From Holophagales bacterium (GTDB taxonomy: Bacteria; Acidobacteriota; Thermoanaerobaculia; UBA5066), in assembly GCA_016714815.1 (NCBI GenBank), contig JADKBZ010000016.1:116609-180608 (forward strand): a DNA stretch of 64,000 bases, in the 5' to 3' direction. A program made the translations under genes and the position numbers. Of this stretch, positions 1 through 64,000 are shown one piece after another. Below the pieces are notes generated by a model. The model had not been told where the DNA came from. It worked only from the letters and a program-made list of their open reading frames with translations, and made no database searches. Position 1 is the stretch's first letter; the number at the start of each line of letters is the position of its first letter.

Positions 1-182
1 CGGGTGATCGTGACGAGGTAGCCGATCACGCTCGTCAGCTCGAGGCGGTCGCGCGCGCTCCAGACGCGGACGAACGTCTCTGACGTGATGTCCTCAGCCG
101 TCGCCCGGTTCCCCGACAGCGACAGCGCGAAGCGGTAGACCGCGGGCGCGTGGAGGGCGTACAGCTCCTCGAAGCCGGTCAA
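1..182 (-). CDS. ECF (sigma-70 family) RNA polymerase sigma factor, N-terminal part only; the gene runs off the window start
   Basis: The reverse-complement translation reads LTGFEELYALHAPAVYRFALSLSGNRATAEDITSETFVRVWSARDRLELTSVIGYLVTITR. This matches sigma-70 region 2 of ECF sigma factors. A TTG at 182 overlaps the permease stop, but the start is uncertain. Confidence 0.5.
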   Translation of the reverse strand, partial: MTGFEELYALHAPAVYRFALSLSGNRATAEDITSETFVRVWSARDRLELTSVIGYLVTIT

Positions 183-846
183 ACGAAGCTCGTCTTCCGC
201 TTCTGAAGCGCCACGATCAGCCAGACGACGGCGGCGACCCCCGCGGCCTCGCAGGCGATGGTGACCGGGAGGGCCGGCTCGCCCTTCCCTAGCGCGCGCA
301 GGTAGGCGCCGAACCCGGGGAGAGCGGGGAGGAGCTGCAGGACGATGTTGCCCATGACGAACATCAAGCCGACGAGCGTCCCGATCGTCCACCCGACGGA
401 CTCGGTGACGATGGCGACCGCCAGGACGACCGAGAAGAAGAGGAGCCACCCGCCGAGGACGAGAGCATGGTAGGCGAGCATACCGAGCGCGTGGACCCAG
501 AGCGGGTCGTGCGACGCGGCCATCCGGGCCGGGATGTCGAAGGGGGTGGCCCATACGAGGGCCGTCGCGGCGGTCACTCCGGGCAGGAGGAAGAGCGTGA
601 AGGCGGATGTGAGCTTGGCCACGGCCACCTCCCCCGGGGTCACCGGGAGGCTGACGACGAACGCGAGCGTCCGGCGCTCCCGCTCGCCGAGCACGGGTCC
701 CAGCATGACGTGGAACGAGACACCGATCAGGACGTTGAGTGCCAGCGTGGAGCCGGCCGTCCGGCCGAAGCGGCCGCCGACGAGGGCGGTCAGCGCGAGG
801 CTCGCGAGAGCGACGAGGACCCAGGCAACGAGCGGAGCGCGCATGA
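179..846 (-). CDS. ABC-2 family transporter permease (about 222 aa). The real start is likely the ATG at 846 (MRAPLVAWVL...), not the 405-aa ORF start.
   Basis: The product is polytopic and hydrophobic, with six predicted TM segments, and lies directly downstream of the ABC ATPase. The upstream part of the 405-aa ORF is an Arg/Pro/Gly-rich high-GC read-through. Confidence 0.6.
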
Positions 847-888
847 GCGAGCAGTCCTTCCTGACCAGGCGGAGGACGGTCCGGGCGT

Positions 889-1614
889 TCACGCGGCCCT
901 CCCGTCGACGGCCTTGCCGACCCGTTCCAGAAACGCCTGCTCCAGCGTGCGCCCTCCTCCGAGGAGACGGACCGTCGGAGCGTGCTCGATCAGCCGCCCC
1001 TCGTGGACGAAGACGACGTCGTCGGCCAGGCTGGCGACGTCGTCGCCGATGTGCGAGGAGAAGAGGAGCGCCCGGCGTTCCCCCCGGGTCTCTTTCAGCA
1101 TCGAGACGATCTCGTGCCGGACGACGGGGTCGAGGCCCGCGGTCGGCTCGTCGAGGATCAGCACCTCGGTCCGGCGAGCCATCGCCAGGAGCAGGAGCGC
1201 CTTCACGTGCTGCCCCCGCGAAAGGCCGCGGATCTTCTGATCCGGGTCGAGCGAGAAACGTTCGAGGAGCTCCGTGGCGCGGCGCCCGTCCCACCCTCCG
1301 GCCAGGTCGCGCACGAGCCGCATGTGCCACGCGAGCGTCGCGTCCCCGTAGAGCGCCATGTCCTCCGACACGAAGCCGACCCGTCCCTTCACCCACGCTT
1401 CCTCGGCGGGCATCGGACGGCCGAGGACGGTGACGCGCCCGGCGTCCGCCCGGACGAGCCCCACCAGGATCCGGAGGAGGGTGGACTTGCCCGCCCCGTT
1501 GGGGCCGACGAGGCCGAGCACGCTGCCCGACGGGACGTCGAGGTCGACCCCCTGAAGGGCGAATCGGGGGTAGCTCTTTCGGATGCCTCTCAGCTCGATC
1601 GCGCGCTCGCTCAC
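889..1614 (-). CDS. ABC transporter ATP-binding protein (about 242 aa)
   Basis: Walker [10 protein letters not shown], signature LSRGQ, and Walker [16 protein letters not shown] start lies at 1614 ([10 protein letters not shown]...). The 622-aa ORF in the track is an upstream extension. Confidence 0.85.
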
Positions 1615-1743
1615 GGGGACCCTCCTCTTCCGGGCGTCGCGACGAAGAGCGAGGAGGGGGCGGAAAGTTACGGCGGGGGCGCGGTGGGGCGCCGTGGGGC
1701 GCGCTCGTCCCCGGGGGGATCGTGTCGTAAACTCCCGCGCCTT

Positions 1744-2157
1744 ATGGAAAAGACATTCGCGATCATCAAGCCCGACGCCGTCGAGGCCAAGAACGCCGGG
1801 AAGATCCTCGCCCGCATGGAGGCCGAGGGCTTCCGCGTCGTGGCGATGAAGTTTCACCGGATCACGAAGGGCGAGGCCGAGGGCTTCTACGGCGAGCACG
1901 CCGGCAAGGGCTTCTTCGGCTCCCTCGTCGCCTACATGACGTCGGGTCCGGTCTTCGTCGCCGTCCTCGAGCGGGAGAACGCCGTCGCCCACTGGCGCGC
2001 CGTCATGGGCGCAACGAACCCCGCCAACGCCGACGAGGGGACGATCCGCAAGGAGTTCGGCCAGTCGATCGAGCGCAACGCCTCGCACGGCTCGGCCAAT
2101 CTCGCCGACGCCGCCCGCGAGGTGACGTTCTTCTTCTCCCAGGCCGAGCTTTTCTAG
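1744..2157 (+). CDS. ndk: nucleoside diphosphate kinase
   Basis: [30 protein letters not shown]... is a full-length NDK with its conserved His-loop region. ATG at 1744 and TAG at 2155-2157. Confidence 0.95.
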
Positions 2158-3002
2158 TCCTGCCTCCGGCTCGTCTGCCAGCTCTTCAGGAGGGCCCGCG
2201 CATCCGCGCGGGCCTTTTCGTGCTCGACGAGCCACTTCGGGTCTGGAAGGTCCTCGACGACGCGCTCGGCGATCGCGATCGCTTCGTCCCGGCCCGAGAG
2301 GTCGAGGTCCCGGAGCGCCTCGGCGAGGAAGAGCCGGTTCACGAGGCTCGACGGCGCGACGGCCACGGCCTTCCGGAGGTGACGGATCGCCTCCGTTTTC
2401 GAGATCCAGCCGGTGATCAGCGGGATCGAGGGGGTCTTGTGGTGGAGCCTGCCGAGCATCCGGTCTCCCGCGGCGTCGTCGAGGGCGGGAGCGAGCCGGA
2501 TCACCGCTTCGGCGCAGTCGCGGATCCGGGCCGCGGCCCCCTCGCGGGCGGCCGCGAAGATCCCTTCCGCGAGGGCGTACATCCCCCACGCCACCCCGCC
2601 CCACTCGAAGGCCGAGGCGGCCTCGGGGTCTCCCGCGAACCGGGGCACGAGGTCCACGGGGGTGGCCCGCGAGAAGTCGCGCGAGGAGTCTTCCGTCGCC
2701 TTCATCCGCAGCTGCAGGAAGCAGTCGTCGGCGACGCGCGTCGCCTCCAGGAAGCACCCCTTCGCCTCGGCCGGCCCGGCCGAGGCGTACTCGCCCGCGA
2801 AGTAGAGCGCTCGCATGACTCTCCAGCGGGCCTCGATCGAATGAGGCTGCTCGGACAGCTCGGCACGCAGGAGCGAGAGGACCTTGCGGACGGGCGTGAC
2901 CCGGGCGCGTCCGCCGTGGCCTCCTTCGGCGCGTCCGGCCCAGGCGGCGTCCGCTTCCGCGACGAGAGGGGAAAGGGCGTGCGCGGTCGTTCTCCGGCTC
3001 AT
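2154..3002 (-). CDS. conserved hypothetical protein (about 282 aa, helical, possibly TPR-like)
   Basis: The ORF starts at [13 protein letters not shown]. It ends in a convergent 4-bp overlap with the ndk stop (CTAG). No diagnostic motif was recognised. Confidence 0.45.
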
Positions 3003-3099
3003 CCCCCTACGATACGCCGCATTGCAGCATGACGCACGTTCCGGGAGCCTCCTTCCCGGTCCCTGATGGGGCTCCCGCCCCGCCTGCGACAATCCAGCG

Positions 3100-4335
3100 G
3101 TGAGAGGACAGGCGCTGGCCATCGCCACGTTCCTGCTCGCGGCCCGCCTGGCCGCGGCGGGAGAGGAGCCCCGGCGCCTCGACGGCGGCTTTGGGCGGCC
3201 GGTTCCCACCCGCACACCGAGCCCCGGACCGATCGCCTCGCCTACGGCCGTCCGCACTCCGCCGCCGCCCCTCGTGCCGGCGCCCCGGGCGACCGCTGGG
3301 CCGTCCCCCCGGGCCACGGCTCCGCCGGCCGTCCGGGCGACCACCCTGCCGGCCCCCCCCGCACGGCCGGCTGCGCCCCTCGCGACTCGCCCGGCTGCGC
3401 CGACCGCCACCCGTCCGGCCGCGCCGCGGCCCGCGGCCACACCCCCGCGAAAGTCGGCCGACGTCTCCGTCGGCTACGTCCTCGTCCCGTTCGTCGTCAC
3501 CGACCGAAAAGGGCGCCCCGTCGGAGACCTGAGGGAGCAGGACGTCACCCTCCTGTCCGAGGGAGTCCCGGTCGCCTGGGACCTCTTCCAGAAGAGCGCG
3601 GACGCACCCGTTTCCTACGCCGTCCTCCTGGACGGCTCCGGCTCGATGGGCCTCGCCGGGAAGATGGAGGGGGCGATCGCCGCGCTCGAGACGCTCGCCG
3701 CCACCCGGATCCCGGGCGACGATTTCGCCCTTTTCGTCTTCGCCGAGGGGGAGCTGAAGGAGATCGTCGGATTCACGGAAGACGCAGAGAAGATCGTCGA
3801 GGCGGCCCGCCGGGTGAAACCGTGGGGGAAGACCGCCTTCCGCGACGCGCTCGTCCGGATGCCCGAGGAGAGCCTCCACGGGAGGAACGGGTCGAAGGCC
3901 ATCATCCTGCTCTCCGACGGCATCGACAACGATTCCCGGATCACCGAGCCCGAGCTGACGAAGCTGATGGAGGGGGTCGAGATCCCGGTTTATCCCCTCG
4001 GCCTCCGTTCCCCCGGGGGCCTGATGCGGCCTCTTCCCGGCACGACCGTTGAGTGGCTGCTCAATGTCGATGTCCTTTCCCACATCGCCCGGATCACGGG
4101 TGGACGGATGTCGCTGGTCGACGACCCGGCCCAGCTTCCCTCTCACGTCCTCTCCATTCAGAAAGACCTGCGGCATCAATACCTGATTGGCTTCTCTCCG
4201 GCGGGGAGCGGTCCGGTAAGATACCGGAGTCTCACGCTCAGGGTGGCCGGACCGGCCCGCCCCGTTCGCGCGAGGGCCGGATACCTCGGTTCCGACCCTC
4301 CCTCGCACGGGCCAGGTGGGCCCGGGACCCGGTAG
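3100..4335 (+). CDS. secreted VWA domain protein of the acidobacterial VWFA-related type, with a Pro/Ala-rich linker
   Basis: N-terminal signal peptide, then PAAP/TRPAAP low-complexity repeats over 3240-3460. The motif VGYVLVPFVVTDRKGRPVGDLREQDVTLLSEGVPV matches the VWFA-related acidobacterial domain as I recall it, and a DGSGSM MIDAS-like motif follows. Confidence 0.75.
   Translation: MRGQALAIATFLLAARLAAAGEEPRRLDGGFGRPVPTRTPSPGPIASPTAVRTPPPPLVPAPRATAGPSPRATAPPAVRATTLPAPPARPAAPLATRPAAPTATRPAAPRPAATPPRKSADVSVGYVLVPFVVTDRKGRPVGDLREQDVTLLSEGVPVAWDLFQKSADAPVSYAVLLDGSGSMGLAGKMEGAIAALETLAATRIPGDDFALFVFAEGELKEIVGFTEDAEKIVEAARRVKPWGKTAFRDALVRMPEESLHGRNGSKAIILLSDGIDNDSRITEPELTKLMEGVEIPVYPLGLRSPGGLMRPLPGTTVEWLLNVDVLSHIARITGGRMSLVDDPAQLPSHVLSIQKDLRHQYLIGFSPAGSGPVRYRSLTLRVAGPARPVRARAGYLGSDPPSHGPGGPGTR
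3240..3460 (+). repeat. Pro/Ala/Thr/Arg-rich low-complexity repeats (PAAP.TRPAAP units) inside the VWA gene
   Basis: Repeated ccggc(c/t)gcgcc... codon units encode APRATAGPSPRATAPPAVRATTLPAPPARPAAPLATRPAAPTATRPAAPRPAATPP. Confidence 0.6.
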
Positions 4336-4376
4336 GCGAACGGAGACCGTCCAAAGGACCTAATAGGAGGAACCTC

Positions 4377-5018
4377 ATGACGAAGCAGAACCGGATGGGT
4401 CTCGTGGGTGTCACCGTCCTCGTGGCGGGCGCCTTCGGGTGCGCCACGTCGACCCAGGTCGACGAGAAGATCGCCGCGGCCACGGCGAAGACCGACCAGA
4501 AGATCGAGACGGTCGAGACCCAGGTCGAGGACCTGCAGACGAAGCAGAAAGCGACCGAGGCGAAGCTCGACACCCAGGGGCAGGAGATCGCCAAGCTCTC
4601 CCAGTCCGCGCAGGAAGCCCTCAAGCGCGCCCAGGAGGCGGGGATCCTCGCCAAGGGGAAGGTCGTCTTCGAGCAGACCTTCAGCGAGGACCGGATCAAG
4701 TTCCGGAGCGGCTCCGCCGACCTGAACGACGACGCCCGGACCGCCCTCGACGAGTTCGCCGCGAAGGTGAAGGAGCTGAAGCGTCCCGTCTGGATGGAGA
4801 TCCAGGGTCACACCGACTCCACCGGCACCGCCGAGATCAACGACGCCCTCGGAGAGAAGCGGGCCGAGGCCGTCCGCCGCTACCTGGCGCGCAAGCACCA
4901 GCTCCCGATCCAGCGGATGGCGACGATCTCCTATGGCGACACGCTCCCGGCCGATCCGGGCAAGGGCAACAAGGCGCGCGCCGCGAACCGCCGCGTCGTC
5001 CTCGTCGTCCTCGAGTAG
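4377..5018 (+). CDS. OmpA-family peptidoglycan-binding protein with an N-terminal coiled-coil
   Basis: SD AGGAGG sits 7 nt upstream of the ATG at 4377. There is a signal/lipoprotein-like N-terminus (VLVAGAFGCAT). The C-terminal OmpA_C-like motifs are EIQGHTDSTGTAEINDALGEKRAEAVRRYL and NRRVVLVV. Confidence 0.85.
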   Translation: MTKQNRMGLVGVTVLVAGAFGCATSTQVDEKIAAATAKTDQKIETVETQVEDLQTKQKATEAKLDTQGQEIAKLSQSAQEALKRAQEAGILAKGKVVFEQTFSEDRIKFRSGSADLNDDARTALDEFAAKVKELKRPVWMEIQGHTDSTGTAEINDALGEKRAEAVRRYLARKHQLPIQRMATISYGDTLPADPGKGNKARAANRRVVLVVLE

Positions 5019-5038
5019 GCTTCCGCGATCCGTCGAAG

Positions 5039-5086
5039 GGCCGGGCGCTCCGGGGCTACCGGATCGGCCCGGCCTTCTTCTTTTCC
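5039..5086 (+). terminator. putative rho-independent terminator between the convergent OmpA-family and rluA-family genes
   Basis: An 8-bp stem ggccgggc (5039-5046) pairs with gcccggcc (5067-5074). It is followed by the T-rich tract ttcttcttttcc. Confidence 0.35.
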
Positions 5087-6018
5087 GGCGCCGCGGGGCG
5101 GGGCTTCGGAGGTGCCGGCCTCGCCTTGCTCCCGGCCTTGTCGCGGCGCTTGCGGAGGTCGGCGAGGAGCTCCTCGAAATCCTTCGGCGGCGGGGTCGTC
5201 ACCGACACCTTTCCGCCGTCGGGCTTCTCCCATCCGAGGTGCCCGGCGTGGAGCGCCTGCCGCTTGAACGGGATCGGGAACGGCGGCTTCTTCGCGTCGC
5301 GGTAGACCTGGTCGCCGACGAGCGGGTGGCCGGCGTGAGAGAAGTGGATCCGGATCTGGTGGGTCCGCCCGGTCCGGAGCCGCGCCTCGACGAGCGTCGC
5401 GATCCCGAACCTCTCGACGACCTTCCAGTCGGTGATCGCCTTGATCCCCGCCTCGCCCTCCCGGGCCACGCGCTTGCGCCGCTCGCCTTCTTCGAGGATC
5501 GGCCAGTCGAACGTCCCCTTCTCCCCTTCGAGGTTCCCCTCGACGACGGCCACGTAGCGGCGGTCCACGGTGTGCGCGCGCAGCTGCGCCTGCAGGCTCA
5601 CCAGCCCCTTGCGGGTCCGGGCGAAGACGAGGGCGCCGGACGTCTCCTTGTCGAGGCGGTGGACGATCCCGACGTACGCCCGCCCCTTGCTCGCCTTCGC
5701 CGCCCAGGTCGAGACGCGGGAGAGGAGCGAATCCTTCTCCTTCGCCTCGGTCGGGTGGGTCAGGAGCCCCGCGGGCTTCACGACGGCCACCGAGTCGTCG
5801 TCCTGGAAGAGGATCGTCAGCGACGTGTCGACCTTTCGCCGGATCTTCCGGTTCGGGTCGAAGTAGACGGCGGCCGTCAGCGGCACGAGCGCGCCGGGAT
5901 CGTCGACGACGGCGCCGCTCACCGTCACCTGTCCCTCGATCACCGCGCGCTTCAGGCGCGAGGCGGTCTCGGCGGGGTAGAGGGCCGCGAGGCGGCGGAC
6001 GATCCGGATCGTTTCCAT
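5056..6018 (-). CDS. RluA-family pseudouridine synthase
   Basis: METIRIVRRL... start. The catalytic HRLDKETSGALVFA motif and an S4-like N-terminus are present. The 371-aa ORF includes an upstream extension. Confidence 0.85.
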   Translation of the reverse strand: METIRIVRRLAALYPAETASRLKRAVIEGQVTVSGAVVDDPGALVPLTAAVYFDPNRKIRRKVDTSLTILFQDDDSVAVVKPAGLLTHPTEAKEKDSLLSRVSTWAAKASKGRAYVGIVHRLDKETSGALVFARTRKGLVSLQAQLRAHTVDRRYVAVVEGNLEGEKGTFDWPILEEGERRKRVAREGEAGIKAITDWKVVERFGIATLVEARLRTGRTHQIRIHFSHAGHPLVGDQVYRDAKKPPFPIPFKRQALHAGHLGWEKPDGGKVSVTTPPPKDFEELLADLRKRRDKAGSKARPAPPKPRPAAPEKKKAGPIR

Positions 6019-6082
6019 CGGGGGAATCGTCTCACGGGGCGGACGCGGCGCCTGGCGGCCGGGCGAAGGTAGACTTTCCGGC

Positions 6083-7441
6083 ATGGCGAACGCTTCCACC
6101 GACCTCTTCGCCCGCCGCCGCGAGCGCTTCTTCGACCGCGTGAAGGAAGGGGTGGCGATCCTCTTCGCCACGCCCGAGCAGCACCTGAGCTGGGACGGGG
6201 AGTACCGCTACCGGCCCGACCCTGATCTCTTCTACCTCACCGGTTTCGGCGAGCCGGAGACGGTCGCGGTCCTCGACGCCGGGGCTCGGGCGTTCTTCCT
6301 CTTCGTGCGGCCGAGGGACCGCGAGCGGGAGACGTGGACCGGGCGCCGGGCCGGGACGAAGGGAGCGGTGAAGGTCCACGGGGCGGACGCGGCGTGGGAC
6401 GTGGCCGAGCTGGAGAAGAAGCTCCCCGAGCTGATCCGCGGCTCGTCGAGCCTCCACTACGCCTTTGGCATCGACGAGAAGCGCGACCTCCTCGTCGCGT
6501 CGATCCTCGGCCGCTTCCGGCGAGAGGCGCGCAACCCGCAGCGGGGGCCGGTCGCCGTGAACGACGTGACGGACGTGATCCACGAGCTGCGCCTGCGCAA
6601 GGAGCCGGAGGAGATCGCCCTGATGGAGCGGGCCGCGGCGATCGCGGCGGCGGCGCACGACGAGGCGCGGGCGATCGCGCGGCCGGGGCGGATGGAGTAC
6701 GAGGTGGAGGCGGCGATCGGGGCGCACTTCCGGAGGGAAGGGGCGTCGGGGCCGTCGTACGAGACGATCGTCGCCTCCGGCCCGAACGCGACGACGCTCC
6801 ACTACGTCGAGAACGACCGGAAGATCGAGGAGGGCGACCTCGTCCTCGTCGACGCCGGTTGCGAGGTCGACGGGTACGCGTCCGACATCACGCGGACGTT
6901 CCCTGCCTCGGGGCGCTTCGCTCCGGAGCAGGAGGCGATCTACCGCGTCGTCCTCGCGGCCCAGCACGCGGCCATCGCGAAGGTGAGGCCGGGCGGGCCG
7001 TTCCAGGACGTCCACGACGCGGCGGTGGAGGTGCTCGTCGACGGCCTCCTCGAGCTGGGACTCCTCTCGGGGAAGCGGAAGAAGGTGATCGAGAAGGGGA
7101 TCTTCACCCGCTTCTACATGCACCGGACGTCGCACTGGCTCGGGATGGACGTCCACGACCGGGGCCGCTACCACGACGCGAAGGGGGAGTGGCGGCTGCT
7201 GGAGCCTGGGATGGTGCTGACGGTGGAGCCGGGGCTCTACATCCGCCCCGACGAGAAGAAGGTGCCGTCGGCGTTCCTCGGGATCGGCGTGAGGATCGAG
7301 GACGACGTCCTCGTCACGGCGGAAGGGCACCGGGTCCTGACGTCGGCCGCGCCGAAGTCGGTCGAGGCGATGTGCGCGCACGGGGAGAAGCGGGCGGTGC
7401 GGCCGGCGAAGGCGGCTCCAAAGGCGGCCCGGCCCAGGTAA
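6083..7441 (+). CDS. pepP: Xaa-Pro aminopeptidase (M24B, aminopeptidase P)
   Basis: A creatinase/AMP_N N-terminal domain is followed by an M24 catalytic domain. Motifs DLVLVDAGCEVDGYASDITRTF, HWLGMDVHD and VLTVEPGLY are present. Confidence 0.85.
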   Translation: MANASTDLFARRRERFFDRVKEGVAILFATPEQHLSWDGEYRYRPDPDLFYLTGFGEPETVAVLDAGARAFFLFVRPRDRERETWTGRRAGTKGAVKVHGADAAWDVAELEKKLPELIRGSSSLHYAFGIDEKRDLLVASILGRFRREARNPQRGPVAVNDVTDVIHELRLRKEPEEIALMERAAAIAAAAHDEARAIARPGRMEYEVEAAIGAHFRREGASGPSYETIVASGPNATTLHYVENDRKIEEGDLVLVDAGCEVDGYASDITRTFPASGRFAPEQEAIYRVVLAAQHAAIAKVRPGGPFQDVHDAAVEVLVDGLLELGLLSGKRKKVIEKGIFTRFYMHRTSHWLGMDVHDRGRYHDAKGEWRLLEPGMVLTVEPGLYIRPDEKKVPSAFLGIGVRIEDDVLVTAEGHRVLTSAAPKSVEAMCAHGEKRAVRPAKAAPKAARPR

Positions 7442-7466
7442 TCGGGGGCTCTTTCGGAGGGCCGGC

Positions 7467-8066
7467 CTACTCCAGCGAGAAGCCGCGGTCGAGGCAGTCG
7501 AGGGCCTCGTCGCCGAGCCGGGCGAGGTCCGCCTTGCCGTCGATGCTGAACCAGTGCCGCATCGTGGCGCGGATGACGCCGATCGCCGCGCCCGCGAAGA
7601 CCCGGGCCCGAAGCTCCGAGGCGTGGCCGGGGCCGGTTCGTTCCCGGAAGGCGCGCGCCATCGCGGCCTCCCAGTCCCGGTCGATCTCGCGCTCGCGGGC
7701 GAGGAGGTCGGGGGAGGTCTGGATCAGCTTCTGCTGGGCGACGAGCTGGGCGCGGTTCGCCATGTACTCGCGGGCGAAGACGGCCGAGGTGCGGCGCAGG
7801 GTCGCCAGCGGCCGCTCGTCCGGCGGGGCGTTCATGAGGAAGGCGACGAAGCGGTCGAGGCGTTCGTGCCGGTGCGGAAAGACGAGGGCTTCCTTGTTCG
7901 GGAAGTAGCGGAAGAACGTCCGCCGGCTGATGCCGACCTCCTCGCAGATCTCGTCGATCGTGGTGGCCTCGAACCCCTTCCGGTGAAAGAGCCGGTTGCC
8001 GATCTCGAGCAGAGCCCGCCGGGTGGCCTCCTTCTTCTTTTCACGAAGGGGCCTTGGCGTTTTCAC
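7467..8066 (-). CDS. TetR/AcrR family transcriptional regulator, divergent from the pfa operon
   Basis: GTG start at 8066 (VKTPRPLREKKKEATRRALLEIGNRLFHRKGFEATTIDEICEEVGISRRTFFRYFPNKEAL is the TetR HTH). The rest of the 772-aa ORF is an antisense shadow of pfaD. Confidence 0.85.
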   Translation of the reverse strand: MKTPRPLREKKKEATRRALLEIGNRLFHRKGFEATTIDEICEEVGISRRTFFRYFPNKEALVFPHRHERLDRFVAFLMNAPPDERPLATLRRTSAVFAREYMANRAQLVAQQKLIQTSPDLLAREREIDRDWEAAMARAFRERTGPGHASELRARVFAGAAIGVIRATMRHWFSIDGKADLARLGDEALDCLDRGFSLE

Positions 8067-8091
8067 ATGCGAAGGATATAACTGCGCCCAA

Positions 8092-8105
8092 GTGAAATAT
8101 GTCAC
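8092..8105. promoter_or_regulatory. imperfect 14-bp palindrome GTGAAATATGTCAC in the AT-rich tetR/pfaD divergent intergenic region; candidate TetR operator
   Basis: It has one mismatch and lies between the tetR start (8066) and the pfaD start (8136). A TATAAC -10-like hexamer sits at about 8076. Confidence 0.25.
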
Positions 8106-8135
8106 TCGGTGCCATTTTCTGAGGACCTCCGCAAC

Positions 8136-9752
8136 ATGAGCTCGACTTCCCTCTCGACCCGCTGGCGCTCGGACGGGCGCCCGCCCGCCTTCACGCCGGC
8201 CGAGATCGGGAGCGCCCTCGAGGAGGTCCGCTCGACGGCCCACGTCGTCCGCGAGGAGGGGGGCCGGATCGGCCTCGGCCTCGGGGGTGAGCTGGGGCCG
8301 CCGGCCGCGGACGCCGCGGGCACCTTCGCCCACCTGGCGTCGCTGCCGCCTCTCTACCCGGAGTGGCTCGGGGACAGGACCTTCTGCGAGACGCACGGCA
8401 CCCGCTTTCCCTACGTCACCGGCTCGATGGCGAACGGGATCGCCTCGGTGCGGCTCGTCTCCGAGATCGCCCGCACGGGCGGACTCGGCTTCTTCGGGGC
8501 GGCGGGCCTCTCGCCGGCGCGCGTCGAGGGGGCCCTGGACGAGCTGCGGCGGGAGCTGGGCGATGCGGGCCTTCCCTGGGGCGCGAACCTGATCCACAGC
8601 CCGAACGAGCCCGAGCTCGAGGAGGCCGTGACGGATCTCTACCTGCGCCGGGGCGTGACGCGGGTGGAGGCGTCGGCCTACATGGCGCTCACTCCGGCGG
8701 TCGTCCGATACGCGGCGACGGGTCTCACGACGGACCCCACGGGGCGGGTTCGAAGGAGGAACCATCTCTTCGCGAAGATCTCGCGCGAGGAAGTGGCGAT
8801 CCGGTTCCTCGAGCCTGCGCCGGCGGAGATCCTCCGGACGCTGGTGGAGAGGGGGCGGCTGACGGCTGCCGAGGCGCGGCTCGCCGAAACGCTGCCGCTC
8901 GCCGAGGACGTCACGGCAGAAGCCGACTCCGGCGGCCACACCGACAACCGGCCGCTGACCGCTCTCCTTCCGGCGATCCTCGGCCTGCGCGACCGGGTCG
9001 CCGCGGAACGCGGCTACGGGCAGGCGGTCCGCGTCGGGGCCGGCGGCGGACTCGGAACGCCCTCGTCGGTCGCGGCGGCGTTCGCCCTCGGCGCCTCCTA
9101 CGTCGTCACCGGCTCGGTGAACCAGGCCTGCGTCGAGAGCGGCCTCCACGAGAGCGGCCGCGCGCTGCTGGCGGAAGCCGGGATCGCCGACGTGATCATG
9201 GCGCCCGCGGCCGACATGTTCGAGCTCGGCGTCACGGTGCAGGTGCTGCGCCGGGGGACGATGTTCGCCGTCCGCGCGAAGAAGCTCTACGAGCTCTACC
9301 GCTCCTGGCCGTCGCTCGAGAGCATCCCGGCCGCCGAGAGGGAGAAGGTCGAGACGCAGCTCCTCCGGGCGACCTTCGCGGAGGCGTGGGAGACGACGCG
9401 CGCCTTCTGGGCCGCCCGTGACCCGCGCGAGGTGGCGAGGGCCGAGGCCGACCCGAAGCACCGGATGGCGCTCGTCTTCCGTTCGTACCTCGGCCTCTCG
9501 AGCCGCTGGGCCGTCGCCGGCGAACCGGGCCGCGGCACCGACTATCAGATCTGGTGCGGCCCGGCGATGGGCGCCTTCAACTCGTGGGTCCGCGGGAGCT
9601 TCCTGGAAAAGCCCGCGGACCGGTCCGCCGTCCAGGTCGCCCGCAACCTGATGGAGGGGGCCGCCGCCGTGACGCGCGCGCAGCAGCTGCGCGCCTCCGG
9701 CCTCGCCGTCCCTTCGTCCGCCTTCGACTTCCGCCCCCGTCCCCTCGCCTGA
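8136..9752 (+). CDS. pfaD: PfaD-family trans-acting enoyl reductase (nitronate monooxygenase-like FMN enzyme) of a PUFA/polyketide synthase
   Basis: Typical PfaD sequence: ...GLGFFGAAGLSPARVEGALDELRRELGDAGLPWGANLIHSPNEPELE... and ...GGGLGTPSSVAAAFALGASYVVTGSVNQACVESG. An alternative ATG lies at 8109. The gene is translationally linked to pfaA. Confidence 0.9.
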   Translation: MSSTSLSTRWRSDGRPPAFTPAEIGSALEEVRSTAHVVREEGGRIGLGLGGELGPPAADAAGTFAHLASLPPLYPEWLGDRTFCETHGTRFPYVTGSMANGIASVRLVSEIARTGGLGFFGAAGLSPARVEGALDELRRELGDAGLPWGANLIHSPNEPELEEAVTDLYLRRGVTRVEASAYMALTPAVVRYAATGLTTDPTGRVRRRNHLFAKISREEVAIRFLEPAPAEILRTLVERGRLTAAEARLAETLPLAEDVTAEADSGGHTDNRPLTALLPAILGLRDRVAAERGYGQAVRVGAGGGLGTPSSVAAAFALGASYVVTGSVNQACVESGLHESGRALLAEAGIADVIMAPAADMFELGVTVQVLRRGTMFAVRAKKLYELYRSWPSLESIPAAEREKVETQLLRATFAEAWETTRAFWAARDPREVARAEADPKHRMALVFRSYLGLSSRWAVAGEPGRGTDYQIWCGPAMGAFNSWVRGSFLEKPADRSAVQVARNLMEGAAAVTRAQQLRASGLAVPSSAFDFRPRPLA

Positions 9753-9787
9753 GCTTCTCCAGACGCCCGTCCGATGCCGAGGCACCT

Positions 9788-12700
9788 ATGACCCACGATC
9801 CCTCCCCGAGCCGTCAGCCCATCGCCGTCGTCGGCGTGAGCGCCCTCTTTCCCGGTTCCACGGACGCCACCGGCTTCTGGAAGGACATCCTCGCCGGGAC
9901 GGACCTGATCCGCGACGTTCCCCCGAGCCACTGGCTCGTCGAGGACTACTACGACCCGGACCCGACCGCGCCCGACAAGACCTACGCGAAGAGGGGCGCG
10001 TTCCTCGACCCGATCGACTTCGACGCGCTCGGCTGGGGCGTCCCCCCGTCGACGATCCCGGCGACGGACACGGCGCAGCTCCTCGCCCTCGTCGTCGCGC
10101 AGCAGGTGCTGCAGGACGCCCTTCGCGAGCAGTTCGAGACGGCGGACCGCTCCCGCGTCTCGGTGATCCTCGGCGTCACGAGCGCGCAGGAGCTCCTCTC
10201 CACGATGACGAGCCGGCTCCAGCGGCCGGTCTGGGTGAAGGCCCTTCGCGAGTCGGGCGTGCCGGAGGAAGAGGTGACGGCGATCTGTGACCGGATCGCC
10301 AGCCACTACGTCCCGTGGCAGGAGTCGACGTTCCCCGGCCTTCTCGGGAACGTCGTTGCCGGCCGCATTGCCAATCGCCTGAACCTGGGCGGGACGAACT
10401 GCGTCACCGACGCCGCCTGCGCATCGACGTTCAGCGCGCTTTCGATGGCCGTCGCCGAGCTGCAGCTGGGGCACAGCGACCTCGTCATCGCGGGCGGCGT
10501 CGACACGCTGAACGACATCTTCATGTTCATGTGCTTCTCCAAGACCCCGGCGCTCTCGCCGAGCGGCGACTGCCGGCCATTCAGCGACAGGGCCGACGGG
10601 ACGATGCTGGGCGAGGGGCTCGGGATGGTCGCCCTCAAGCGCCTCGACGACGCCGAGCGCGACGGCGACCGGATCTACGCCGTCGTGCGCGGCGTGGGGA
10701 CCTCCTCGGACGGCCGCTCCAAGAGCGTCTACGCCCCCGTCCCCGCGGGACAGGCGAAGGCGCTCGGGCGCGCCTACGACCTCGCGGGCTACGGCCCGGA
10801 GACGGTCGAGCTGGTGGAAGCCCACGGGACCGGGACCAAGGCCGGAGACGCTGCGGAGTTCGAGGGGCTCCGGATGGTCTTCGACGGCGCCGGGCGAAAG
10901 GAGCGCCAGTGGTGCGCGCTCGGCTCGGTGAAGAGCCAGATCGGCCACACGAAGGCGGCGGCGGGCGCGGCGGGCCTCTTCAAGGCGATCATGGCGCTCC
11001 ACCACGGAGTGCTGCCGCCGACGATCAAGGTCGACGCCCCGAACCCGAAGCTCGGCCTGCCGGAAAGCCCCTTCTACCTGAGCACGAAGGCGCGGCCGTG
11101 GGTGCGCGACGGCCGCCACCCGCGACGCGCCTCGGTGAGCGCGTTCGGCTTCGGCGGCTCCAACTTCCACGTGGCGCTCGAGGAATACCAGGGGCCGGCG
11201 CCCAAGGCCGAACGGATCCGGACTCTCGCCAGGGAGATGGTCGTCGTCTGCGGAGACGATCCGGCGCAGGTCGTGGCGCAGGCGCGGGAGATCGCGCGAG
11301 AGGCGGCGGGTGGGCCGGGCGGCGCGGGCGCCCGCCGGCTCGCGCGGCTCGCCCACGAAAGCCAGGAGGCCCATCGCCCGGGAGCGGCCGCGCGGCTCGC
11401 GGTTCTCGCGGCGGACGTGGCGAACCTCGCGCAGAAGCTCGCCGAGGCCGCGAAGCGGATCGAAGCCGCGCCGGGAGAGGCTTTCTCGCTGCCGGATGGA
11501 ACTGCCTACGGGGTGGGTCCGTGCGACGGCAAGGTCGCCTTCCTCTTCCCCGGGCAGGGGAGCCAGTACGTCGGGATGGGAGCGGGTCTCGCGATGGAGT
11601 TCCGCGCGGCGCTCGGCGTCTGGGACCACGCGGCGGCCCTCGACCTGGAGGCGGGCGCGACGCTGCACGAGACGGTCTTCCCGCGGCCGGGGTTCGGCGC
11701 CGAGAAGGAGAAGGGCGACCTCGCGAGGCTCACCGCGACGCAGTGGGCGCAGCCCGCCATCGCCTGCGTCTCGCTGTCGCAGCTCGCCCTCCTTCGGGAG
11801 ATCGGGATTGCCGCCGACCTGACCGGAGGGCACAGCCTCGGCGAGGTCGTTGCCCTTCGCGCGGCGGGCGTTCTTTCGAGCGACGCGGACCTCCTGACGG
11901 TGGCCCGTCGCCGCGGCGAGCTGATGGCCGAGGCGGCCGCGATCCCGGGGGCGATGACGGCGCTCAGCCTGCCGGTCGGGACGGTGCGCGAGCTTCTCGC
12001 GCGCCTCGCCCCGCGGGTCGTCGTCGCGAACCACAACGGCCCGACGCAGGTCGTCGTCTCGGGCGCGACGGAGGACGTCGCCGGGCTGGAGGCGAGCCTG
12101 AAGGGCGAGGGGATCTCCTTTCAGCGGCTCCCGGTCGCCACGGCGTTCCACTCCGGGCTCGTCTCGAGGGCCTGTGAGCCGTTCGCCCGCTTCCTCGCGG
12201 AGGTTCCGTTCGGGAGCCCCGCGATCCCGGTCTACTCGAACGCCCTCGCGGCCGAGCACGGCAGCGAGCCCGACGCCCTCCGCTCCGCCCTCGCGAGCCA
12301 GATCGCGAGCGAGGTCCGCTTCGTCGAGATGGTCGAGGCGATGTACGCGGCCGGGGCCCGCACGTTCCTCGAGGTCGGCCCCGGCGCGGTCCTCACGGGG
12401 CTCGTGGGGCGCGTCCTCGACGGGCGGCCTCACCTCGCCGTGAACCTCGACCGGAAGGGGAAGGACGGCGTCGAGTCGCTCCAGCTCGCGCTGACGCGGC
12501 TGGTGGCGGCGGGTGTCGCGATGTCGCCCGCCCGGCTCTTCGCGTCGGACCGTCTTCCGGAGCGGGAGGGCGCTTCTTCCGGCTCGAAGCTCGCCGTCTC
12601 GCTGAGCGGCAGCAACCACGGAAAGCTCTATCCCCCGCCGGGCGGCGCGGCGTCGCTTCCCGCCCCGAATCCTCCGCGACCCGTTCCGCCCGCGCTGCAG

Positions 12701-15700
12701 GCGGCCCCCGCTCCGGCGAGCCCCGCCGCCGCCCCCCTTCGAGAGGACCCGTTGAAGCACGAAACTGCGTTCCCTGCCGCCCCGCTTCCGCCGCCCGCCG
12801 CACCGGCACGTCCCGCGCTCCTGGCCGGATCCCCGTCGGACTGGGTCCTCGCGTTCCAGGAGACGCAGCGGCAGACCGCCGAGGCGCACGCCGTCTACCA
12901 GCGGGCGATGGCCGAGAGCCACTCCTCGTTCCTCCGCGTCGCCGAGTCGGGGATGCTCGGCCTCACCGCGATGGTGACGGGTTCGCCTCTCGCGGCCCCC
13001 GCGCCGCAGCTCTTCAGGGAGCCGGCTGCTCGTCACGTGGCGGAGCCGACGGTGCCGGCGTGGGCGCCGGCTCCGGCCGCGGCCGCGACGCAGGCTCCGA
13101 TGCTGCGCGAGGCCGAGGCCCCGAGTCCGTACCAGGCGCCGCTCCCGGCGCCGGCCGTTGATCGTCCCGCTCCCGCCGCGGCTCCCGTCGCGGCTGCCGT
13201 CGCGGTCCCCGCCGCGGCGCCCCGGGCCGTCGACCTGCAGGCGCTGATGCTCGCGGTCGTGGCGGAGAAGACGGGCTACCCGGCCGACATGCTGAACCTC
13301 GGCATGGACCTCGAGGGCGACCTCGGGATCGACTCGATCAAGAGGGTCGAGATTCTGTCGGCCGTGGCGGACCAGGCGCCCGAGCTCCGGTCGGTCGACA
13401 TGGGGCACATGGGGTCGCTCCGGACGCTCGGCGCGATCGTCGAGTACATGAAGGGGCTCGGACAGGAGGGCCTTTCGACGCCTTCGGCGGCGCCCGCCGC
13501 CAGGCCGCCCGCCGCCGTCGCGGCGCCCTTGGCCGTCGACCTGCAGGCGCTGATGCTGGCGGTCGTGGCCGAGAAGACGGGCTACCCGGCCGACATGCTC
13601 AACCTCGGCATGGACCTGGAGGGCGACCTCGGGATCGACTCGATCAAGCGGGTCGAGATCCTGTCGGCCGTGGCGGACCAGGCGCCGGAGCTGCGATCGG
13701 TCGACATGGGGCACATGGGGTCGCTGCGCACTCTCGGCGCCATCGTCGAGTACATGAAGGGGATCGGAGAGCCTGGGCTCGCCGCGTCCGCGGGTGCGCC
13801 CGCCGCGGCACTGCCCTCCGCCGCCCCGGTGGTTCCCGTGGCCGCGGCGAGCGACGCGAAGGCCGCGCCCCGTCTGGGCCGTTTCGTCCTCGAGCGAATC
13901 GTCGCGCCGACGACCGGGCTCGCGCAGCCCGGGCTTCTGGGAGGGGGCGAGGTCTGGATCACGGGCTCGGCCGAGCTGGACGAGCCGCTGGCCACGGAGC
14001 TGCGCGCGCGGGGCGTGAACGCGAAGGCGACGTCGAGCCTTCCCGCCGGGGCGACCGCCTGCGTCTACCTCGGCGGCCTTCGCGACGTCGCGGACGTCGA
14101 CGCGGCGATCGCCGTCAACCGCGAGGCGTTCGCCCTCGCGCGTACCCTTGCCGCCCGGCTCGAGAAGGAGCGTGGCCTCTTCGTGACGGTGCAGGACACG
14201 GGCGCCGCCTTCGGAACGTCGCCGATGGATCCGCGTCGCGCCTGGCTCGCGGGGCTTCCGGCTCTGGTGAAGACGGCCGCTCAGGAATGGCCCAGCGCGT
14301 CCCTGAAGGCCGTGGACCTCGAGCGGGGCGGCCGTGGGCCGGAGGCGCTGGCGAAGGCCCTGGCGACCGAGCTGCTCGAAGGGGGCGGCGAGGCGGAGGT
14401 CGCGCTCCCCGCGTCGGGCGGCCGGTTCACGCTTCGCAGCGTCGAGAGGTCCGTCGAGACGGGAGCGCCCGTGATCGTCCCCGGCGACGTCGTCGTCGTC
14501 TCGGGCGGCGCCCGGGGCGTCACGGCCGCGTGCGTCGAGGAGTGGGCCCGGGAGAGCCGCGCGCGCTTCGTCCTCCTCGGCCGGACGCCGCTCGCGCCGG
14601 AGCCCGCCTGCTGTGCGGGGGTCGCGGACGAGGCGGGCCTGAAGAAGGCGCTTCTCGCCGAGTCCCGGAGCCAGGGGCGGAGCCCCGCGCCGGCCGAGCT
14701 CGGCGCCGAGGTGCACGACGTCCTCTCGAATCGCGAGATCCGCCGGACCCTCGCGGCGATCGAGGCCGCGGGGGGCGAGGCGCGCTACGAGGCCGTGAGC
14801 GTCGGCGACGCCGCGGCGCTCTCCGGCGTTCTCGCGCGGGTCCGCTCCGAGTGGGGCCCCGTCGCCGGGCTGGTCCACGCCGCCGGGGTCCTGGCCGACC
14901 GGAACATCTCGCAGAAGACCGACGAGCAGTTCGACCGGGTCTTCGACACGAAGGTGGAGGGGCTCCGCGCGCTCCTCGCCGCGACCGCCGGCGACCCGCT
15001 GAAGCTCCTCTGCGTCTTCTCGTCGGTGTCGGCCCGCTGCGGCAACAACGGCCAGGCGGACTACTCCATGGCGAACGAGGTCCTCGCGAAGGTCGCCTGG
15101 GCCGAGTCCCGCCGCCGTCCGGAAACTCTCGTGAAGTCGTTCGGCTGGGGGCCCTGGGAAGGCGGAATGGTGACGCCCGCTCTCAAGGAGCGGTTCGCGG
15201 CACTCGGCGTTCCGATGATCCCGCTGGCCGTCGGTGCCCGGATGTTCGTCGACGAGCTCCGCGGCGCGCAGCCGGCGGAGGTGGAGCTCGTCCTCGGGGG
15301 AGAGCCGAAGGCGGAGGCGCTCCTCTTCGCGGGGGCCGAGGCCCGGGTCCAGGAGCTCGAGCTGAAGGTCCAGCGGGGGAGCCACGGCTACCTCGACGGG
15401 CATTCGATCAAGGGAACCCCCGTCGTCCCGGTCGTCCTCGCGGCCGAGTGGCTCTCGCGCGCGGCCCGCTCGTTCCGGCCCGGCCTCGTCCTCGCCGCCC
15501 TGCACGACCTCAGGGTCCTCAAGGGGATCCGGCTCGGAGGCTTCGACAACGGGGGCGACCGGTTCGTGATCCAGGCCCGTCCGCTTCCGAGCAGCCGGGG
15601 CGCAGAGCTGCAGCTCGACGTCCGCAGTTCGGCCGGGACCCTCCACTACAGCGCCCGGGCCGAGCTTCTTCCCGAGCTCGACGCCCACGGTCCGGCGCTT

Positions 15701-16150
15701 CCGGAGCTCGAGCTCGGGGAGTGGTCCGGAGAGCCGATCTACGGCGACCTCCTCTTCCACCGCGGGGCCTTCGAGCTGATCGAGGAGGTCGAAGGGATCT
15801 CCGACCACGGCGCCGGAGGCCGGGTCCGGGGCGTCGAGCGGGCCGGCTGGCCGAACGGCTCGGCCAACCCCTGGCAGCTCGACGTGGCGGCTCTCGACGG
15901 AGGGCTGCAGGTCGCAGTCCTCTACGCGCAGCGGATGCTCGGAAGGGACAACCTGCCGACGACGATCGCCCAGCTTCGCCCGTACCGGACCTCTCCCGCG
16001 CCGGGCGTCGTCAACGTGACGGCCTACCGCCGAAAGGTGGGGAGCCTCGGCGTGACGACCGACATCCACTTCACCGACGAGAAGGGGGTGCGGCTCGCGG
16101 CCCTCCTCGGCGTCGAGAACCACGCGTTGCCGGCCGGCAGCCAGGGCTGA
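9788..16150 (+). CDS. pfaA: PUFA synthase PfaA-like multidomain protein: KS, AT, 2 x ACP, KR and PKS-type DH
   Basis: The KS Cys is in TDAACASTFSAL and the AT motif is GGHSLGEV. Two tandem ACP domains each carry LGMDLEGDLGIDSIKRVEILS. The KR has VVVSGGARGVTAA and NGQADYSMANE. The C-terminal DH motif is HxxxGxxxxP (LDGHSIKGTPVVPVV). ATG at 9788, TGA at 16148-16150. Confidence 0.95.
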   Translation: MTHDPSPSRQPIAVVGVSALFPGSTDATGFWKDILAGTDLIRDVPPSHWLVEDYYDPDPTAPDKTYAKRGAFLDPIDFDALGWGVPPSTIPATDTAQLLALVVAQQVLQDALREQFETADRSRVSVILGVTSAQELLSTMTSRLQRPVWVKALRESGVPEEEVTAICDRIASHYVPWQESTFPGLLGNVVAGRIANRLNLGGTNCVTDAACASTFSALSMAVAELQLGHSDLVIAGGVDTLNDIFMFMCFSKTPALSPSGDCRPFSDRADGTMLGEGLGMVALKRLDDAERDGDRIYAVVRGVGTSSDGRSKSVYAPVPAGQAKALGRAYDLAGYGPETVELVEAHGTGTKAGDAAEFEGLRMVFDGAGRKERQWCALGSVKSQIGHTKAAAGAAGLFKAIMALHHGVLPPTIKVDAPNPKLGLPESPFYLSTKARPWVRDGRHPRRASVSAFGFGGSNFHVALEEYQGPAPKAERIRTLAREMVVVCGDDPAQVVAQAREIAREAAGGPGGAGARRLARLAHESQEAHRPGAAARLAVLAADVANLAQKLAEAAKRIEAAPGEAFSLPDGTAYGVGPCDGKVAFLFPGQGSQYVGMGAGLAMEFRAALGVWDHAAALDLEAGATLHETVFPRPGFGAEKEKGDLARLTATQWAQPAIACVSLSQLALLREIGIAADLTGGHSLGEVVALRAAGVLSSDADLLTVARRRGELMAEAAAIPGAMTALSLPVGTVRELLARLAPRVVVANHNGPTQVVVSGATEDVAGLEASLKGEGISFQRLPVATAFHSGLVSRACEPFARFLAEVPFGSPAIPVYSNALAAEHGSEPDALRSALASQIASEVRFVEMVEAMYAAGARTFLEVGPGAVLTGLVGRVLDGRPHLAVNLDRKGKDGVESLQLALTRLVAAGVAMSPARLFASDRLPEREGASSGSKLAVSLSGSNHGKLYPPPGGAASLPAPNPPRPVPPALQAAPAPASPAAAPLREDPLKHETAFPAAPLPPPAAPARPALLAGSPSDWVLAFQETQRQTAEAHAVYQRAMAESHSSFLRVAESGMLGLTAMVTGSPLAAPAPQLFREPAARHVAEPTVPAWAPAPAAAATQAPMLREAEAPSPYQAPLPAPAVDRPAPAAAPVAAAVAVPAAAPRAVDLQALMLAVVAEKTGYPADMLNLGMDLEGDLGIDSIKRVEILSAVADQAPELRSVDMGHMGSLRTLGAIVEYMKGLGQEGLSTPSAAPAARPPAAVAAPLAVDLQALMLAVVAEKTGYPADMLNLGMDLEGDLGIDSIKRVEILSAVADQAPELRSVDMGHMGSLRTLGAIVEYMKGIGEPGLAASAGAPAAALPSAAPVVPVAAASDAKAAPRLGRFVLERIVAPTTGLAQPGLLGGGEVWITGSAELDEPLATELRARGVNAKATSSLPAGATACVYLGGLRDVADVDAAIAVNREAFALARTLAARLEKERGLFVTVQDTGAAFGTSPMDPRRAWLAGLPALVKTAAQEWPSASLKAVDLERGGRGPEALAKALATELLEGGGEAEVALPASGGRFTLRSVERSVETGAPVIVPGDVVVVSGGARGVTAACVEEWARESRARFVLLGRTPLAPEPACCAGVADEAGLKKALLAESRSQGRSPAPAELGAEVHDVLSNREIRRTLAAIEAAGGEARYEAVSVGDAAALSGVLARVRSEWGPVAGLVHAAGVLADRNISQKTDEQFDRVFDTKVEGLRALLAATAGDPLKLLCVFSSVSARCGNNGQADYSMANEVLAKVAWAESRRRPETLVKSFGWGPWEGGMVTPALKERFAALGVPMIPLAVGARMFVDELRGAQPAEVELVLGGEPKAEALLFAGAEARVQELELKVQRGSHGYLDGHSIKGTPVVPVVLAAEWLSRAARSFRPGLVLAALHDLRVLKGIRLGGFDNGGDRFVIQARPLPSSRGAELQLDVRSSAGTLHYSARAELLPELDAHGPALPELELGEWSGEPIYGDLLFHRGAFELIEEVEGISDHGAGGRVRGVERAGWPNGSANPWQLDVAALDGGLQVAVLYAQRMLGRDNLPTTIAQLRPYRTSPAPGVVNVTAYRRKVGSLGVTTDIHFTDEKGVRLAALLGVENHALPAGSQG
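13229..13762 (+). repeat. two near-identical 228-bp tandem repeats (period 306 bp) encoding the tandem ACP domains of pfaA
   Basis: The block gtcgacctgcaggcgctgatgct...gagtacatgaagggg occurs at 13229-13456 and again at 13535-13762, with only a handful of substitutions. Confidence 0.9.
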
Positions 16151-16154
16151 CTTC

Positions 16155-19100
16155 ATGGCCTTCGCCCCGATCGCCATCGTTGGGCGGTCGTGCGTCCTTC
16201 CGGGCGCGCTCGACCCGTCCGCGCTCTGGGAGCTCGTCGCCGCGGGGCGCGACCTCGTCGGCCCGGCGCCGGAGGGGCGCTGGGGGCTCGACCGCGACCA
16301 GATCCTCCGGGACGCGGGCGGCCCGGCGCCGGACGCCGCCTGGTCCGACCGGGGCGGCTACGTCGAGGGCTTCGAGACGATCTGGAATCCGGAGGGGTTC
16401 GGCGTCGGCGCGAAGGAGCTCGACGGGCTCGACCAATTGGTTCCCTGGGTTCTCCACACGGCCCGCGAGGCGTTCCGGGACGCCGGGGACGAGAAGGCGG
16501 GTATCGCAGGCGCGACCGCCGCGGGCTCGGTGACCCGGCCGCGGACCGGCGCCATCTTCGGAAACCTCGGCTTCCCCTCGGAGGGGATGGCCGCTTACGC
16601 CCGGAGCGTCTGGACCGGCGGCGGCCTCGGCCCCGGGGGAATCGCCGTCGACCCGCGAAACCGCTTCATGAGCGGCGGCACCGCGGCCCTCCTCCGCCGC
16701 GCGCTGGGGCTCGGAGCGGGCGTGTTCTCCATCGACGCCGCCTGCGCGAGCGCCCTCTACGCCCTCAAGCTCGCCTGCGACCGCCTCCACGACGGCGACG
16801 CCGACGTGATGCTCGCGGGCGCCGTGCAGCGCGCCGACGACCTCTTCCTGCACGTCGGCTTCACCGCTCTCGGCGCCCTGAGCCGGAGCGGTCGCTCGCG
16901 CCCCTTTCACCGGGAGGCCGACGGCCTCGTCCCGGCTGAGGGGGCCGCCTTCGTTGTCCTGAAGCGCCTCGACGACGCGCGGCGCGACGGAAACACGATT
17001 CACGGCGTGATCCGGGGCGTCGGGCTCGCGAACGACGGGCGGGGAAAGGGGCTCCTCGCCCCGTCCGAGGAGGGCCAGGAGCGGGCGATCCGGGCCGCGT
17101 ACGAGGAGGCGGGGCTCGGCCCGGAGCGGGTCTCCCTGATCGAGGCGCACGCCACGGGAACGCCGGTCGGAGACGGTGCGGAAGTTCGCAGCACGGGCGC
17201 GGTCTACGCGGGGCTCTCCGGCGTGCCGCTCGGGTCGCTCAAGTCGAACCTGGGGCACCTGATTACCGTCGCCGGCGTGGCCGGGCTGCTGAAAGTGCTC
17301 GGAGCGATGAAGGCCGGAATGCGGCCGCCGACGCTCCACGCGGGGGAACCGCTCGACGCGCTCGCCGGCTCCCCCTTCCGGCTCGTCGAACGGCTCGAGC
17401 CGTGGCCGTCCGACGGGCCGAGGGTCGCCTCGGTCTCGGCCTTCGGCTTCGGCGGGAACAACGCGCACCTGATCGTCTCGGAGGACGACCCGGAGCTCGG
17501 CGGCTCGTCCGCTTCGCGTGCCGGGGCTTCGAGGGCTCCGCTCGCTCCCGCGCTCGCCGTCGTCGGGCTCGGCTGCGCCGTGTCGAGCGCCGCGGACCGG
17601 ACGCGGTTCGCGCAGGCGCTCTTCTCCAGCGAGAGCCTCCTCGACGGGCGGGGCGAGGGCCGGATGGGCCCCGTCGAGCTCGACCTCGACGGGCTCCGCT
17701 TTCCGCCGAGGGACCTCGGCCAGACGCTGCCGCAGCAGCTCGCGATCCTGCGGGCCGCCGGCGAGGCGCTCGACGGGTGCGGGGCGCTCCCGCGCGAGCG
17801 GACCGGGATCTTCGTCGGGATGGAGCCCGACCCCGAGGTCGCCCGCTGGGGGACGCGCTGGCGCCTCGCCCGGACGGCGCGCGAGGCCGGAGCGCCGCCG
17901 GAGTGGCTCGGGAAGGCGCGCGACGCGGTCGTTCCCGTTCTCGAGTCGGCCTCCGTCGTCGGGACGATGCCGAACATCCCGGCCAACCGGCTCAGCTCCC
18001 AGCTCGATCTCGGCGGCCGCGCCTTCACCGTGCAGGCGGGAGAAGCCTCGGGAACCGTCGCGCTGTCTCTCGCGATGAGGGCCCTTCGGAGAGGCGAGCT
18101 CGACGCGGCTCTCGTCGGCGCCGTCGACCTCTCCTCCGAGAGCGTCCAGAGGAGCGCGATCGGGTCCCTCGCCCCAGAGGGGAAGGCGATCCCGCCCGGA
18201 GACGCCGCGGTGCTCCTCATCGTCAAGCGGCTGGAGGACGCCGAGCGGGACGGCAACCGGGTGTACGCGTTGATCGACGAGGTCGAAGAAGAGACGGAGA
18301 GAAAGGCGAAGAAGGCGAAGGAAGCGGAAAAGAAGACGAAGCAGAAGGAAGAAGGGCCGGGAGGAGACGAAGCGCTCCTCGAGCTCGACGGCGAAGGGCC
18401 GATGAGCCTCGTCCCGCGTTTCGGGCACGCCTGGGCCGCGTCGGACCTCGTCCACGTCGCCGCGGCGGCGCTGAGCCTCCACCATCGCAGGCTTCCCGGC
18501 GGCAAGCCGTGGCTGCCGCAGGACCCGTCGGCCCGGGTCGCCGGCGTCGGGATGACGAACGGCCCGCGGATCCGGCTCACCGAGGCCGGTGGGCACGCCC
18601 GTCGCGCCGAGGACGATCCGCCGCGGCTGCACCTCTTCGCGGGAGCCGATCGCACGGAGGTGATGGACGCGCTCCGGACGGGGCGCGAGGGGACCGGCGA
18701 GGAGTCGGGAGCCCGCCTCGCGTTCGTGGCGACGGGCGGCTCCTTCGCGAACGTGCGGGCGCGCGCACTCTCGCACCTCGAGACGGGAGCCCCTGCCGGC
18801 CCGGGAATCCACTTCCGCGAGCGGCCGCTCGGCGGCGAGCTGGGGTTCATCTTTGCCGGCGCCGGAGCGGCCTATCGCGGCATGGGCCGCGACCTGCTCG
18901 AGCGGCTCCCCTCGCTCGCCGTCTCGCTCTCGCGCCGCAGCCGGAGGCTTCCCCGCGCGCTCGCCTGGTCCTTCGAGGACGACTCCCGCGAGCCGACCGT
19001 CCTGGAGCAGCTCTGGGGGGCCTCGGCCCTCTGTCAGCTCCACGCCGGGCTGACCCTGGGCCTCCTCGGGCTCACGCCGGATGCCTGGATGGGCTATTCC

Positions 19101-22100
19101 TCGGGCGAGACGAACGCGCTCCTGGCCTCGGGAACGTGGAACGACATCGACGCTCTCGTGGCGGAGGGCGAGAGCTCGGGCCTCTTCACCCGGGAGCTCG
19201 GCGGGAGCTTCGCGGCGGTCGAACGCGCATGGGGCGTTCCCGTTCGCTGGGCGTCGTGGACCGTCCTCGCGCCCGTCGCCGACGTGAAAGCCGCGCTCGC
19301 GGGCGAGGAGAGGGTCCACCTCGCGATCGTCCACGGCGACGACGAATGCGTCGTCTCCGGCGACGAGGAGGCCTGCGCCCGCGTCGTCGAGGCGCTGGGG
19401 CCGAGCCGGGGCGTGCGCCTCGGCTACCCGCTCGCCGTCCACGTTCCCGAGCTCGACGCGGTCCGCGAGGAGTGGCTTTCCCTGCACCGCCGGCCGACGA
19501 CGCCGCCTCCTCCGGCCGGGTCGAATCCGCCCGCCCGCTTCTACACGAACGCCACCGGCGTCCGCTACGTGCCGACGTCCGAGAGCTGCGCGCAGGCGAT
19601 CCTCGGCCAGGCGAACCGGACGCTCGACCTGCGCCCGACCATCCTCGCGGCCTGGGAGGACGGCGTCCGCGTCTTCGTCGAGCACGGGCCGCAGGCGGCC
19701 TGCGGCCGCTGGATCCGCGCGATCCTCGGCGAGCGCGAGGCGCTCGTCGTCAGCCTCGACCGGAAGGGGCAGGGCCTCGAGGCGACGCTCGACGCCGTCG
19801 CGGCGCTCGTCGCCGCGGGCGTGCCGATGCGCGCCGGCGCTCTCGGCGAGCTCGACGCGATGCTGCGCGCCGAACGGCCCTCTCCTCCGAGCGGCCGGAG
19901 CGTGACGTTCCCGGCGCACCTTCCCGAGATCTCCCTTCCGAAGGTCCCGGCACCTGGCCTCCCGTCCGGCCTCGCGGGTGCTCGCGTCATGGCCCCGGCT
20001 CCGGCCCTGCCCGCGGTCGTCGACGAAGACTGGGCTCCGCGGCGGCGCGACCCCGACGTCCCGGCCGCTCCGCCCGTTCCGCCCGCCGAGACCGTTCCCT
20101 TGCCCGTGCGCGCGGTGCACGCGGCCGTTTCGCCCTCGCCCGTCTCCGTCGCTTCTCCCGTCCTCGACGGCTTCCGCGCGCACGTCGCGCAGCTCTCGCA
20201 GATCCAGCAGGACTTCGTCCTGGCGCAGCAGGCGCTGCACGAGCGCTTCCTCTCGGGGCGCGGCGCGGCGATGGAGACGTTCCTTTACGCGGCCCGTCTG
20301 GCGGGAACGGCGGAGAGTGTTCCGGCGTCGCCGCCGGGTCCGACCGTTTCGACCTCCACGCCGGCGGACGTCCGTGTGATTCCGATGTCCCCGGCGGCCG
20401 CGGCGCGTCCGGCGGCTTCGCCGTCCGTCGAGGCCCCTCGCGCCGGTGGCGATCCCGTCGGCCCCCGCTTCGACCGCGGCCAGCTCGAGATTCACGCCGG
20501 AGGGCGGATCTCCGGGCTCTTCGGCCCGGAGTTCGCCGCGCAGGACCGCCACGTTCGGCAGGTCCGGATGCCGCTCCCGCCGCTTCTCCTCGCCGACCGC
20601 GTCGTCGGCCTCGCGGCCGAGCCGGCGAGCATGGGGAAGGGAACGATCTGGACCGAGACCGACGTGACGTGGGATTCCTGGTACCTGCACCAGGGGCACA
20701 TGCCGGCGGGCGTGATGATCGAGGCGGGGCAGGCCGACCTGATGCTCATCTCGTACCTCGGCGTCGACCTCCTGAACAGGGGAGAGCGGGTCTACAGGCT
20801 CCTCGGCTGCGAGCTGACGTACCACGGCGACCTGCCGCGGGCCGGCGACACGCTCCGCTTCGGGATCCACGTGGACGGCCACGCGGCGCAGGGCGCCGTG
20901 CGGCTCATGTTCTTCCACTACGACTGCGTCAACGGCGGCCGGCCGCAGCTGACGGTGCGCAAGGGCCAGGCGGGCTTCTTCACCGACGAGGAGCTCGCCG
21001 CCTCCGCCGGGTGCCTCTGGAGCCCGGAAGAGCAGCCGGTCGTTCCCGATCCGCGCCTGGCGTCCCCCGCGGCTCGCTCGGAGCGGAGCCGCTTCGAGAG
21101 GGAAGACCTCGACGCGTTCGCCCGTGGCGACGCGTTCGCCTGCTTCGGCCCGGGTTTCGAGAAGGCGCAGACCCACACCCGGAGCCCGCGGATCCAGGAA
21201 GGGCGGATGCTCCTGCAGGACCGCGTCACCGACCTCGACGTCGCGGGTGGAGCGTGGGGGCGCGGCTACCTGCGCGCGGAGCTCGACGTTCGCCCCGACC
21301 TCTGGTTCTTCGACGGCCACTTCAAGAACGACCCGTGCATGCCCGGGACGCTGATGTTCGAGGGGTGCCTGCAGGCGATGGCGTTCTACCTCGCGGCCCT
21401 CGGCTTCACGCTTCCCCGCGACGGCTGGCGGTTCCGGCCCGTCCCCGACCTGCCGTACCAGCTTCAGTGCCGAGGCCAGGTCACCCCCTCGTCGCACCGC
21501 CTCGTCACGGAGGTGTTCGTCGAGGAGGTCGTCGACGGACCGGTCCCGACTCTCTACGCCGACCTTCTCTGCACGGTCGACGGCCTGAAGGCGTTCCACG
21601 CGCGGCGCGTCGCGCTCGAGCTCGTCCCCGACTGGCCTCTCGAGGCGATGCCGGCCCTCCTCGCCGAGGCCGCGAGAGACACGCGGCCGACGGCCGAGTC
21701 CGGCGGCTTCCGCTTCGACCAGGCGAGCCTCCTGGCCTGCGCGTGGGGAAAGCCGTCGAAGGCCTTCGGGCCGATCTACACGCGCTTCGACGGGCCGGGG
21801 CGCGTCGCCCGCCTCCCGGGGCCGCCCTACCTCTTCATGAGCCGCGTGACCCGGGTCGACGGCCCGATCGGTGTGATGAAGCCGGGGGCGTCGGTGACGG
21901 TCGAGTACGACGTTCCGGCCGACGCCTGGTACTTCGGCGAGAACGGCTGCCGGACGATGCCGTTCGCCGTCCTCCTCGAGGCGGTGCTGCAGCCGTGCGG
22001 CTGGCTCTCGAGCTACGTCGGCTCGGCGCTCAGCGTCGACGAGGAGCTCGGCTTTCGCAACCTCGACGGGACGGGGACGCTCCTCGGCGAGGTCTTCCCC

Positions 22101-24857
22101 GGCACCGGCACGCTCACGACGCGCGTGAAGCTGAACACCGTCTCGGCGACCGGCGCGATGATCATCGAGTCGTTCGAGGTGACCTGCTCCGCGGGGGACA
22201 GGCCGGTCTACGAGATGAAGACCGTCTTCGGCTTCTTCCCGCCGGCCGCGCTCGCCAACCAGGCCGGTCTGCCGATCCCCGATGCCCACCGCGAGCTCCT
22301 CGAGAGGCCGAGCGACTTCCTCGTCGACCTCACCGCACGGCCGCCGGCATTCTTCGACCCGCGCCGGCCGCGGCTCGCCGGTCCGATGCTCCTGATGCTC
22401 GACCGCGTCGACGGCCTCTGGCCCGCCGCGGGGAAGGCGGGCCTCGGCCAGCTGCGGGCCGTGAAGGACGTCGACACGGACGAGTGGTTCTTCAAGGCCC
22501 ACTTCTTCCAGGACCCGGTGCAGCCCGGCTCCCTCGGGATCGAGGCGATGATCCAGGCGCTGCAGCTCTTCATGCTCCAGGCGGGGATGGACGACGGGAT
22601 CGCCGCGCCCCGCTTCGAGGCCATCGGCGTGGAAACGCCCCTGACCTGGAAGTACCGCGGGCAGGTTCTCCCGCACCACCGGACCGTTCACACCACGATC
22701 GAGATCACGGCGGCGGGGCGGGACGAGCGGGGTGCGTGGGCGACGTGCGACGCGAGCCTCTGGTCGGACGGGCGGCGGATCTACGAGGCGGCGAACCTCG
22801 GCATGCGGATCGTCGCGGGCGAGCCGGAATCCGGTGCCCGCGCAGGGGAGATCGTCCTCGACCCCGGCCACGACCTGTGGCTACAGGACCACCGTCCCAC
22901 CTGGACCGCGCCCGCCCTCCCGATGATGAGCATGGTCGACCTCCTCGCCCGCGGCTCCACGGGCGACGGTCCGGTGACCGGCCTCAGGGACCTGCGGGTG
23001 AGCGGCTGGTTCCTCGTGAGCGAGCCGCGGCGGCTCCGCTGTGAGCAGTGCGGCGAGAGCGTCCGGCTTCTCGCCGTCGAGCCGGACGGCGAGAAGGAGG
23101 TCGCGCGCGCGTCGGTGCGGCACGGGAAATACGCGCCCCGCCCCGATCCGCTTCCCGAGGCCCGTGGCGTGGAGGTCCCGCTCCCTTACGAAACGGGCGC
23201 GCTCTTCCACGGACCGGCATTCCAGGTCGTCGAGCGCCTCGTGATGGGGCGGGGAGAGTGCTCGAGCCTGCTTCGTGCTGCGAGCGGCGTCCCCGCGAGC
23301 CTTCTCAATCCGGGGCTTCTCGACGGCGCCACGCACGGCATTCCCCACGCGGACCTCCACTCGTGGGACGACGCTTCCGATCCGGGGAAGGTCGCCTTCC
23401 CCGCGTTCCTCCCCGAGATCGACTTTTTCGGGCCGACGCCGGTCACGGGGACCCTCCGCTGCGAGGTCCGCCAGCAGCCGTACTTCGGAAGCGCCGACTA
23501 CCCGGTCTTCCTCGTCCAGCTCATCGGGCCCGATGGCGTCTGGTGCCAGCTCCGGCTCGTCGAGTCGTCCTTTCCCAAGGGGCCGCTCGGCTCGGCGGAG
23601 CCGGCCGCGCGCCGCGAGTTTCTCCGCGACCGTTCCCCGGTCGAGGGGCTGCGCCTCTCGCGCGTCGAGGAGGGCGTCACGGTCCTGACGGACGCCCAGG
23701 TCGCGGCGACCGACTGGCTGGCCGGCACCGTCGCGGCCCTCTACGGCTCGCGCGAGACCGAGGCGATCGCCCGCGCCGAGCACGCCGCGGCCGCCCACGC
23801 GCTCCACCCGGGCCGGGTCTTCGCGCAGCTCCCGCTCACCCGCTTCGACCTCGAGGCCCGCCGCACGGGGGGTGAGGTGCGCGTCTCGGGCGACGGCCGG
23901 GGAACGCTCGATCTCTCGCCCCTCCGGAAGTTCTGGACGCGCTGGTTCGACCGCGGGCCGTGGCCCGTAGAGGACCTCTACTACGGCCTCGTCGGCCGCT
24001 TCGTCGACCGCGTCGTCGTCGAGGACCCGGCGGCCTACGCCGCGCTGCGGGGCCGGAGCGTCCTCTACCTCGCGAACCACCAGACGGGCGTCGAGTCGCT
24101 CCTCTTCTCGATCGTCGCGTCGGCGCTGAACGAGGTCCCGACGGTGACCCTCGCCAAGATCGAGCACAGGGAGACCTGGCTCGGGCGGCTCATCGCGCAC
24201 GCCTTCTCGTACCCGGGCGTCACCGACCCGCGCGTCATGACGTTCTTCGACCGGGAGGACAAGGCGAGCCTCGTCCGCGTCATCGGCGAGCTCGCCGCCG
24301 AGATGACGGGGCCGGGGCGCTCCGTCATGGTCCACGTGGAGGGAACGCGCGCCCTGAGCTGCCGCAGCCGGGTCGAGAAGATGAGCGGCGCCTTCCTCGA
24401 CCTGGCGATGAAGGTCGGTGCCCCCGTCGTCCCGGTGCGGTTCGTCGGCGGCCTCCCCGCGGACCCCCTCGAGACGCGCCTCGAGTTCCCCTTCGGGATG
24501 GGCCGCCAGGAGATCCACTTCGGTGCCCCCCTGATGCCCGAGCGCCTCGCCGCCCTTCACTACGGCGCCCGCAAGGAGCTCGTCCTCTCGGCGATCAACG
24601 GCCTCGGAATCCCGAATGCGAGGGAGCGGCCCTTCCCCGGCGACCCGGTGTTCGCGGGTCGCGTGAACGCCTGGCAGGCCGCGTGCGGCGTCGCTCACGA
24701 GCACGCGACGCTCCACGAGGTCCTCGCGGAGCTGGAGAACCCCGGAGACGAAATCCGCCGGCTCCTGGCGGCCCCGTCCGCGGCCGCGCTCGCGGGGGAC
24801 GAGAGCCCGGAGGGGCGGTGGCTCGCGGAGCTGGGCCGCAGACTGCTGGGAGGGTGA
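16155..24857 (+). CDS. pfa3: PUFA synthase Pfa3/PfaC-like protein: KS, CLF, AT, 2 x FabA-like DH (each with a pseudo-DH partner) and a C-terminal AGPAT (1-acylglycerol-3-phosphate acyltransferase) domain
   Basis: The KS Cys is in IDAACASALYAL and the CLF lacks a Cys. The AT has GYSSGE. FabA motifs are FFDGHFKNDPCMPGTLMFEG and FFKAHFFQDPVQPGSLGIEA. The C-terminal acyltransferase motifs are LANHQTGVES and HVEGTR. ATG at 16155 lies 4 nt after the pfaA stop. Confidence 0.95.
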   Translation: MAFAPIAIVGRSCVLPGALDPSALWELVAAGRDLVGPAPEGRWGLDRDQILRDAGGPAPDAAWSDRGGYVEGFETIWNPEGFGVGAKELDGLDQLVPWVLHTAREAFRDAGDEKAGIAGATAAGSVTRPRTGAIFGNLGFPSEGMAAYARSVWTGGGLGPGGIAVDPRNRFMSGGTAALLRRALGLGAGVFSIDAACASALYALKLACDRLHDGDADVMLAGAVQRADDLFLHVGFTALGALSRSGRSRPFHREADGLVPAEGAAFVVLKRLDDARRDGNTIHGVIRGVGLANDGRGKGLLAPSEEGQERAIRAAYEEAGLGPERVSLIEAHATGTPVGDGAEVRSTGAVYAGLSGVPLGSLKSNLGHLITVAGVAGLLKVLGAMKAGMRPPTLHAGEPLDALAGSPFRLVERLEPWPSDGPRVASVSAFGFGGNNAHLIVSEDDPELGGSSASRAGASRAPLAPALAVVGLGCAVSSAADRTRFAQALFSSESLLDGRGEGRMGPVELDLDGLRFPPRDLGQTLPQQLAILRAAGEALDGCGALPRERTGIFVGMEPDPEVARWGTRWRLARTAREAGAPPEWLGKARDAVVPVLESASVVGTMPNIPANRLSSQLDLGGRAFTVQAGEASGTVALSLAMRALRRGELDAALVGAVDLSSESVQRSAIGSLAPEGKAIPPGDAAVLLIVKRLEDAERDGNRVYALIDEVEEETERKAKKAKEAEKKTKQKEEGPGGDEALLELDGEGPMSLVPRFGHAWAASDLVHVAAAALSLHHRRLPGGKPWLPQDPSARVAGVGMTNGPRIRLTEAGGHARRAEDDPPRLHLFAGADRTEVMDALRTGREGTGEESGARLAFVATGGSFANVRARALSHLETGAPAGPGIHFRERPLGGELGFIFAGAGAAYRGMGRDLLERLPSLAVSLSRRSRRLPRALAWSFEDDSREPTVLEQLWGASALCQLHAGLTLGLLGLTPDAWMGYSSGETNALLASGTWNDIDALVAEGESSGLFTRELGGSFAAVERAWGVPVRWASWTVLAPVADVKAALAGEERVHLAIVHGDDECVVSGDEEACARVVEALGPSRGVRLGYPLAVHVPELDAVREEWLSLHRRPTTPPPPAGSNPPARFYTNATGVRYVPTSESCAQAILGQANRTLDLRPTILAAWEDGVRVFVEHGPQAACGRWIRAILGEREALVVSLDRKGQGLEATLDAVAALVAAGVPMRAGALGELDAMLRAERPSPPSGRSVTFPAHLPEISLPKVPAPGLPSGLAGARVMAPAPALPAVVDEDWAPRRRDPDVPAAPPVPPAETVPLPVRAVHAAVSPSPVSVASPVLDGFRAHVAQLSQIQQDFVLAQQALHERFLSGRGAAMETFLYAARLAGTAESVPASPPGPTVSTSTPADVRVIPMSPAAAARPAASPSVEAPRAGGDPVGPRFDRGQLEIHAGGRISGLFGPEFAAQDRHVRQVRMPLPPLLLADRVVGLAAEPASMGKGTIWTETDVTWDSWYLHQGHMPAGVMIEAGQADLMLISYLGVDLLNRGERVYRLLGCELTYHGDLPRAGDTLRFGIHVDGHAAQGAVRLMFFHYDCVNGGRPQLTVRKGQAGFFTDEELAASAGCLWSPEEQPVVPDPRLASPAARSERSRFEREDLDAFARGDAFACFGPGFEKAQTHTRSPRIQEGRMLLQDRVTDLDVAGGAWGRGYLRAELDVRPDLWFFDGHFKNDPCMPGTLMFEGCLQAMAFYLAALGFTLPRDGWRFRPVPDLPYQLQCRGQVTPSSHRLVTEVFVEEVVDGPVPTLYADLLCTVDGLKAFHARRVALELVPDWPLEAMPALLAEAARDTRPTAESGGFRFDQASLLACAWGKPSKAFGPIYTRFDGPGRVARLPGPPYLFMSRVTRVDGPIGVMKPGASVTVEYDVPADAWYFGENGCRTMPFAVLLEAVLQPCGWLSSYVGSALSVDEELGFRNLDGTGTLLGEVFPGTGTLTTRVKLNTVSATGAMIIESFEVTCSAGDRPVYEMKTVFGFFPPAALANQAGLPIPDAHRELLERPSDFLVDLTARPPAFFDPRRPRLAGPMLLMLDRVDGLWPAAGKAGLGQLRAVKDVDTDEWFFKAHFFQDPVQPGSLGIEAMIQALQLFMLQAGMDDGIAAPRFEAIGVETPLTWKYRGQVLPHHRTVHTTIEITAAGRDERGAWATCDASLWSDGRRIYEAANLGMRIVAGEPESGARAGEIVLDPGHDLWLQDHRPTWTAPALPMMSMVDLLARGSTGDGPVTGLRDLRVSGWFLVSEPRRLRCEQCGESVRLLAVEPDGEKEVARASVRHGKYAPRPDPLPEARGVEVPLPYETGALFHGPAFQVVERLVMGRGECSSLLRAASGVPASLLNPGLLDGATHGIPHADLHSWDDASDPGKVAFPAFLPEIDFFGPTPVTGTLRCEVRQQPYFGSADYPVFLVQLIGPDGVWCQLRLVESSFPKGPLGSAEPAARREFLRDRSPVEGLRLSRVEEGVTVLTDAQVAATDWLAGTVAALYGSRETEAIARAEHAAAAHALHPGRVFAQLPLTRFDLEARRTGGEVRVSGDGRGTLDLSPLRKFWTRWFDRGPWPVEDLYYGLVGRFVDRVVVEDPAAYAALRGRSVLYLANHQTGVESLLFSIVASALNEVPTVTLAKIEHRETWLGRLIAHAFSYPGVTDPRVMTFFDREDKASLVRVIGELAAEMTGPGRSVMVHVEGTRALSCRSRVEKMSGAFLDLAMKVGAPVVPVRFVGGLPADPLETRLEFPFGMGRQEIHFGAPLMPERLAALHYGARKELVLSAINGLGIPNARERPFPGDPVFAGRVNAWQAACGVAHEHATLHEVLAELENPGDEIRRLLAAPSAAALAGDESPEGRWLAELGRRLLGG

Positions 24858-24949
24858 GCGGGAAGGGCCGGACGGGGAACGGCTGCCCGCGGGGGCACGA
24901 GTCGGCCTTGCTTGCCCGCCCCGGCTGTCGGAGTCATCATGGCAGGTCG

Positions 24950-26482
24950 GTGAGAGGGTTCCGAAGTCTCCTGTCCGGCGCTCTGGCGCTGCTCGCCCTC
25001 CTGGGCGCCTCGTGCGGCCGAGAGCGCGACGCGGCCCCTGGTCGGGCGGAGCGGAGGCTCACGGTCGCGGTCCGCGCCGACATCACCGGGGTCTTCCCGG
25101 AGCCGCCGACGCAGAGAGAGTCGTTCACGATCGACCTCTTCTCGAACGTCCTCGAGGGGCCGTTCCGGCTCGACGAGAACCTCGCGGTGCAGCCGGCGCT
25201 CGTCTCGACCTGGACGAACCCGGACGATCGGACCTGGGTCTTCCGGCTGCGCGAGGGGATCCGGTTCTCGGACGGCACGCCCCTCACGTCCACGGACGTC
25301 GTCGCGTCGCTTCGGGCGGCGGTCGAGAAGCCGTTCCCTACGGGCGCGTTCCTCTCGGCGATCTCGAAGGTCGAGGCGAGCGGCCCGTTCGAGTTCCGGG
25401 TGACGACGCGGGAGCCGTCCGCGGTCCTTCCGTCCTATCTCACCGGCGCGTTCGTCATCTCGGCCCGGGCGCTCGCGATGAGCCCGATTCTCCCTGTGGG
25501 AACGGGGCCGTACGTCTACGCGGGCCGGGAGCCGGGGAAGGAGATCCGCCTCACCCGGAACCGGTTCCACGAACCAGCGGCTCCTTTCGACGAGGTGCTC
25601 CTCCGGGTCCTTCCCGATCCCGTCGAGAGGGTCGCCGCGCTCCTGGCGGGACGCGTCGACATCGCCGACGCCCTCCCCCTCGACGCGGTGGAGCGGCTCT
25701 CGCGCGAGAGCGGGCTGGTGGCCCTTACCCGCCCCGGAATCCGGGTCCTCTACCTCGCGCCGCGGGTCGACCGGCCGCCGTTCTCCGACCTGCGCGTCCG
25801 GGAGGCGCTCGACCTCGCGATCGATCGCGACGAGCTGAACGCCCGCGTCTACCACGGCCGTGGCACGCCCGCCTCGCAGCCGGTGCCGGTCGCCGTCGCC
25901 GGCTACGACGCCTCGATTCCCGTCGTCCGCGCCGACAGGACGCAGGCGCGCGCGCTCGTTCACGCGGCCTCGCGCGGCGCCGGGATCGACGTCGTCCTCG
26001 ACGCTCCGAGCGATCGCTACCTGAACGACGTGGCGCTCGCCCACGAGGCGAAGCGCCAGATGGAGCTCGCGGGCTTCCGCGTCACGGTGAGGGCGAGGCC
26101 GAAGGCGGAGTTCTTCCCCTCCCTCGCGAGGGGGGAGGCGCAGCTCTACCTCTTCGGCTGGGGGTGCGACACGCTCGAAGCGGGCGACATCCTGAACGGC
26201 GCCTTCCGTTCGCGCGCCACCTCGGGGGCGCGGAACGACAACTACCAGGGCCTCGCCGACTCCGTCGTCGACGGTGCCACCGACGCGGCGACCCGGGCGA
26301 CGGAGGCGGAGCAGAGGCTAGAACACCTGCACGCGGCGATGAACCGGCTTCGCGAGCTCCGGGCGACGATTCCGCTCGTCGTCATGCCCGAGACGATCGC
26401 GTACTCGAAACGGATCTCCTGGACGCCTCCCCCGACGTTCGTCCTGAGGCTTCACGAGGTCGGCCTGGCCCCGCCGCGCTGA
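24950..26482 (+). CDS. ABC transporter substrate-binding protein, family 5 (peptide/nickel type); orphan, probably a lipoprotein
   Basis: GTG at 24950 gives VRGFRSLLSGALALLALLGASCGRE, a signal peptide with a Cys. The rest has SBP_bac_5-like architecture. An upstream ATG at 24939 hits an in-frame TGA after 4 codons. Confidence 0.75.
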   Translation: MRGFRSLLSGALALLALLGASCGRERDAAPGRAERRLTVAVRADITGVFPEPPTQRESFTIDLFSNVLEGPFRLDENLAVQPALVSTWTNPDDRTWVFRLREGIRFSDGTPLTSTDVVASLRAAVEKPFPTGAFLSAISKVEASGPFEFRVTTREPSAVLPSYLTGAFVISARALAMSPILPVGTGPYVYAGREPGKEIRLTRNRFHEPAAPFDEVLLRVLPDPVERVAALLAGRVDIADALPLDAVERLSRESGLVALTRPGIRVLYLAPRVDRPPFSDLRVREALDLAIDRDELNARVYHGRGTPASQPVPVAVAGYDASIPVVRADRTQARALVHAASRGAGIDVVLDAPSDRYLNDVALAHEAKRQMELAGFRVTVRARPKAEFFPSLARGEAQLYLFGWGCDTLEAGDILNGAFRSRATSGARNDNYQGLADSVVDGATDAATRATEAEQRLEHLHAAMNRLRELRATIPLVVMPETIAYSKRISWTPPPTFVLRLHEVGLAPPR

Positions 26483-26528
26483 CAGCGGACGGAGGCCCGC
26501 CGCGCGGGTCGCGGAGGACCGGGGTACC

Positions 26529-27662
26529 ATGGGCGCGGCCATGATCGTCCTCGTCGATTCGTCGCTCGCGGAGGACTCGGAGGAACGGAGGCTGACCCTC
26601 GAGAGCCTCACGAACCTTCCGGGGATCGAGGTCCGCGTCCACACCATCCGGGGGGCCCGGCAGACCCTCACCGAGATCTACCTGATCGGCGACACCGCCC
26701 GCCTCTCCGTCGAGGAAATCTCCGCCCTGCCGGGCGTGGAGCGGGTCGTCCGCGTCTCGGAGGAGTACCGGATCCTCGGGCGGCACAAGGACGACAGCCG
26801 GGCCGCCGGCTTCACGTACAACGGCGTCTCCTTCACCGAGGACAACCTCAACGTCTTCGCCGGCCTCTGCGCCGTCGACACGAAAGAGAGCGTCGAGGAG
26901 ATGTTCCGGGCGCTTCGGCAGCACGGTCAGGTCTGCAGCCGGATGGGGGCCTACAAGCCGCGTTCGAGCCCGTACTCGTTCCAGGGGCACGGCAAGGCGT
27001 GCCTGCCGTGGGTCTTCGAGCTCGCGGGCAAGTACGGGATCAGGGTGATCGCCATGGAGATCACGCACGAGAGCCACGTGGACGAGGTGGCCGAGAGCCT
27101 GGAGCGGACCGGGCACCCGACGGGCGTGATGCTCCAGATCGGCACGCGCAACATCCAGAACTTCGAGCTCCTCAAGGTCGTCGGCCGGCAGCGGGAGTTC
27201 CCCATCCTCGTCAAGAGGGGCTTCGGCATCTCGCTGAGCGAATCGCTCAACGCCGCCGAGTACCTCGCGAGCGAAGGGAAGACGGAGATCGTCTTCTGTC
27301 TCCGGGGCGTGAAGACGAACCTGGGCGACCCGCACAGGAACCTCGTCGACTTCTCCCACGTGCCGGTCGTCAAGCGGCTGACGCGGATGCCGGTCTGCGT
27401 CGACCCGTCGCACTCCGTTGGCTCGCGCGAGCGCGCGCCCGACCGGATGCTCGACCTGATGCACGTGACGGCGCAGGGAGTCGTGGCCGGGGCCGACATG
27501 GTCCTCGTCGACTTCCACCCCGCGCCGGCGAAGGCTCTCGTGGACGGGCCGCAGGCCCTGCTTCTCAAGGAGCTGCCGTGGTTCCTCGAGGACGTCGCCC
27601 TCGCCCGGGAATGCTACGAGAAGCGCCGCGCGCTGGTCGGGCGTCACGCGGCGGCGTCTTAG
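26529..27662 (+). CDS. 3-deoxy-7-phosphoheptulonate (DAHP) synthase, type I-beta, with an N-terminal regulatory domain
   Basis: GAYKPRSSPYSFQG matches the KPRTSPYSFQG motif of I-beta DAHPS/KDO8PS. Motifs LQIGTRNIQN and VDPSHS are present, with an extra domain of about 110 aa at the N-terminus. Confidence 0.85.
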   Translation: MGAAMIVLVDSSLAEDSEERRLTLESLTNLPGIEVRVHTIRGARQTLTEIYLIGDTARLSVEEISALPGVERVVRVSEEYRILGRHKDDSRAAGFTYNGVSFTEDNLNVFAGLCAVDTKESVEEMFRALRQHGQVCSRMGAYKPRSSPYSFQGHGKACLPWVFELAGKYGIRVIAMEITHESHVDEVAESLERTGHPTGVMLQIGTRNIQNFELLKVVGRQREFPILVKRGFGISLSESLNAAEYLASEGKTEIVFCLRGVKTNLGDPHRNLVDFSHVPVVKRLTRMPVCVDPSHSVGSRERAPDRMLDLMHVTAQGVVAGADMVLVDFHPAPAKALVDGPQALLLKELPWFLEDVALARECYEKRRALVGRHAAAS

Positions 27663-27698
27663 GGCGAAGCTTTCCACTCGTAGCCCCGGAGGAACGCC

Positions 27699-29549
27699 AT
27701 GAGGACTCGATCGCTGATCGGAATTCTCGCCGTGCTCTGCGTGGGCTGGCTCTTCGTGCTCGGGCCGGCCCTGCTCGCGTACGCGCGCATCCTCCGGAAC
27801 GCCGACGGCTATCGGCCGGCGGAGCTCGTCGTCACGGGGCAGAACTGCATCGGGGGGACGAGGGATTCGAAGGGGAGGAGCTCGCCCCGGTTCTGCTTCC
27901 TCGAGGGCAAGGTCGTGGAGGGAGAGGGGCCGGGCATCGAAGAGGAGATGTCTGTCGGCTCGGAGCTTCCCGCAGACAGGCCGGTCGGGACACGCGTCGC
28001 CGTCCACTACAACCCGGCCCTGCCGCCCTTCGGGATGAACTACTTCAACCTGAGAGTCCTGCCCCGGGAAGACGTCGGCCCCGCGACGATGGCCCGCCGA
28101 CGGCTGCTGAGGGCGACCCGCATCATCCAGCTCTCGCTCGGGCTCGCCCTCCTGGTTCACCTGCTCCTGCGCTGGGGGCGCCGCCGATTCACCAGGGAAT
28201 CGCCCGATTTCTCGGTGGACCTGGGCGGCGGCCATCCCGTGGGGGGCACGCTCCTCCTCAGCCAGGGGCTCGTGTTCCTGCTGGGGCAGGGCCGGAGCCC
28301 CGCTGTCGCCGGGATCATCCTGGGCCTCCTCCTGGTTCTGGCGGGAGTGCCGCTTCTCCTCCGCCGATACGCCGTCTTCTCGCGAGACCTCGGGGCCGTG
28401 ACCCGCGGACGGCAGTTTCTCGGGGTGAGCCTCGGTTCGACACCTTCCCCGTGGCCCGAGCCCCGGAACGTCGTTCTCGGAGTCGACGCGGGGCGCCTCA
28501 CGATCTCGATCTTCGGCTCGGATTCGACCGAGGTGATTCCGGGCCGCGAGACCTACGCCCGGAGCCGGGACCTCGCCGCGCGCCTGGCCGGGTACTTCAG
28601 GGTCGATCTGGAGGACCGGGCCGAGGCCCACCAGGAGCTCCTCAGGCAGGCGGACTGGCTCTCCGCGCCGCAGATCGTCCGCGCGCTGGGCCGGTGGGGC
28701 GTCGTCCTCGGCGGCGTCGTGCTGATTCTCGGAGGCGCGGCGCTCGCCGTCGATCGCGTCCCGAGCCTTCGCATGCCGGTCGTGAAGGAGATCCTCGACC
28801 CCTCGGGGCGCCTGAGGCACACGGCATCCCTGCGCGGCTGGGCGCTCTCCCGCCTCGAGCGGGATCCGTCGGACGAGGCCCTGCTCGAGCTGATGAAGGT
28901 CCTGAACACGGTCGACGCCGGCTCCTTCCCCGACGTCGCGGAGGACGTCGCTGCGGCGGCCCTGCGAAAGTCGGGACTTCCGCCCCTTCAGGGGGAAGGC
29001 CGCGACGGCCGCATTCTCCGGATCAACGCCTGGGCGTCCGTTCGACTCGGCCGTCCCCTCGACGACGGCGGCGGCCTGCTCGGCTGGTTCCCGGTCGACC
29101 CGCGATTCGCCCTCGAGGTCGAGAAGATCGCGGGCACGGACCTCCGGGAAGCCTGGTCGACCTGGAGCTTCATCGGCGCCGGCCAGCTGACGACCCCCGA
29201 GCAGTTTCTCTTCGCCCTCGGTGCGGCCCTCGGAGACCGGCGTCCCGTCCATTTCGCCATCCGGAAGGGGAGCTTTTTCCAGATCCCCGGGAGCGAACTC
29301 CCGTTCGAGGGGCAGCCGGAGCCGATCGAGGAGCATCCCGAAGCGATCGTTCGGACCGTGGGGGATGCGATCGCCATCCGCCTCTGGACGATGCAGGGCG
29401 TCGGCGACGAAAAGTTCCCCGAGGACTTCCTCGCCTGGTGGAGGGAGTGGGCGCGCGCCCGCCGGATACCGGTCGCAGGTCCGGCGATGGCTCCTCCGGG
29501 CGACGGGGCCGCGCCTTCGTCCGGTGGCGCCTCGGGGGCGATTCGTTGA
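27699..29549 (+). CDS. hypothetical polytopic membrane protein (616 aa)
   Basis: Several hydrophobic helices (ILAVLCVGWLFVLGPALLAYA, IIQLSLGLALLVHLLL, GIILGLLLVLAGVPLLL, VVLGGVVLILGGAALAV). No recognisable catalytic motif. Confidence 0.5.
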   Translation: MRTRSLIGILAVLCVGWLFVLGPALLAYARILRNADGYRPAELVVTGQNCIGGTRDSKGRSSPRFCFLEGKVVEGEGPGIEEEMSVGSELPADRPVGTRVAVHYNPALPPFGMNYFNLRVLPREDVGPATMARRRLLRATRIIQLSLGLALLVHLLLRWGRRRFTRESPDFSVDLGGGHPVGGTLLLSQGLVFLLGQGRSPAVAGIILGLLLVLAGVPLLLRRYAVFSRDLGAVTRGRQFLGVSLGSTPSPWPEPRNVVLGVDAGRLTISIFGSDSTEVIPGRETYARSRDLAARLAGYFRVDLEDRAEAHQELLRQADWLSAPQIVRALGRWGVVLGGVVLILGGAALAVDRVPSLRMPVVKEILDPSGRLRHTASLRGWALSRLERDPSDEALLELMKVLNTVDAGSFPDVAEDVAAAALRKSGLPPLQGEGRDGRILRINAWASVRLGRPLDDGGGLLGWFPVDPRFALEVEKIAGTDLREAWSTWSFIGAGQLTTPEQFLFALGAALGDRRPVHFAIRKGSFFQIPGSELPFEGQPEPIEEHPEAIVRTVGDAIAIRLWTMQGVGDEKFPEDFLAWWREWARARRIPVAGPAMAPPGDGAAPSSGGASGAIR

Positions 29550-29655
29550 CCCGCGAACGGCGCGGTGAGCGCGGTGGCGTGGTCAAGCACGCCAGGGGGA
29601 TGGGATTTTGGGAGTCGGCGGGAAGGGGCGGGGGAAACGCAGGCCGCTCCCCACG

Positions 29656-30600
29656 TCACGGGCGGGACGTCGCCGCCCGCGAGGGAAGGGCGTTGGCAAG
29701 GGCCTCCTTGAGCGTCGCGCGGACGAAGCGGCCCCCGGCGCTCTCCTCCGTCCTCCGGTGCCCGTAGAGGTGGACCTCGATCGGGGCGATCTCGAGCGGA
29801 GGAGGGAAGACGCGGAGATCGAGCGGGCGGAGCTGAACCGGGGCGAGCCGCCGCGGCATCGTGAGGAGGAGGTCTGAGGTTGCGGCCACCAGGCAGGCCG
29901 TCTCGTACCGCTGGCAGCGGACGGCGACGCGCCGCCGGAGCCCCTGGGCGCCGAAGCGGAAATCCTCCAGGGTCGGGCCCGTGCGGCGCGAGGAGACCGC
30001 GACGTGGCCCGCCGCGAGATAGCCGTCGCGGTCCAGCTTGCGCCGGCCCTTCGCCGCGACGACGCAGAAGTCGTCCTCGAAGACCCGCTCGTGGACGAGG
30101 TCGTCCTCCGTCGGCCGGGCGACGTCGAAGGCGGCGTCGATCCGGCCCGCGGCGAGGTCCGCGCGCAGCTGCGCCCGGTCGAGGCGGACCGCCGAGAGCT
30201 CGAGGTTCGGGGCGGCTTCGCGGAAGCGCCGGACGATCGGGGGGACGAAGAGCGCCTCGAGCTCCTCCGGGAGGGCGAGGGTGAGGCGGGCGAGGTCCCG
30301 GCCCGGGTCGAAGCCCCGCCGGTCGACGAGGGCCTGCTCGACCGCGGCGAGGGCCTCGCGGACGGCCGGCGCGAGCCGGGACGCCATCGGCGTCGGGACG
30401 ATCCCGCGTCCCTGCCGGACGAAGAGGGGATCGCCGAGGTGGTCGCGAAGGCGGGCCACCGCGTGGCTGACCGCGGACGGGGAAAGGAAGAGCTCCTCCG
30501 CGGCGCGCCCCAGGCTCCGCTCCCGGTAGACGACGTCGAAGACGCGGACGAGGTTCAGGTCGAGGCGCTTCAGGCCAGGTGCGTCATGCACGGTGTTCAT
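29656..30600 (-). CDS. LysR family transcriptional regulator, divergent from the SDR/WS-DGAT operon
   Basis: N-terminal HTH LVRVFDVVYRERSLGRAAEELFLSPSAVSHAVARLRDHLGDPLFVR, plus a LysR substrate-binding domain. Confidence 0.9.
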   Translation of the reverse strand: MNTVHDAPGLKRLDLNLVRVFDVVYRERSLGRAAEELFLSPSAVSHAVARLRDHLGDPLFVRQGRGIVPTPMASRLAPAVREALAAVEQALVDRRGFDPGRDLARLTLALPEELEALFVPPIVRRFREAAPNLELSAVRLDRAQLRADLAAGRIDAAFDVARPTEDDLVHERVFEDDFCVVAAKGRRKLDRDGYLAAGHVAVSSRRTGPTLEDFRFGAQGLRRRVAVRCQRYETACLVAATSDLLLTMPRRLAPVQLRPLDLRVFPPPLEIAPIEVHLYGHRRTEESAGGRFVRATLKEALANALPSRAATSRP

Positions 30601-30658
30601 CTCGACTCATGCGAAGGATTCACTGGATTCATGATATCGCTGCGCCTACGCTTCGCCC

Positions 30659-31525
30659 GTGGCGCGACACGAGAGGCCCGGAGACGGGCCGGCGGGCGGG
30701 AAGAGGATCTTCGTCACCGGCGGCGCGTCGGGCCTCGGCCGCGCGCTCGCCGAGCGCTACGCCCGCGAGGGGTGGCGCGTCTGCATCGGCGACCTCGACG
30801 AGGCGCGGGGCGAGGCCGCTCTCGCCGGCCTCGCGGCGGGCGCAGAGCGCCGCTTCCTTCGCTGTGACGTGACGCACGAGGAAGACCTCGCCGCCGCGGC
30901 GCGCTGGCTCGAGGAGACGTGGGGCGGCGTCGACGTCGTCGTCAACAACGCGGGGGTGGCGGTGAGCGGGGGGATCGCCGAGACGCCGCTCGCCGACTGG
31001 CAGTGGATCGTCGACGTGAATCTTCTCGGAGTCGTCCGCGGCTGCAAGGTCTTCACGCCGCTCTTCCGGAGGATCGGGGGCGGCCACCTCGTGAACATCG
31101 CCTCCATGGCGGGGCTCGTCCACCCCCCGATGATGTCCGCCTACGCCGCCACGAAGGCGGCCGTGGTGGCGCTCTCCGAGGCGCTCCGGATCGAGCTCGC
31201 GCCGGACCGGATCGCCGTGACGGTCGTCTGCCCGGGCTTCTTCCGGACGAGCCTTGCCGACTCGGCGCGGGCCGCGAGCCCCGAGATCGACGGCGTGACG
31301 CGGGCTCTCGTCGTCCGGGCGCGCCGGACGGCTCCCGAGATGGCGGAGCTGATCTACCGGGGGGTGGAGCGGGGCGACTTCCTGGTCCTGACGCACCGCG
31401 ACGGGAAGCTCTCCTTCCTGCTGAAGAGGCTCCTGCCGTTCCCGCTCTACTCCCGGATCCTCGCGCGGGGCGCCCGGAAGATGCTCTCGCGGCGTCCGGA
31501 GCCGCGCCCGGCGAGCCCATCGTGA
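30659..31525 (+). CDS. SDR-family oxidoreductase
   Basis: Rossmann motif VTGGASGLG, NNAG, and catalytic S...YAATK. The likely start is the GTG at 30659. The stop overlaps the next gene's start in a GTGA. Confidence 0.8.
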   Translation: MARHERPGDGPAGGKRIFVTGGASGLGRALAERYAREGWRVCIGDLDEARGEAALAGLAAGAERRFLRCDVTHEEDLAAAARWLEETWGGVDVVVNNAGVAVSGGIAETPLADWQWIVDVNLLGVVRGCKVFTPLFRRIGGGHLVNIASMAGLVHPPMMSAYAATKAAVVALSEALRIELAPDRIAVTVVCPGFFRTSLADSARAASPEIDGVTRALVVRARRTAPEMAELIYRGVERGDFLVLTHRDGKLSFLLKRLLPFPLYSRILARGARKMLSRRPEPRPASPS

Positions 31526-33000
31526 CCACGAGCCCGGAGAGCTGGTCCGAGCGGCTGAGCGCTCTCGACGCGGGGTTCCTCGACCTCGAGGCGCCGAACG
31601 CCCCGATGCACGTCGGCTCGGTCTCGATCTTTTCCGGGAAGGTGCCCTCGCAGCGCGAGATGGCGGACCTCATCGCCTCGCGCCTCGACCGCGTCCCGCG
31701 CTACGCCCAGAAGCTCGCGTCCGTACCCTTCGGCCTGGGGCGTCCCGTCTGGGTGGACGACCCGGACTTCGACCTCGACCGGCACGTCCTCGCCACGTCG
31801 CTTCCTCGCCCCGGCCTTCCGGAGCTCCGGCGGTTCGTGGCCGACCTCTTCGCCCGCCCTCTCGACCGCGACCGGCCCCTCTGGGAATACTGGCTCCTCG
31901 GCGGCCTCGGGCGGGGCCGTTTCGCCGTCGTCACGAAGACCCACCACTGCATGATCGACGGCGTCTCCGGCGTGGACCTCGCCTCGACCCTGATGGAGAT
32001 CGACAGGCGGGCGCGGCGCACGGGTCCTCCGGTCTCTCTCGCGCCGCGCCCGGCACCCGGCGCGATCGAGCGCGTGAAGGACGCGCTCGGCGACCAGCTC
32101 TCGCGCCCGTTCGGCCTCGCGTTCGAGGCGATCAGGCCCGATACCCTGGGGCGGAGGGCGCTCGGAGAGATCGCGGGCGGGTTCGGCCCGCTGCTGGGCA
32201 TCGGGAAGCTGGGGCCCGCTCCCGCCTCCTCCCTCAACCGCACCGTCGGCCTCTCCCGCCGCTGGGAGATGGTCTCGCTCGACCTCGCGGAGGTGAAAGA
32301 GGTCCGCGGGGCGCTCGGCGGAACGGTCAACGACGTCGTCCTGGCGGTCGTCGCCGGCGGCCTCCGGAAACTCCTCCTCTCTCGCAGGGAGACGATCGGC
32401 GCTCCCCTCCGCGTCCTCGTCCCGGTCAGCGTCCGGGCTCCGGAGGAGCGGAGTGCCCTCGGCAACAGGGTGGCGGCCCTCTTCTGTCCCCTGCCGGTCG
32501 ACGAGCCCGATCCCCTTTCGCGGCTGCGCCTCGTCTCGGCCGCGACGAAGGGGCTGAAGGAGAGCCGGCAGGCGGTTGGCGCGATGGCGCTGACGCGCCT
32601 CGGCGACTTCGCCCCGCCGACGCTGGCCGCTCTCGCGACCCGCCTCCAGGCGATGGCTCCGTGGTTCAACGTCGTCGTCACGAACGTCCCCGGGCCCCAG
32701 CTGCCGCTCTACCTCCTCGGCCGCCGCCTCCTCGCCTGCCACCCGGCCGTGCCGCTCACCGTCGCGACGACGATCTCGGTCGCGCTCCTCAGCTACGACG
32801 GGTCGATAGACCTCGGACTCCTCGGGGACGGAGAGCAGGCGGCCGACCTGGCGGTCCTGGCGCGCGCCGTCAGGACGTCGCTCGCCGAGCTCGTCGGCCT
32901 GGCCAGAGCGACCGGAGGAGCCGGAGAGTCCAGAAAGTCCAGAGACGCCAGAGAAGGCGGAGAAGCCAGGGAAGCCGGAGACAGGTCGAACTCGAGATGA
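31522..33000 (+). CDS. wax ester synthase/acyl-CoA:diacylglycerol acyltransferase (WS/DGAT)
   Basis: The catalytic HHCMIDGVSG (HHxxxDG) motif is present, with typical WS/DGAT N- and C-terminal regions. The GTG start at 31522 overlaps the SDR stop. Confidence 0.9.
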   Translation: MTTSPESWSERLSALDAGFLDLEAPNAPMHVGSVSIFSGKVPSQREMADLIASRLDRVPRYAQKLASVPFGLGRPVWVDDPDFDLDRHVLATSLPRPGLPELRRFVADLFARPLDRDRPLWEYWLLGGLGRGRFAVVTKTHHCMIDGVSGVDLASTLMEIDRRARRTGPPVSLAPRPAPGAIERVKDALGDQLSRPFGLAFEAIRPDTLGRRALGEIAGGFGPLLGIGKLGPAPASSLNRTVGLSRRWEMVSLDLAEVKEVRGALGGTVNDVVLAVVAGGLRKLLLSRRETIGAPLRVLVPVSVRAPEERSALGNRVAALFCPLPVDEPDPLSRLRLVSAATKGLKESRQAVGAMALTRLGDFAPPTLAALATRLQAMAPWFNVVVTNVPGPQLPLYLLGRRLLACHPAVPLTVATTISVALLSYDGSIDLGLLGDGEQAADLAVLARAVRTSLAELVGLARATGGAGESRKSRDAREGGEAREAGDRSNSR

Positions 33001-33836
33001 CATACGTCCCGCGCGGAAAGCACACGATCTTCTACGACGTCACGGGCCCCGACGACGCCCCTCCTCTTCTCCTGGTGATGGGGATGGGCTTCTCCTCGCG
33101 TGCCTGGGCCTCGCTGCCGCAGCGCCTCTCCGAGCACTTTCGCGTGATCGCCTTCGACAACCGCGGAACCGGGAGGTCGAGCGGGTCGGGGATCGTCTTT
33201 CGCGTGCGGGACATGGCCGAGGACGCGGCCGCGGTCCTCGACGCGGCGAACGCCAAAGAAGCTCTCGTCTTCGGGATCTCGATGGGGGGAATGGTGGCGC
33301 TCGAGCTGGCGCTCTGCCACCCGGAGCGCGTCCGCAAGCTCGCTCTCGGAGCGACCTTCGCCGGCTGGCTGCAGAGCCGCAAGCCCTCGCCCTCGACGGT
33401 GGGCGGGGTCCTTCTAGGAGGGGTCCTCTCGCGCGTCGGGGCGCACCGGGTCCTCGGCGAGATCCTCGTCTCCACCGGCTTCGCGGGCCGGGACTACGAC
33501 AAGCTCTCGACCTGGATCGTGAACGGGGAGCGGGTCCGTCCGCACGTCCTGGTCCAGCAGATGACGGCGGTGACGCTCCACGGCACGACCTCGCGCCTCG
33601 GCTCGCTGAGCGTCCCCACGCTCGTCCTGACGGGCGACAGCGACCGGCTCGTCCCCGAGGAGAACTCGAGGCGCCTCGCGGGGCTGATCCCCGGCGCCCG
33701 TCTCGAGGTTCTGCCCGGCGCCGGGCACTGCTTCCCCCTCGAACAGCCGGACGCGACCCTCGCGCAGCTGCTCCGGTTCTTCGGCGAGAGGGTCCCGGCC
33801 GGGAAGGTCGAGGAGACGAAAGCGAGACGGAGGTAG
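32997..33836 (+). CDS. alpha/beta-fold hydrolase
   Basis: The ATG at 32997 overlaps the WS/DGAT stop (ATGA). The nucleophile elbow is GISMGG (GxSxG), and the C-terminus has GAGHCFPLEQPD (His of the triad). Confidence 0.85.
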   Translation: MTYVPRGKHTIFYDVTGPDDAPPLLLVMGMGFSSRAWASLPQRLSEHFRVIAFDNRGTGRSSGSGIVFRVRDMAEDAAAVLDAANAKEALVFGISMGGMVALELALCHPERVRKLALGATFAGWLQSRKPSPSTVGGVLLGGVLSRVGAHRVLGEILVSTGFAGRDYDKLSTWIVNGERVRPHVLVQQMTAVTLHGTTSRLGSLSVPTLVLTGDSDRLVPEENSRRLAGLIPGARLEVLPGAGHCFPLEQPDATLAQLLRFFGERVPAGKVEETKARRR

Positions 33837-33838
33837 GG

Positions 33839-35044
33839 ATGGACTTTTCGGAATCGGCAAAGGTGCGGACGATCCGCCAGGTGGTGCGGGACTTCATGGA
33901 GGCCGAGGTTTTCCCTCTCGAGCAGGCCTTCCTCCACGACGGGTTCGTCGCGATCCTCCCGGTCCTGAAGGAAAAGCGCGAGCGGGCCCGGCAGACCGGT
34001 CTCTTCGCGGCGCACGTCCCGGAAGCGTGGGGCGGGGCGGGGCTCTCGCTTCCCGAGTTCGCGAACATGAGCGAGGAGCTCGGCAGGAGCCCGCTCGGGC
34101 ACTACGTCTTCAACGTCCAGGCGCCCGACGTCGGGAACATGGAAGTCCTGATGGAGCACGGCACGCCGGAGCAGAAGGAGCGGTTCCTCGTCCCTCTCGT
34201 CCGGGGCGAGATCCGGAGCTGCTTCACGATGACGGAGCCGGAGTTCGCCGGCTCGAACCCGGTCCACATGGGGACGACGGCCCGCAGAGACGGAGGGGAG
34301 TGGGTCCTCCGCGGGCACAAGTGGTTCGCGTCGTCGGCGGACGGCGCGGCGTTCGCGGTCTGCATGGCAATCACCGACCCCGACGCGGCCGAGCCCCACC
34401 GGAGGGCGAGCACGATCCTCGTCCCGACGGACACGCCGGGCTTCGAGCTGATCGGAAACCTCTCCGTGATGGGGCACCGCGGCGGCGACTGGGCGAGCCA
34501 CGGCGAGGTCAGCTACCAGGACGCCCGCGTCCCGCTCGGAAACCTCCTCGGCAAGGAAGGGGAGGGCTTCGTCATCGCGCAGGAGAGGCTCGGGCCGGGA
34601 CGGATCCACCACTGCATGCGCTGGATCGGGGTCTGCGAGCGGGCGCACGAGATCCTCTGCCGGCACGCGGCGACGCGGGAGCTCTCGCCGGGAAGGCCGC
34701 TCGGGTCGAAGCAGATCGTGCAGCAGTGGATCGCCGAGAGCCGCGCCGAGATCCACGCGGCGCGCCTGATGGTTCTGCACGCCGCGTGGAAGATCGAGAA
34801 CGAGGGGGCCCGCGCCGCGCGCGAGGAGATCTCCCTCATCAAGTTCACCGTGGCCCGGACGCTCCAGCGCGTCCTGGACAGGGCGATCCAGGCCCTGGGC
34901 GGCCTCGGGATGACCGACGACACGCCGCTCGCCTTCTGGTACGCGCACGAGCGGGCCGCGCGAATCTACGACGGGGCCGACGAGGTCCACGTCGAGTCGG
35001 TGGCGCGCCGGATCCTCGGCCGCTACGGAATGCGCGCGCGGTGA
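33839..35044 (+). CDS. acyl-CoA dehydrogenase
   Basis: ACAD N-terminal, middle and C-terminal domains (FTMTEPEFAGSNP, GEGFVIAQERLGPGRIHHCMRWIG, YDGADEVH). The start is 2 nt after the hydrolase stop. Confidence 0.9.
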   Translation: MDFSESAKVRTIRQVVRDFMEAEVFPLEQAFLHDGFVAILPVLKEKRERARQTGLFAAHVPEAWGGAGLSLPEFANMSEELGRSPLGHYVFNVQAPDVGNMEVLMEHGTPEQKERFLVPLVRGEIRSCFTMTEPEFAGSNPVHMGTTARRDGGEWVLRGHKWFASSADGAAFAVCMAITDPDAAEPHRRASTILVPTDTPGFELIGNLSVMGHRGGDWASHGEVSYQDARVPLGNLLGKEGEGFVIAQERLGPGRIHHCMRWIGVCERAHEILCRHAATRELSPGRPLGSKQIVQQWIAESRAEIHAARLMVLHAAWKIENEGARAAREEISLIKFTVARTLQRVLDRAIQALGGLGMTDDTPLAFWYAHERAARIYDGADEVHVESVARRILGRYGMRAR

Positions 35045-36165
35045 AAGGCGCCGAAGCGGGAGCGGTCCGCGCCGCCGAGGACGGGGGAGCGCGCGGCGCG
35101 GGGGCCGTCCGGCGTGGCGAGGAGCTGGACCTCGCCGCCGTCGACGCCTTCCTCAAGCCGCGCGTCCCGGGCCTGGCGGGGAGCCCGCGCGTCACGCAGT
35201 ACGCGGGCGGGGCGTCGAACTGGACCTACCGGCTGGAGTACCCGTCGCACGACCTCGTCCTCCGGCGGCCCCCCGCCGGCACGAAGGCGAAGTCGGCGCA
35301 CGACATGGGGCGCGAGTTCCGCGTCCAGGCCGCACTCGGCCCCTTCTTTCCGTACGTCCCCGAGATGGTCGCGTTCTGCGACGACCCTTCGGTCCTGGGC
35401 TGCGAGTTCTACGTCATGCGGCGCATCGCGGGGGTCATCCCCCGCGCGAACCTGCCGAAGGGGATCGTCCTGACGCCCGACGAGGCGCGCCGGATGTGCC
35501 TCTCGGTCCTCGACCGGCTCGTCGACCTCCACCGCGTCGACGCGAACGCGGCGGGCCTGGCGGCCCTTGGCAAGGGCGCCGGCTACTGCCGGAGACAGGT
35601 GGACGGCTGGACGGATCGATACGCGAAGGCCCGGACGTGGAACGTCCCGCGATTCGCCCGCGTCACCAATTGGCTGAAGGCGAACACCCCCGACGACGTC
35701 GCCACCTGCGTCATCCACAACGACTTCCGGCTCGACAACGTCGTCCTCGACCCGGACGACGCGACGCGCGTCGTCGGCATCCTCGACTGGGAGATGGCGA
35801 CGCTCGGCGACCCGCTGATGGATCTCGGCAACAGCCTGGCGTACTGGGTAGAGGCGGGGGACGACTTCGTGATCCGCTCGATGCGGCGCCAGCCGACGCA
35901 CCTCCCCGGCATGCTCACGCGGCGGGAGGTCGTGGCCGCCTACTTCGAGCGGTCGGGCCTCCCCGCGCGGGACGTCACCTTCTACGAGGTCTACGGCCTC
36001 TTCCGCCTCGCCGTGATCGCCCAGCAGATCTACTTCCGCTACCACCGGGGCGAGACGAGGAACCCGGCCTTCAGGCGGTTCTGGATCCTGGCGCACTACC
36101 TCCAGTGGCGGTGCGGGCGATTGATCCGCTCATTCACTGATCCATTGATCCGCAACCGAGAGTAG
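35041..36165 (+). CDS. APH-like phosphotransferase family protein (the ACAD10/11-associated kinase type)
   Basis: The GTG at 35041 overlaps the ACAD stop (GTGA). Brenner motif IHNDFRLDNVVL and ILDWEMATLGDP are present. Confidence 0.8.
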   Translation: MKGAEAGAVRAAEDGGARGAGAVRRGEELDLAAVDAFLKPRVPGLAGSPRVTQYAGGASNWTYRLEYPSHDLVLRRPPAGTKAKSAHDMGREFRVQAALGPFFPYVPEMVAFCDDPSVLGCEFYVMRRIAGVIPRANLPKGIVLTPDEARRMCLSVLDRLVDLHRVDANAAGLAALGKGAGYCRRQVDGWTDRYAKARTWNVPRFARVTNWLKANTPDDVATCVIHNDFRLDNVVLDPDDATRVVGILDWEMATLGDPLMDLGNSLAYWVEAGDDFVIRSMRRQPTHLPGMLTRREVVAAYFERSGLPARDVTFYEVYGLFRLAVIAQQIYFRYHRGETRNPAFRRFWILAHYLQWRCGRLIRSFTDPLIRNRE

Positions 36166-36289
36166 GGACAGGAGGCCGCGGCGAGGGGGCTCGGCCCCAA
36201 TGCTGGACGAGTTCGACGCGCTGCCACCCTCAGGGATGGGAAGTCGATCTCGGGCGGCAGTGCGGCCGATCGGCGGGTTGGGCTTCGAC

Positions 36290-36400
36290 GGGCCCAGGGA
36301 CCTCGGGCGGTTCCTCGAGGGCGTGGCGCTGGCACGGGAGTGCTACGATGGATTTCGCGCGCTAACGCAGCGGCAAGCGGCCGCGTCAGCGGCTTCGCCC
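36290..36400 (+). pseudogene. diverged copy of the DAHP synthase 3' end (last ~30 codons) without a stop codon, in frame with the downstream Vgb-like gene
   Basis: At the DNA level, ggttcctcgagggcgtggcgctggcacgggagtgctacga... aligns with ggttcctcgaggacgtcgccctcgcccgggaatgctacga... at 27583-27662 (about 75-80% identity). At the protein level, FLEGVALARECYDGFRALTQRQAAAS aligns with FLEDVALARECYEKRRALVGRHAAAS. Confidence 0.45.
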
Positions 36401-36442
36401 CGCGGTGGGACAAGGCTGGTCCGAAAGAGAAGGAGGGTGGCG

Positions 36443-37450
36443 ATGATGGCGACCGGACGATTCCCCTCGAGTTGTCGCGACCTGCCCCTCCTCGTCCTCG
36501 CAGCGCTCGCGCTCCTGGCAGCCCCGGCCTCGGCCGTGGTTGTGACGAACGAGTTCGCGGTCCCGACGGTGGACGGCGCGCCCAACGGCATCACCACCGG
36601 CCCCGACGGCAACCTCTGGTTCACGGAGTACAACGGCAACCGGATCGGCCGGATCACGCCTTCGGGAGTCGTCACGGAGTTCACGGTCCCGACGGCGTAC
36701 GGCGCTCCGTCCAGCATCACCACCGGCCCCGACGGCAACCTCTGGTTCACGGAGAGCACCGGTAACCGGATCGGCCGGATCACGACGGCCGGAGCCGTCA
36801 CGGAGTTCGCCGCGGGTGGCGGCCCCTCCGGCATCGTGGCCGGCCCCGACGGAAACCTCTGGTTCACGGAGGTTTCCGGCAACAGGATCGGCCGGATCAC
36901 GACAGCCGGAGCCGTCACGGAGTTCACGCTCCCGACCGCGGACAGCTACCCTCATCAGATCACTTCCGGTCCCGACGGGAACCTCTGGTTCACGGAGTAC
37001 GGCGGCAACAGGATCGGACGGATCACGACCGCGGGAGTGATCACGGAGTTCACGGTCCCGACGGCGAGAGCCGCTCTCACCGGCATCACCTCCGGTCCGG
37101 ATGGCAACCTCTGGTTCACGGAGTACCTCGGCAACAGGATCGGTCGGATCACGCCTTCGGGAGTCGTCACGGAGTTCGCGATCCCGACGGAGGAAAGCGC
37201 TCCCTTCGGCATCACGACCGGCCCCGATGGTGCTCTCTGGTTTACGGAGAGCAATGGCAACCGGATCGGCCGGATCACCACCTCGGGAGTCGTCACGGAG
37301 TTCGGGATCCCGACAGCGGCCAGCTGCCCTCATCGGATCACGACCGGCCCCGACGGCGCCCTCTGGTTCACGGAGAACGGCGTCCACAAGATCGGTCGGC
37401 TCGTCGCATCCCCGGCGCCGGTGGAAGTGGTGTCGATCGGCGTGGACTGA
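36443..37450 (+). CDS. secreted Vgb-family (streptogramin-B-lyase-like) seven-bladed beta-propeller protein
   Basis: SD AGGAGGG lies upstream of the ATG at 36443. After a signal peptide (MMATGRFPSSCRDLPLLVLAALALLAAPASA) come seven regular ~42-aa repeats ITTGPDGNLWFTE..GNRIGRIT..G.VTEF.VPT. Confidence 0.75.
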   Translation: MMATGRFPSSCRDLPLLVLAALALLAAPASAVVVTNEFAVPTVDGAPNGITTGPDGNLWFTEYNGNRIGRITPSGVVTEFTVPTAYGAPSSITTGPDGNLWFTESTGNRIGRITTAGAVTEFAAGGGPSGIVAGPDGNLWFTEVSGNRIGRITTAGAVTEFTLPTADSYPHQITSGPDGNLWFTEYGGNRIGRITTAGVITEFTVPTARAALTGITSGPDGNLWFTEYLGNRIGRITPSGVVTEFAIPTEESAPFGITTGPDGALWFTESNGNRIGRITTSGVVTEFGIPTAASCPHRITTGPDGALWFTENGVHKIGRLVASPAPVEVVSIGVD

Positions 37451-37484
37451 AACCGGCGGCCGGGGCAAGCCGACGCGATTCGTG

Positions 37485-38276
37485 TCAGCGCGAGCGCAGG
37501 CGGGCGTGGGCGGCGAGGACGAGGAGCGAGAGCCCGTACGCGATCAGCCCGACGGCGACGAGCCCGAGGAGGACTGGTCCCGATCCGGAGTGCCTGAGCG
37601 TACGGAGCGCGGTTCCCGTCCCGCCGAGGGCCCGCGCGTTCTCTTCGAGCGCCGCGCGGCAGATCGAGTACCCGATGATCGCAGCGACGATGCCGTGCGC
37701 GAACATTCCGAGCCGCGCGAGCACCGAGGTCCACTTCCTTTGCACGCGGGCCATGATGGCGGCCGTGAAGTCGGCCGGAAGCCTCCCGAGCACGGCCCGC
37801 ACCGCCTCCACCCCTCCGATCACGATGGCGATCACGCCTCCGAGCCCCAGCCCGAGGCGGCCCCAGTCGTGGGAGAGGAGGCGGGCGGCCAGGTCACGGA
37901 GCCCCGCCTCGTCGGCTCCCGAGCGGAACTGCAGGAGAACGCGCACGGCCGCGATCGCGAGGACGAGCCCGCCCAGCCCGCTCGTGAAGTAGAAGATCCG
38001 TGAGAGGGGCCGGCGCGTGCGCACGCCCTGCAGGACGCGAAAGAGCACGAACGCGAAAAGGCCGGCCACCACGATCCAGAGAAGGAGCCTCCCGCCCGAC
38101 CCGGTGAGGATCCTGGCGAGCGCGCCCGCCGGCCCGGTGGCACTCCCGCGCTGGAGGATCGCGACACGCGCGGCGATGCCGCCGATCAGGACGTAGACGA
38201 TCCCGCGCGAGAGAAACCCGAAGCGCGCGAGCGCCCCCGGCACGGCCTGCTCCTCGGCTTGCCCTCCCGCGGTCAT
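37485..38276 (-). CDS. DUF1206-type membrane protein
   Basis: Repeated hydrophobic helices in a DUF1206-like arrangement. No catalytic motifs. Confidence 0.55.
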   Translation of the reverse strand: MTAGGQAEEQAVPGALARFGFLSRGIVYVLIGGIAARVAILQRGSATGPAGALARILTGSGGRLLLWIVVAGLFAFVLFRVLQGVRTRRPLSRIFYFTSGLGGLVLAIAAVRVLLQFRSGADEAGLRDLAARLLSHDWGRLGLGLGGVIAIVIGGVEAVRAVLGRLPADFTAAIMARVQRKWTSVLARLGMFAHGIVAAIIGYSICRAALEENARALGGTGTALRTLRHSGSGPVLLGLVAVGLIAYGLSLLVLAAHARLRSR

Positions 38277-38306
38277 GGAACGCCGCGGATCACCAGGCGG
38301 CCTTCG

Positions 38307-38879
38307 TCATCGGAGATCCTCGCCGGGCCGGGGGGCGAAGCGGCGCTCGAGGCGCGGCGCCAGGACGAGGATCAGCATGATGAAGGCCGTGGTCGCGGAA
38401 ATGATCACCCACGAGCCGCAGACCGCGACGATCCCGAGCGCGGCCGTGACCCAGAGAGCCGCGGCCGAGGTCAGGCCGTGCACGCGACCCGTGCCGCCCG
38501 GATCGCGAAAGATCTCGCCGGCGCCGAGGAAGCCGACGCCCGTCGCCACTCCCTGGATCACGCGCGAAAGCGAGTCCCCGCCAAGTGGAAGGCTCGTCTG
38601 GACCGGGATGGCGACGAAGAGGGCCGAGCCGAGGGCGACGAGCGCGTGCGTCCCGACCCCCGCGGGCTTTCCGTTGCGAAAGCGGTTCCAGCCGATCGCG
38701 GCGCCCGCGAGCGCTGCGAACAGGAGGCGGAGAAGAAGGACGGGCTCGCCTGCGTGAGAGGCGAGATCAAGGCCGGAACCCACGACGGCACCTCCGGAAA
38801 GCTGGGCGTCTCGCGACCACTCTAGCGCAGCGGCCGCATAGGAGCCGGGCGGCACGCAATCCGGACGACACCGAGGCAC
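38307..38879 (-). CDS. MgtC/SapB family membrane protein (the real start is probably internal, giving about 165 aa)
   Basis: LLRLLFAALAGAAIGWNRFRNGKPAGVGTHALVALGSALFVAI matches the MgtC N-terminal domain. Confidence 0.6.
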   Translation of the reverse strand: MPRCRPDCVPPGSYAAAALEWSRDAQLSGGAVVGSGLDLASHAGEPVLLLRLLFAALAGAAIGWNRFRNGKPAGVGTHALVALGSALFVAIPVQTSLPLGGDSLSRVIQGVATGVGFLGAGEIFRDPGGTGRVHGLTSAAALWVTAALGIVAVCGSWVIISATTAFIMLILVLAPRLERRFAPRPGEDLR

Positions 38880-39011
38880 CGAAAAGTGGGCCTTCCTCTA
38901 CGATCCTTCAACGTCCAAACGTCTGCGCCCTCCGCCCGTCGCCCCGAAGGTGCTCGGGCAGGTCCGGAGCGACTTCGGGCCCTGCCGTGAGCGCACGTAG
39001 AATCGCCCTCC

Positions 39012-39938
39012 GTGCAGATCGCCGTCCTCGCGCTCGCGTTGCTCCTCGCCGCCCCCGGCCTCTCGTTCGCACAGCCCCCGGGCTCGCGCGTCGTACTCGA
39101 CGTACCGCCGCGCTACACCGCGGCCACGCGTTTTTCCGGTTATCTCGACGAGCCGCGGGGCATCTCGATCGTGATCGCCGAGCTGCCGGGCGTGGCCTTC
39201 GACCAGATTGCCACGGGCATGACGCCCGGGGCGCTGGCCACCCAGAAGATGACGCAGTCCAAACGGGGCACGCTGGCGCGCACCGGCGACTACGTTTATC
39301 TCACCGCGGAGCAGACTCAGGCCGGTACCACCTACGGCAAGTTCCTGCTGGTCACGCGCGAGAACGACGTGACGGCAATCGTGACAGTGAACGTGCCGAA
39401 GGAGCGCCTCACGGCTGGGGACGCCACGGCGGCGGAGTTCGAGGCGATTCTGGCCTCGGCGCGCGTGGCCGGCACCGCCGCAGCCGAGAAGCCGCTCTTC
39501 ACGCTGGGCTACCTCGGGCCGTTCAAGCGGGCCGGTTCGTTCGGCGGTTCCGCCACGCTCTACACGCCCGACGGGGTGATCACGCCGGCCACGCCCGAAC
39601 CGGGGCGGCCCATGTTCCTGGTGGCGCCGTCGATCGACGAGCGGCCGGTCGGCGACCTCGAGGCGTTCGCGCGCCGGGCGCTCGAGGGCACGCGTGGCTT
39701 CTCGGATCTCACCGTGACGGCGACGCGCCCGCTCACCATTGGCGCCCTGCGCGCGGTGGAGCTGACGGCCACGGCCAGTGAAGCGAGCCAGCACACCGAC
39801 GTGGCCATCGTGCAGACCGTGGTCGTCTTGTCCGGCGGCGGCTACGTGCGGATGATGGGGCAGTCTTCGGCCGCCGACTGGGCGCGCCTGCTGCCGGAAT
39901 TCCGCAGGATGGCCGAGAGCTTCACGCCCGCGCCCTGA
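39012..39938 (+). CDS. secreted hypothetical protein
   Basis: Signal peptide MQIAVLALALLLAAPGLSFA. No recognised domain. Confidence 0.45.
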   Translation: MQIAVLALALLLAAPGLSFAQPPGSRVVLDVPPRYTAATRFSGYLDEPRGISIVIAELPGVAFDQIATGMTPGALATQKMTQSKRGTLARTGDYVYLTAEQTQAGTTYGKFLLVTRENDVTAIVTVNVPKERLTAGDATAAEFEAILASARVAGTAAAEKPLFTLGYLGPFKRAGSFGGSATLYTPDGVITPATPEPGRPMFLVAPSIDERPVGDLEAFARRALEGTRGFSDLTVTATRPLTIGALRAVELTATASEASQHTDVAIVQTVVVLSGGGYVRMMGQSSAADWARLLPEFRRMAESFTPAP

Positions 39939-40387
39939 CGCGCCGGTCGCGGCGGCTATCGGCGGGGGGCAGGCCATGCCTGCGCCAGGGTCGGCACCTC
40001 GGCCGCGGCGCCCGCGCGGCGCGCCGCCGCGAGACGCTGCTGCACGACTCGCAGGTGGGCCAAAGAGGGGGACGCCGACGCAGGCGGCGGCGGATGATGA
40101 ACGTCCGGCCCCGGGGTCCAGCGGCTCTGCCTGCTGGACCTGGCTCTGAGCCCGGCGTCCATCGCAGGCGGGCGAGGCTGACGGGGCTCTGCAGGCGATA
40201 GCGGGCGAGAGCCTCGAGTGCCCACCATCAGCTCTCGGACGGTCTGCCAGGCGGCGGAGCAGAGAGGGCCCGGCGGCCCCCGGTGGATGACCTGATAGCG
40301 CTGGAGGCGTCGGGTCCGTTAGCGCCGCGGCATCAAGGGGATCGATGACGACGACGAAATCGGTCTGCGCTGACAGGACTGCCTGTC

Positions 40388-40590
40388 GCTCAGGGCTCGG
40401 CGCCTCCGTACCTGGCAGGTCGAACGCGGCATCTCTCACGAGCACGCGACGCTCCGCGAGGTCCTGGCGGAGCTGGAGAATCCCGGGGCCGAGGTCCGTC
40501 GGCTCCCGCCGGCTCCATCCGCCGCCGCCCTCGCCGGGGACGAGACCCCGAAAGGGCGGCGGCTTCCGGAAATGGCCCGGAGGGCGCTCG
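40388..40590 (+). pseudogene. diverged copy of the pfa3 3' end (last ~55 codons) without a stop codon, abutting the 3' end of the truncated flotillin copy
   Basis: Translation ISHEHATLREVLAELENPGAEVRRLPPAPSAAALAGDETPKGRRLPEMARRALGGG aligns with the pfa3 C-terminus VAHEHATLHEVLAELENPGDEIRRLLAAPSAAALAGDESPEGRWLAELGRRLLGG. The DNA aligns with 24661-24857. Confidence 0.5.
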
Positions 40591-41758
40591 GCGGCGGACC
40601 CCTTCTTCAGCTCCCCGTCGTCGTCTTCTCCGCCGGCGCCCCGAGCCTCGCGACGACCTTCGCGAGGTCGACGCCAAACGCCGTCTTCACCTGCTCGACG
40701 AGCTGGATTCCCTGCGTTACGCGGGCAGAGGCGGGCAGGTAGGAGATCCGGTCGACCCTGACGCTCTGGATCGTCTCGACGAGAGACGACATGACGGTCT
40801 GGAGCTTCTGCATCAGGAAGATGTCGCGGGCGTTGGGGCCGGCGGCCTTCCAGGTTTCGATCATCTGCGTCAGGACGGCGGCGGTCGCGCGGCCGTCCTC
40901 GACGATCTTGGCGGCCTTGCCGCGCGCCTCGGCCTGCCTCTTCTCCATGTCGGCGCGGGCGGGGGCGACGACGTCGGCGTCGAGCTGGAGGCGGACCTGC
41001 TCGATGCGCGCCTGCTGCACCTTCAGCTCGGCCTCGGCCTTGGCGATGGCGGTGGTGACCTTGCCGACCGCCTCGGCGACCATCGCCTCGCGGCCGGTCT
41101 CGCACTGCATGATCCGCTTGTCGGCTTCCGCGCGGGCGATGGCGCCGTCGGCGTCGATCAGGGCGAGGCGCGACGCGAGGCCGTTCTCGGCTTCCCGCAT
41201 GGTGGCCTCGGCGTGGGCCTGCGCCTCGGCGATCCGGGCGCTCTTGTCGAGGGCGGCCGACTGCTTGCGGCCGAGGGAGTTGAGGTAGCCGACGTCGTCG
41301 GAGACGTTCTGGACCTTCAGGACGTCGAGCGTCAGGCCGAGGCGGGAGAGGTCGTGCTCGGCCTCCTCGAGGAGCTTCTCGGCGAAGCGGAGCTTGTCCT
41401 GGTTGACTTCTTCGGGGGTGAGCTGGGAGAGGACGCCGCGCAGATTCCCCTCGAGGGTGTCCTTGGCGACCTGGATGATCTGCGGACGACCCTTCCCGAG
41501 ATGCCGTTCGAGCGCGTTGTTGAGGAGCGGCTGGTGGCCCGCGACCTTCAGGTTGGCGACGCCGGCGACGGTGAGCGGGATGCCGCCCTTGGAGTAGGCG
41601 TTTCTCACGGCGACGTCGACGGTCATGTTGGTGATGTCCATCCGGTCGACCCGCTCCAGGAGCGGCGTGCGAAGGGAGCTGTCTCCCTTGACGATCCGGT
41701 AGCCGACGGGGCGGCCGTCGACCGTCGACTTGCCGCCGGAGAAGACGAGGACCTCGTT
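40571..41758. repeat. left copy of a ~1.2-kb direct repeat (flotillin gene body); its partner is 45917-47116
   Basis: The central ~620 bp is virtually identical between copies, with more substitutions toward both edges. Similarity ends abruptly after gaggacctcgtt (41758 in this copy, 47116 in the other). Confidence 0.85.
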
Positions 41759-41785
41759 CTTCTCTCCCTCACTCCCTGCCGGCAC
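40607..41785 (-). pseudogene. 5'-truncated flotillin/SPFH (YqiK-like) paralog lacking the N-terminal membrane anchor
   Basis: The product is identical over most of its length to the flotillin at 45966-47213. Its N-terminus (MPAGSEGEKNEVLVFSGG) replaces the MIGDLGSVVGVAIGVVLFFGVAALFVVKRLF anchor. Homology ends at the island junction. Confidence 0.5.
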
Positions 41786-42175
41786 TCGGCTGGCTGACCC
41801 CGAAAGAAATTCTCAGAGACCTGTTGTAAAAAGCCGGGCCTCGCGCAGCTTAGCTATAGCGGACAAAGGCTGAGTCCGCCTTTTCCTCCTCGATCAGGAG
41901 GCAGAGGAGGCTGTGAGGAGTGTGAACAGAAAACTCTCTTCCTCGACCGGGTGCCAGCGGCGGTCCGTCCCGGCAGGGCCAAGGGGAAGTGAATGGATGC
42001 CGAAGTCGTCGACCGGACTCTCCGGCTGTCGCGAAACGCCAGGCGTGTACTCGCGGCCCTTACGCCACGCGCGGGCGCCACCTAATAGTCGAACCGCCAG
42101 CCACTCTGCAGGTAAGGGCGCACGCAAGCGGCGTCCGCAAGCTGCGACGGCGTCCGGAAGCAAGAAGGAGTAGAG

Positions 42176-44983
42176 TTGAAGTCCCCTAAGTCATTCTGCC
42201 CGCGACCAATGATCACTATGGCGGTTCTCTCTTCGTTTATCCTGTCCTTACCGACTCCGGCCGCTGAGCCCGGGAAAGATGCTCTCGCCGGGACGCTGGT
42301 CATCCGCTCCGGAAAGTCCCCTGTCGAGGCGGTCCTCAAGGACACCCCGGAACTGGTGGGGATAGAACAGTACTGCCAGAACGGCCAGTGTATCGTCCTC
42401 CCTCGAAGCGGAGCCGAGTTGGAAGCGCTCAGGGCCTTGGAGAAGGCTGGGGAGGTCGAACTGGAGCCGTTCCCCGACGCGAGAAGGATTTACTTCGCCA
42501 AGGCCACCTACGATGCGGACGCAGGCGCTTTCGACGCCCAGTTCCATGGCAGCGCAGAGGTCGGCGGTCCCTCGGCCCTGGGCCAGTGGGCGGTCATCCT
42601 AAAGGCCTTCTTGAGCCCAGCCTGGCAGAAAGACTTCGAGAACGCCGGGTTCTTCCTGGGAGATTCCCTGGGACCGGTCGCCTACCAGCTATTCGGCCCG
42701 ACGGAGGCACTCCAAGCTCTCCTTACAAGAGTGCCGTATATCGCAGCGACCGTTCCAATCCCCCACGGGATCAAGCGCTTTCGTGTCGACGAGCCACTTC
42801 CAGGGGATGAGGACGGCGCCTCAGCCCCGACAACGGTTGCGATCTTCGCCTTGGAGGAGTCGCCGGCTCGAACGCTTCTTGAGAGGCGGGAAGGGTTACC
42901 GCTTTCGGTCGTCTACACGTCGAAGAAGACCGTCGCCTATCGCGCATCTCTGACCCGGGACGAGGCGCTCTATCTCAGCACCTTCCCCGATGTCGTCGCC
43001 GTCATGCGAGAGACGGCTACGGCGAGTCCGTCGGATGAACGCAGCAACCGGATCATCGCGGGAGCATTTCAGGACCCGTCCTCATCGTGGCCACTGTCTC
43101 TCACACCGAACACGAGCCCTCCGTTCTGGAACGGCTACCTCGCGTCTCTGGCCAGCATCGGCATTCACCCTGAGAATCAGACAATCGGCTTTCTCGACAG
43201 TGGCGTGGGGCTCTCGCCGATGCTCACCTGCCCTCCGGCCCTCGTTGATCCGACTAGCGGCAAGTGCAGCCTCACTCTCTATGACAACGGCGGCGTCGAC
43301 CTGAGGAGCATCGCGGACGTCGTCGAGGAGTTCGGCGATCCGGCGCTTCGGGGAAACGACTACCTTAGCCATGGAACTCTGACGACGGCGATCGCCGCCG
43401 GCTTTGCTACTCTTGTCAGAAGCCGGGATGACGAACAGTACTCCATGAGCCAGGGGGTCGCGCCGGGGGCCAAGATAGCGATGAGCCGAACGCTGGTGGG
43501 GCTCGGGCTGAGCTGCATCCCGGACTCCACGCCCCCTCAATTCAAGTCCTATCGGAGATTCCCGAACATGCCTGGGGGCGGATATCTGTTCTACGATGAT
43601 CTGAAGGTCCGTTACTCTCTTGCAGTTCTAAGTCAGCCGGTAAACCCAGACATCCTGGCGCCAGATGGTGTCATGGGGGCAGGCGCAACGCTTTTCAATC
43701 ACAGCTGGAACTTGCCCTCTATTTCGGACTACGGCCCGGTGGATATCATTCTGGACAAGAGCGCGCGGACGCTCTCGTCGGTTACGTTCGATTTCGGGCC
43801 GGATCACGATCACCCCAACGTTCTCACCGGGCCGGCGGTTCCGGCGACGCATGTGGTCTCGGCAGGCAATACGGACACGTCTTCCAACCCAACGATGGTC
43901 ACTTCTCCTGGGACGGCCAAGAACGTGATCACCGTAGGAGCGACGGAAAGCTACAACCAGCTGCCCCCGACCTCGTACCCTGTCGGCTGTCGAGCGGGAG
44001 AACTGGCCGATGCCGACAACCCGCGCCAGATTGCGATTCTGAGCCGGTTCGGGTATCCGAACAACCGCCTGAAACCCGACATCGTGGCGCCGGGGACGCG
44101 CGTCTTCGCACCCTTTAGTGAAGCGTATAACACGAGCGAATCCTGCATAGGGAAGCTGGCGTGCTATTCGGCTGTGGGCACTGTGAAGCGGCCGCACATC
44201 ATCACTTCCGGCACGAGCTTCGCCGCGCCGGCCGTCACTGGCGTTGTAGCGCTGCTTCGCGAGTGGTTTGGCGTCCTTGGAAAACCAGTGCCGAGCCCGG
44301 CCATGATACGAGCTACCTTGATCGTCGGCGCTCAGAACCTCGTCGAATTCCGAAGTGCCTGGGGCGCCTGCCACGACGCCAATGGCGGCCAGTGGTGGTG
44401 CGGCGACATGAGGCCTGCTCCCGATCAGTACCAGGGATGGGGGGGCGTGTCGCTTGCCCGCTACTTCAGCCCCGCGTCGAACTACTTCTTCCATGACCAG
44501 GAGAACGACACGATTCTGTGCCAAGACTGCTCAGGTCCCGGAAGCCAACCCTGGACGACCACGCTGACCATAAACGATTCTTCGAAGGTGGTTCGACTCG
44601 CGGTGGCCTGGACCGACGCGGCGGGGACGGAGGTCCTCGCGCCGTTCGACAACCTCAAGAACGATCTCGATCTGGAGGTCCGCGCAACCGGGAGCGACGG
44701 AATCCCACACGTCTGGTACGGAAACGTCTTCTATTCGAATCGGGACGATCTGGCGCGAACCGAGAACTCGCTCCGGGATCCGGCCTCCCCGGTCTCGAGG
44801 GATCGAAAGAACAACCAGGAGAAAGCTGCGATCGCCCCGGTGGGGCAGCCGAATGGCCTCCCGGCCGGTGCGACGACACTCACGATCACAGTCAGGGCCT
44901 TCAACCTCACCGAGAACGGCCTCATTCCCGACGACCCGGCAAGGAGACAAGACTTTGCCATAGCAGTGGAGAACGCACATTGA
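42176..44983 (+). CDS. secreted subtilisin-like serine peptidase (S8 family), 935 aa, in a lower-GC island
   Basis: SD AAGGAG lies 5 nt before the TTG at 42176 (alternative ATG at 42209). Signal peptide present. Catalytic triad motifs are FLDSGVG (Asp), HGTLTTAIAAG (His) and GTSFAAPAVTGVVALL (Ser). There is a long C-terminal extension. Confidence 0.85.
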   Translation: MKSPKSFCPRPMITMAVLSSFILSLPTPAAEPGKDALAGTLVIRSGKSPVEAVLKDTPELVGIEQYCQNGQCIVLPRSGAELEALRALEKAGEVELEPFPDARRIYFAKATYDADAGAFDAQFHGSAEVGGPSALGQWAVILKAFLSPAWQKDFENAGFFLGDSLGPVAYQLFGPTEALQALLTRVPYIAATVPIPHGIKRFRVDEPLPGDEDGASAPTTVAIFALEESPARTLLERREGLPLSVVYTSKKTVAYRASLTRDEALYLSTFPDVVAVMRETATASPSDERSNRIIAGAFQDPSSSWPLSLTPNTSPPFWNGYLASLASIGIHPENQTIGFLDSGVGLSPMLTCPPALVDPTSGKCSLTLYDNGGVDLRSIADVVEEFGDPALRGNDYLSHGTLTTAIAAGFATLVRSRDDEQYSMSQGVAPGAKIAMSRTLVGLGLSCIPDSTPPQFKSYRRFPNMPGGGYLFYDDLKVRYSLAVLSQPVNPDILAPDGVMGAGATLFNHSWNLPSISDYGPVDIILDKSARTLSSVTFDFGPDHDHPNVLTGPAVPATHVVSAGNTDTSSNPTMVTSPGTAKNVITVGATESYNQLPPTSYPVGCRAGELADADNPRQIAILSRFGYPNNRLKPDIVAPGTRVFAPFSEAYNTSESCIGKLACYSAVGTVKRPHIITSGTSFAAPAVTGVVALLREWFGVLGKPVPSPAMIRATLIVGAQNLVEFRSAWGACHDANGGQWWCGDMRPAPDQYQGWGGVSLARYFSPASNYFFHDQENDTILCQDCSGPGSQPWTTTLTINDSSKVVRLAVAWTDAAGTEVLAPFDNLKNDLDLEVRATGSDGIPHVWYGNVFYSNRDDLARTENSLRDPASPVSRDRKNNQEKAAIAPVGQPNGLPAGATTLTITVRAFNLTENGLIPDDPARRQDFAIAVENAH

Positions 44984-45891
44984 AGAAGCTTCTTCTCGTC
45001 GTCACTCTCGGCGTCGCTGCGACCGCTCTTCCCGCGGCGGAACAGAAGCGTTACTACGTCCCGCTCATTCATGCCCAGACGGGGTTGGAGATCATTCCGG
45101 GTGCGACTCCGGAAGATACTCAAGTGATTCAAACGCTGTGGATGGGGAATATCTCAGCGTTCAATTCGAGCAACGTAACGGCTTCGATCACACCCACGGC
45201 CGTATACGGAGGGTTCGTTTTCAGGCCGGGCAGCCACTCGATAGGTCTCGAAGCGGGAACAGGCGATCAGTTCGTCCGGTGGCCGTATGCGGGATTTGCA
45301 GGACCCAGTATCGGTCCGGTCGGCTTCGCCGAGCTGATGGCGGACACCGGGATGGTCGTGAACGCGGGGGTCGAGAAGGCTCAATACTGCGCGGGATGCC
45401 CCATACCGGATCGGGTCGATCAAGCGGCCCTGGTCTCGCAGGGGCGCTCGGCGATTCCCGTGTTCGAGGAGCTGTTCCCGGCAGGCCGATCGGTCATCTG
45501 CGGCGAAGTCAACCTCGGGGCGCCCCGCCAAATCTGCGGGAAGCCGGCGAATCAGCAGTACCCGCGACGCGTGAACGTGACGCTCTTCAACGCCGGAAGC
45601 GCCCCCGCGACGTTCAAGGTCGAGGCGATTCCGCTCTACACGGACCCCGACCCGATCTTCTCGCAGACGGTCACCGTGGCGGCGAAGGACGTGATCCAGC
45701 TGAACGACGTGCCGATTCCGCGGATCGAGAACGGGCACATGACGGTCGACTTCGACGTCTACGTCTGGATCCGGATCCACTGCGACCAGCCCTTCCTGGC
45801 GTACGCCAGCTCGATCTTCGAGGGTGGGGCGACGGGGTCGATGCCCTTCGAAGTCTTCACGCCACGGCTGGCCGCCGAGACCGGGCCGTGA
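44980..45891 (+). CDS. secreted hypothetical protein (about 303 aa) downstream of the S8 peptidase
   Basis: The TTG start overlaps the peptidase stop. Signal peptide LKKLLLVVTLGVAATALPAAE. Cys-containing, with no recognised domain. Confidence 0.45.
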   Translation: MKKLLLVVTLGVAATALPAAEQKRYYVPLIHAQTGLEIIPGATPEDTQVIQTLWMGNISAFNSSNVTASITPTAVYGGFVFRPGSHSIGLEAGTGDQFVRWPYAGFAGPSIGPVGFAELMADTGMVVNAGVEKAQYCAGCPIPDRVDQAALVSQGRSAIPVFEELFPAGRSVICGEVNLGAPRQICGKPANQQYPRRVNVTLFNAGSAPATFKVEAIPLYTDPDPIFSQTVTVAAKDVIQLNDVPIPRIENGHMTVDFDVYVWIRIHCDQPFLAYASSIFEGGATGSMPFEVFTPRLAAETGP

Positions 45892-45916
45892 GAAATAGCT
45901 AGGTCAGTTCCCGGAT

Positions 45917-47116
45917 GGAGGGGCGCCGCCGGAGGCGGCGGCGCCTACCCCTTCTCCGCCGGTGCCTACCCCTTCTCTTCCGGCGCCCCGAGCCGCGCGA
46001 CGACCTTCGCCAGGTCGACGCCGAAGGCGGTCTTGACCTGCTCGACGAGCTGGATCCCCTGCGTCACGCGCGCGTCCGCCGGGAGGTAGGAGATCCGGTC
46101 GACCCTGACGCTCTGGATCGTCTCGACGAGAGACGACATGACGGTCTGGAGCTTCTGCATCAGGAAGATGTCGCGGGCGTTGGGGCCGGCGGCCTTCCAG
46201 GTTTCGATCATCTGCGTCAGGACGGCGGCGGTCGCGCGGCCGTCCTCGACGATCTTGGCGGCCTTGCCGCGCGCCTCGGCCTGCCTCTTCTCCATGTCGG
46301 CGCGGGCGGGGGCGACGACGTCGGCGTCGAGCTGGAGGCGGACCTGCTCGATGCGCGCCTGCTGGACCTTCAGCTCGGCCTCGGCCTTGGCGATGGCGGT
46401 GGTGACCTTTCCGACCGCTTCGGCGACCATCGCCTCGCGGCCGGTCTCGCACTGCATGATCCGCTTGTCGGCTTCGGCGCGGGCGATCGCGCCGTCGGCG
46501 TCGATCAGGGCGAGGCGCGACGCGAGGCCGTTCTCGGCTTCCCGCATGGTGGCCTCGGCGTGGGCCTGCGCCTCGGCGATCCGGGCGCTCTTGTCGAGGG
46601 CGGCCGACTGCTTGCGGCCGAGGGAGTTGAGGTAGCCGACGTCGTCGGAGACGTTCTGGACCTTCAGGACGTCGAGCGTCAGGCCGAGGCGGGAGAGGTC
46701 GTGCTCGGCCTCCTCGAGGAGCTTCTCGGCGAAGCGGAGCTTGTCCTGGTTGACCTCCTCGGGGGTGAGCTGGGAGAGAACGCCGCGGAGGTTGCCTTCG
46801 AGGGTGTCCTTGGCGACCTGGATGATCTGCGGGCGGCCTTTGCCGAGGAGGCGCTCGAGGGCGTTGTTGAGGAGCGGCTGGTGGCCGGCGACCTTGAGGT
46901 TGGCGACGCCGGCGACGGTGAGCGGGATGCCTCCCTTGGAGTAGGCGTTGCTCACGGCGACGTCGACGGTCATGTTGGTGATGTCCATCCGGTCGACGCG
47001 CTCCAGGAGCGGAGTACGCAGGGAGCTGCCCCCCTTGACGATCCGGTAGCCGACGGCGCGGCCGTCGACGGTCGACTTGCCGCCGGAGAAGACGAGGACC
47101 TCGTTCGGGCTGCAGA
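45917..47116. repeat. right copy of the ~1.2-kb flotillin direct repeat
   Basis: See 40571-41758. The 3' flank of this copy (45917-45960) also carries a ~35-bp remnant resembling the extreme pfa3 tail. Confidence 0.85.
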
Positions 47117-47213
47117 TGTGGAAGAGGCGCTTGACGACGAAGAGCGCCGCCACGCCGAAAAAGAGGACGACGCCGATGGCGACGCCGACGACGGAACCGA
47201 GATCGCCGATCAT
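45966..47213 (-). CDS. flotillin family (SPFH/band-7, YqiK-like) protein, full length
   Basis: N-terminal TM anchor, an SPFH domain and a long Ala/Glu-rich coiled-coil (AEAQAHAEATMREAENGLASRLALIDADGAIARAEAD...). Confidence 0.9.
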   Translation of the reverse strand: MIGDLGSVVGVAIGVVLFFGVAALFVVKRLFHICSPNEVLVFSGGKSTVDGRAVGYRIVKGGSSLRTPLLERVDRMDITNMTVDVAVSNAYSKGGIPLTVAGVANLKVAGHQPLLNNALERLLGKGRPQIIQVAKDTLEGNLRGVLSQLTPEEVNQDKLRFAEKLLEEAEHDLSRLGLTLDVLKVQNVSDDVGYLNSLGRKQSAALDKSARIAEAQAHAEATMREAENGLASRLALIDADGAIARAEADKRIMQCETGREAMVAEAVGKVTTAIAKAEAELKVQQARIEQVRLQLDADVVAPARADMEKRQAEARGKAAKIVEDGRATAAVLTQMIETWKAAGPNARDIFLMQKLQTVMSSLVETIQSVRVDRISYLPADARVTQGIQLVEQVKTAFGVDLAKVVARLGAPEEKG

Positions 47214-48484
47214 CGCGCCACCTCCGGCCGGACCGGCGAGAGGAGCGCGACGACGTCGACCCCCGTCGTCCGGCTCACCTCGGCCAGGACGCTGCGCACC
47301 GCCGCCGGGTAGGAAGCGACGTACGTCGCGAGAGCCGAGCCGTCGCCGTTGTCGAGGAGGTGGGTCTCGCCGATCTCCATCGCCTTCACCCGCTCGACGA
47401 CCGTCCGGAGGATCTGCTCGAGGTTGTGGATCAGGAAGATGTCCTTCGCGTCGGGACCGGCGCTCGCCCAGGCCGCGGTCATCAGCTTCAGCACCTCGGC
47501 GAGGGCCCAGCCGTTCTCCTCGATCGTCGCGGCGTCCCCGCGTGCCGCGAGCGCGGCCGCCTGCTGCGCGGCCTGCGCGGGGAGGACCATCTCGGCCTGC
47601 AGGCGCGTCTCTTCCAGCGTCTTTCGGATGGCCTGGAGCTTCTGCTCGGCCTCGGCGCGGGCCTGGAGGGCCGCCTGGATGGCCGTCTCCTCGGCGGCCT
47701 TCGCCTTCGCCTCGAGCTGCGCCTTCAGGGTCTTCAGCTCGTTCTCCTTCTGGGCGATGGTCGTTCCCGCCTGCTGGTTGGCGACCTCGCCGGCGCGCCG
47801 CGACGCGGCCTCTCCCTGCGAGGCTTCAGACCGGGCGAGGGATTCGGCCATCTCCGCGTCGCGCAGGACCATGGCGATCCGCGCGCGGCCGATGGAGGCG
47901 AGGTAGTTCGCCTCGTCGGAGACGTTCTGGATCTTCAGCGTGTCGAGCGTGAGCCCGAGCTTGCGGAAGTCCCCCTCGGCTTCGTCGACGAGGCCGGTGG
48001 CGAACTTGAGGCGGTCCTCGTTGACCTCCTCGGGGGTGAGGTTCGCGAGGACGCCGCGCAGGTGTCCCTCGAGGCTCTCCTTGGCGACTCGGGCGATCTC
48101 CGCCGGATCGCGGCCGAGGAAGCGCTCGATGGCGTTCCCGACGACCTTCGGGTCGGAGGCGATCTTCACGTTCGCGATGGCGTGGACCTTCAGCGGAATG
48201 CCGCCCTTCGAGTAGGCGTTCGACACCTTCAGGTCGATCGGGATCGACAGGAGGCTCATCCGGTCGACCTGCTCGAGGAGCGGGATTCGCACGGACCGGC
48301 CTCCCAGGACGACGCGGTAGCCCACCTGGCTTCCGTCGGCGAGCTTGCGCTTGCGGCCGGAGAAGATGACGACCTGGTTCGGCGGGCAGATGACGACGAT
48401 CGAGCGGGCGAGGGCCGAGAGGATGCCGAGCGCCACGGCGCCTGCAATGACCCCGGCCCCGATACCGGCGAGAGAGTCGAGCAC
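47210..48484 (-). CDS. second, divergent flotillin-family (SPFH) protein
   Basis: N-terminal TM helix, an SPFH domain and a coiled-coil region, about 40% identical to the downstream flotillin. A 4-bp start/stop overlap links it to the same operon. Confidence 0.85.
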   Translation of the reverse strand: MLDSLAGIGAGVIAGAVALGILSALARSIVVICPPNQVVIFSGRKRKLADGSQVGYRVVLGGRSVRIPLLEQVDRMSLLSIPIDLKVSNAYSKGGIPLKVHAIANVKIASDPKVVGNAIERFLGRDPAEIARVAKESLEGHLRGVLANLTPEEVNEDRLKFATGLVDEAEGDFRKLGLTLDTLKIQNVSDEANYLASIGRARIAMVLRDAEMAESLARSEASQGEAASRRAGEVANQQAGTTIAQKENELKTLKAQLEAKAKAAEETAIQAALQARAEAEQKLQAIRKTLEETRLQAEMVLPAQAAQQAAALAARGDAATIEENGWALAEVLKLMTAAWASAGPDAKDIFLIHNLEQILRTVVERVKAMEIGETHLLDNGDGSALATYVASYPAAVRSVLAEVSRTTGVDVVALLSPVRPEVAR

Positions 48485-48513
48485 GAATTACCTCCAGCGA
48501 CAGACGGTGTGGG

Positions 48514-49062
48514 CTATTCCTTCCAGGGAGCGGGCTCGACCTCGGCAATCCCTTCCCGGAAGCGGACGACGACGACGCGTTCGCGGATCTCGATGGGGAC
48601 CCCTCCCGTGCGGGCCGGGACCTCGACGTCCTGGTCGCCGACGTGGAGGCGGATCTTGCCGAGGCCGTCGGGAAGGAGAGGAAGGACGACTTCCCCTTCC
48701 GAGCCGAGGAAGGCCTCCGTCGAGGCCGGGCCGGTCGCCGAGCCGCTCCCGAGGGAGCGGAAGAGGGCCGCCACGCCCCCTCCGACGACGAAGCCGAGGA
48801 CGATGGCGGCCGGGACGTGGAGACCGGCGCTGACCCCGAGGAGGGAAAGGGCGGTGCCGGCCATGCCGAAGGCGCCGAGAGCGTAGGTCCAGAAACGGAG
48901 TGAGAGGAGGTTGGTGAGAAAGGCGCCGTGGTCGGCGTCGCCGTGTCCGGCCCCGTGGTCGTCGCCCGTTCCCGTGTCGTGCCCGCCGCCGTCTCCCTGG
49001 AAGACGGACGCGCCGATGAGGACGAGGCCGAAGGCCAGCGCCGCGAGGTAGACGGTCAGCAT
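48514..49062 (-). CDS. NfeD/YqiJ-like membrane protein, first gene of the nfeD-floT-floT operon
   Basis: Two TM helices with a His/Asp/Gly-rich loop, then a C-terminal OB-fold-like soluble domain (EGEVVLPLLPDGLGKIRLHVGDQDVEVPART). Confidence 0.7.
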   Translation of the reverse strand: MLTVYLAALAFGLVLIGASVFQGDGGGHDTGTGDDHGAGHGDADHGAFLTNLLSLRFWTYALGAFGMAGTALSLLGVSAGLHVPAAIVLGFVVGGGVAALFRSLGSGSATGPASTEAFLGSEGEVVLPLLPDGLGKIRLHVGDQDVEVPARTGGVPIEIRERVVVVRFREGIAEVEPAPWKE

Positions 49063-49177
49063 GGTGGGGACAATTTACACCGTGCGGGGCGCGGTGGGGG
49101 CTGCAAGGAGACCACCCGGCCCGTGGACCCGGCTTCCCGGGCTGCCTCGTTTTCGGGAGGTGGCACTAAACTCCAGC

Positions 49178-50827
49178 GCCGTGAGTGGAGACGTGGATCG
49201 CGTCCGGAAGGAGCTGGAGGTCGGCGAGGCCTCCGCGACGGCCTCCCTCCTCGACCCCCACGCGATCCTCGAGTCGATTCCCGAGCCGGTCGGCCTCGTC
49301 GACAGGCAGGGGCGCATCCTCGCGTTCAACGGCGCCGCGCGACGGGTCGTCCACGCCGCGGCGCCGACCAAGGTCGTGGCGCTCGGAGACGACTTCTACA
49401 CCTTCATCTCGCCTCACAACCACCCGGGGGTGAGGGAGAGCCTCGAGCGGGCGTTCGCCGGCGAGGCGAACACCCACAGGACGGAGGCGGGGGGGTATCA
49501 CTTCGAGACGGTCTACTCGCCCGTTCGCGGCCCGGACGGCTCGGTGGTCGCGGTCTCGACGCGAGTGGCCGACGTCACCGCCCGCGAGAACGCCCTGGCC
49601 GAGCTCGCCGCCCTGAACGCGTCCCTCGAGGAGAGGGTCGCCGAGCGCTCGGTCGAGCTCGAGCGGGTGAACGCGGAGCTGGAAAGGGCGGCGCGCGCCA
49701 AGGACGCCTTCCTCGCGAGCATGAGCCACGAGCTCAGGACGCCCCTCACGGGGATCCTCGGGGCCGCCGAGCTGCTCCGGGAGGGGGCCCACGGGCCCCT
49801 CAACGACCGCCAGCTCCGGAGCCTCGGATTCCTCGAGGAGGCGGGGCGGCACCTCCTCTCGCTCCTCTCCGACATCCTCGACCTCGCCCGGATCGGCGCC
49901 GAGAGGCTTTCGCTCTCCCTGGACTCCTGCTCCCTCGGCGAGGTCTGCGAGTCGGCGCTCGGCATCGTGCGCGAAGAGGCGAGGCGGAAGGGGATCGCCC
50001 TGGGTTTCCGGGGGCCGGCCGTGCCGGTCCGGTTCGTCGGGGACGCCCGCCGGGTCTGCCAGATCCTCGTCAACCTCCTCTCCAACGCGGTCAAGTTCAC
50101 GCCGCCGGGCGGCTCCGTGGAGCTCTCGGCGTCGGGCGACGAGGAAACGGGGGAGGTTCTCCTCGAGGTCCGCGACACGGGGCCGGGAATCGCGTCCGAG
50201 GACATCCCGAAGCTCTTTCTCCCGTTCACGCAGCTCGACACGAGGCTCGCCCGCGAGCACGCCGGCACGGGGCTCGGCCTCGCCCTCGTCCGGAGCCTCT
50301 CCGAGCTGCACGGCGGCCGGGCGGGCGTCGAGAGCGAGCCCGGAAGGGGAAGCCGGTTCCGCGTGACCCTGCCGTGGCGCCGGCCGGAGCCGCGAGGCGG
50401 CGGAGCCGGCGAGGTCGCGCGCGCGGACCCCGAGCCGGCGGCGCCCCGCGAGACCAGGCCCCGGATCCTCCTCGTCGAGGACGACGACGCGAACCGGACG
50501 ATCCTCGGGGAGTTCTTCCGGATGCGTGGCTTCTCCGTCGAGGAGGCCGCGAGCGGGCCCGAGGCGCTCTCGCTGGCGTCGTCGTCCCCGCACGACCTCA
50601 TCGTCCTCGACATCCAGCTCCCCGGCATGGACGGCCTGGAGGTCCTCGCCCGGCTCCGGGCCACGGGACGGGCGATTCCCCCGGTCCTCGCCCTCACCGC
50701 CCTCGCGATGGAAGGGGACCGGGAGCGGATCCTCGCCGCGGGTGCGGACGCCTACCTCTCCAAGCCCGCACCCCTCGCCGTCCTCGGGAAAGAGATCGAC
50801 CGGCTGCTGACGACCAGGCGGGGCTGA
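49178..50827 (+). CDS. hybrid sensor histidine kinase/response regulator (PAS, HisKA, HATPase_c, REC)
   Basis: H-box SMSHELRTPLTGILGAAELL, N/G boxes (LVNLLSNAVKFT, DTGPGI, GTGLGLAL), and a C-terminal receiver (ILLVEDDDANR...LDIQLPGMDG...ALTALA...KP). The ORF opens at 49061, but that overlaps the nfeD start, so the GTG at 49178 is preferred. Confidence 0.8.
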   Translation, partial: AVSGDVDRVRKELEVGEASATASLLDPHAILESIPEPVGLVDRQGRILAFNGAARRVVHAAAPTKVVALGDDFYTFISPHNHPGVRESLERAFAGEANTHRTEAGGYHFETVYSPVRGPDGSVVAVSTRVADVTARENALAELAALNASLEERVAERSVELERVNAELERAARAKDAFLASMSHELRTPLTGILGAAELLREGAHGPLNDRQLRSLGFLEEAGRHLLSLLSDILDLARIGAERLSLSLDSCSLGEVCESALGIVREEARRKGIALGFRGPAVPVRFVGDARRVCQILVNLLSNAVKFTPPGGSVELSASGDEETGEVLLEVRDTGPGIASEDIPKLFLPFTQLDTRLAREHAGTGLGLALVRSLSELHGGRAGVESEPGRGSRFRVTLPWRRPEPRGGGAGEVARADPEPAAPRETRPRILLVEDDDANRTILGEFFRMRGFSVEEAASGPEALSLASSSPHDLIVLDIQLPGMDGLEVLARLRATGRAIPPVLALTALAMEGDRERILAAGADAYLSKPAPLAVLGKEIDRLLTTRRG

Positions 50828-50859
50828 GGCCCGCCGGCCGCCGGGGAGAAAGGGTGGAG

Positions 50860-51975
50860 ATGAAGACGACGCTGGTTCCCTTCGCGCTCCTCGTCTCCCT
50901 GGCGCAGGGCGCGACCGTCGTGCCGCCGAGCCTCGAAGAGGTCCGGAAGGAGATGGCGATCCCGTCTGCCGGAGAGATCCGCGGCCAGCTCGACGGGGTC
51001 GGCTTCGCCACGACCGCCGGGCAGATGAAGAAGGTCTTCGAGCTCTCCGCGGCTCCTCCGTCGCCCGGGCGGCTCGGCGAGGCCCCGCCGCCGGGCGTGG
51101 CCGGGGCGATCTGCCCGCACGACGACTACCTCTACGCCGGGCGGGTCTACCGTGGCGTCCTGCCGCTGGTGACGGCGAAGACGGTCGTCGTCGTCGGAGT
51201 CTTCCACCGCTTTCGGAAGTTCGACGCGAAGGAGGTCCTCGTCTTCGACACCTACCGGGCGTGGCGCGCGCCCGACGGCGAGGTCCCGGTCTCGGCCCTT
51301 CGCGGGGAGATTCTCGCGCGCCTCCCGAAGGGGGATGCGATCGCCGACGCGGCGATGCACGACTCCGAGCACTCGGTCGAGGCGCTCGTCCACTGGCTGA
51401 AGCACCTCCGGAAGGACGTCGAGATCGTCCCGGTGATCGTCCCGTCGATGGGGTGGGAGCGGCTCTCCGGGCTCGGCGAGCACCTCGGCGCGGCGATCGC
51501 GGAAGCGGCGAAGGCGCGGGGACTCGTCCTCGGCCGGGACCTCGCGATCGTCGTCTCGTCCGACGCGGTCCACTACGGGCCCGACTTCAGGCACGTGCCG
51601 TTCGGGGACGGCGGGATCGACGCCTATGCGAAGGCGACGGCACGGGACGAGGGGATGCTCCGTGCCCTCGGCGGACCTCTCGAGTCCGCGAAGGCCCGGG
51701 CGTTCCTCGAGACGTGCGTCGACCCGGCCAGCCCCTCGGACTATCGCGTCACCTGGTGCGGCCGCTACTCGATTCCCCTCGGCCTCGTGGCGCTCGCGCG
51801 GCTCGGGCGCGATCTCGGGACTCCGCTCGAGGTACGGCCGCTCGCGTACGCGACGTCGGTCGGCGCGCCCGAGCTCCCGGTTCGCGGCGACGGCCTCGGC
51901 GAGACCGCGCCTGCGAACCTCTACCACTTCGTCGGATACCCCTCTCTGGCGGTCGTCGGATCCGCGCCAGAATAG
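50860..51975 (+). CDS. MEMO1-family protein (AmmeMemoRadiSam system protein B-like) with an apparent signal peptide
   Basis: ICPHDDYLYAG...AMHDSEHSVEALVHWLKH...SSDAVHYGPDF matches the Memo-like His-rich site. The N-terminus MKTTLVPFALLVSLAQGATVVP looks like a signal peptide. Confidence 0.7.
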   Translation: MKTTLVPFALLVSLAQGATVVPPSLEEVRKEMAIPSAGEIRGQLDGVGFATTAGQMKKVFELSAAPPSPGRLGEAPPPGVAGAICPHDDYLYAGRVYRGVLPLVTAKTVVVVGVFHRFRKFDAKEVLVFDTYRAWRAPDGEVPVSALRGEILARLPKGDAIADAAMHDSEHSVEALVHWLKHLRKDVEIVPVIVPSMGWERLSGLGEHLGAAIAEAAKARGLVLGRDLAIVVSSDAVHYGPDFRHVPFGDGGIDAYAKATARDEGMLRALGGPLESAKARAFLETCVDPASPSDYRVTWCGRYSIPLGLVALARLGRDLGTPLEVRPLAYATSVGAPELPVRGDGLGETAPANLYHFVGYPSLAVVGSAPE

Positions 51976-51979
51976 AAAA

Positions 51980-52834
51980 TCAAGACCTGACCCCGGGGCC
52001 CGCGAAGGCGTCCGCCACGAGGTCGGTGAAGTAGCGGACGGGGATCGCGAATTTCGTCCGGTATCTCCGGTTGACCGAGCTCTGCCCGGTTCCGAGGTTG
52101 CGAAGGCAGCCGGGGCAGACGGTGGCGATCACGTCGGCCCCCTGGTCGGCGGCGCTTCGGAGGATCCGGTGCTGGAGCGAGGTGGCGACCTCCTCGCTCG
52201 CCGTCGCGGCGCGGCCGCCGCAGCAGTGGGCCTTGAGCGGAAGGTCGACGACCTCGGCGCCGAGCGCCGAGAGGATCTCCTCGAGCCGGCCGGGAGGGCC
52301 CGGGGTTTCCCGGAGCGGTCCGGAGAGCCAGAGGGGGCCGTCGAGACATCCGTAGTAGGGGGCGACGCGCAGGTGCCCGAGAGGGCGGGTCACGCGCTGG
52401 CGGATCGCTCCGGCCCCGGCGTCCTCGTAGAGGACGTCGAGGAGGTGGCGGACGCGCACCGATCCGGGGGCGGGCAGGGAGAGACCCGTGGCGGCGAGTT
52501 CCTCGGCCACCCTGTCCCGCAGGTCGGCGTGCGTCTCGAGGGAGGCGCTCGCGCGCGAGAGGTTCAGGAAGCAGTCGCTGCACGGCGTGACGACGGAAGG
52601 CGGGACGGCGGTGTCGTCCTGCGCCGAGAGCTGGCGGGCCGCGAGAGTCAGCAGCCGCCCCACCCGGGCGTAGGCCGGGATGGCGTTCATCGCGAGGCCC
52701 TCGGTGCCGCAGCCACCGGGCTCGTCGATCTCCTCGAGCGTCAGGCCGAGGGTGCGCGCGACCGCCAGAACGGCGGCCTCGCCCGAACCGCTGCCGGGCA
52801 GCCGCCAGCAGCCCGGGTCGTAGCCGTATCGCAC
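51980..52834 (-). CDS. HdrB-like (CCG-domain) cysteine-rich iron-sulfur protein
   Basis: Two CCG-type motifs (YGYDPGCW...EPGGCGTEG and PYYGCLDGP...KAHCCGGRAA...VCPGCLRNL). GTG start at 52834. The upstream 1 kb of the 635-aa ORF is antisense to the kinase gene. Confidence 0.6.
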   Translation of the reverse strand: MRYGYDPGCWRLPGSGSGEAAVLAVARTLGLTLEEIDEPGGCGTEGLAMNAIPAYARVGRLLTLAARQLSAQDDTAVPPSVVTPCSDCFLNLSRASASLETHADLRDRVAEELAATGLSLPAPGSVRVRHLLDVLYEDAGAGAIRQRVTRPLGHLRVAPYYGCLDGPLWLSGPLRETPGPPGRLEEILSALGAEVVDLPLKAHCCGGRAATASEEVATSLQHRILRSAADQGADVIATVCPGCLRNLGTGQSSVNRRYRTKFAIPVRYFTDLVADAFAGPGVRS

Positions 52835-53044
52835 TTTCCCTGAAAGCTCTCCTCGCTCGCCGATGATTCGCCGCCGGCGCGAATCGTTCCATGATCCGCA
52901 CGCATCATTTCGGCTCCTCGTTCCGTGTCGCCGGGCGGGACGGGGGCGGCGCGAAGGCCGAAAGCTATACTGAAGCCCGGTTTCCCGACGGGAAGAAGAC
53001 GACGGGCCGGGCGTTGTTCTCGCCGGGCGATCCGGGAGGCGTAC

Positions 53045-53893
53045 GTGGCGGTTCTGGGGACGGGAACGCTCCTCGGCCGATACCAGCTCGAAGAGCGGAT
53101 CGGGGCGGGAGGGATGGCGGAGGTCTGGCGCGCGCTCGACCTCGGCCTCGAGAGACACGTCGCCGTGAAGGTGATGTCGATCGACGCCGGCTCGACGGAC
53201 GCCTCCTTCGTCTCCCGCTTCCTCAGGGAGGCGAAGCTCTCGGCGCGCCTCGAGCACCCCCACATCCTCCCGATCTACGACTTCGGCCAGGTGGACGAGC
53301 TCCTCTTCCTCGTCATGCCGCTCCTGCCCGGCGGGACTCTCCGGGACCGGGCGCGGGGCGGCGTTTCGGGGATCCTCGCGATGGAGTGGCTCCGGGCGCT
53401 CGCCTCCGCCCTCGACCACGCGCACGCCGAGGGGATCGTCCACCGCGACGTCAAGCCGGCCAACGTCCTCTTCGACAAGACGGGGCGCCTCTTTCTCGCC
53501 GACTTCGGCCTCGCCCGGGAGGCGCGGAGCGAGAACCTCACGGTGGCCGGGACGGTTCTCGGAACGCCCGTCTACATGTCCCCCGAGCAGGTGCGGGGCG
53601 ATCAGGCCGGACCGCGTTCCGACCAGTACGCCCTCGGCGTCCTCGCCTACTACCTGCTGGCGGGGACCCCGCCGTTCGAGGCGAACTCGGTCTTCGTCGT
53701 CATGGAGAAGACCCTGCGCGAGGAGCCGGCGCTCCCGTCCGCGATGAACCCCGTCCTCCACCGCTCGGTCGACTACGTCCTCCTGAAGGTCCTCGAGAAG
53801 CGGCCCACGGAGCGGTTCGAATCGTGCGGAGCCTTCGTCGAAGCGCTCGAGCGCGCCTCGCGGCGCGGGACCGACCCGGGCGGGCACCCGTAG
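53045..53893 (+). CDS. minimal Hanks-type Ser/Thr protein kinase (kinase domain only)
   Basis: Gly-loop IGAGGMAEVW, VAVK, HRDVKPANVLF, DFGLA and GTPVYMSPE. GTG start at 53045; the ORF opens at 52925. Confidence 0.8.
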   Translation: MAVLGTGTLLGRYQLEERIGAGGMAEVWRALDLGLERHVAVKVMSIDAGSTDASFVSRFLREAKLSARLEHPHILPIYDFGQVDELLFLVMPLLPGGTLRDRARGGVSGILAMEWLRALASALDHAHAEGIVHRDVKPANVLFDKTGRLFLADFGLAREARSENLTVAGTVLGTPVYMSPEQVRGDQAGPRSDQYALGVLAYYLLAGTPPFEANSVFVVMEKTLREEPALPSAMNPVLHRSVDYVLLKVLEKRPTERFESCGAFVEALERASRRGTDPGGHP

Positions 53894-53998
53894 ACCCTCG
53901 CGCAGGCGATCCCCCGAACCGCTCTCGGAGCGCTCGAGTGGAGGGGAAGCGCCGTCAGGCGCCGCGGGGAGGCTCGTGGCGAGCCTCCCCGATCCATT

Positions 53999-54436
53999 TC
54001 AGCTTCGACCGTAGATGTACCCGGTCAGGTACTCGACCTGCTGGTGATCGGCGTCGGCGCGGAACGCGTTGAGGTCGCCGATCGAGAGAACGCCGAGAAG
54101 GCCATGGTCCCCGGCGACGGGAACGTGGCGGATCCGGTGCTCCTTCAGGATCGTCTCGATCTCGTCGATCTCCCGATCGGGGCGGACGACGATGACGTCG
54201 ACCGTCATCACGTCTCGTACGGCGGTCGTCGCGGCATCCTTCCCCTGGGCCACGACGCGCCAGAGGACGTCGCGCTCGGTGAAGATGCCCTTGAGGGTTT
54301 CTCCCTCCGCGACGACGAGCGAGCCGATGCCGTGGTCATACATGAGGCGGGCGGCGTCCTTCACTGTGGCGTCCGGCGAGACGGTGATCACGCCGCCGGA
54401 CTTCTTCTGGGAGAGGAGGTCTCGTGCGGTCGGCAT
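53999..54436 (-). CDS. CBS-pair domain protein
   Basis: Two CBS motifs (VITVSPDATVKDAARLMYDHGIGSLVV and VMTVDVIVVRPDREIDEIETILKEHRIRHVPV). Confidence 0.85.
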   Translation of the reverse strand: MPTARDLLSQKKSGGVITVSPDATVKDAARLMYDHGIGSLVVAEGETLKGIFTERDVLWRVVAQGKDAATTAVRDVMTVDVIVVRPDREIDEIETILKEHRIRHVPVAGDHGLLGVLSIGDLNAFRADADHQQVEYLTGYIYGRS

Positions 54437-54513
54437 GGGGCCCTTCTATACGGCCCGGTGCCGCCGCGTCAACGCTGTGGCGCAGCGAAAGCCGCTTGCT
54501 ATCCTGCCCGGCG

Positions 54514-54996
54514 ATGCCCGACGCCGCTCTCTGGATCCTCGCCCTCCTCCTCGTCCTCGCCGGGATCGCGGGGGCGGTCCTCCCGGTAATCCCGGGCGCC
54601 CCGCTCGTCTTCGGGGGCCTCCTCCTCGCGGCGTTCGTCGACCATTTCGAGAAGGTGGGGTGGTTCCCGCTCGTCGTGATCGGGTTCCTGATGGTCCTCA
54701 CGTTCGTCGTCGACGTCGTGGCGACGGCGCTCGGCGCGAAGAAGGCCGGGGCGAGCCCGCTCGCCCTCGTGGGCGCGGGCGTCGGGACGGTCGCCGGCCT
54801 CTTCTTCGGCTTCGTCGGGGTGATCGTGGGGCCGTTCGTGGGGGCGGCGCTCGGGGAGTACGCCGCCCGCAGGGACCTGCGTCAGGCGGGGCGCGCCGGA
54901 TTCGGGACGTGGATCGGCATCCTCCTCGGGAGCGCGGCGAAGATCGCCCTGATGCTCGGAATGGTCGGCGTCTTCGCCGTGGCGTGGGTCTTCTGA
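54514..54996 (+). CDS. DUF456 family membrane protein
   Basis: Four TM helices with a Gly-rich DUF456-like pattern. ATG at 54514. Confidence 0.65.
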   Translation: MPDAALWILALLLVLAGIAGAVLPVIPGAPLVFGGLLLAAFVDHFEKVGWFPLVVIGFLMVLTFVVDVVATALGAKKAGASPLALVGAGVGTVAGLFFGFVGVIVGPFVGAALGEYAARRDLRQAGRAGFGTWIGILLGSAAKIALMLGMVGVFAVAWVF

Positions 54997-55754
54997 GCGC
55001 CCTCTCCTGGCCCGAAGGAGGGGGAGCCCTCTTCTCCGGTCTTCCCGAAGGGGTCTCGGCCGGCTTCACGACCCTCGCCCTCGTCCCGGACGACCTCGAC
55101 GCGGACGCGGGGGCTCGGCGCTTCGCCGGTCTCCTCGGCGAGCCCTGTGCTCCCGTCGCGCGGCTGAAGCAGGTTCACGGGGCCGTGGTCGTGGAGCCGG
55201 GAATCGTCCCTCCTCGAGAGGTCGTCGTCGCGGGCGCCGGAGACGCCCTCGTCACGACGGAGCGGGGGCTCGTCCTGGCGATCGCCACCGCCGACTGCGT
55301 TCCGGTCGTTCTCGTCGACGCCGAGGCGGGCGCGCTCGCGGTGGTCCACGCCGGCTGGCGCGGGACGGCGGCGCGCATCGTCGACGCCGCGCTCGACGCC
55401 CTCGTGGTGCGCGGAGCGCGGATCGACCGCATCCAGGCCCTTTTCGGGCCGTCCATCTCGGGAGCCGTCTACGAGGTGGGGCCGGAGGTCCTGGCGGCGC
55501 TCGACGGGACTCTGCCGGCCGCGGCGGTGGCGCCGGGGCGTGGAGACCGGAGCTGGCTCGACGTGGCGGCGTGCAACGAGGCGGCGCTCCGGGCGCGCGG
55601 GGTCGGGGCGGACCGGATCTTCCGGCCGCGGCTCTGCACGTTCCTCGAGAAGGGGCGGTTCTCGTCCTTCCGGAGGGACGGCGCGAACGCGGGGAGGATC
55701 TATACCGGGGCGGTGCTCCGGGAACGGCCCACGGCTCCCGCGGCGCTTTCCTGA
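54984..55754 (+). CDS. pgeF: YfiH/PgeF family (laccase-domain, purine nucleoside phosphorylase-like) protein
   Basis: The conserved ADCVPVVL and HAGWRGT motifs are present. The start is uncertain; the GTG at 54984 overlaps the DUF456 gene by 13 bp. Confidence 0.8.
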   Translation: MGLLSALSWPEGGGALFSGLPEGVSAGFTTLALVPDDLDADAGARRFAGLLGEPCAPVARLKQVHGAVVVEPGIVPPREVVVAGAGDALVTTERGLVLAIATADCVPVVLVDAEAGALAVVHAGWRGTAARIVDAALDALVVRGARIDRIQALFGPSISGAVYEVGPEVLAALDGTLPAAAVAPGRGDRSWLDVAACNEAALRARGVGADRIFRPRLCTFLEKGRFSSFRRDGANAGRIYTGAVLRERPTAPAALS

Positions 55755-55781
55755 GGCCGGGCGACCTCCCGGGCGCGGCCG

Positions 55782-57611
55782 CTACTTCTTCTTCCAGGCG
55801 CCGCTTCGGGGTGGGGCCGGCTTGTCTCGCACCACGACCCGGCCCTTTCCCTCGGCCTTCGCGTCGTAGAGCGCCGCGTCGGCCGTGGCGAGGACGCCGA
55901 GGGGGTCGTGGTGCCCCGACACGACCGCGACGCCGACGCTCGCGCCGACCCGGGGGCCGTCGTAGCCCTCGGGGAGCGGGACCGCGGCCGCCCGCTCGCA
56001 GATCCTCTCGGCCGCGGCGCGGGCCTCCTCTGCGTTCGTCCCTTCGAGGAGGACGACGAACTCGTCTCCCCCGATCCGTCCGACGAGGTCCCCGGGACGG
56101 ACGGCGTCGAGGAAGATCTGCGCGAAGGCGCGCAGGAGGTCGTCCCCGGCCGCGTGCCCGGACCGGTCGTTGACCTCCTTGAAGTTGTCGAGGTCGATCA
56201 GGAGGAGGGACGAGGGGAGCCCGCGCTCGGCCCGGGCGACGAGCCGGGCGAGGTTCTCCTCGACGACGCGGCGGTTCGGGAGGTCGGTGAGAGGGTCGTG
56301 CCGCGCCAGGTGGACGATGGTCTCCTCGATGCGCTTGCGCTCGGTGACGTCGCGCTTGACGGCGACGAAGTGGGCGATCTCGCCCTTCCCGTCCCTCACG
56401 GGGGTGATCGTCTGGTCCTCGACGTAGAGCGAGCCGTCCTTGCGGCGGTTCGTGACCTCGCCCTCCCAGGTCCTGCCGGCGAGGATCGTCTTCCAGAGCT
56501 CCTCGAAGAAGGGAGGGGAGTGAAGGCCCGACTTCAGGAGGGCCGGGGTCCTCCCGACCGCTTCCTCCCGCGTGTAGCCGGTCAGGGTGGTGAACGCCGG
56601 GTTGACCCACTCGATCAGCCCGTCGCGGGCCGTGATGACGACGGAGTGCCTCACGCCGTCGAGGGCGAGCGACTGGAGCTCGATCTCGGTCAGTCCGGCG
56701 GCGTGGTCGAGAGAGAGCGAGACCTGCTGCGTCAGGCGGCGCACGAGGTCGACCGTCCTCGGGTCGAAGGCGTCGGCGCGCCGGGCGTGGACCGTGAGGG
56801 CACCGAGGACGGTGCCCCGGGCGGTGAGCGGGAGGGCGATGGAGGCGCCGATCTCCCGGCCCGCGTCGCGGTTCCTCCAGGAGAGGCCGAACGAGGAGTC
56901 GCGCTCGGCCTCGACCCTCTGGACGGTCCCCGTCCGGATCGCCGCCCCGGTGATCCCGCCTTCCGTGGACGGGACGTCCCAGCGGACCTCCTGAGCGTTC
57001 GCGCACGGCGCGTTCGGCCCGGCGATGCCGCTCAGCCGGACGGTTCCGTCGGCCTGGCGCTGGCCGATGGAGACGAGCGCGAAACGGAAGATGCCGGCGA
57101 CGCGGTGGCAGATGAAGGAGTGAATCGAGTCGAGGGGCTCGCGCTGGAGGAGCCGGCTGTTCACCTCGGCCAGCAGGGCGAGGACCTCCTCGTTGCGCCT
57201 CGCTTCCGTCCGGTCGACGCCGACGGCCCAGGCGTCCCAGCCGTCCACCGGGTAGGTCAGGGAGAGGCTCGACCACGAGACGGTCTTCACCGTCCCGTGT
57301 TTCGTCGTCAGCTCGGTCTCGACGTTGCGGAAGGCCCGTCCGTGGTGCTGCCGCAGCTCGCTCATCCGGGCGCGCTGCAGCGGGTCGGGATAGAGCAGGT
57401 GGAACACGTTCGCGTTCCCGAGGACTTCCTGGGATGTGTAGCCCGTGACCCGTTCGCACTCGTGGTTCCAGAAGGCGAACAGCCCGTCCCTGTCCACGGC
57501 GCTCACCAGAACGGGGAGCCCGTTCAGGACGAGCCGCAGCTCGGACAGCTCCGCCCAGAGCGTCTGAAGCTCGGGGACGTGGTCGAAGCTGAGACTCTCT
57601 GGGAGCTTCAT
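55782..57611 (-). CDS. PAS-GAF-PAS-GGDEF diguanylate cyclase
   Basis: C-terminal GGDEF domain ([21 protein letters not shown]...RIGGDEFVV). Upstream are PAS-like ([43 protein letters not shown]) and GAF-like segments. Confidence 0.85.
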
Positions 57612-57768
57612 GGACCTCCGGGGGGAAGGAACGTGGAGACGGACTCTCTACAGGGGGCGCTGCGGGCAAATGATCGGGAATCCGGTGGCGCCCCGTCAAG
57701 GTTTTCTTTTCCCGGTCCGAATCGGGCCGGCCCGGGCGCCGGCCGGCGGTTCCCGTAGACTCCGGCGC

Positions 57769-58480
57769 GTGCCGAAAAGAGCTGATCTGAAGTCGATCCT
57801 GGTCCTCGGTTCCGGGCCGATCATCATCGGCCAGGCGTGCGAGTTCGACTACTCGGGGACCCTGCCTGCGTCCTGCGCAAGGAAGGGTTCCGGGTCGTTC
57901 TCGTCAACTCGAACCCGGCGACGATCATGACCGACCCGGACTTCGCCGACGCGACCTACATCGAGCCGCTCGACGTCGCGACCGTGGAGAAGGTCATCGC
58001 GAGGGAGCGCCCCGACGCCCTCCTCCCGACGGTCGGCGGGCAGACGGCGCTGAACCTCGCGGTCGCCCTCGACAAGGCCGGTGTCCTCGCCCGGTACGGC
58101 GTGGAGCTCCTCGGCGCCTCGGCGCACTCGGTGGAGCTGGGGGAGGACCGTCTCCTCTTCAAGGAGGCGATGCAGAAGGCGGGGCGTCGACGTCCTGCGC
58201 TCCGGCATGGCCCGGACCGTCGACGAGGGCGCGAGATCGCGCACCCGTTCGGCTTCCCGGTCGTCGTCCGCCCCTCCTACACGCTCGGCGGCACGGGAGG
58301 CGGGATCGCTTTCAACGCCGACGACTTCCAGGCGATCGTCAAGCGCGGCCTCCTCCTCTCGCCCGTCAATGAGATGCGTCACGCGGCCGAGCGTCTCTGC
58401 AAAGGCGTCCCATCGCCCGAACGGCTTCCGCGAATCGTCCCGAGTCAAATATCAGGAAGCCTCAGTAACCACCAACCGCG
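57769..58480 (+). pseudogene. carB: carB (carbamoyl-phosphate synthase large subunit) remnant: first ~200 codons only, with at least three frameshifts, truncated at an island boundary
   Basis: [31 protein letters not shown] then shifts frame to ...[36 protein letters not shown]... The GVDVLRSGMARTVDEGA segment is again out of frame. Homology to CarB fades after GLLLSP (about 58.37 kb), and the remaining ~2.5 kb of the gene is absent. Confidence 0.7.
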
Positions 58481-58550
58481 GGTAAACGTGGCCTGCCACT
58501 CGTAAGACGTCAATTCCCTCGACGCGAGGGAACCCTCGGAGGCAATCGTC

Positions 58551-59183
58551 GTGGGACCAGAGCAGCACCTTCATCTGGGAGCGGTCGAGACGTTTCTGCG
58601 CCAGATAGGGACAGTTCGTCGGCAACCCCCATCCGGAGATTCTGGAATTCGCCTACCTGCATTCAAATCAGGTGACATCTGGGCCGCCGCTCAGGTCGTC
58701 GTTGCTCATCGCCACCTGACCAGTCGCCGCCGCAGAATCGCTTTGGTACCTGATGAGCCAGCAGCAGGCCCCGGGCCTGAAACCACGGTCGCTGGCTTCC
58801 CTCGAGCAGGCGCAAGGAAGCGATTCGACGTGTCGAGCGGGCTCCGCCAGGCTCTCGGTCTCGATGGCGGCGTCGAGTATCCGGTGCAACTCAAGGCCAT
58901 CGATCTTGCCGACGAGAGCCGGCCACAGATCATTGTGCCTCTGACACCCCTCGAGAACCTCGACCAGCTAGAGACTCTTAAGAAGACGCTAGGCCGTAGC
59001 AGCCCGGGCGAGCTATTCCCGCATGAGCTGACGCGCTCGGATCTCGTCAGGTCGGGGCGGTGGTCGATGGCTATCCTGAAGGAACTGGGTAAGAAACGTT
59101 TCGATCATGCCAGGATGCCCGGCCTTGGCGGCTCTTTGCAACCAACGATGCTGCGCAATCACCTCGTGGGAGGCGTCATTTAG
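58551..59183 (+). CDS. hypothetical protein (lower-GC island)
   Basis: An ORF with no recognised motifs. It may be a gene fragment. Confidence 0.3.
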   Translation: MGPEQHLHLGAVETFLRQIGTVRRQPPSGDSGIRLPAFKSGDIWAAAQVVVAHRHLTSRRRRIALVPDEPAAGPGPETTVAGFPRAGARKRFDVSSGLRQALGLDGGVEYPVQLKAIDLADESRPQIIVPLTPLENLDQLETLKKTLGRSSPGELFPHELTRSDLVRSGRWSMAILKELGKKRFDHARMPGLGGSLQPTMLRNHLVGGVI

Positions 59184-59982
59184 GCGGCAGTCTGCGACAA
59201 CCGAGACATCGAGCGCCACCCGCACCCGTTGTCGCAGACTGGCCAAGGCCTTCAAGTCACTGTCAAGATCAGCCTTCTACTCGACGGAAGTCAACTCCCA
59301 GCCGTTCCAGATCGCTGCCGACGCGTTCGAGCCCTATGTCTCAAGCAAAGGAGAGGCGGAACGGCTGGCTGTGCTTCGCCCATATCTTCTGGATAGCGGC
59401 CTAGATGCTCTCCCTCCGGCTACAGGCCTGTTCTGGGTGAAGGAAGCGTGCAGAGAGTTCGGCGCGCTTCTGGAGGTGCGCTCCGGACCCTTCGTGCTGG
59501 TTTGGGATTTCGCCGACGAGCCACACCAGAACCGTCCGAGAGTATTTAGCAGGATCAAGGCATGGTCTACCCGGCCGGTGTCACTCTATCCACTTTCTGG
59601 AGTGCAGGTTGCGGTCCGGATTCCCCTTACGCAAACGCAGAAGCGTTCGACCAACGCGCTTACGAAGGCCCTAAGCAGCGACCGAGCGCCGTCAGTGGTG
59701 CTACGGCCGGGTCTAGATGATGACGGGCCGGGCAGCTCGTCGCCGGATGACGAACAGGGACACCGCCTGCTCTCGGTCAGGGACAAGATAACCGCCATCG
59801 GCATCGCGCAGGGCCGTCTAAAGAGCGACGTTTCCCGTCTCATCGCGATTGACATTCTCGGCCTAAGACTGGACACCAAGGTCATGTATGTTCTGGGTGC
59901 GGAGATACTTTCGCGACGCCAAAGCCGGGCGGATGAACCTGGTGCTGCTCAATGCAGACTCGCTATTGGTGCACAAGACTGA
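59107..59982 (+). CDS. hypothetical protein (lower-GC island); it overlaps its neighbours in other frames and may be degraded
   Basis: An ORF with no recognised motifs. Confidence 0.25.
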   Translation: MPGCPALAALCNQRCCAITSWEASFRRQSATTETSSATRTRCRRLAKAFKSLSRSAFYSTEVNSQPFQIAADAFEPYVSSKGEAERLAVLRPYLLDSGLDALPPATGLFWVKEACREFGALLEVRSGPFVLVWDFADEPHQNRPRVFSRIKAWSTRPVSLYPLSGVQVAVRIPLTQTQKRSTNALTKALSSDRAPSVVLRPGLDDDGPGSSSPDDEQGHRLLSVRDKITAIGIAQGRLKSDVSRLIAIDILGLRLDTKVMYVLGAEILSRRQSRADEPGAAQCRLAIGAQD

Positions 59983-62900
59983 GTTTGAGCGCTTGGTACG
60001 CGAGGGCCGCGAGGAGGCGAACGGACCTCGATGCTCGGGTGTCATCGCGTTTGACAGTGGGGGCGGGGTCCACTTTTTAGGGTTGGGCTCCGATGCAGAG
60101 AACGCACTGCTTCAAGCCTTGGAGGCGGAACCGACGGATCAAGTGGAGACCCTGCTGACTCTGGAGACTAGGTATCCGGAAGTGATGCCGCTACTCGGAG
60201 ACGACCTCGCCAACCGGCGTCTTCGGTTGGCGGTTGACAAAGAGACGGTTCTTAGGGCGGCGCAAGACACAGCATCGGCACTCCTGAAAGCCTGGTTGCA
60301 GCACGAGAAGAGCCCAGCGGCCTATTGCGATCGTTGGTTCTTGCTCCCCTCCCGTTCGTATTCCTCAGGATTCTTTGAAGTTAGACAACTCTTGCTTCAC
60401 TCGGGTGCCTCGACGGCCTTCCGAGTCTGGTTGACTGCAGAGCTACGACGATACTCTCCGACGGCCATTGTGACGCTGGGTCGGGTGGCGACGGACCTAC
60501 TCCGGGACGCCTGGCCGGACGGCGAAGGGGCGCCAAGAAGGATCTCGATTCCGGATCCGCATGAACCCATGGCTTTGTCGCGGGTGTCGGAGATACCGAG
60601 GAACAGCCGGGTCGCCTTCTTTTCCGACGTGATCGGAAGCGGAAGGACCATAGCGGCCGCAATTGGCCGCGTGCCTCAGGGTGCATCGGCGGTTGTGCTA
60701 ACGGTCGTGGACGCTCGCACGGAAGAGGATTCCCCCGAGGAGGGCGCGACGCATCAGAGTGGCGTGGAAGTCCGGTCGATCCTGCGTCGTCCCCTCGTTC
60801 TTCGAGCCCGCCTCGAATCGAAGGACAGGGCGGAGGCGTGGGAGATCGATCCAGACACGCACGCGCCCCTCTCTTCAGAGGGCCGTCGCCCGGAGGCCAT
60901 CAGGGGAGATTTCGGCGCATTCTTGAATGCGTGTGAGGGCCTTCCGGGGGTTCTGCGATCTGGGCACTTCACTTCAGGTGGGAATCACCTCAGCTACCTG
61001 TTCGACTTCGGCGCATACCTAGAGAGCGGTGACTCGCTCGGTTTGGTGGAGTTGCTTCGGTCAGAGTACGCGAAAGCGCTCGAGGGAGGCACGCCGGACG
61101 CGATCCTGTACCCCACCGACTCCCCCGGAATGCGCCAGTTGGCAGAGACGTTGGCCAAGCCCCTCCTGATCCCAGCGGTTGTGGGAATCGAGAAAGAACA
61201 CCTCGAGAAGAGGAGAGCGCGAGCGAGAGCAGAGCGGTCCCTTGTGAGGGCTCTCGTTCTAGATGATGCCGCGGGGAGTGGAATCACGATCCGTGCATTC
61301 GTGGATCTTGCGGCCCGTTGGGGGGCTGAGCGGATCGTTGTAATCGTTCTCCTGAACCGTTGTTCTGACCGGGACGCGAGAGGTCTTGAGGGAATGAGGA
61401 GGTACGGCGGCGCCGCCGTAGACTTGCGCTTCGTGTTCGACGCGAACATCCCCGTCTATAGGAGCTCCGACTGTCCCCTTTGCGCTATTGACGCGCGCCT
61501 GAGGGCCATCGAGATGGATGCCCGCCGGGAGGGGTTTCAGGTGCTTGTGGAGCACATTCAGGCGAGGCGTATGCGGAACAGTCCTCAGTTGGTGGCGGGC
61601 AGGGAGATCGGAGGAGTGAAGGCGACGGGCTGGACGACGCTCGCACGAGAGTTGGAGCTTCGTAGACAGCTTGAACGGGCTCGCGTGAACCATGTCGACC
61701 GAGAAGAACTCGTGGACCTCATTTCGCGAACGAGCCCTTTCGACAGTCACTTCTTTGCGCTCATGACAGTCCTTGGGCGAGAGGCGGGGGCGGTCCTGCC
61801 AGCGCAGGAGGGGTTCCGAGACAGTTCCCAGAGTTCGTTAGCCGATGCAGTCTTCGAGCGAGGTCTCGCACTTCTGGGGAGAGAAGACGAGTTGGCGGAC
61901 GCGGAGCTTGAAATAGTGGTGCGCGCGCTTCGAACCGTGTGGCCCGAGCGGTTCCTGGTCGAGTGGAGGGCGTTTCGAAGGGCGGGCGCGCGAGTCACGA
62001 GAGACTGCATCTTCGCCACGGAGGTGCTGCTGGCGATGCAGGCGGAAGGAGAAAGGGAGAGGTTCGGCAGGGTGGCGGAGGCCTTCCGAGGGATCGGTGA
62101 GGGGCAACCGGCGCTATGGGTGCCGGATGCGCCGAGGCCACCCGTGCCGGATCTCGTCAGAAGCGTTCTAAAACACCTCAGGCACGGATTCGTTGGAAGG
62201 GTGACGTGGTTGCGAACCCTGGTCGGGAGGATCAAGAAGAGCGCCAAGGACGCGGCGAAGGAACGAGAAGCGCGAGAGACGTTGGAGCTGTACTGGGATG
62301 GAACCCTAGCGGAGATCGAGCGAGAGCTGATTGTCCGAGCGGTGGATCTGTATCAGGAAGTCTCGGAGCTGCCGGGACTTGCGGTGAGCGCCCGCGACAT
62401 TCGGCAGGGCACCGTTGAGCTTATGGCGGCGTTGGAGGATTGTCGGCGGCGCCGCGCGGGGCTTTCCCGCGGATCGGATGCGAACGAGTGGCTGCTCGAA
62501 GCGCTCGACAACGATCTGGAGCGAGTCTGCAGCTTTGTTGAGAGCTCAAGGCGGGGCCTTCTCTACCGGGGCACGCGCGCGCTGGTCAGCGATGTCGCGG
62601 CGGCGATTAGGAGGGTGGATGAGGAACCACGGTACCAGGAGATGGTCCGGAACCTCGGTATACAGCTGGCAACCCAGGGCGCCGAGAGGGGCACTCGGCT
62701 CTACGGATTGGTCCCGGCCAGTGAGCTCGACGAGCTGCTCGAGATCCTCGTGTCAAACTGGACGCATGCGTTTGAGGGGGCGCCGATGAGAGGACGGCGA
62801 GCGCGCGTGGTCTTGATCGAGGAAGCCGACATCCTGACGCTGCGAGTCCAGATCATGGACAACGGCCGACTCGACGAGACCCGGGAGTCGGGGTTGGGAC

Positions 62901-63031
62901 TAGAGAAGGCCCGGCGTATCGTGCAGGCGCTCAATGGGGAGTGGCAAAAACCGGCTGTTCGGGAGATAGAGGGGGAGCGGTGGACGGTTGGCTGGATTTA
63001 TGGGTGCCGTTCGGTGCAACGTCGCATGTGA
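59888..63031 (+). CDS. 1047-aa protein with two degenerate phosphoribosyltransferase (PRTase)-like domains and a C-terminal GHKL/HATPase_c domain; putative sensor kinase of a Detocs-like defence module
   Basis: PRTase-like PRPP-loop patterns: RVAFFSDVIGSGRTIAAAIGRVPQGASAVVLTVVD and RALVLDDAAGSGITIRAFVDLAARWGAERIVVIVLLNR. The C-terminus has an N box LLEILVSNWTHAF, a G1 box IMDNGRLDE and a G2 box GLGLEKARRIVQALNG. No clear H box was identified. An alternative start is the ATG at 59933. Confidence 0.55.
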   Translation: MFWVRRYFRDAKAGRMNLVLLNADSLLVHKTEFERLVREGREEANGPRCSGVIAFDSGGGVHFLGLGSDAENALLQALEAEPTDQVETLLTLETRYPEVMPLLGDDLANRRLRLAVDKETVLRAAQDTASALLKAWLQHEKSPAAYCDRWFLLPSRSYSSGFFEVRQLLLHSGASTAFRVWLTAELRRYSPTAIVTLGRVATDLLRDAWPDGEGAPRRISIPDPHEPMALSRVSEIPRNSRVAFFSDVIGSGRTIAAAIGRVPQGASAVVLTVVDARTEEDSPEEGATHQSGVEVRSILRRPLVLRARLESKDRAEAWEIDPDTHAPLSSEGRRPEAIRGDFGAFLNACEGLPGVLRSGHFTSGGNHLSYLFDFGAYLESGDSLGLVELLRSEYAKALEGGTPDAILYPTDSPGMRQLAETLAKPLLIPAVVGIEKEHLEKRRARARAERSLVRALVLDDAAGSGITIRAFVDLAARWGAERIVVIVLLNRCSDRDARGLEGMRRYGGAAVDLRFVFDANIPVYRSSDCPLCAIDARLRAIEMDARREGFQVLVEHIQARRMRNSPQLVAGREIGGVKATGWTTLARELELRRQLERARVNHVDREELVDLISRTSPFDSHFFALMTVLGREAGAVLPAQEGFRDSSQSSLADAVFERGLALLGREDELADAELEIVVRALRTVWPERFLVEWRAFRRAGARVTRDCIFATEVLLAMQAEGERERFGRVAEAFRGIGEGQPALWVPDAPRPPVPDLVRSVLKHLRHGFVGRVTWLRTLVGRIKKSAKDAAKEREARETLELYWDGTLAEIERELIVRAVDLYQEVSELPGLAVSARDIRQGTVELMAALEDCRRRRAGLSRGSDANEWLLEALDNDLERVCSFVESSRRGLLYRGTRALVSDVAAAIRRVDEEPRYQEMVRNLGIQLATQGAERGTRLYGLVPASELDELLEILVSNWTHAFEGAPMRGRRARVVLIEEADILTLRVQIMDNGRLDETRESGLGLEKARRIVQALNGEWQKPAVREIEGERWTVGWIYGCRSVQRRM

Positions 63032-63051
63032 CCTCGACTAGGAGGCGATTG

Positions 63052-63576
63052 ATGACAGAGCCCGAGATCCTCATAGTGGTTGACGATCGCCCCATGGACG
63101 TGAAGGCACTCAAGGACGCGCTAAAGTACGAGGGCCTCAGCGACGAGTTCAGCGTCATCGCTGTCGTGCCCGAGGAAGAGCACAAATATGTGGAGGGATC
63201 GGTACGACAGATTTCGCTCGGGCTCGCGGAACACGGACCGAGGGTTGCGGCCATCCTACTGGACTTGTCCTTTGAGGAACCGACGAGCCGAGACGGCGGA
63301 CTCTGGGGTGGCCTTAGGATTGCCAAGAAGCTGCGCGCTGGTAGGCCGACAGTTCCGATCATCGCGTTTACCGCGCTTCCGGCAAGCTCTCTGGATCTGA
63401 GGGAGTTGACGTTCTCTGACGCGCTTGATGGAGTGCTGCCAAAGCGGTGGGTGTTGGGAGAGGAATTCACCGCCGATGAATTCAGGAGATGCATCCGAAT
63501 GGCGAGAGAGAGAAGGGGCGAGCTACCTCCCAGAGACGAGACGAGCGCGTCCAGTCGGGTCGGCTACACGGGATAG
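63052..63576 (+). CDS. stand-alone receiver (REC) domain protein with a ~50-aa C-terminal tail
   Basis: SD AGGAGG sits before the ATG at 63052. The acidic pocket (ILIVVDD) and a phospho-acceptor Asp (AILLDLSF) are present, along with T (IIAFTAL) and K (VLPK). Confidence 0.75.
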   Translation: MTEPEILIVVDDRPMDVKALKDALKYEGLSDEFSVIAVVPEEEHKYVEGSVRQISLGLAEHGPRVAAILLDLSFEEPTSRDGGLWGGLRIAKKLRAGRPTVPIIAFTALPASSLDLRELTFSDALDGVLPKRWVLGEEFTADEFRRCIRMARERRGELPPRDETSASSRVGYTG

Positions 63577-63597
63577 TGGTAGCCGCAGCGTGAGCAG

Positions 63598-64000
63598 ATG
63601 GAGCTATCGACGCTTGAGAGAGAGCTGGGAACGGAGGACAGGTGGGAGGAGCAGGGCGGCATGACCTGGAGGTTGGGGACCTTGAGAGGGCAGCGTGTTG
63701 CTCTGCTGGCAGCGGGTGAGATGGGCCTTGTCGCAGGGGCTAAGCTGGCAAGCGCCGGCGTGCGTCTGTTTGATGCGAAGACGTTGGTGCTCGTCGGGAC
63801 GTGCGCTGGAAGGGCGGCGAAGGGCGTGAAGTGCGGAGATGTTGCCATTCCGGCAGCTTGCTTCAACTACCAGTTCGGGGAGTTCAAGGAGGGTCGATTT
63901 CTTCGACGGCTTGCGATGGAACGAGTGTTTGCAATACCGCTTCACCGCGGCGGTCGTGTCATTGTTGGGCCGGACCGGCTCCTCGGGGCATGCTTCCAAC
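63598..64000 (+). CDS. PNP/MTAN-family nucleoside phosphorylase-like protein, 5' part only (truncated by the window end); candidate effector
   Basis: GGMTWRLGTLRGQRVALLAAGEMGLVAGAKLASAGVRLFDAKTLVLVGTCAGRAAKGVKCGDVAIPAACFNYQF aligns with the MTAN core ([51 protein letters not shown]...VGDIVVS). It is in the same frame as the REC gene, after TAG-TGG-TAG. Confidence 0.55.
   Translation, partial: MELSTLERELGTEDRWEEQGGMTWRLGTLRGQRVALLAAGEMGLVAGAKLASAGVRLFDAKTLVLVGTCAGRAAKGVKCGDVAIPAACFNYQFGEFKEGRFLRRLAMERVFAIPLHRGGRVIVGPDRLLGACFQ

Follow-up and report, generated by a model that had tools for sequence, protein, structure and literature searches.

When a circular molecule integrates into a bacterial chromosome by a single crossover (Campbell integration), as suicide vectors do and as has been studied at E. 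coli lacZ (PMC3240628), the homologous segment comes to bracket the insert as a direct repeat. One copy stops short where the carried fragment ended, the target gene becomes whole again if that fragment reaches the end of the gene, and the repeats remain recombinogenic. Constructs with one homology arm enter E. coli mostly by such a single crossover of a circular molecule, with 109-950 bp duplicated (PMC3240628). A related outcome is described by the Toleman model, in which an aberrant rolling-circle product of ISCR/IS91 elements, a circle, is rescued by homologous recombination, generating the duplicated 3'-conserved segment of complex class 1 integrons (PMC7707992). One-ended transposition makes up 1-14% of IS91-type events, and the tetranucleotide GTTC is both the terIS cleavage site and the target of IS801 and IS1294 (PMC13181058). 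In addition, it is common for hotspots to have no mobile-element genes and to recombine through the core genes on either side (PMC5635113).

The locus described here lies in a 64,000-nucleotide stretch (the window) from an uncultured Holophagales (Acidobacteriota) bacterium of activated sludge or wastewater. A GC-poor island is bracketed there by a direct repeat, one copy lying within an intact flotillin-like gene, flotB, and the other within a truncated copy, flotB' (Table 1). It represents a clear but fairly ordinary gain of an island at a recombination hotspot. The reading that we favour, with a probability of about 0.65, is a single insertion into flotB, which brought in the island's two-gene cassette together with a replacement for flotB codons 37-415 and left the former end of the gene as a relic.

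Table 1. Features of the island locus and its neighbourhood, in window coordinates
Feature	Position	Strand	Remarks
Intact PfaA-like PKS gene	16155-24857	+	2900 aa; Pfam domains read on the L072 orthologue
IS91-family (Y2 HUH) transposase gene, decayed remnant plus upstream end	40058-40391	-	collinear with L065 5290-6166
P3', PfaA-like PKS 3'-terminal fragment	40411-40601	+	~190 bp, last ~63 codons, stop lost; adjoins flotB'
flotB', truncated flotillin copy	40607-41785	-	repeat part 40625-41759 = flotB codons 37-413
Direct repeat	left 40625-41759, right 45972-47106		1135 bp; 50 mismatches, 0 gaps, 95.6% identity
Low-GC island	41760-45971	+	4212 bp; GC 0.624 versus 0.709 elsewhere in the window
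Conserved cassette motif TGTTGTAAAAAGCCGGGCCTCGCGCAGCTTAG	41822-41853	+	30 nt; ~320 nt upstream of the S8 start
Weak hairpin GCGGAC..GTCCGC	41859-41885	+	6-bp stem, then CTTTTCC; directly downstream of TGTTGTAAAAAGCCGGGCCTCGCGCAGCTTAG
S8 (subtilase) peptidase gene	42176-44983	+	935 aa from TTG; Pfam Peptidase_S8
Partner protein gene	44980-45891	+	303 aa; signal peptide; TTG start; predicted all-beta fold
Tandem duplication of the extreme end of flotB (GCCTACCCCTTCTC x2)	45943-45984		21 nt; same junction in sister species L072
flotB, intact flotillin-like SPFH gene	45966-47213	-	415 aa; contains the right repeat copy
flotA	47210-48484	-	44% aa identity to flotB
Small NfeD-like membrane protein gene	48514-49062	-	182 aa; weak match

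Three assemblies, produced by different projects, contain both junctions of the island, at 41759/41760 and between cassette and flotB: the window, L084 (GCA_016722225.1, a contig of 152 kb) and L003/L005 (GCA_020054605.1). Thus, the arrangement is not an artefact. A two-strain chimera or a collapsed repeat, with a single true flotB, would account for the short-read contigs of this species that break within the repeat (L001, L002, L004, L007 and L008). However, these contig ends coincide with the start of copy identity, as a real repeat gives (the k127 contig L004 stops exactly 127 nt past the last copy-distinguishing site), and 48-50 differences separate the two copies in every assembly, making such an error extremely improbable. 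The island itself is 100% identical in L005, and 2 of its 4212 sites differ in L084.

The low GC content of the island, proposed in a previous reading made from the sequence alone, is seen on computation, and third codon positions agree: GC3 is 0.74 in the S8 gene and 0.80 in the partner gene, against 0.88-0.96 in neighbouring genes. The right end had been placed at 45916 and is corrected here to 45971. A second stretch, from ~57.6 kb to the end of the window, is equally GC-poor, and the island is not unique in this respect. Gene calls and Pfam assign only the S8 and partner genes to the island, with no integrase, site-specific recombinase or transposase gene inside. No inverted repeats were found at its ends, no tRNA gene occurs anywhere in the 64-kb window, and searches of viral contigs and of a plasmid collection returned no relative. 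With repeats of 1135 bp, no recombinase and no tRNA, the island is not of the integrase type, nor is it a prophage; with its sole IS trace one-sided and outside the repeats, it is neither a composite transposon nor another IS-bounded unit.

By its sequence, the first gene of the cassette encodes an S8 peptidase with an intact Asp-His-Ser triad. The protein matches PF00082 with 86.3 bits and carries the motifs D341 (DSG), H399 (HGT), S681 (GTSFAAP) and N565, and it is far from solved subtilases (E ~1e-11). Its possible TTG start at 42176 has AAGGAG 5 nt before it, the stop codon of the gene is shared in part with the TTG start of the partner gene (TTGA, 44980-44983), and the N-termini of both proteins resemble signal peptides, all of which bears out the sequence-only description of a TTG-initiated subtilase with a strong Shine-Dalgarno sequence and a linked secreted partner. 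The cassette would supply a secreted subtilase and a co-translated beta-sandwich partner. The pair is a rare two-gene module of Acidobacteriota that occurs in many contexts. Since the homologues of S8 and partner with a named source all come from Acidobacteriota MAGs (Holophagales and Thermoanaerobaculia; contig GC 0.59-0.73), the earlier view that the island DNA is foreign does not hold in the taxonomic sense. The motif TGTTGTAAAAAGCCGGGCCTCGCGCAGCTTAG also precedes the S8 genes in L065, L077 and L087, which encode proteins with only 37-55% identity to that of the window, and is probably a regulatory site of the cassette. The hairpin just downstream, previously taken for an orphan terminator at the left end of the island, does exist; it is weak, was not called in a terminator scan, and is more likely to be part of the cassette's own leader because it directly follows a motif conserved upstream of distant S8 cassettes. 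At the other end, between the convergent partner and flotB genes, a GC-rich hairpin (~45921-45945) precedes the 21-nt duplication.

Beyond the island's right end, the NfeD-like gene, flotA and flotB form one operon. In a layout resembling bacterial flotillin operons of the NfeD-FloT/FloA type, a small membrane protein gene, possibly of the NfeD family, is followed by SPFH/Band 7 genes, whose products combine a membrane anchor at the N-terminus with a coiled coil rich in Ala and Glu. Unlike those operons, this one has two tandem paralogues, 44% identical, plus an extra anchorless copy. Scores against Pfam PF01145 (Band_7; cut-off 23.6 bits) are 74.6 bits for flotB, 68.9 for flotB' and 70.4 for flotA, and the NfeD-like product matches the NfeD C-terminal domain with E 0.0019 and 18.8 bits, under the cut-off of 29.1. 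Assignment to the FloT equivalog (NCBIfam NF058507) was rejected, since scores at this locus are ~140 bits (flotB 140.5, flotA 149.3) versus a cut-off of 700; flotA and flotB are thus flotillin-like and not FloT equivalogs. The flotB product is 100% identical on the independent metagenome contigs L001 and L002. Its hydrophobic membrane anchor, read from the sequence, lies in residues 1-36 (MIGDLGSVVGVAIGVVLFFGVAALFVVKRLFHICSP) and is missing in flotB', as had been noted before. The frame of flotB' continues to GTG 41785 and is intact over 392 codons. Because equivalent fragments in relatives have internal deletions, flotB' is most likely a relic, with neither anchor nor ribosome-binding site and presumably non-functional, as the sequence-only reading also considered probable; its further suggestion that the truncated protein acts dominant-negatively finds nothing to support it.

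The two copies of the repeat, offset by 5347, do not diverge evenly. In the centre (40737-41407), 5 of 671 bp are mismatched (99.3% identity), compared with 45 of the 464 bp in the flanks (Fisher p = 1.8e-13), and the repeat breaks off sharply on the 5' side of flotB, at 41759/41760. Third codon positions hold 43 of the 50 differences, and in the flanks dS is 0.39 with a dN/dS of 0.05. This dS is above that to the orthologues in L029 (0.18), L072 (0.21) and L012 (0.28), which, together with the low dN/dS, argues against decay of a pseudogene in place. At 30 of the differing sites either state is found among relatives, and no more than about 10 of the differences look neutral. The flanks trace back to a pair of functional alleles from different lineages; donor and recipient parts could not be told apart when the flank segments were compared with relatives. 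In L005, the left copy has the base of the right copy at each of the five central mismatch sites, and in L084 the left copy has 7 clustered differing sites (40652-40736), with the L084 island differing at only 2 of 4212. Two near-identical strains differ only by patches that, judging from these sites, are copied between the repeats by ongoing gene conversion. Most of what had been said of the repeat stands: it exists, its centre (~600 bp in that account) is nearly identical and its edges diverged, and the mosaic, the flank dS and dN/dS, and the strain-specific patches fit recombination or gene conversion and not a clean duplication. Only its length, given as 1.2 kb, was slightly generous. Repeats of 1.1 kb also make the island prone to loss or amplification.

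Empty-site alleles, which the sequence-only reading had suggested looking for, exist in the related Holophagales MAGs L014, L015 and L020. There, flotB is directly convergent with a PfaA-like PKS gene of 2900 aa, and the ORFs as called share 4 nt in L015 and L020. In the window, 41759-40411 (flotB' plus P3') is collinear with this flotB-PKS junction over 1349 nt at 86-87% identity, and P3' is collinear with it in L014, L015, L017 and L020. Together, the empty site in relatives and the presence of P3' beside flotB' mark 40411-41759, by its sequence, as a fossil of the ancestral convergent PKS/flotB junction. P3' matches the end of the intact PKS gene (24670-24853) at 80-82% identity, and these last 184 bp and P3' constitute a second, older direct repeat that brackets 15.5 kb. 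At the opposite end, the right copy runs past the flotB stop into the cassette, a junction common to sister species L072. The earlier reading had missed P3', the IS91-family remnant beside flotB' and the recurrence of flotB fragments in other species.

In the ancestral state, then, flotB and a large PfaA-like PKS gene would have stood tail to tail, with their 3' ends meeting. A DNA of 5.35 kb would have been inserted in flotB after codon 36, carrying first the S8/partner cassette with its own upstream motif and then flotB codons 37-415. Resident codons 1-36 would have been joined in frame to the incoming flotB part, so that the operon keeps an intact gene, and the old codons 37-414 would have been moved 5.3 kb away, still attached to P3' and the IS91-family remnant. 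The joining most likely took place when a circularised fragment recombined by one homologous crossover; an IS91-type insertion beside the breakpoint GTTC would have given the same product. After integration, gene conversion between the repeat copies would have continued. The features of a Campbell product are present: the repeat is the homology segment, one copy is cut, heterologous DNA lies between, the target gene is restored, and an unoccupied target site is found in three relatives. Unlike in the vector systems, the integration would have happened naturally, in a bacterium that is uncultured. The repeat is a 1135-bp mosaic of alleles ~8-15% different that were later partly homogenised, and the circular intermediate, like the donor lineage, is inferred. 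One pattern search for a circular form or an island-free allele of this species returned neither. The earlier proposal that the island entered with a flotillin fragment is supported. Counting against a single insertion, the near-identical 671-bp centre needs extra gene conversion after integration, a step that is seen between strains.

The flotB locus is, from comparison of its sequences, a recurrent recombination hotspot, as relatives show other flotB fragments, other cargo and IS91-family remnants there. In L016, a 1359-bp repeat of the flotA end plus flotB, 99.85% identical, brackets a different cargo of 4.07 kb (GC 0.636 versus a background of 0.74). Fragments of flotB with other boundaries occur in L017, L023, L065 and L068-L071, and an ISL3 remnant lies at the locus in L012. 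The flotB-PKS interval ranges from 0 kb (L015, L020) to 21 kb (the window) and holds unrelated cargo, with flotB ~90% identical among these species; between the window and L072, identity shifts from 80% to 99% inside one gene. The locus resembles core-gene transfer hotspots (PMC5635113) in its variable unrelated cargo of 0-21 kb, its mosaic identity and the lack of an integrase in the window's island. However, double crossover in the flanks duplicates nothing, whereas here flotB and PKS fragments are duplicated and left as relics, and the locus contains IS remnants (IS91-like, and ISL3 in L012).

The IS91-family remnant bears on how the joining occurred. The corresponding ORF at L065 5290-6166 matches Pfam Y2_Tnp (PF04986) with 47.8 bits, and in the window the transposase remains consist only of a 26-aa match and collinear DNA. 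A terIS-like conserved palindrome, CTGACAGGnnnGCCTGTCG (~40372-40391), common to L065 and L070, lies at the upstream end of the remnant, which faces P3' and flotB'; flotB' in turn ends exactly after GTTC (+ strand, 41756-41759). This orientation and the GTTC end suggest that a transposase may have been involved, and not homologous recombination alone. Sites of the GTTC/CTTG type make up 1.4% of flotB positions, a chance expectation with which a coincidental breakpoint is compatible. As in ISCR/IS91 capture, the cargo is flanked by a duplicated host segment with an IS91-family remnant adjoining, the breakpoint is GTTC, and the neighbouring fragments vary in length among related genomes; unlike it, the transposase is decayed and outside the repeat-bracketed island, no oriIS was found, and the cargo is a secreted protease module and not a resistance gene.

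These same observations could mean that the relic, and not the cassette, was what moved. The cassette would already have lain beside flotB, as in L072, and an IS91-family element in the PKS 3' end of another lineage would have overrun its terIS, making a one-ended rolling-circle copy as far as GTTC, so that IS91, P3' and flotB codons 414-37 landed upstream of the S8 gene. Several observations point this way: the palindrome faces P3'-flotB'; flotB' ends on 5'-GTTC on the ori-to-ter strand, GTTC being the terIS tetranucleotide of IS801/IS1294 (PMC13181058); in L017, L065, L069 and L070, remnants of this element also lie close to flotB fragments; and 3 of 11 fragment junctions directly abut GTTC, CTTG or a complement of either. 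So does L072, which has the cassette-flotB junction and lacks the relic, indicating that the event may predate the species split or that the relic arrived separately; the elevated dS, and P3' with its 80% identity, fit an origin in another lineage. However, a chance landing 4.2 kb from the resident flotB and in direct orientation would be needed, and homology-based entry would give the order cassette, truncated copy, IS91, P3' and full flotB, which is not seen. Moreover, the left edge (39939-40057) shows neither an oriIS end nor a target tetranucleotide, IS91-P3 is joined to full-length flotB in L017 and L069, so that IS91-P3'-flotB can be an older resident state, and the tetranucleotide test was post hoc, with boundaries uncertain by 1-2 nt. 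We regard this sequence of events as unlikely.

Less likely still is an old duplication of flotB in place, with a cassette inserted or swapped between the copies, both of them retained under selection, the truncated one as a soluble and possibly dominant-negative paralogue, and the centre homogenised by gene conversion. The intact 392-codon frame and its dN/dS of 0.05 against the full copy would be expected of a retained gene, and L023, L065 and L069, with the same topology and S8/partner genes only 36-37% identical, could represent an old scaffold whose cassettes are swapped by double crossover. However, the fragments of relatives differ in their 5' limit (codons 20, 37, 80 and 101) and are internally deleted, which is not the pattern of a conserved truncated gene; there is no Shine-Dalgarno sequence before GTG 41785, and the left copy is changed at 3 residues invariant in 10 relatives. 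A long unselected residence is contradicted by a flank dS above the interspecies values with so few neutral-looking changes, and a long selected one by the absence of the truncated copy from L029 and L072.

A single insertion into flotB thus remains the preferred reading. We tentatively add, as an idea with the odds well against it, that the S8/partner pair could be a recombinase-less mobile module of Acidobacteriota that spreads by bringing along part of a conserved host gene as a replacement ("homology hitch-hiking"), and IS91-family rolling-circle transposases might launch it in trans. If so, the flotB-PKS junction would be a recurrent landing pad with a stack of displaced gene ends. The orphan 3' modules of rhs and cdiA have a comparable layout, a full-length gene followed by displaced 5'-truncated 3' copies with other genes between. 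The flotB/flotB' topology is similar, as are the S8 cassettes of L085, L086 and L093, which form arrays of an S8 3' remnant plus another partner. Unlike in those modules, the flotB C-termini are conserved between copies and not polymorphic, the S8 C-terminus is conserved instead of variable, and the partner protein is a secreted beta-sandwich. A polymorphic toxin orphan array was rejected on the basis of the conserved flotB C-termini and a Pfam/NCBIfam search in which no toxin or immunity domain was detected.

The flotB locus is a well-documented recombination scar at a gene-transfer hotspot, and gene conversion there is ongoing. The sequence-only reading had described a flotillin direct repeat bracketing a low-GC island, and that description is correct apart from small differences in coordinates. 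The right repeat copy is housed in flotB, with a flotA paralogue (44% identical) and a small NfeD-like gene upstream. The left copy, flotB', starts at flotB codon 37, with an abrupt break at 41759/41760, and thus is without the hydrophobic N-terminal anchor. The copies pair over 1135 bp at an offset of 5347, with 50 mismatches and no gaps; the mismatches are strongly clustered: 5 fall in the central 671 bp and 45 in the flanks, which together span 464 bp (Fisher p = 1.8e-13). The enclosed 4212 bp do have a lower GC content, as had been claimed (0.624 versus 0.709 elsewhere), and codon usage is shifted as well (GC3 of 0.74-0.80 in the cassette genes versus 0.88-0.96 in their neighbours). The truncated copy is most likely a relic, and the idea that it acts dominant-negatively found no support.

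An assembly artefact is, for practical purposes, ruled out. Both junctions are also present in two other assemblies, each built from activated-sludge data: GCA_020054605.1, in which a 10.8-kb contig (L003/L005) has the same arrangement, and GCA_016722225.1, in which a 152-kb contig with the same arrangement (L084) is 99.5% identical to the window across 22.8 kb. The right junction is found on 2 more metagenome contigs. Short-read contigs end where the repeat copies turn identical; one from a k127 assembly (L004) stops exactly 127 nt past the last site that distinguishes the copies.

Features of the flotB locus and of the rest of the window (window positions)
Feature	Position	Details
Internal tandem repeats	13209-13814	upstream of the PKS gene; unit of 306 bp, 88% identical; might encode carrier-protein domains in tandem
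PKS gene	16155-24857	orthologue of the relatives' PfaA-like gene
PKS-end direct repeat	24670-24853 and 40411-40594	184 nt, 80% identical
Tandem repeat	36531-37430	126-bp unit, in a Vgb-lyase-like beta-propeller gene
IS91-family remnant	40058-40391	decayed Y2 HUH transposase gene, between p308 and the PKS 3'-end fragment
PKS 3'-end fragment	40411-40601	190 bp; matches the PKS gene's last 63 codons at 80-82% identity
flotB direct repeat	40625-41759 and 45972-47106	
Conserved motif	41822-41853	~30 nt
S8 peptidase	42176-44983	possible TTG start, AAGGAG 5 nt upstream; D341/H399/S681 motifs intact
Partner protein		303 aa; TTG start overlaps peptidase stop
flotB-end duplication	45943-45984	21-nt period; tandem copies of the final 15 nt of flotB with its stop codon
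flotB	45966-47213	minus strand; intact SPFH/Band 7 gene, 415 aa
Second low-GC stretch	57600-64000	GC 0.61-0.63; reaches the window end
carB internal fragment	57837-58505	Pfam CPSase_L_D1/D2; cut at both ends

A flotB scan of species-representative genomes yielded about 20 close relatives, all of them MAGs of Holophagales / Thermoanaerobaculia; those with a source evident from the record or isolate name come from wastewater or a digester. Empty-site alleles, which the sequence-only reading had proposed to look for, do exist among them: in three relatives (L014, L015 and L020), flotB directly meets a giant PfaA-like PKS gene, which lies on the opposite strand with its 3' end abutting flotB. In L015 and L020, the ORF calls of flotB and the PKS gene share 4 nt. 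In the window, the orthologue of this gene lies 21 kb away from flotB, and a fragment of its 3' end is found just past the truncated copy. The entire stretch from 41759 to 40411 is collinear with the relatives' flotB-PKS junction (1349 nt, 86-87% identical); therefore, the truncated copy together with the PKS fragment represents a fossil of the ancestral junction. A different sequence follows the full-length flotB: a 21-nt gene-end duplication, a GC hairpin, and then the partner gene, an arrangement common to the sister species L072. The fossil junction and the different sequence after the full copy together indicate that the cassette came with a replacement for flotB codons 37-415, displacing the former 3' part of the gene. 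The flotB-end duplication at the cassette junction, present in L072 too, looks like a remnant of some previous joining. When metagenome contigs were scanned for an exact match to the unique 3' tail of the left copy, there were 0 hits, and this route thus gave no access to an island-free allele of this species.

The preferred mechanism is a single homologous crossover, in which the resident flotB would have recombined with a circularised fragment carrying the cassette (S8 upstream region, S8 gene and partner gene) and flotB codons 415-37. The donor lineage of this fragment would already have had the cassette right next to flotB, like L072. We infer the circle, the donor and the timing of the integration event. 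Constructs with a single homology arm mostly integrate into E. coli by single crossover of a circle, duplicating 109-950 bp of the target (PMC3240628). Hotspots without mobile-element genes, in which recombination takes place at the flanking core genes, are widespread (PMC5635113).

A remnant of an IS91-family element beside the fossil junction supports a rival explanation, in which one-ended transposition carried the relic in. The upstream end of the remnant, with its conserved terIS-like palindrome, points at the PKS fragment and flotB', and the truncated copy ends exactly on 5'-GTTC (strand from the element's ori to ter side), a type of site that makes up 1.4% of flotB positions. Several IS91-family members use the tetranucleotide GTTC both for cleavage at terIS and as their target, and 1-14% of events with such elements also mobilise DNA from beyond terIS (PMC13181058). 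Four other loci (L017, L065, L069 and L070) have remnants of the same element close to flotB fragments, and tetranucleotides of the GTTC/CTTG type are flush at 3 of the 11 flotillin-fragment junctions; it is possible that IS91-family elements scatter host-gene fragments. In complex class 1 integrons, the duplicated 3'-conserved segment is accepted to have arisen through ISCR-type capture and subsequent rescue by homologous recombination (PMC7707992). However, landing in direct orientation 4.2 kb from the resident gene would be a coincidence under one-ended transposition, and homology-driven integration of such a unit predicts another gene order. Furthermore, L017 and L069 have the IS91 remnant and PKS end joined to a full flotB, which is the recipient state that the single crossover needs. 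The IS91-family lead also supports a variant of the preferred explanation, in which insertion would have used GTTC as its target.

The flanks of the two copies have diverged at a dS of 0.39 (dN 0.021, dN/dS 0.05), more than the window's flotB has diverged from the orthologues of L029 (dS 0.18), L072 (0.21) and L012 (0.28). Third codon positions hold 43 of the 50 copy differences, and at 30 difference sites both states are present among relatives. Evenly spread, decay-like changes number at most ~10, three of them replacements at residues invariant in ten relatives. Since decay in place for that long would spread changes evenly over codon positions and at most these ~10 fit, the flanks derive from two functional alleles of different lineages that recombination united. 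When the three repeat sections were each compared with 10 orthologues to tell donor from recipient segments, the identities differed by only a few sites, which was not decisive.

The near-identical centre is due to gene conversion, which is seen in the differences between strains. In L005, whose island is identical to that of the window, the left copy has the right-copy base at all 5 central mismatch sites. In L084, the left copy differs at 7 clustered sites (40652-40736) and the island at 2 of 4212. Compared with L072, the window is a mosaic: within the partner gene, identity is 80% over a 200-bp block and 99% over each of the two blocks that follow. This jump falls within 45291-45890, and the flotB centre reaches 98.5%; the pattern indicates recent recombination tracts between the species.

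The same locus has been occupied repeatedly. The interval between flotB and the PKS gene is 0 in L015 and L020, 4.2 kb in L013, 6.5 kb in L072, 7.5 kb in L029 and 21 kb in the window, with gene content that is largely unrelated between these species. An independent parallel is present in L016, where a 1359-bp direct repeat comprising the end of flotA plus flotB (5610-6968 and 11042-12400; 2 mismatches, 99.85% identical) encloses a different 4.07-kb cargo (GC 0.636 versus a background of 0.74). This cargo encodes a 660-aa secreted protein, whose C-terminal domain recurs at the end of the Calx-beta-like cargo protein (1185 aa) in L029. Fragments of flotB with other limits and internal deletions occur in L017, L023, L065 and L068-L071. 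In L023 and L069, the order is that of the window (PKS, flotB relic, S8, partner, full flotB), and in L065 the S8/partner pair adjoins a flotA/flotB fragment; the S8 and partner proteins of these three loci are just 36-37% identical to those of the window, versus ~90% for flotB. Other mobile-element genes in this interval of relatives are an ISL3 transposase 3' of flotB in L012 (6284-7579) and a 399-aa protein with no Pfam match adjoining a flotB fragment in L068 (1111-2310). The window contains a second, older direct repeat, formed by the PKS gene 3' end and its displaced fragment, which encloses, on the PKS side, 15.5 kb of normal GC encoding LysR, WS/DGAT, acyl-CoA dehydrogenase, APH, Vgb lyase, DUF1206, MgtC and p308. 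Its topology (full gene, cargo, displaced 3' fragment) mirrors that of flotB across the fossil junction.

The flotB locus reveals no new kind of system. It is a natural, cleanly readable case in which a cassette was gained without loss of the target gene and with no recognisable integrase at the site: the incoming DNA brings a new gene end, and the old end stays as a dated fossil. In uncultured wastewater Acidobacteriota, the empty site, the fossil junction, strain-specific conversion patches and independent parallel events can all be seen together, and the locus can therefore serve as a marker of recombination-driven gene flow in these bacteria. It also draws attention to a rare, uncharacterised module of a secreted protease and its partner that moves between contexts.

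This module is represented by 216 clusters among 1.84 billion representatives. A word-indexed search found 15 relatives of the S8 protein at E <= 1e-10, with identities grading from 65% to 37%; every source-named relative is an Acidobacteriota MAG, which argues against the foreign taxonomic source that had been suggested. The S8 and partner genes travel together; elsewhere they adjoin genes for an integrase, a DDE transposase or Replic_Relax, without a flotillin nearby, on contigs with a GC of 0.59-0.73. Based on signal peptides, the gene start-stop overlap and the predicted fold, the best guess is that one gene product is a secreted protease and the other a binding or accessory subunit secreted along with it. 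A functional link between flotillin and the protease, by analogy with stomatin/NfeD proteases, was dropped, as most of the modules are far from any flotillin. An Rhs/CdiA-like polymorphic system was rejected because the S8 C-terminal end is the conserved part and the partner is secreted, and p308, the gene left of the IS91-family remnant, was rejected as a cassette member because no other S8 cassette has a homologue of it nearby.

A motif, TGTTGTAAAAAGCCGGGCCTCGCGCAGCTTAG, is kept upstream of S8 genes whose proteins are 37-55% identical (L065 ~3992, L077 ~333, L087 ~4369) and could be a regulatory site or the end of the mobile module. The hairpin with T-tract that the sequence-only reading had noted sits right after this motif and is more likely part of the cassette leader than an orphan terminator. 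Some S8 loci form arrays of an S8 3' remnant plus a further partner. In activated-sludge contigs L085 (3520-7641), L086 (4990-9111) and L093 (4508-7021), a full S8 gene is followed by two to three partner paralogues set apart by short S8 3'-terminal remnants, with a tandem unit of 1285-1300 bp (72-92% identical) in L093; thus, the module itself forms displaced-fragment arrays.

A plasmid collection (tblastn) contained distant S8 domains only and nothing for the partner, and the partner profile found no relative in viral contigs. ARAGORN detected no tRNA in the window, and an Rfam scan of 36-50 kb gave only sub-threshold chance matches. In a promoter/terminator consensus scan, no σ70-like site was detected, and the single terminator-like site, which lies within flotB, is below the number expected by chance. 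The second low-GC stretch, whose far end lies beyond the window, begins right after the carB fragment and encodes a 1047-aa protein with a weak phosphoribosyltransferase match and a receiver-like protein; it may be another island edged by a core-gene fragment.

What the first reader, a model, noticed from the sequence alone, without database searches (positions are those of the whole stretch)
63052..64000. REC and PNP ORFs are in the same frame, separated only by TAG-TGG-TAG: apparent fission of a DtcC-like REC-PNP protein
The REC ORF ends ...GYTG-TAG-W-TAG-PQREQ- and the PNP ORF starts 7 codons later in the identical frame. Canonical Detocs effectors are a single REC-effector polypeptide. The REC protein here has a ~50-aa post-receiver tail of the sort a linker would leave. 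The PNP ORF begins inside the phosphorylase fold, and the first beta-strand region (MKIGIIGAMEEE in MTAN) is not evident. Three readings are possible. It could be a recent nonsense split, giving a decaying system. It could be a two-protein variant, with no buffer REC and a free effector. It could also be stop-codon read-through or a sequencing error. Each changes how the system would be regulated.
Basis: seen in the sequence. Interest (0 to 1): 0.6.

Follow-up and report, generated by a model that had tools for sequence, protein, structure and literature searches.

The report
Fused defence gene broken by misassembly
The apparent split of a receiver-plus-nucleosidase defence protein into two genes comes from three extra bases and one base change seen only in this metagenome contig, about 450 bases from its end, while seven other assemblies carry the same gene intact, so it is almost certainly an assembly artefact and not biology.

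Summary
The REC ORF (63052-63576) and the PNP ORF (63598 to the window end) share a frame and are separated by TAG-TGG-TAG.

It is not a domain-boundary fission. Seven independent assemblies of the same locus (L001, L003-L008) carry one 418-aa REC-PNP gene. Relative to all seven, the window has three private 1-nt insertions (63551, 63570, 63600) and one C>T change (63591).

TAG-TGG-TAG is the out-of-frame reading of ATA GTG GTA GCC. These codons give I-V-V-A, the first beta-strand of the nucleosidase fold. The "PNP ORF" therefore lacks beta1.

The window is the last 64 kb of a 180,608-bp Holophagales MAG contig, and the PNP CDS is annotated "partial". Its final ~8 kb holds 105 private difference columns, 44 of them indels, packed into 14 short clusters. 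The partner gene (1500 aa elsewhere) is broken into three ORFs by them. K-mer assemblies of the same island are identical to each other.

Best reading (about 0.85): a consensus or polishing artefact near a long-read contig end. About 0.12: a private pseudogene. A functional two-protein variant or read-through is effectively excluded.

What really lies here is a two-gene, DtcB-less, Detocs-like module.

The parts
63052..64000 (+). The real gene: the 5' three-quarters (residues 1 to ~314 of 418) of one REC-PNP (DtcC-like) gene. It is interrupted in this contig and cut off by the contig end.
   Evidence: P0152 (418 aa) is encoded identically on 6 other contigs, and P0001 on a seventh. Deleting 3 bases and reverting T63591 to C restores exact P0152 sequence up to residue 291, except residues 97-98.
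63052..63576 (+). Annotated 174-aa 'response regulator' ORF (MBK8597896.1). It holds the receiver domain (D11, D12, D71, T107, K131) and the linker, and is ended artificially by a frameshift.
63551..63551 (+). Private 1-nt insertion (C; GTCCAG here, GTCAG elsewhere). This is the first frameshift.
   Evidence: Absent from all 7 other assemblies.
63570..63570 (+). Private 1-nt insertion (G; ACGGGAT here, ACGGAT elsewhere). This is the second frameshift.
63573..63584 (+). ATA GTG GTA GCC encodes I174-V-V-A177, beta1 of the PNP fold. Read one base out of frame, it gives the reported TAG-TGG-TAG (63574-63582).
   Evidence: Beta1 is E174-178 in the AF2 model. Pfam and NCBIfam matches of the intact protein start at residue 174.
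63591..63591 (+). Private C>T change. It turns CGA (R180) into TGA in the true frame.
63600..63600 (+). Private 1-nt insertion (G; ATGGAG here, ATGAG elsewhere). It restores the original frame and creates the ATG used as the 'PNP start'.
63598..64000 (+). Annotated 134-aa 'hypothetical protein, partial' (MBK8597897.1). It is a PNP fragment that starts at the invariant Glu183, lacks beta1, and runs off the contig end.
63929..63984 (+). A further private cluster (4 indel events plus substitutions). It scrambles the helix at residues 293-306 of the PNP domain.
63339..63343 (+). Private 5-nt substitution cluster (Q97-W98 changed to G-R) in the receiver domain.
62991..63035 (+). Private cluster that rewrites the last ~15 residues of the partner protein. 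The canonical ...WTVVDLRVPSVPTSYVHSD becomes ...WTVGWIYGCRSVQRRM.
58551..63031 (+). Partner gene. It is one 1500-aa ORF in L005 (1407 aa as annotated in L003). Here it is broken into three ORFs (58551-59183, 59107-59982, 59888-63031) by private indels at 59053-59253 and 59910-59931. It has two PRTase-like domains and a divergent histidine-kinase-like C-terminus, with a candidate phospho-His codon at 62183-62185.
57766..58367 (+). Left copy of a ~0.6-kb duplication of the carB 5' end: a truncated remnant of codons 1 to ~204. In this contig it also carries private frameshifts. It marks the left edge of the ~6-kb, 62% GC insert.

Best explanation
The REC and PNP ORFs are one gene. In the organism's population it encodes a 418-aa protein: an N-terminal receiver domain, a ~20-residue disordered linker, and an MTAN-fold (PNP_UDP_1) nucleosidase.

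In this contig, three spurious single-base insertions and one base change fall within 50 nt, at the end of the linker and in the first strand and helix of the nucleosidase domain. Together they push the reading through two other frames and back. This exposes two out-of-frame TAGs and creates an ATG.

The lesions belong to a set of tightly clustered, indel-rich, contig-private differences in the last ~8 kb of a metagenome-assembled contig that ends at window position 64000. The most likely cause is uncorrected consensus error in a long-read (Nanopore) population assembly near a contig end and next to a repeat, not mutation in a cell.

The biological unit is a two-gene module. A ~1500-aa sensor or kinase-like protein would phosphorylate D71 of the REC-PNP protein. 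This would switch on a nucleosidase of the Cap17/DtcC type and deplete ATP during phage infection.

Shown: the lesions, that they are private to this contig, the intact allele elsewhere, and the fold. Inferred: the sequencing-error cause, the kinase activity, and the defence role.
For: **The intact allele**
- A 418-aa fused protein has DNA ~100% identical to the window outside small clusters.
- The same protein is encoded identically on six further independent contigs from NCBI, JGI, Logan and ENA.

**The junction**
- All seven assemblies agree with each other and differ from the window at exactly 63551, 63570, 63591 and 63600.
- Removing or reverting these four positions restores the protein.
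- Family alignment, Pfam, NCBIfam, the AF2 model (pLDDT 85) and Foldseek to MTAN (TMt 0.82-0.84) all place beta1 at residues 174-178 and an invariant Glu at 183. The lesion is therefore inside the domain.

**Contig end**
- The window's two ORFs are MBK8597896.1 and MBK8597897.1. The second is annotated 'partial' at 134 aa, so the 180,608-bp MAG contig ends at about 64000.

**Pattern of private differences**
- There are 105 window-private difference columns, 44 of them indels, across 53-64 kb. They occupy only 14 of 110 100-nt bins, against 68 expected at random and a minimum of 55 in 10,000 simulations.
- None lie in 53.0-56.0 kb of flanking host DNA. 54 lie in 59-60 kb and 31 in 63-64 kb.
- L005, L006 and L008 show 0 differences among themselves over up to 3.9 kb.
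- The sister MAG contig L003 has its own 58 private, clustered differences at other positions, and a frameshifted full-length carB near its own end.
- In the window, the partner gene and the carB remnant are also broken by private indels.

**Sequencing method**
- L003's accession prefix fits the series of the Singleton et al. activated-sludge MAGs.
- These were built with Nanopore/CANU, Racon with --include-unpolished, medaka and Illumina Racon. [quoted passage not shown]

**Genetic code**
- TAG is an ordinary stop here, as in the 609-aa PAS-GGDEF gene called identically in L003 and L004. No tRNA gene lies in the window.
Against: - No reads were available, so support for the four positions could not be checked directly.
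- The link between this MAG and the Nanopore study rests on the accession series and record style, not on a listed accession.
- Some private clusters are multi-base substitutions (for example 63339-63343), not homopolymer-length errors. Only 10 of 15 single-base indels abut an identical base, which is not much above chance.
- A population bin could in principle have captured a rare, truly degraded allele.
Confidence: 0.85

Rival explanations
1. The split is a real, strain-private pseudogene. In the sub-population sampled by this contig, the two-gene island has been inactivated by frameshifts and a nonsense change, perhaps because a DtcB-less nucleosidase effector is autotoxic. In that case it is a decaying defence system.
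For: - Both island genes and the carB remnant carry disruptive changes.
- PNP domains of this clade are toxic when deregulated (Rousset et al.).
- MAGs of this kind are population bins, so a minority allele could be assembled.
Against: - The changes are packed into 14 short clusters with about 40% indel columns. The rest of the island is identical to all other copies.
- The 3 kb of adjacent host DNA has no private change, which does not fit time-dependent neutral decay.
- The same kind of private clustered noise, at different positions, occurs in the sister MAG, including in a housekeeping carB.
- The lesions lie within 450 nt of a contig end.
Confidence: 0.12
2. This is a functional two-protein variant: a stand-alone receiver acting as a buffer or regulator, plus a free nucleosidase effector translated from ATG 63598.
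For: - The two ORFs are annotated as separate CDSs in the public record.
- Stand-alone PNP relatives of ~265-280 aa exist in the family.
Against: - Genuine stand-alone relatives (P0014, P0017) include beta1. The window ORF starts at the invariant Glu after beta1 and lacks Pfam profile positions 1-24.
- It contains a second scrambled stretch at 63929-63984.
- No Shine-Dalgarno sequence precedes ATG 63598, whereas AGGAGG precedes ATG 63052.
- That ATG is itself created by a private inserted G.
Confidence: 0.01
3. The gene is recoded: TAG read-through or reassignment, or programmed frameshifting, yields a fused protein from this exact sequence.
For: Two in-frame TAGs lie three codons apart, and both ORFs share a frame.
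Against: - Read-through would give SRVGYTGxWxPQREQM in place of the conserved VGSATRIVVAAARAD.
- Following the true frame would need three separate shifts and would still meet a TGA.
- TAG ends other genes in the window, and there is no suppressor tRNA.
- Seven other copies need no recoding.
Confidence: 0.01

Closest known systems
Detocs (DtcA/DtcB/DtcC), the defensive two-component system of Vibrio alginolyticus (Rousset et al. 2023, bioRxiv 10.1101/2023.01.24.525353)
   Same: The effector is one polypeptide with an N-terminal receiver domain carrying a phospho-acceptor Asp and a C-terminal PNP-type nucleosidase. It lies directly downstream of a large protein with a kinase-like C-terminus. 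By analogy, the predicted logic is phosphotransfer that switches on ATP cleavage.
   Different: - There is no stand-alone receiver DtcB. Only two genes lie in the ~6-kb insert here and in the relative L012.
- The partner is ~1500 aa, with a GHKL-like N-terminal module, two PRTase-like domains and only sub-threshold HATPase_c matches, not a TPR-HisKA-HATPase kinase.
- The REC-PNP protein is only about 20-27% identical to other full-length REC-PNP proteins.
- The published detection rule requires all three genes.
5'-methylthioadenosine/S-adenosylhomocysteine nucleosidase (MTAN/Pfs; e.g. PDB 1jys, 1z5n, 3dp9); Pfam PNP_UDP_1
   Same: The fold matches (Foldseek E ~1e-17, TMt 0.82-0.84). Profile matches run from beta1 to the C-terminal helix. 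Acidic residues are conserved at the positions of MTAN Glu12 and Asp197 (E183 and D387); this residue equivalence rests on my own knowledge plus alignment A2.
   Different: Sequence identity is 14-21%. The domain is fused to a receiver domain and sits in a mobile two-gene insert, not in a housekeeping context. The substrate is untested.
Cap17 ATP nucleosidase of CBASS and other defence-associated PNP effectors (Rousset et al. 2023); PADLOC models PDC-M60C and 'Effector, PN-superfamily'
   Same: The PNP domain matches PADLOC PDC-M60C (E 3.5e-21) and the PN-superfamily effector model (E 4.2e-13).
   Different: Only the PNP domain matches. The partner protein matches no PADLOC model.
Unnamed two-gene locus in a 6.67-Mb genome (L012: 1493-aa protein plus the 435-aa REC-PNP P0068)
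   Same: - The gene order and sizes are the same.
- The partner proteins are collinear homologues (BLASTP E 1e-24 over ~1000 residues).
- They share two PRTase-like motifs and candidate H, N, G1 and G2 kinase motifs.
- L012 has no DtcB either, and the locus lies among type I restriction-modification genes.
   Different: Identity is about 19-25%. L012's protein also shows a weak N-terminal STAS match.

Membership tests
Detocs | DtcC: a single polypeptide with an N-terminal receiver domain and a C-terminal effector (PNP in ~80% of systems) | tested here: met
   Met by the intact allele present in 7 other assemblies (418 aa). The window's literal sequence is split, by contig-private indels.
Detocs | DtcB: a stand-alone receiver-domain 'buffer' protein in the operon | tested here: not met
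   Only two genes lie between the carB repeats (L005: 214-4716 and 4727-5983). The homologous locus L012 has none either. The window's 174-aa REC-only ORF is a truncation product, not a DtcB.
Detocs | DtcA: a sensor histidine kinase (phospho-His plus HATPase_c) encoded next to DtcC | tested here: inconclusive
   - HATPase_c matches are only sub-threshold: E 0.024 for the C-terminal 111 aa and E 0.0015 in the L012 homologue.
- Candidate H, N, G1 and G2 motifs are conserved between the two homologues.
- There is no HisKA hit. The AF2 single-sequence model is unusable at pLDDT 42. PDB and homologue searches were empty.
Detocs | Phage defence through ATP/dATP N-glycosidic cleavage that depends on phosphotransfer | not testable with these tools
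   This needs plaque assays and LC-MS as in Rousset et al..
PNP_UDP_1 / MTAN-fold nucleosidase | A complete alpha/beta fold beginning with strand beta1 | tested here: met
   - Intact allele: Pfam residues 174-405 match profile 2-222 of 233. NCBIfam MTAN residues 174-406 match 3-218 of 232. AF2 places beta1 at 174-178. Foldseek TMt is 0.82-0.84.
- The window's PNP ORF alone does not meet this feature. Its match starts at profile position 25.
PNP_UDP_1 / MTAN-fold nucleosidase | Conserved catalytic acidic residues (equivalents of MTAN Glu12 and Asp197) | tested here: met
   E183 and D387 are invariant in the 20-sequence alignment A2. D387 lies beyond the window and contig end. The equivalence to MTAN residues is from my own knowledge.
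Response regulator receiver domain | A (beta-alpha)5 fold with an acidic pair, phospho-acceptor Asp, Thr/Ser and Lys | tested here: met
   The AF2 model shows five beta-alpha units in residues 5-154. D11, D12, D71, T107 and K131 are present. The Pfam Response_reg match is only sub-threshold, at E 0.005-0.0085.
PADLOC candidate system PDC-M60 | Matches to its component proteins A, B and C | tested here: not met
   Only the PNP half matches PDC-M60C. The partner protein matches no PADLOC model.

The most novel reading that the evidence does not exclude
Behind the artefact, the intact locus may be a distinct, DtcB-less, two-gene relative of Detocs. A ~1500-aa protein (GHKL-like N-terminal module, two PRTase-like domains, a highly divergent histidine-kinase-like C-terminus) is paired with a REC-PNP effector. 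The pair is conserved in at least one distant genome next to restriction-modification genes (L012). Here it is carried on a ~6-kb low-GC insert that duplicated the 5' end of carB. If it defends against phage, it would show how a phosphorelay effector is kept safe without a buffer receiver, with PRTase-like domains as possible sensors.
Probability: 0.4. Interest if true: 0.45.

Novelty: not a real feature. Interest (0 to 1): 0.1.

Why it matters
Taken at face value, the split would suggest a new regulatory layout for a toxic ATP-depleting effector, either free PNP or a REC-only buffer derived from DtcC. It does not support that.

The practical lesson is that ORF fissions near the ends of long-read MAG contigs should be checked against independent assemblies before they are interpreted. 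The public records MBK8597896.1 and MBK8597897.1 describe fragments of one gene.

The positive by-product is a clean description of the intact two-gene module and its conserved relative, which may deserve its own look as a Detocs variant.

Tried and rejected
- **Collection scans with P0001.** Genome contigs found only a 25%-identical Roseicyclus PNP. Metagenome contigs found nothing. The source genome is therefore not among the GTDB representatives.
- **Exact look-up of the REC ORF's contig.** Nothing was on record. The source was identified through cluster membership instead.
- **Suppressor tRNA or TAG reassignment.** There are no tRNAs in the window, and TAG ends ordinary genes.
- **Partner protein identity.**
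  - A full-length homologue search found only the protein itself.
  - A search with the C-terminal 301 aa found nothing.
  - PDB phmmer gave noise only.
  - The AF2 single-sequence model was unusable at pLDDT 42.
  - PADLOC gave no match.
- **Context look-ups for relatives.** P0004, P0040, P0031 and P0052 gave contigs too short to be informative. Only P0068/L012 helped.
- **Literature search for the MAG accessions.** The hits were unrelated. The supplementary table of Singleton et al. is cut before the JADK... accessions, so the link to that study stays inferred.
- **Homopolymer signature.** 10 of 15 single-base indels abut an identical base, which is suggestive but not decisive.
- **MAFFT placement of L007.** It was wrong in the long multiple alignment. 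L007 was left out of the counts and checked separately.

Full report
**1. The observation**

- An ORF starts at ATG 63052, with AGGAGG six bases upstream, and ends at TAG 63574-63576.
- TGG and a second TAG (63580-63582) follow. Five codons later comes ATG 63598.
- That ATG opens an ORF in the same frame that runs off the window end.
- Pfam gives the first ORF a weak receiver-domain match. It gives the second a PNP_UDP_1 match that begins only at profile position 25 of 233. So the first strand of the fold is indeed missing from that ORF.

**2. An intact allele exists, and the TAGs are out-of-frame codons**

- A search with the read-through translation found one cluster, represented by P0001. 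This is a single 418-aa protein covering the whole query.
- The protein alignment is identical except for short blocks that differ completely. This is the signature of frameshifts.
- At DNA level, window 62008-64000 and the P0001 contig L001 are identical apart from small clusters.
- At the junction the window has three extra bases (C 63551, G 63570, G 63600) and T instead of C at 63591.
- In the other sequence the stretch reads ...TCA GTC GGG TCG GCT ACA CGG ATA GTG GTA GCC GCA GCG CGA GCA GAT GAG..., which is S-V-G-S-A-T-R-I-V-V-A-A-A-R-A-D-E.
- The reported TAG-TGG-TAG is therefore A|TAG|TGG|TAG|CC, the I-V-V-A codons read one base out of register.
- In the window, VGSATR and IVVAAA are still readable in the two other frames. 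CGA has become TGA in the true frame.
- Deleting the three bases and reverting the T restores the reference protein exactly up to residue 291, apart from residues 97-98.

**3. The lesion lies inside the nucleosidase domain, not at a domain boundary**

- An exhaustive HMMER search with P0001 found 1389 relatives. Their PNP homology typically begins at query residues 172-177.
- In a 20-sequence alignment, the consensus D..I..AL..EL aligns with TRIVVAAARADEL, with E183 invariant and A179 nearly so. Genuine stand-alone PNP relatives (P0014, P0017) include this strand.
- For the intact protein, Pfam matches residues 174-405 to profile positions 2-222. The NCBIfam MTAN model matches 174-406 to positions 3-218.
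- An AlphaFold2 model built on that alignment has mean pLDDT 85. It shows a (beta-alpha)5 receiver in residues 5-154, a disordered linker at about 155-173, beta1 at 174-178 and helix 181-190.
- The PNP half superposes on MTAN crystal structures over their whole length, with TMt 0.82-0.84.
- The window's "PNP ORF" starts at the residue before E183. It lacks an integral strand of the central sheet and has no Shine-Dalgarno sequence. Its ATG is created by the inserted G.

**4. Seven assemblies against one**

- The window's two ORFs are exact matches to MBK8597896.1 ("MAG: response regulator [Holophagales bacterium]", contig of 180,608 bp) and MBK8597897.1 ("hypothetical protein IPN83_20425, partial", 134 aa).
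- The partial flag and the length show that the contig ends at window position ~64000. The junction therefore lies about 400-450 nt from a contig end.
- The 418-aa protein P0152 is encoded identically on six other contigs:
  - a sister MAG (GCA_016722225.1);
  - a JGI metagenome;
  - two Logan assemblies;
  - two ENA assemblies.
- An eight-way alignment of the junction shows all seven others identical to each other. They differ from the window at exactly the four positions.

**5. The junction lesions are part of a wider, contig-private pattern**

- Window 53059-64000 was aligned with the other contigs. There are 105 window-private difference columns, 44 of them indels.
- They occupy only 14 of 110 100-nt bins. 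Random placement gives 68 on average, and never fewer than 55 in 10,000 trials.
- Counts by region: none in 53.0-56.0 kb, 54 in 59-60 kb, none in 60-62 kb, and 31 in the last kilobase.
- They break the upstream partner gene into three ORFs. It is one ORF of 1500 aa in L005 and 1407 aa as annotated in L003.
- They rewrite the partner's last ~15 residues.
- They scramble a helix of the PNP domain at 63929-63984.
- They add frameshifts to the neighbouring carB remnant.
- By contrast, L005, L006 and L008 show no differences among themselves over up to 3.9 kb.
- The sister MAG contig L003 has its own 58 private, clustered differences at other positions. Its full-length carB is frameshifted near its own contig end.
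- Elsewhere the window is clean. ORFs of 2243 and 2934 codons are uninterrupted.

This pattern does not fit neutral decay. Decay would scatter substitutions across the island and would also mark the adjacent host DNA. It fits local failures of consensus polishing.

**6. Likely source of the errors**

- L003's accession prefix (JADKGR) falls within the run of WGS prefixes listed for the 1083 activated-sludge MAGs of Singleton et al. 2021. The stored table is cut at JADJZ, so this link is inferred.
- Those MAGs were assembled from Nanopore reads with CANU. They were polished with Racon (--include-unpolished), medaka and one round of Illumina Racon.
- A repeat lies just downstream and explains why assemblies break here (see section 8).

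**7. Rival readings**

- *Real private pseudogene.* This cannot be excluded without reads. It is disfavoured by the clustering, the high indel share, the clean flank, the equivalent noise in the sister MAG, and the closeness to the contig end.
- *Functional two-protein variant.* It is excluded by the missing beta1, the second scrambled stretch, and the artificial ATG.
- *Read-through or reassignment of TAG.* This would not recreate the conserved sequence. TAG ends ordinary genes here and no tRNA is present. Following the true frame would need three shifts and would still meet a TGA.

**8. What is really there**

- The last 5.6 kb of the window has 62% GC against ~72% for the host.
- In L003, the carB 5' end (from -3 of the start codon to about codon 204) occurs twice, 6644 nt apart.
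  - The left copy is a truncated remnant, equal to window 57766-58367.
  - The right copy continues as full-length carB.
- Between the copies lie only two genes.
- The first encodes a ~1500-aa protein.
  - It has two PRTase-like domains with weak Pfam and NCBIfam matches.
  - Its N-terminal region has GHKL-like motifs. This is my reading of the sequence.
  - Its C-terminus has a sub-threshold HATPase_c match at E 0.024.
- The second gene is the REC-PNP.
- A collinear homologue of the large protein (BLASTP E 1e-24 over about 1000 residues) sits directly upstream of a REC-PNP gene (P0068). This is in a 6.67-Mb genome, among type I restriction-modification genes.
- That homologue gives sub-threshold HATPase_c, PRTase and STAS matches.
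- The two proteins share candidate H, N, G1 and G2 kinase motifs.
- Neither locus has a stand-alone receiver.

**9. Comparison with known systems**

- The effector has the DtcC architecture of Detocs. In Detocs a kinase phosphorylates a REC-PNP protein that cleaves ATP. A separate receiver, DtcB, buffers leaky signalling. Detection requires all three genes.
- Here the DtcC criterion is met by the intact allele. The DtcB criterion is tested and not met. The DtcA criterion is inconclusive.
- The locus therefore works like a Detocs by inference, but it is not a member by the published definition.
- PADLOC matches only the PNP domain, to PDC-M60C and the PN-superfamily effector model.

**10. Verdict**

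The apparent fission is not a biological feature.
- It is most likely an assembly artefact (about 0.85) and at most a private pseudogene (about 0.12).
- Interest in the finding as stated is low.
- The intact two-gene module is a plausible new variant of two-component-type defence and could be followed up separately.

Noticed in passing
window 57766-58367 and beyond the window end; L003 4698-5309 and 11342-11947: The ~6-kb, 62% GC, two-gene insert is flanked by a ~0.6-kb direct duplication of the carB 5' end (96-98% identity, 6644 nt apart). The left copy is a truncated remnant. The right copy starts 3 nt before the start codon and continues as full-length carB. This layout is what a single-crossover (Campbell-type) insertion of an element carrying a carB 5' fragment would leave. 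No integrase is present.
   Followed up: partly
window 58551-63031 (L005 214-4716): The partner protein is one 1500-aa ORF elsewhere. It has GHKL-like motifs near the N-terminus, two PRTase-like domains and a divergent kinase-like C-terminus. Word-based searches found no sequence relatives, but a collinear homologue exists in L012 next to a REC-PNP gene, and that homologue has a weak STAS match.
   Followed up: partly
L003 11345-14567: In the sister MAG, the full-length carB is itself frameshifted at about 13.7-13.8 kb, less than 1 kb from that contig's end. This is an independent sign of end-of-contig consensus errors in this MAG series.
   Followed up: partly
window 59053-59253: This is the noisiest stretch of the window: about 50 private difference columns in 200 nt, many of them indels, inside the GHKL-like region of the partner gene. 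It looks like unpolished long-read consensus.
   Followed up: partly
window 9422-16150 and 16056-24857: Two very long intact ORFs of 2243 and 2934 codons. The first is a type I polyketide synthase module (KS-AT-ACP-KR by Pfam). They show that most of the contig is free of frameshifts.
   Followed up: partly
window 42000-46000: A second low-GC patch (62-63% against ~72%). It contains a 935-aa subtilase-family (Peptidase_S8) ORF at 42176-44983 and ORFs with no Pfam match. It may be another acquired segment.
   Followed up: no
L012 1050-13270: The distant two-gene homologue sits between type I restriction-modification components (Methylase_S, DUF6161, HsdM-like) and near IS21 and IS66 transposases. 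This is a defence-island-like context.
   Followed up: no
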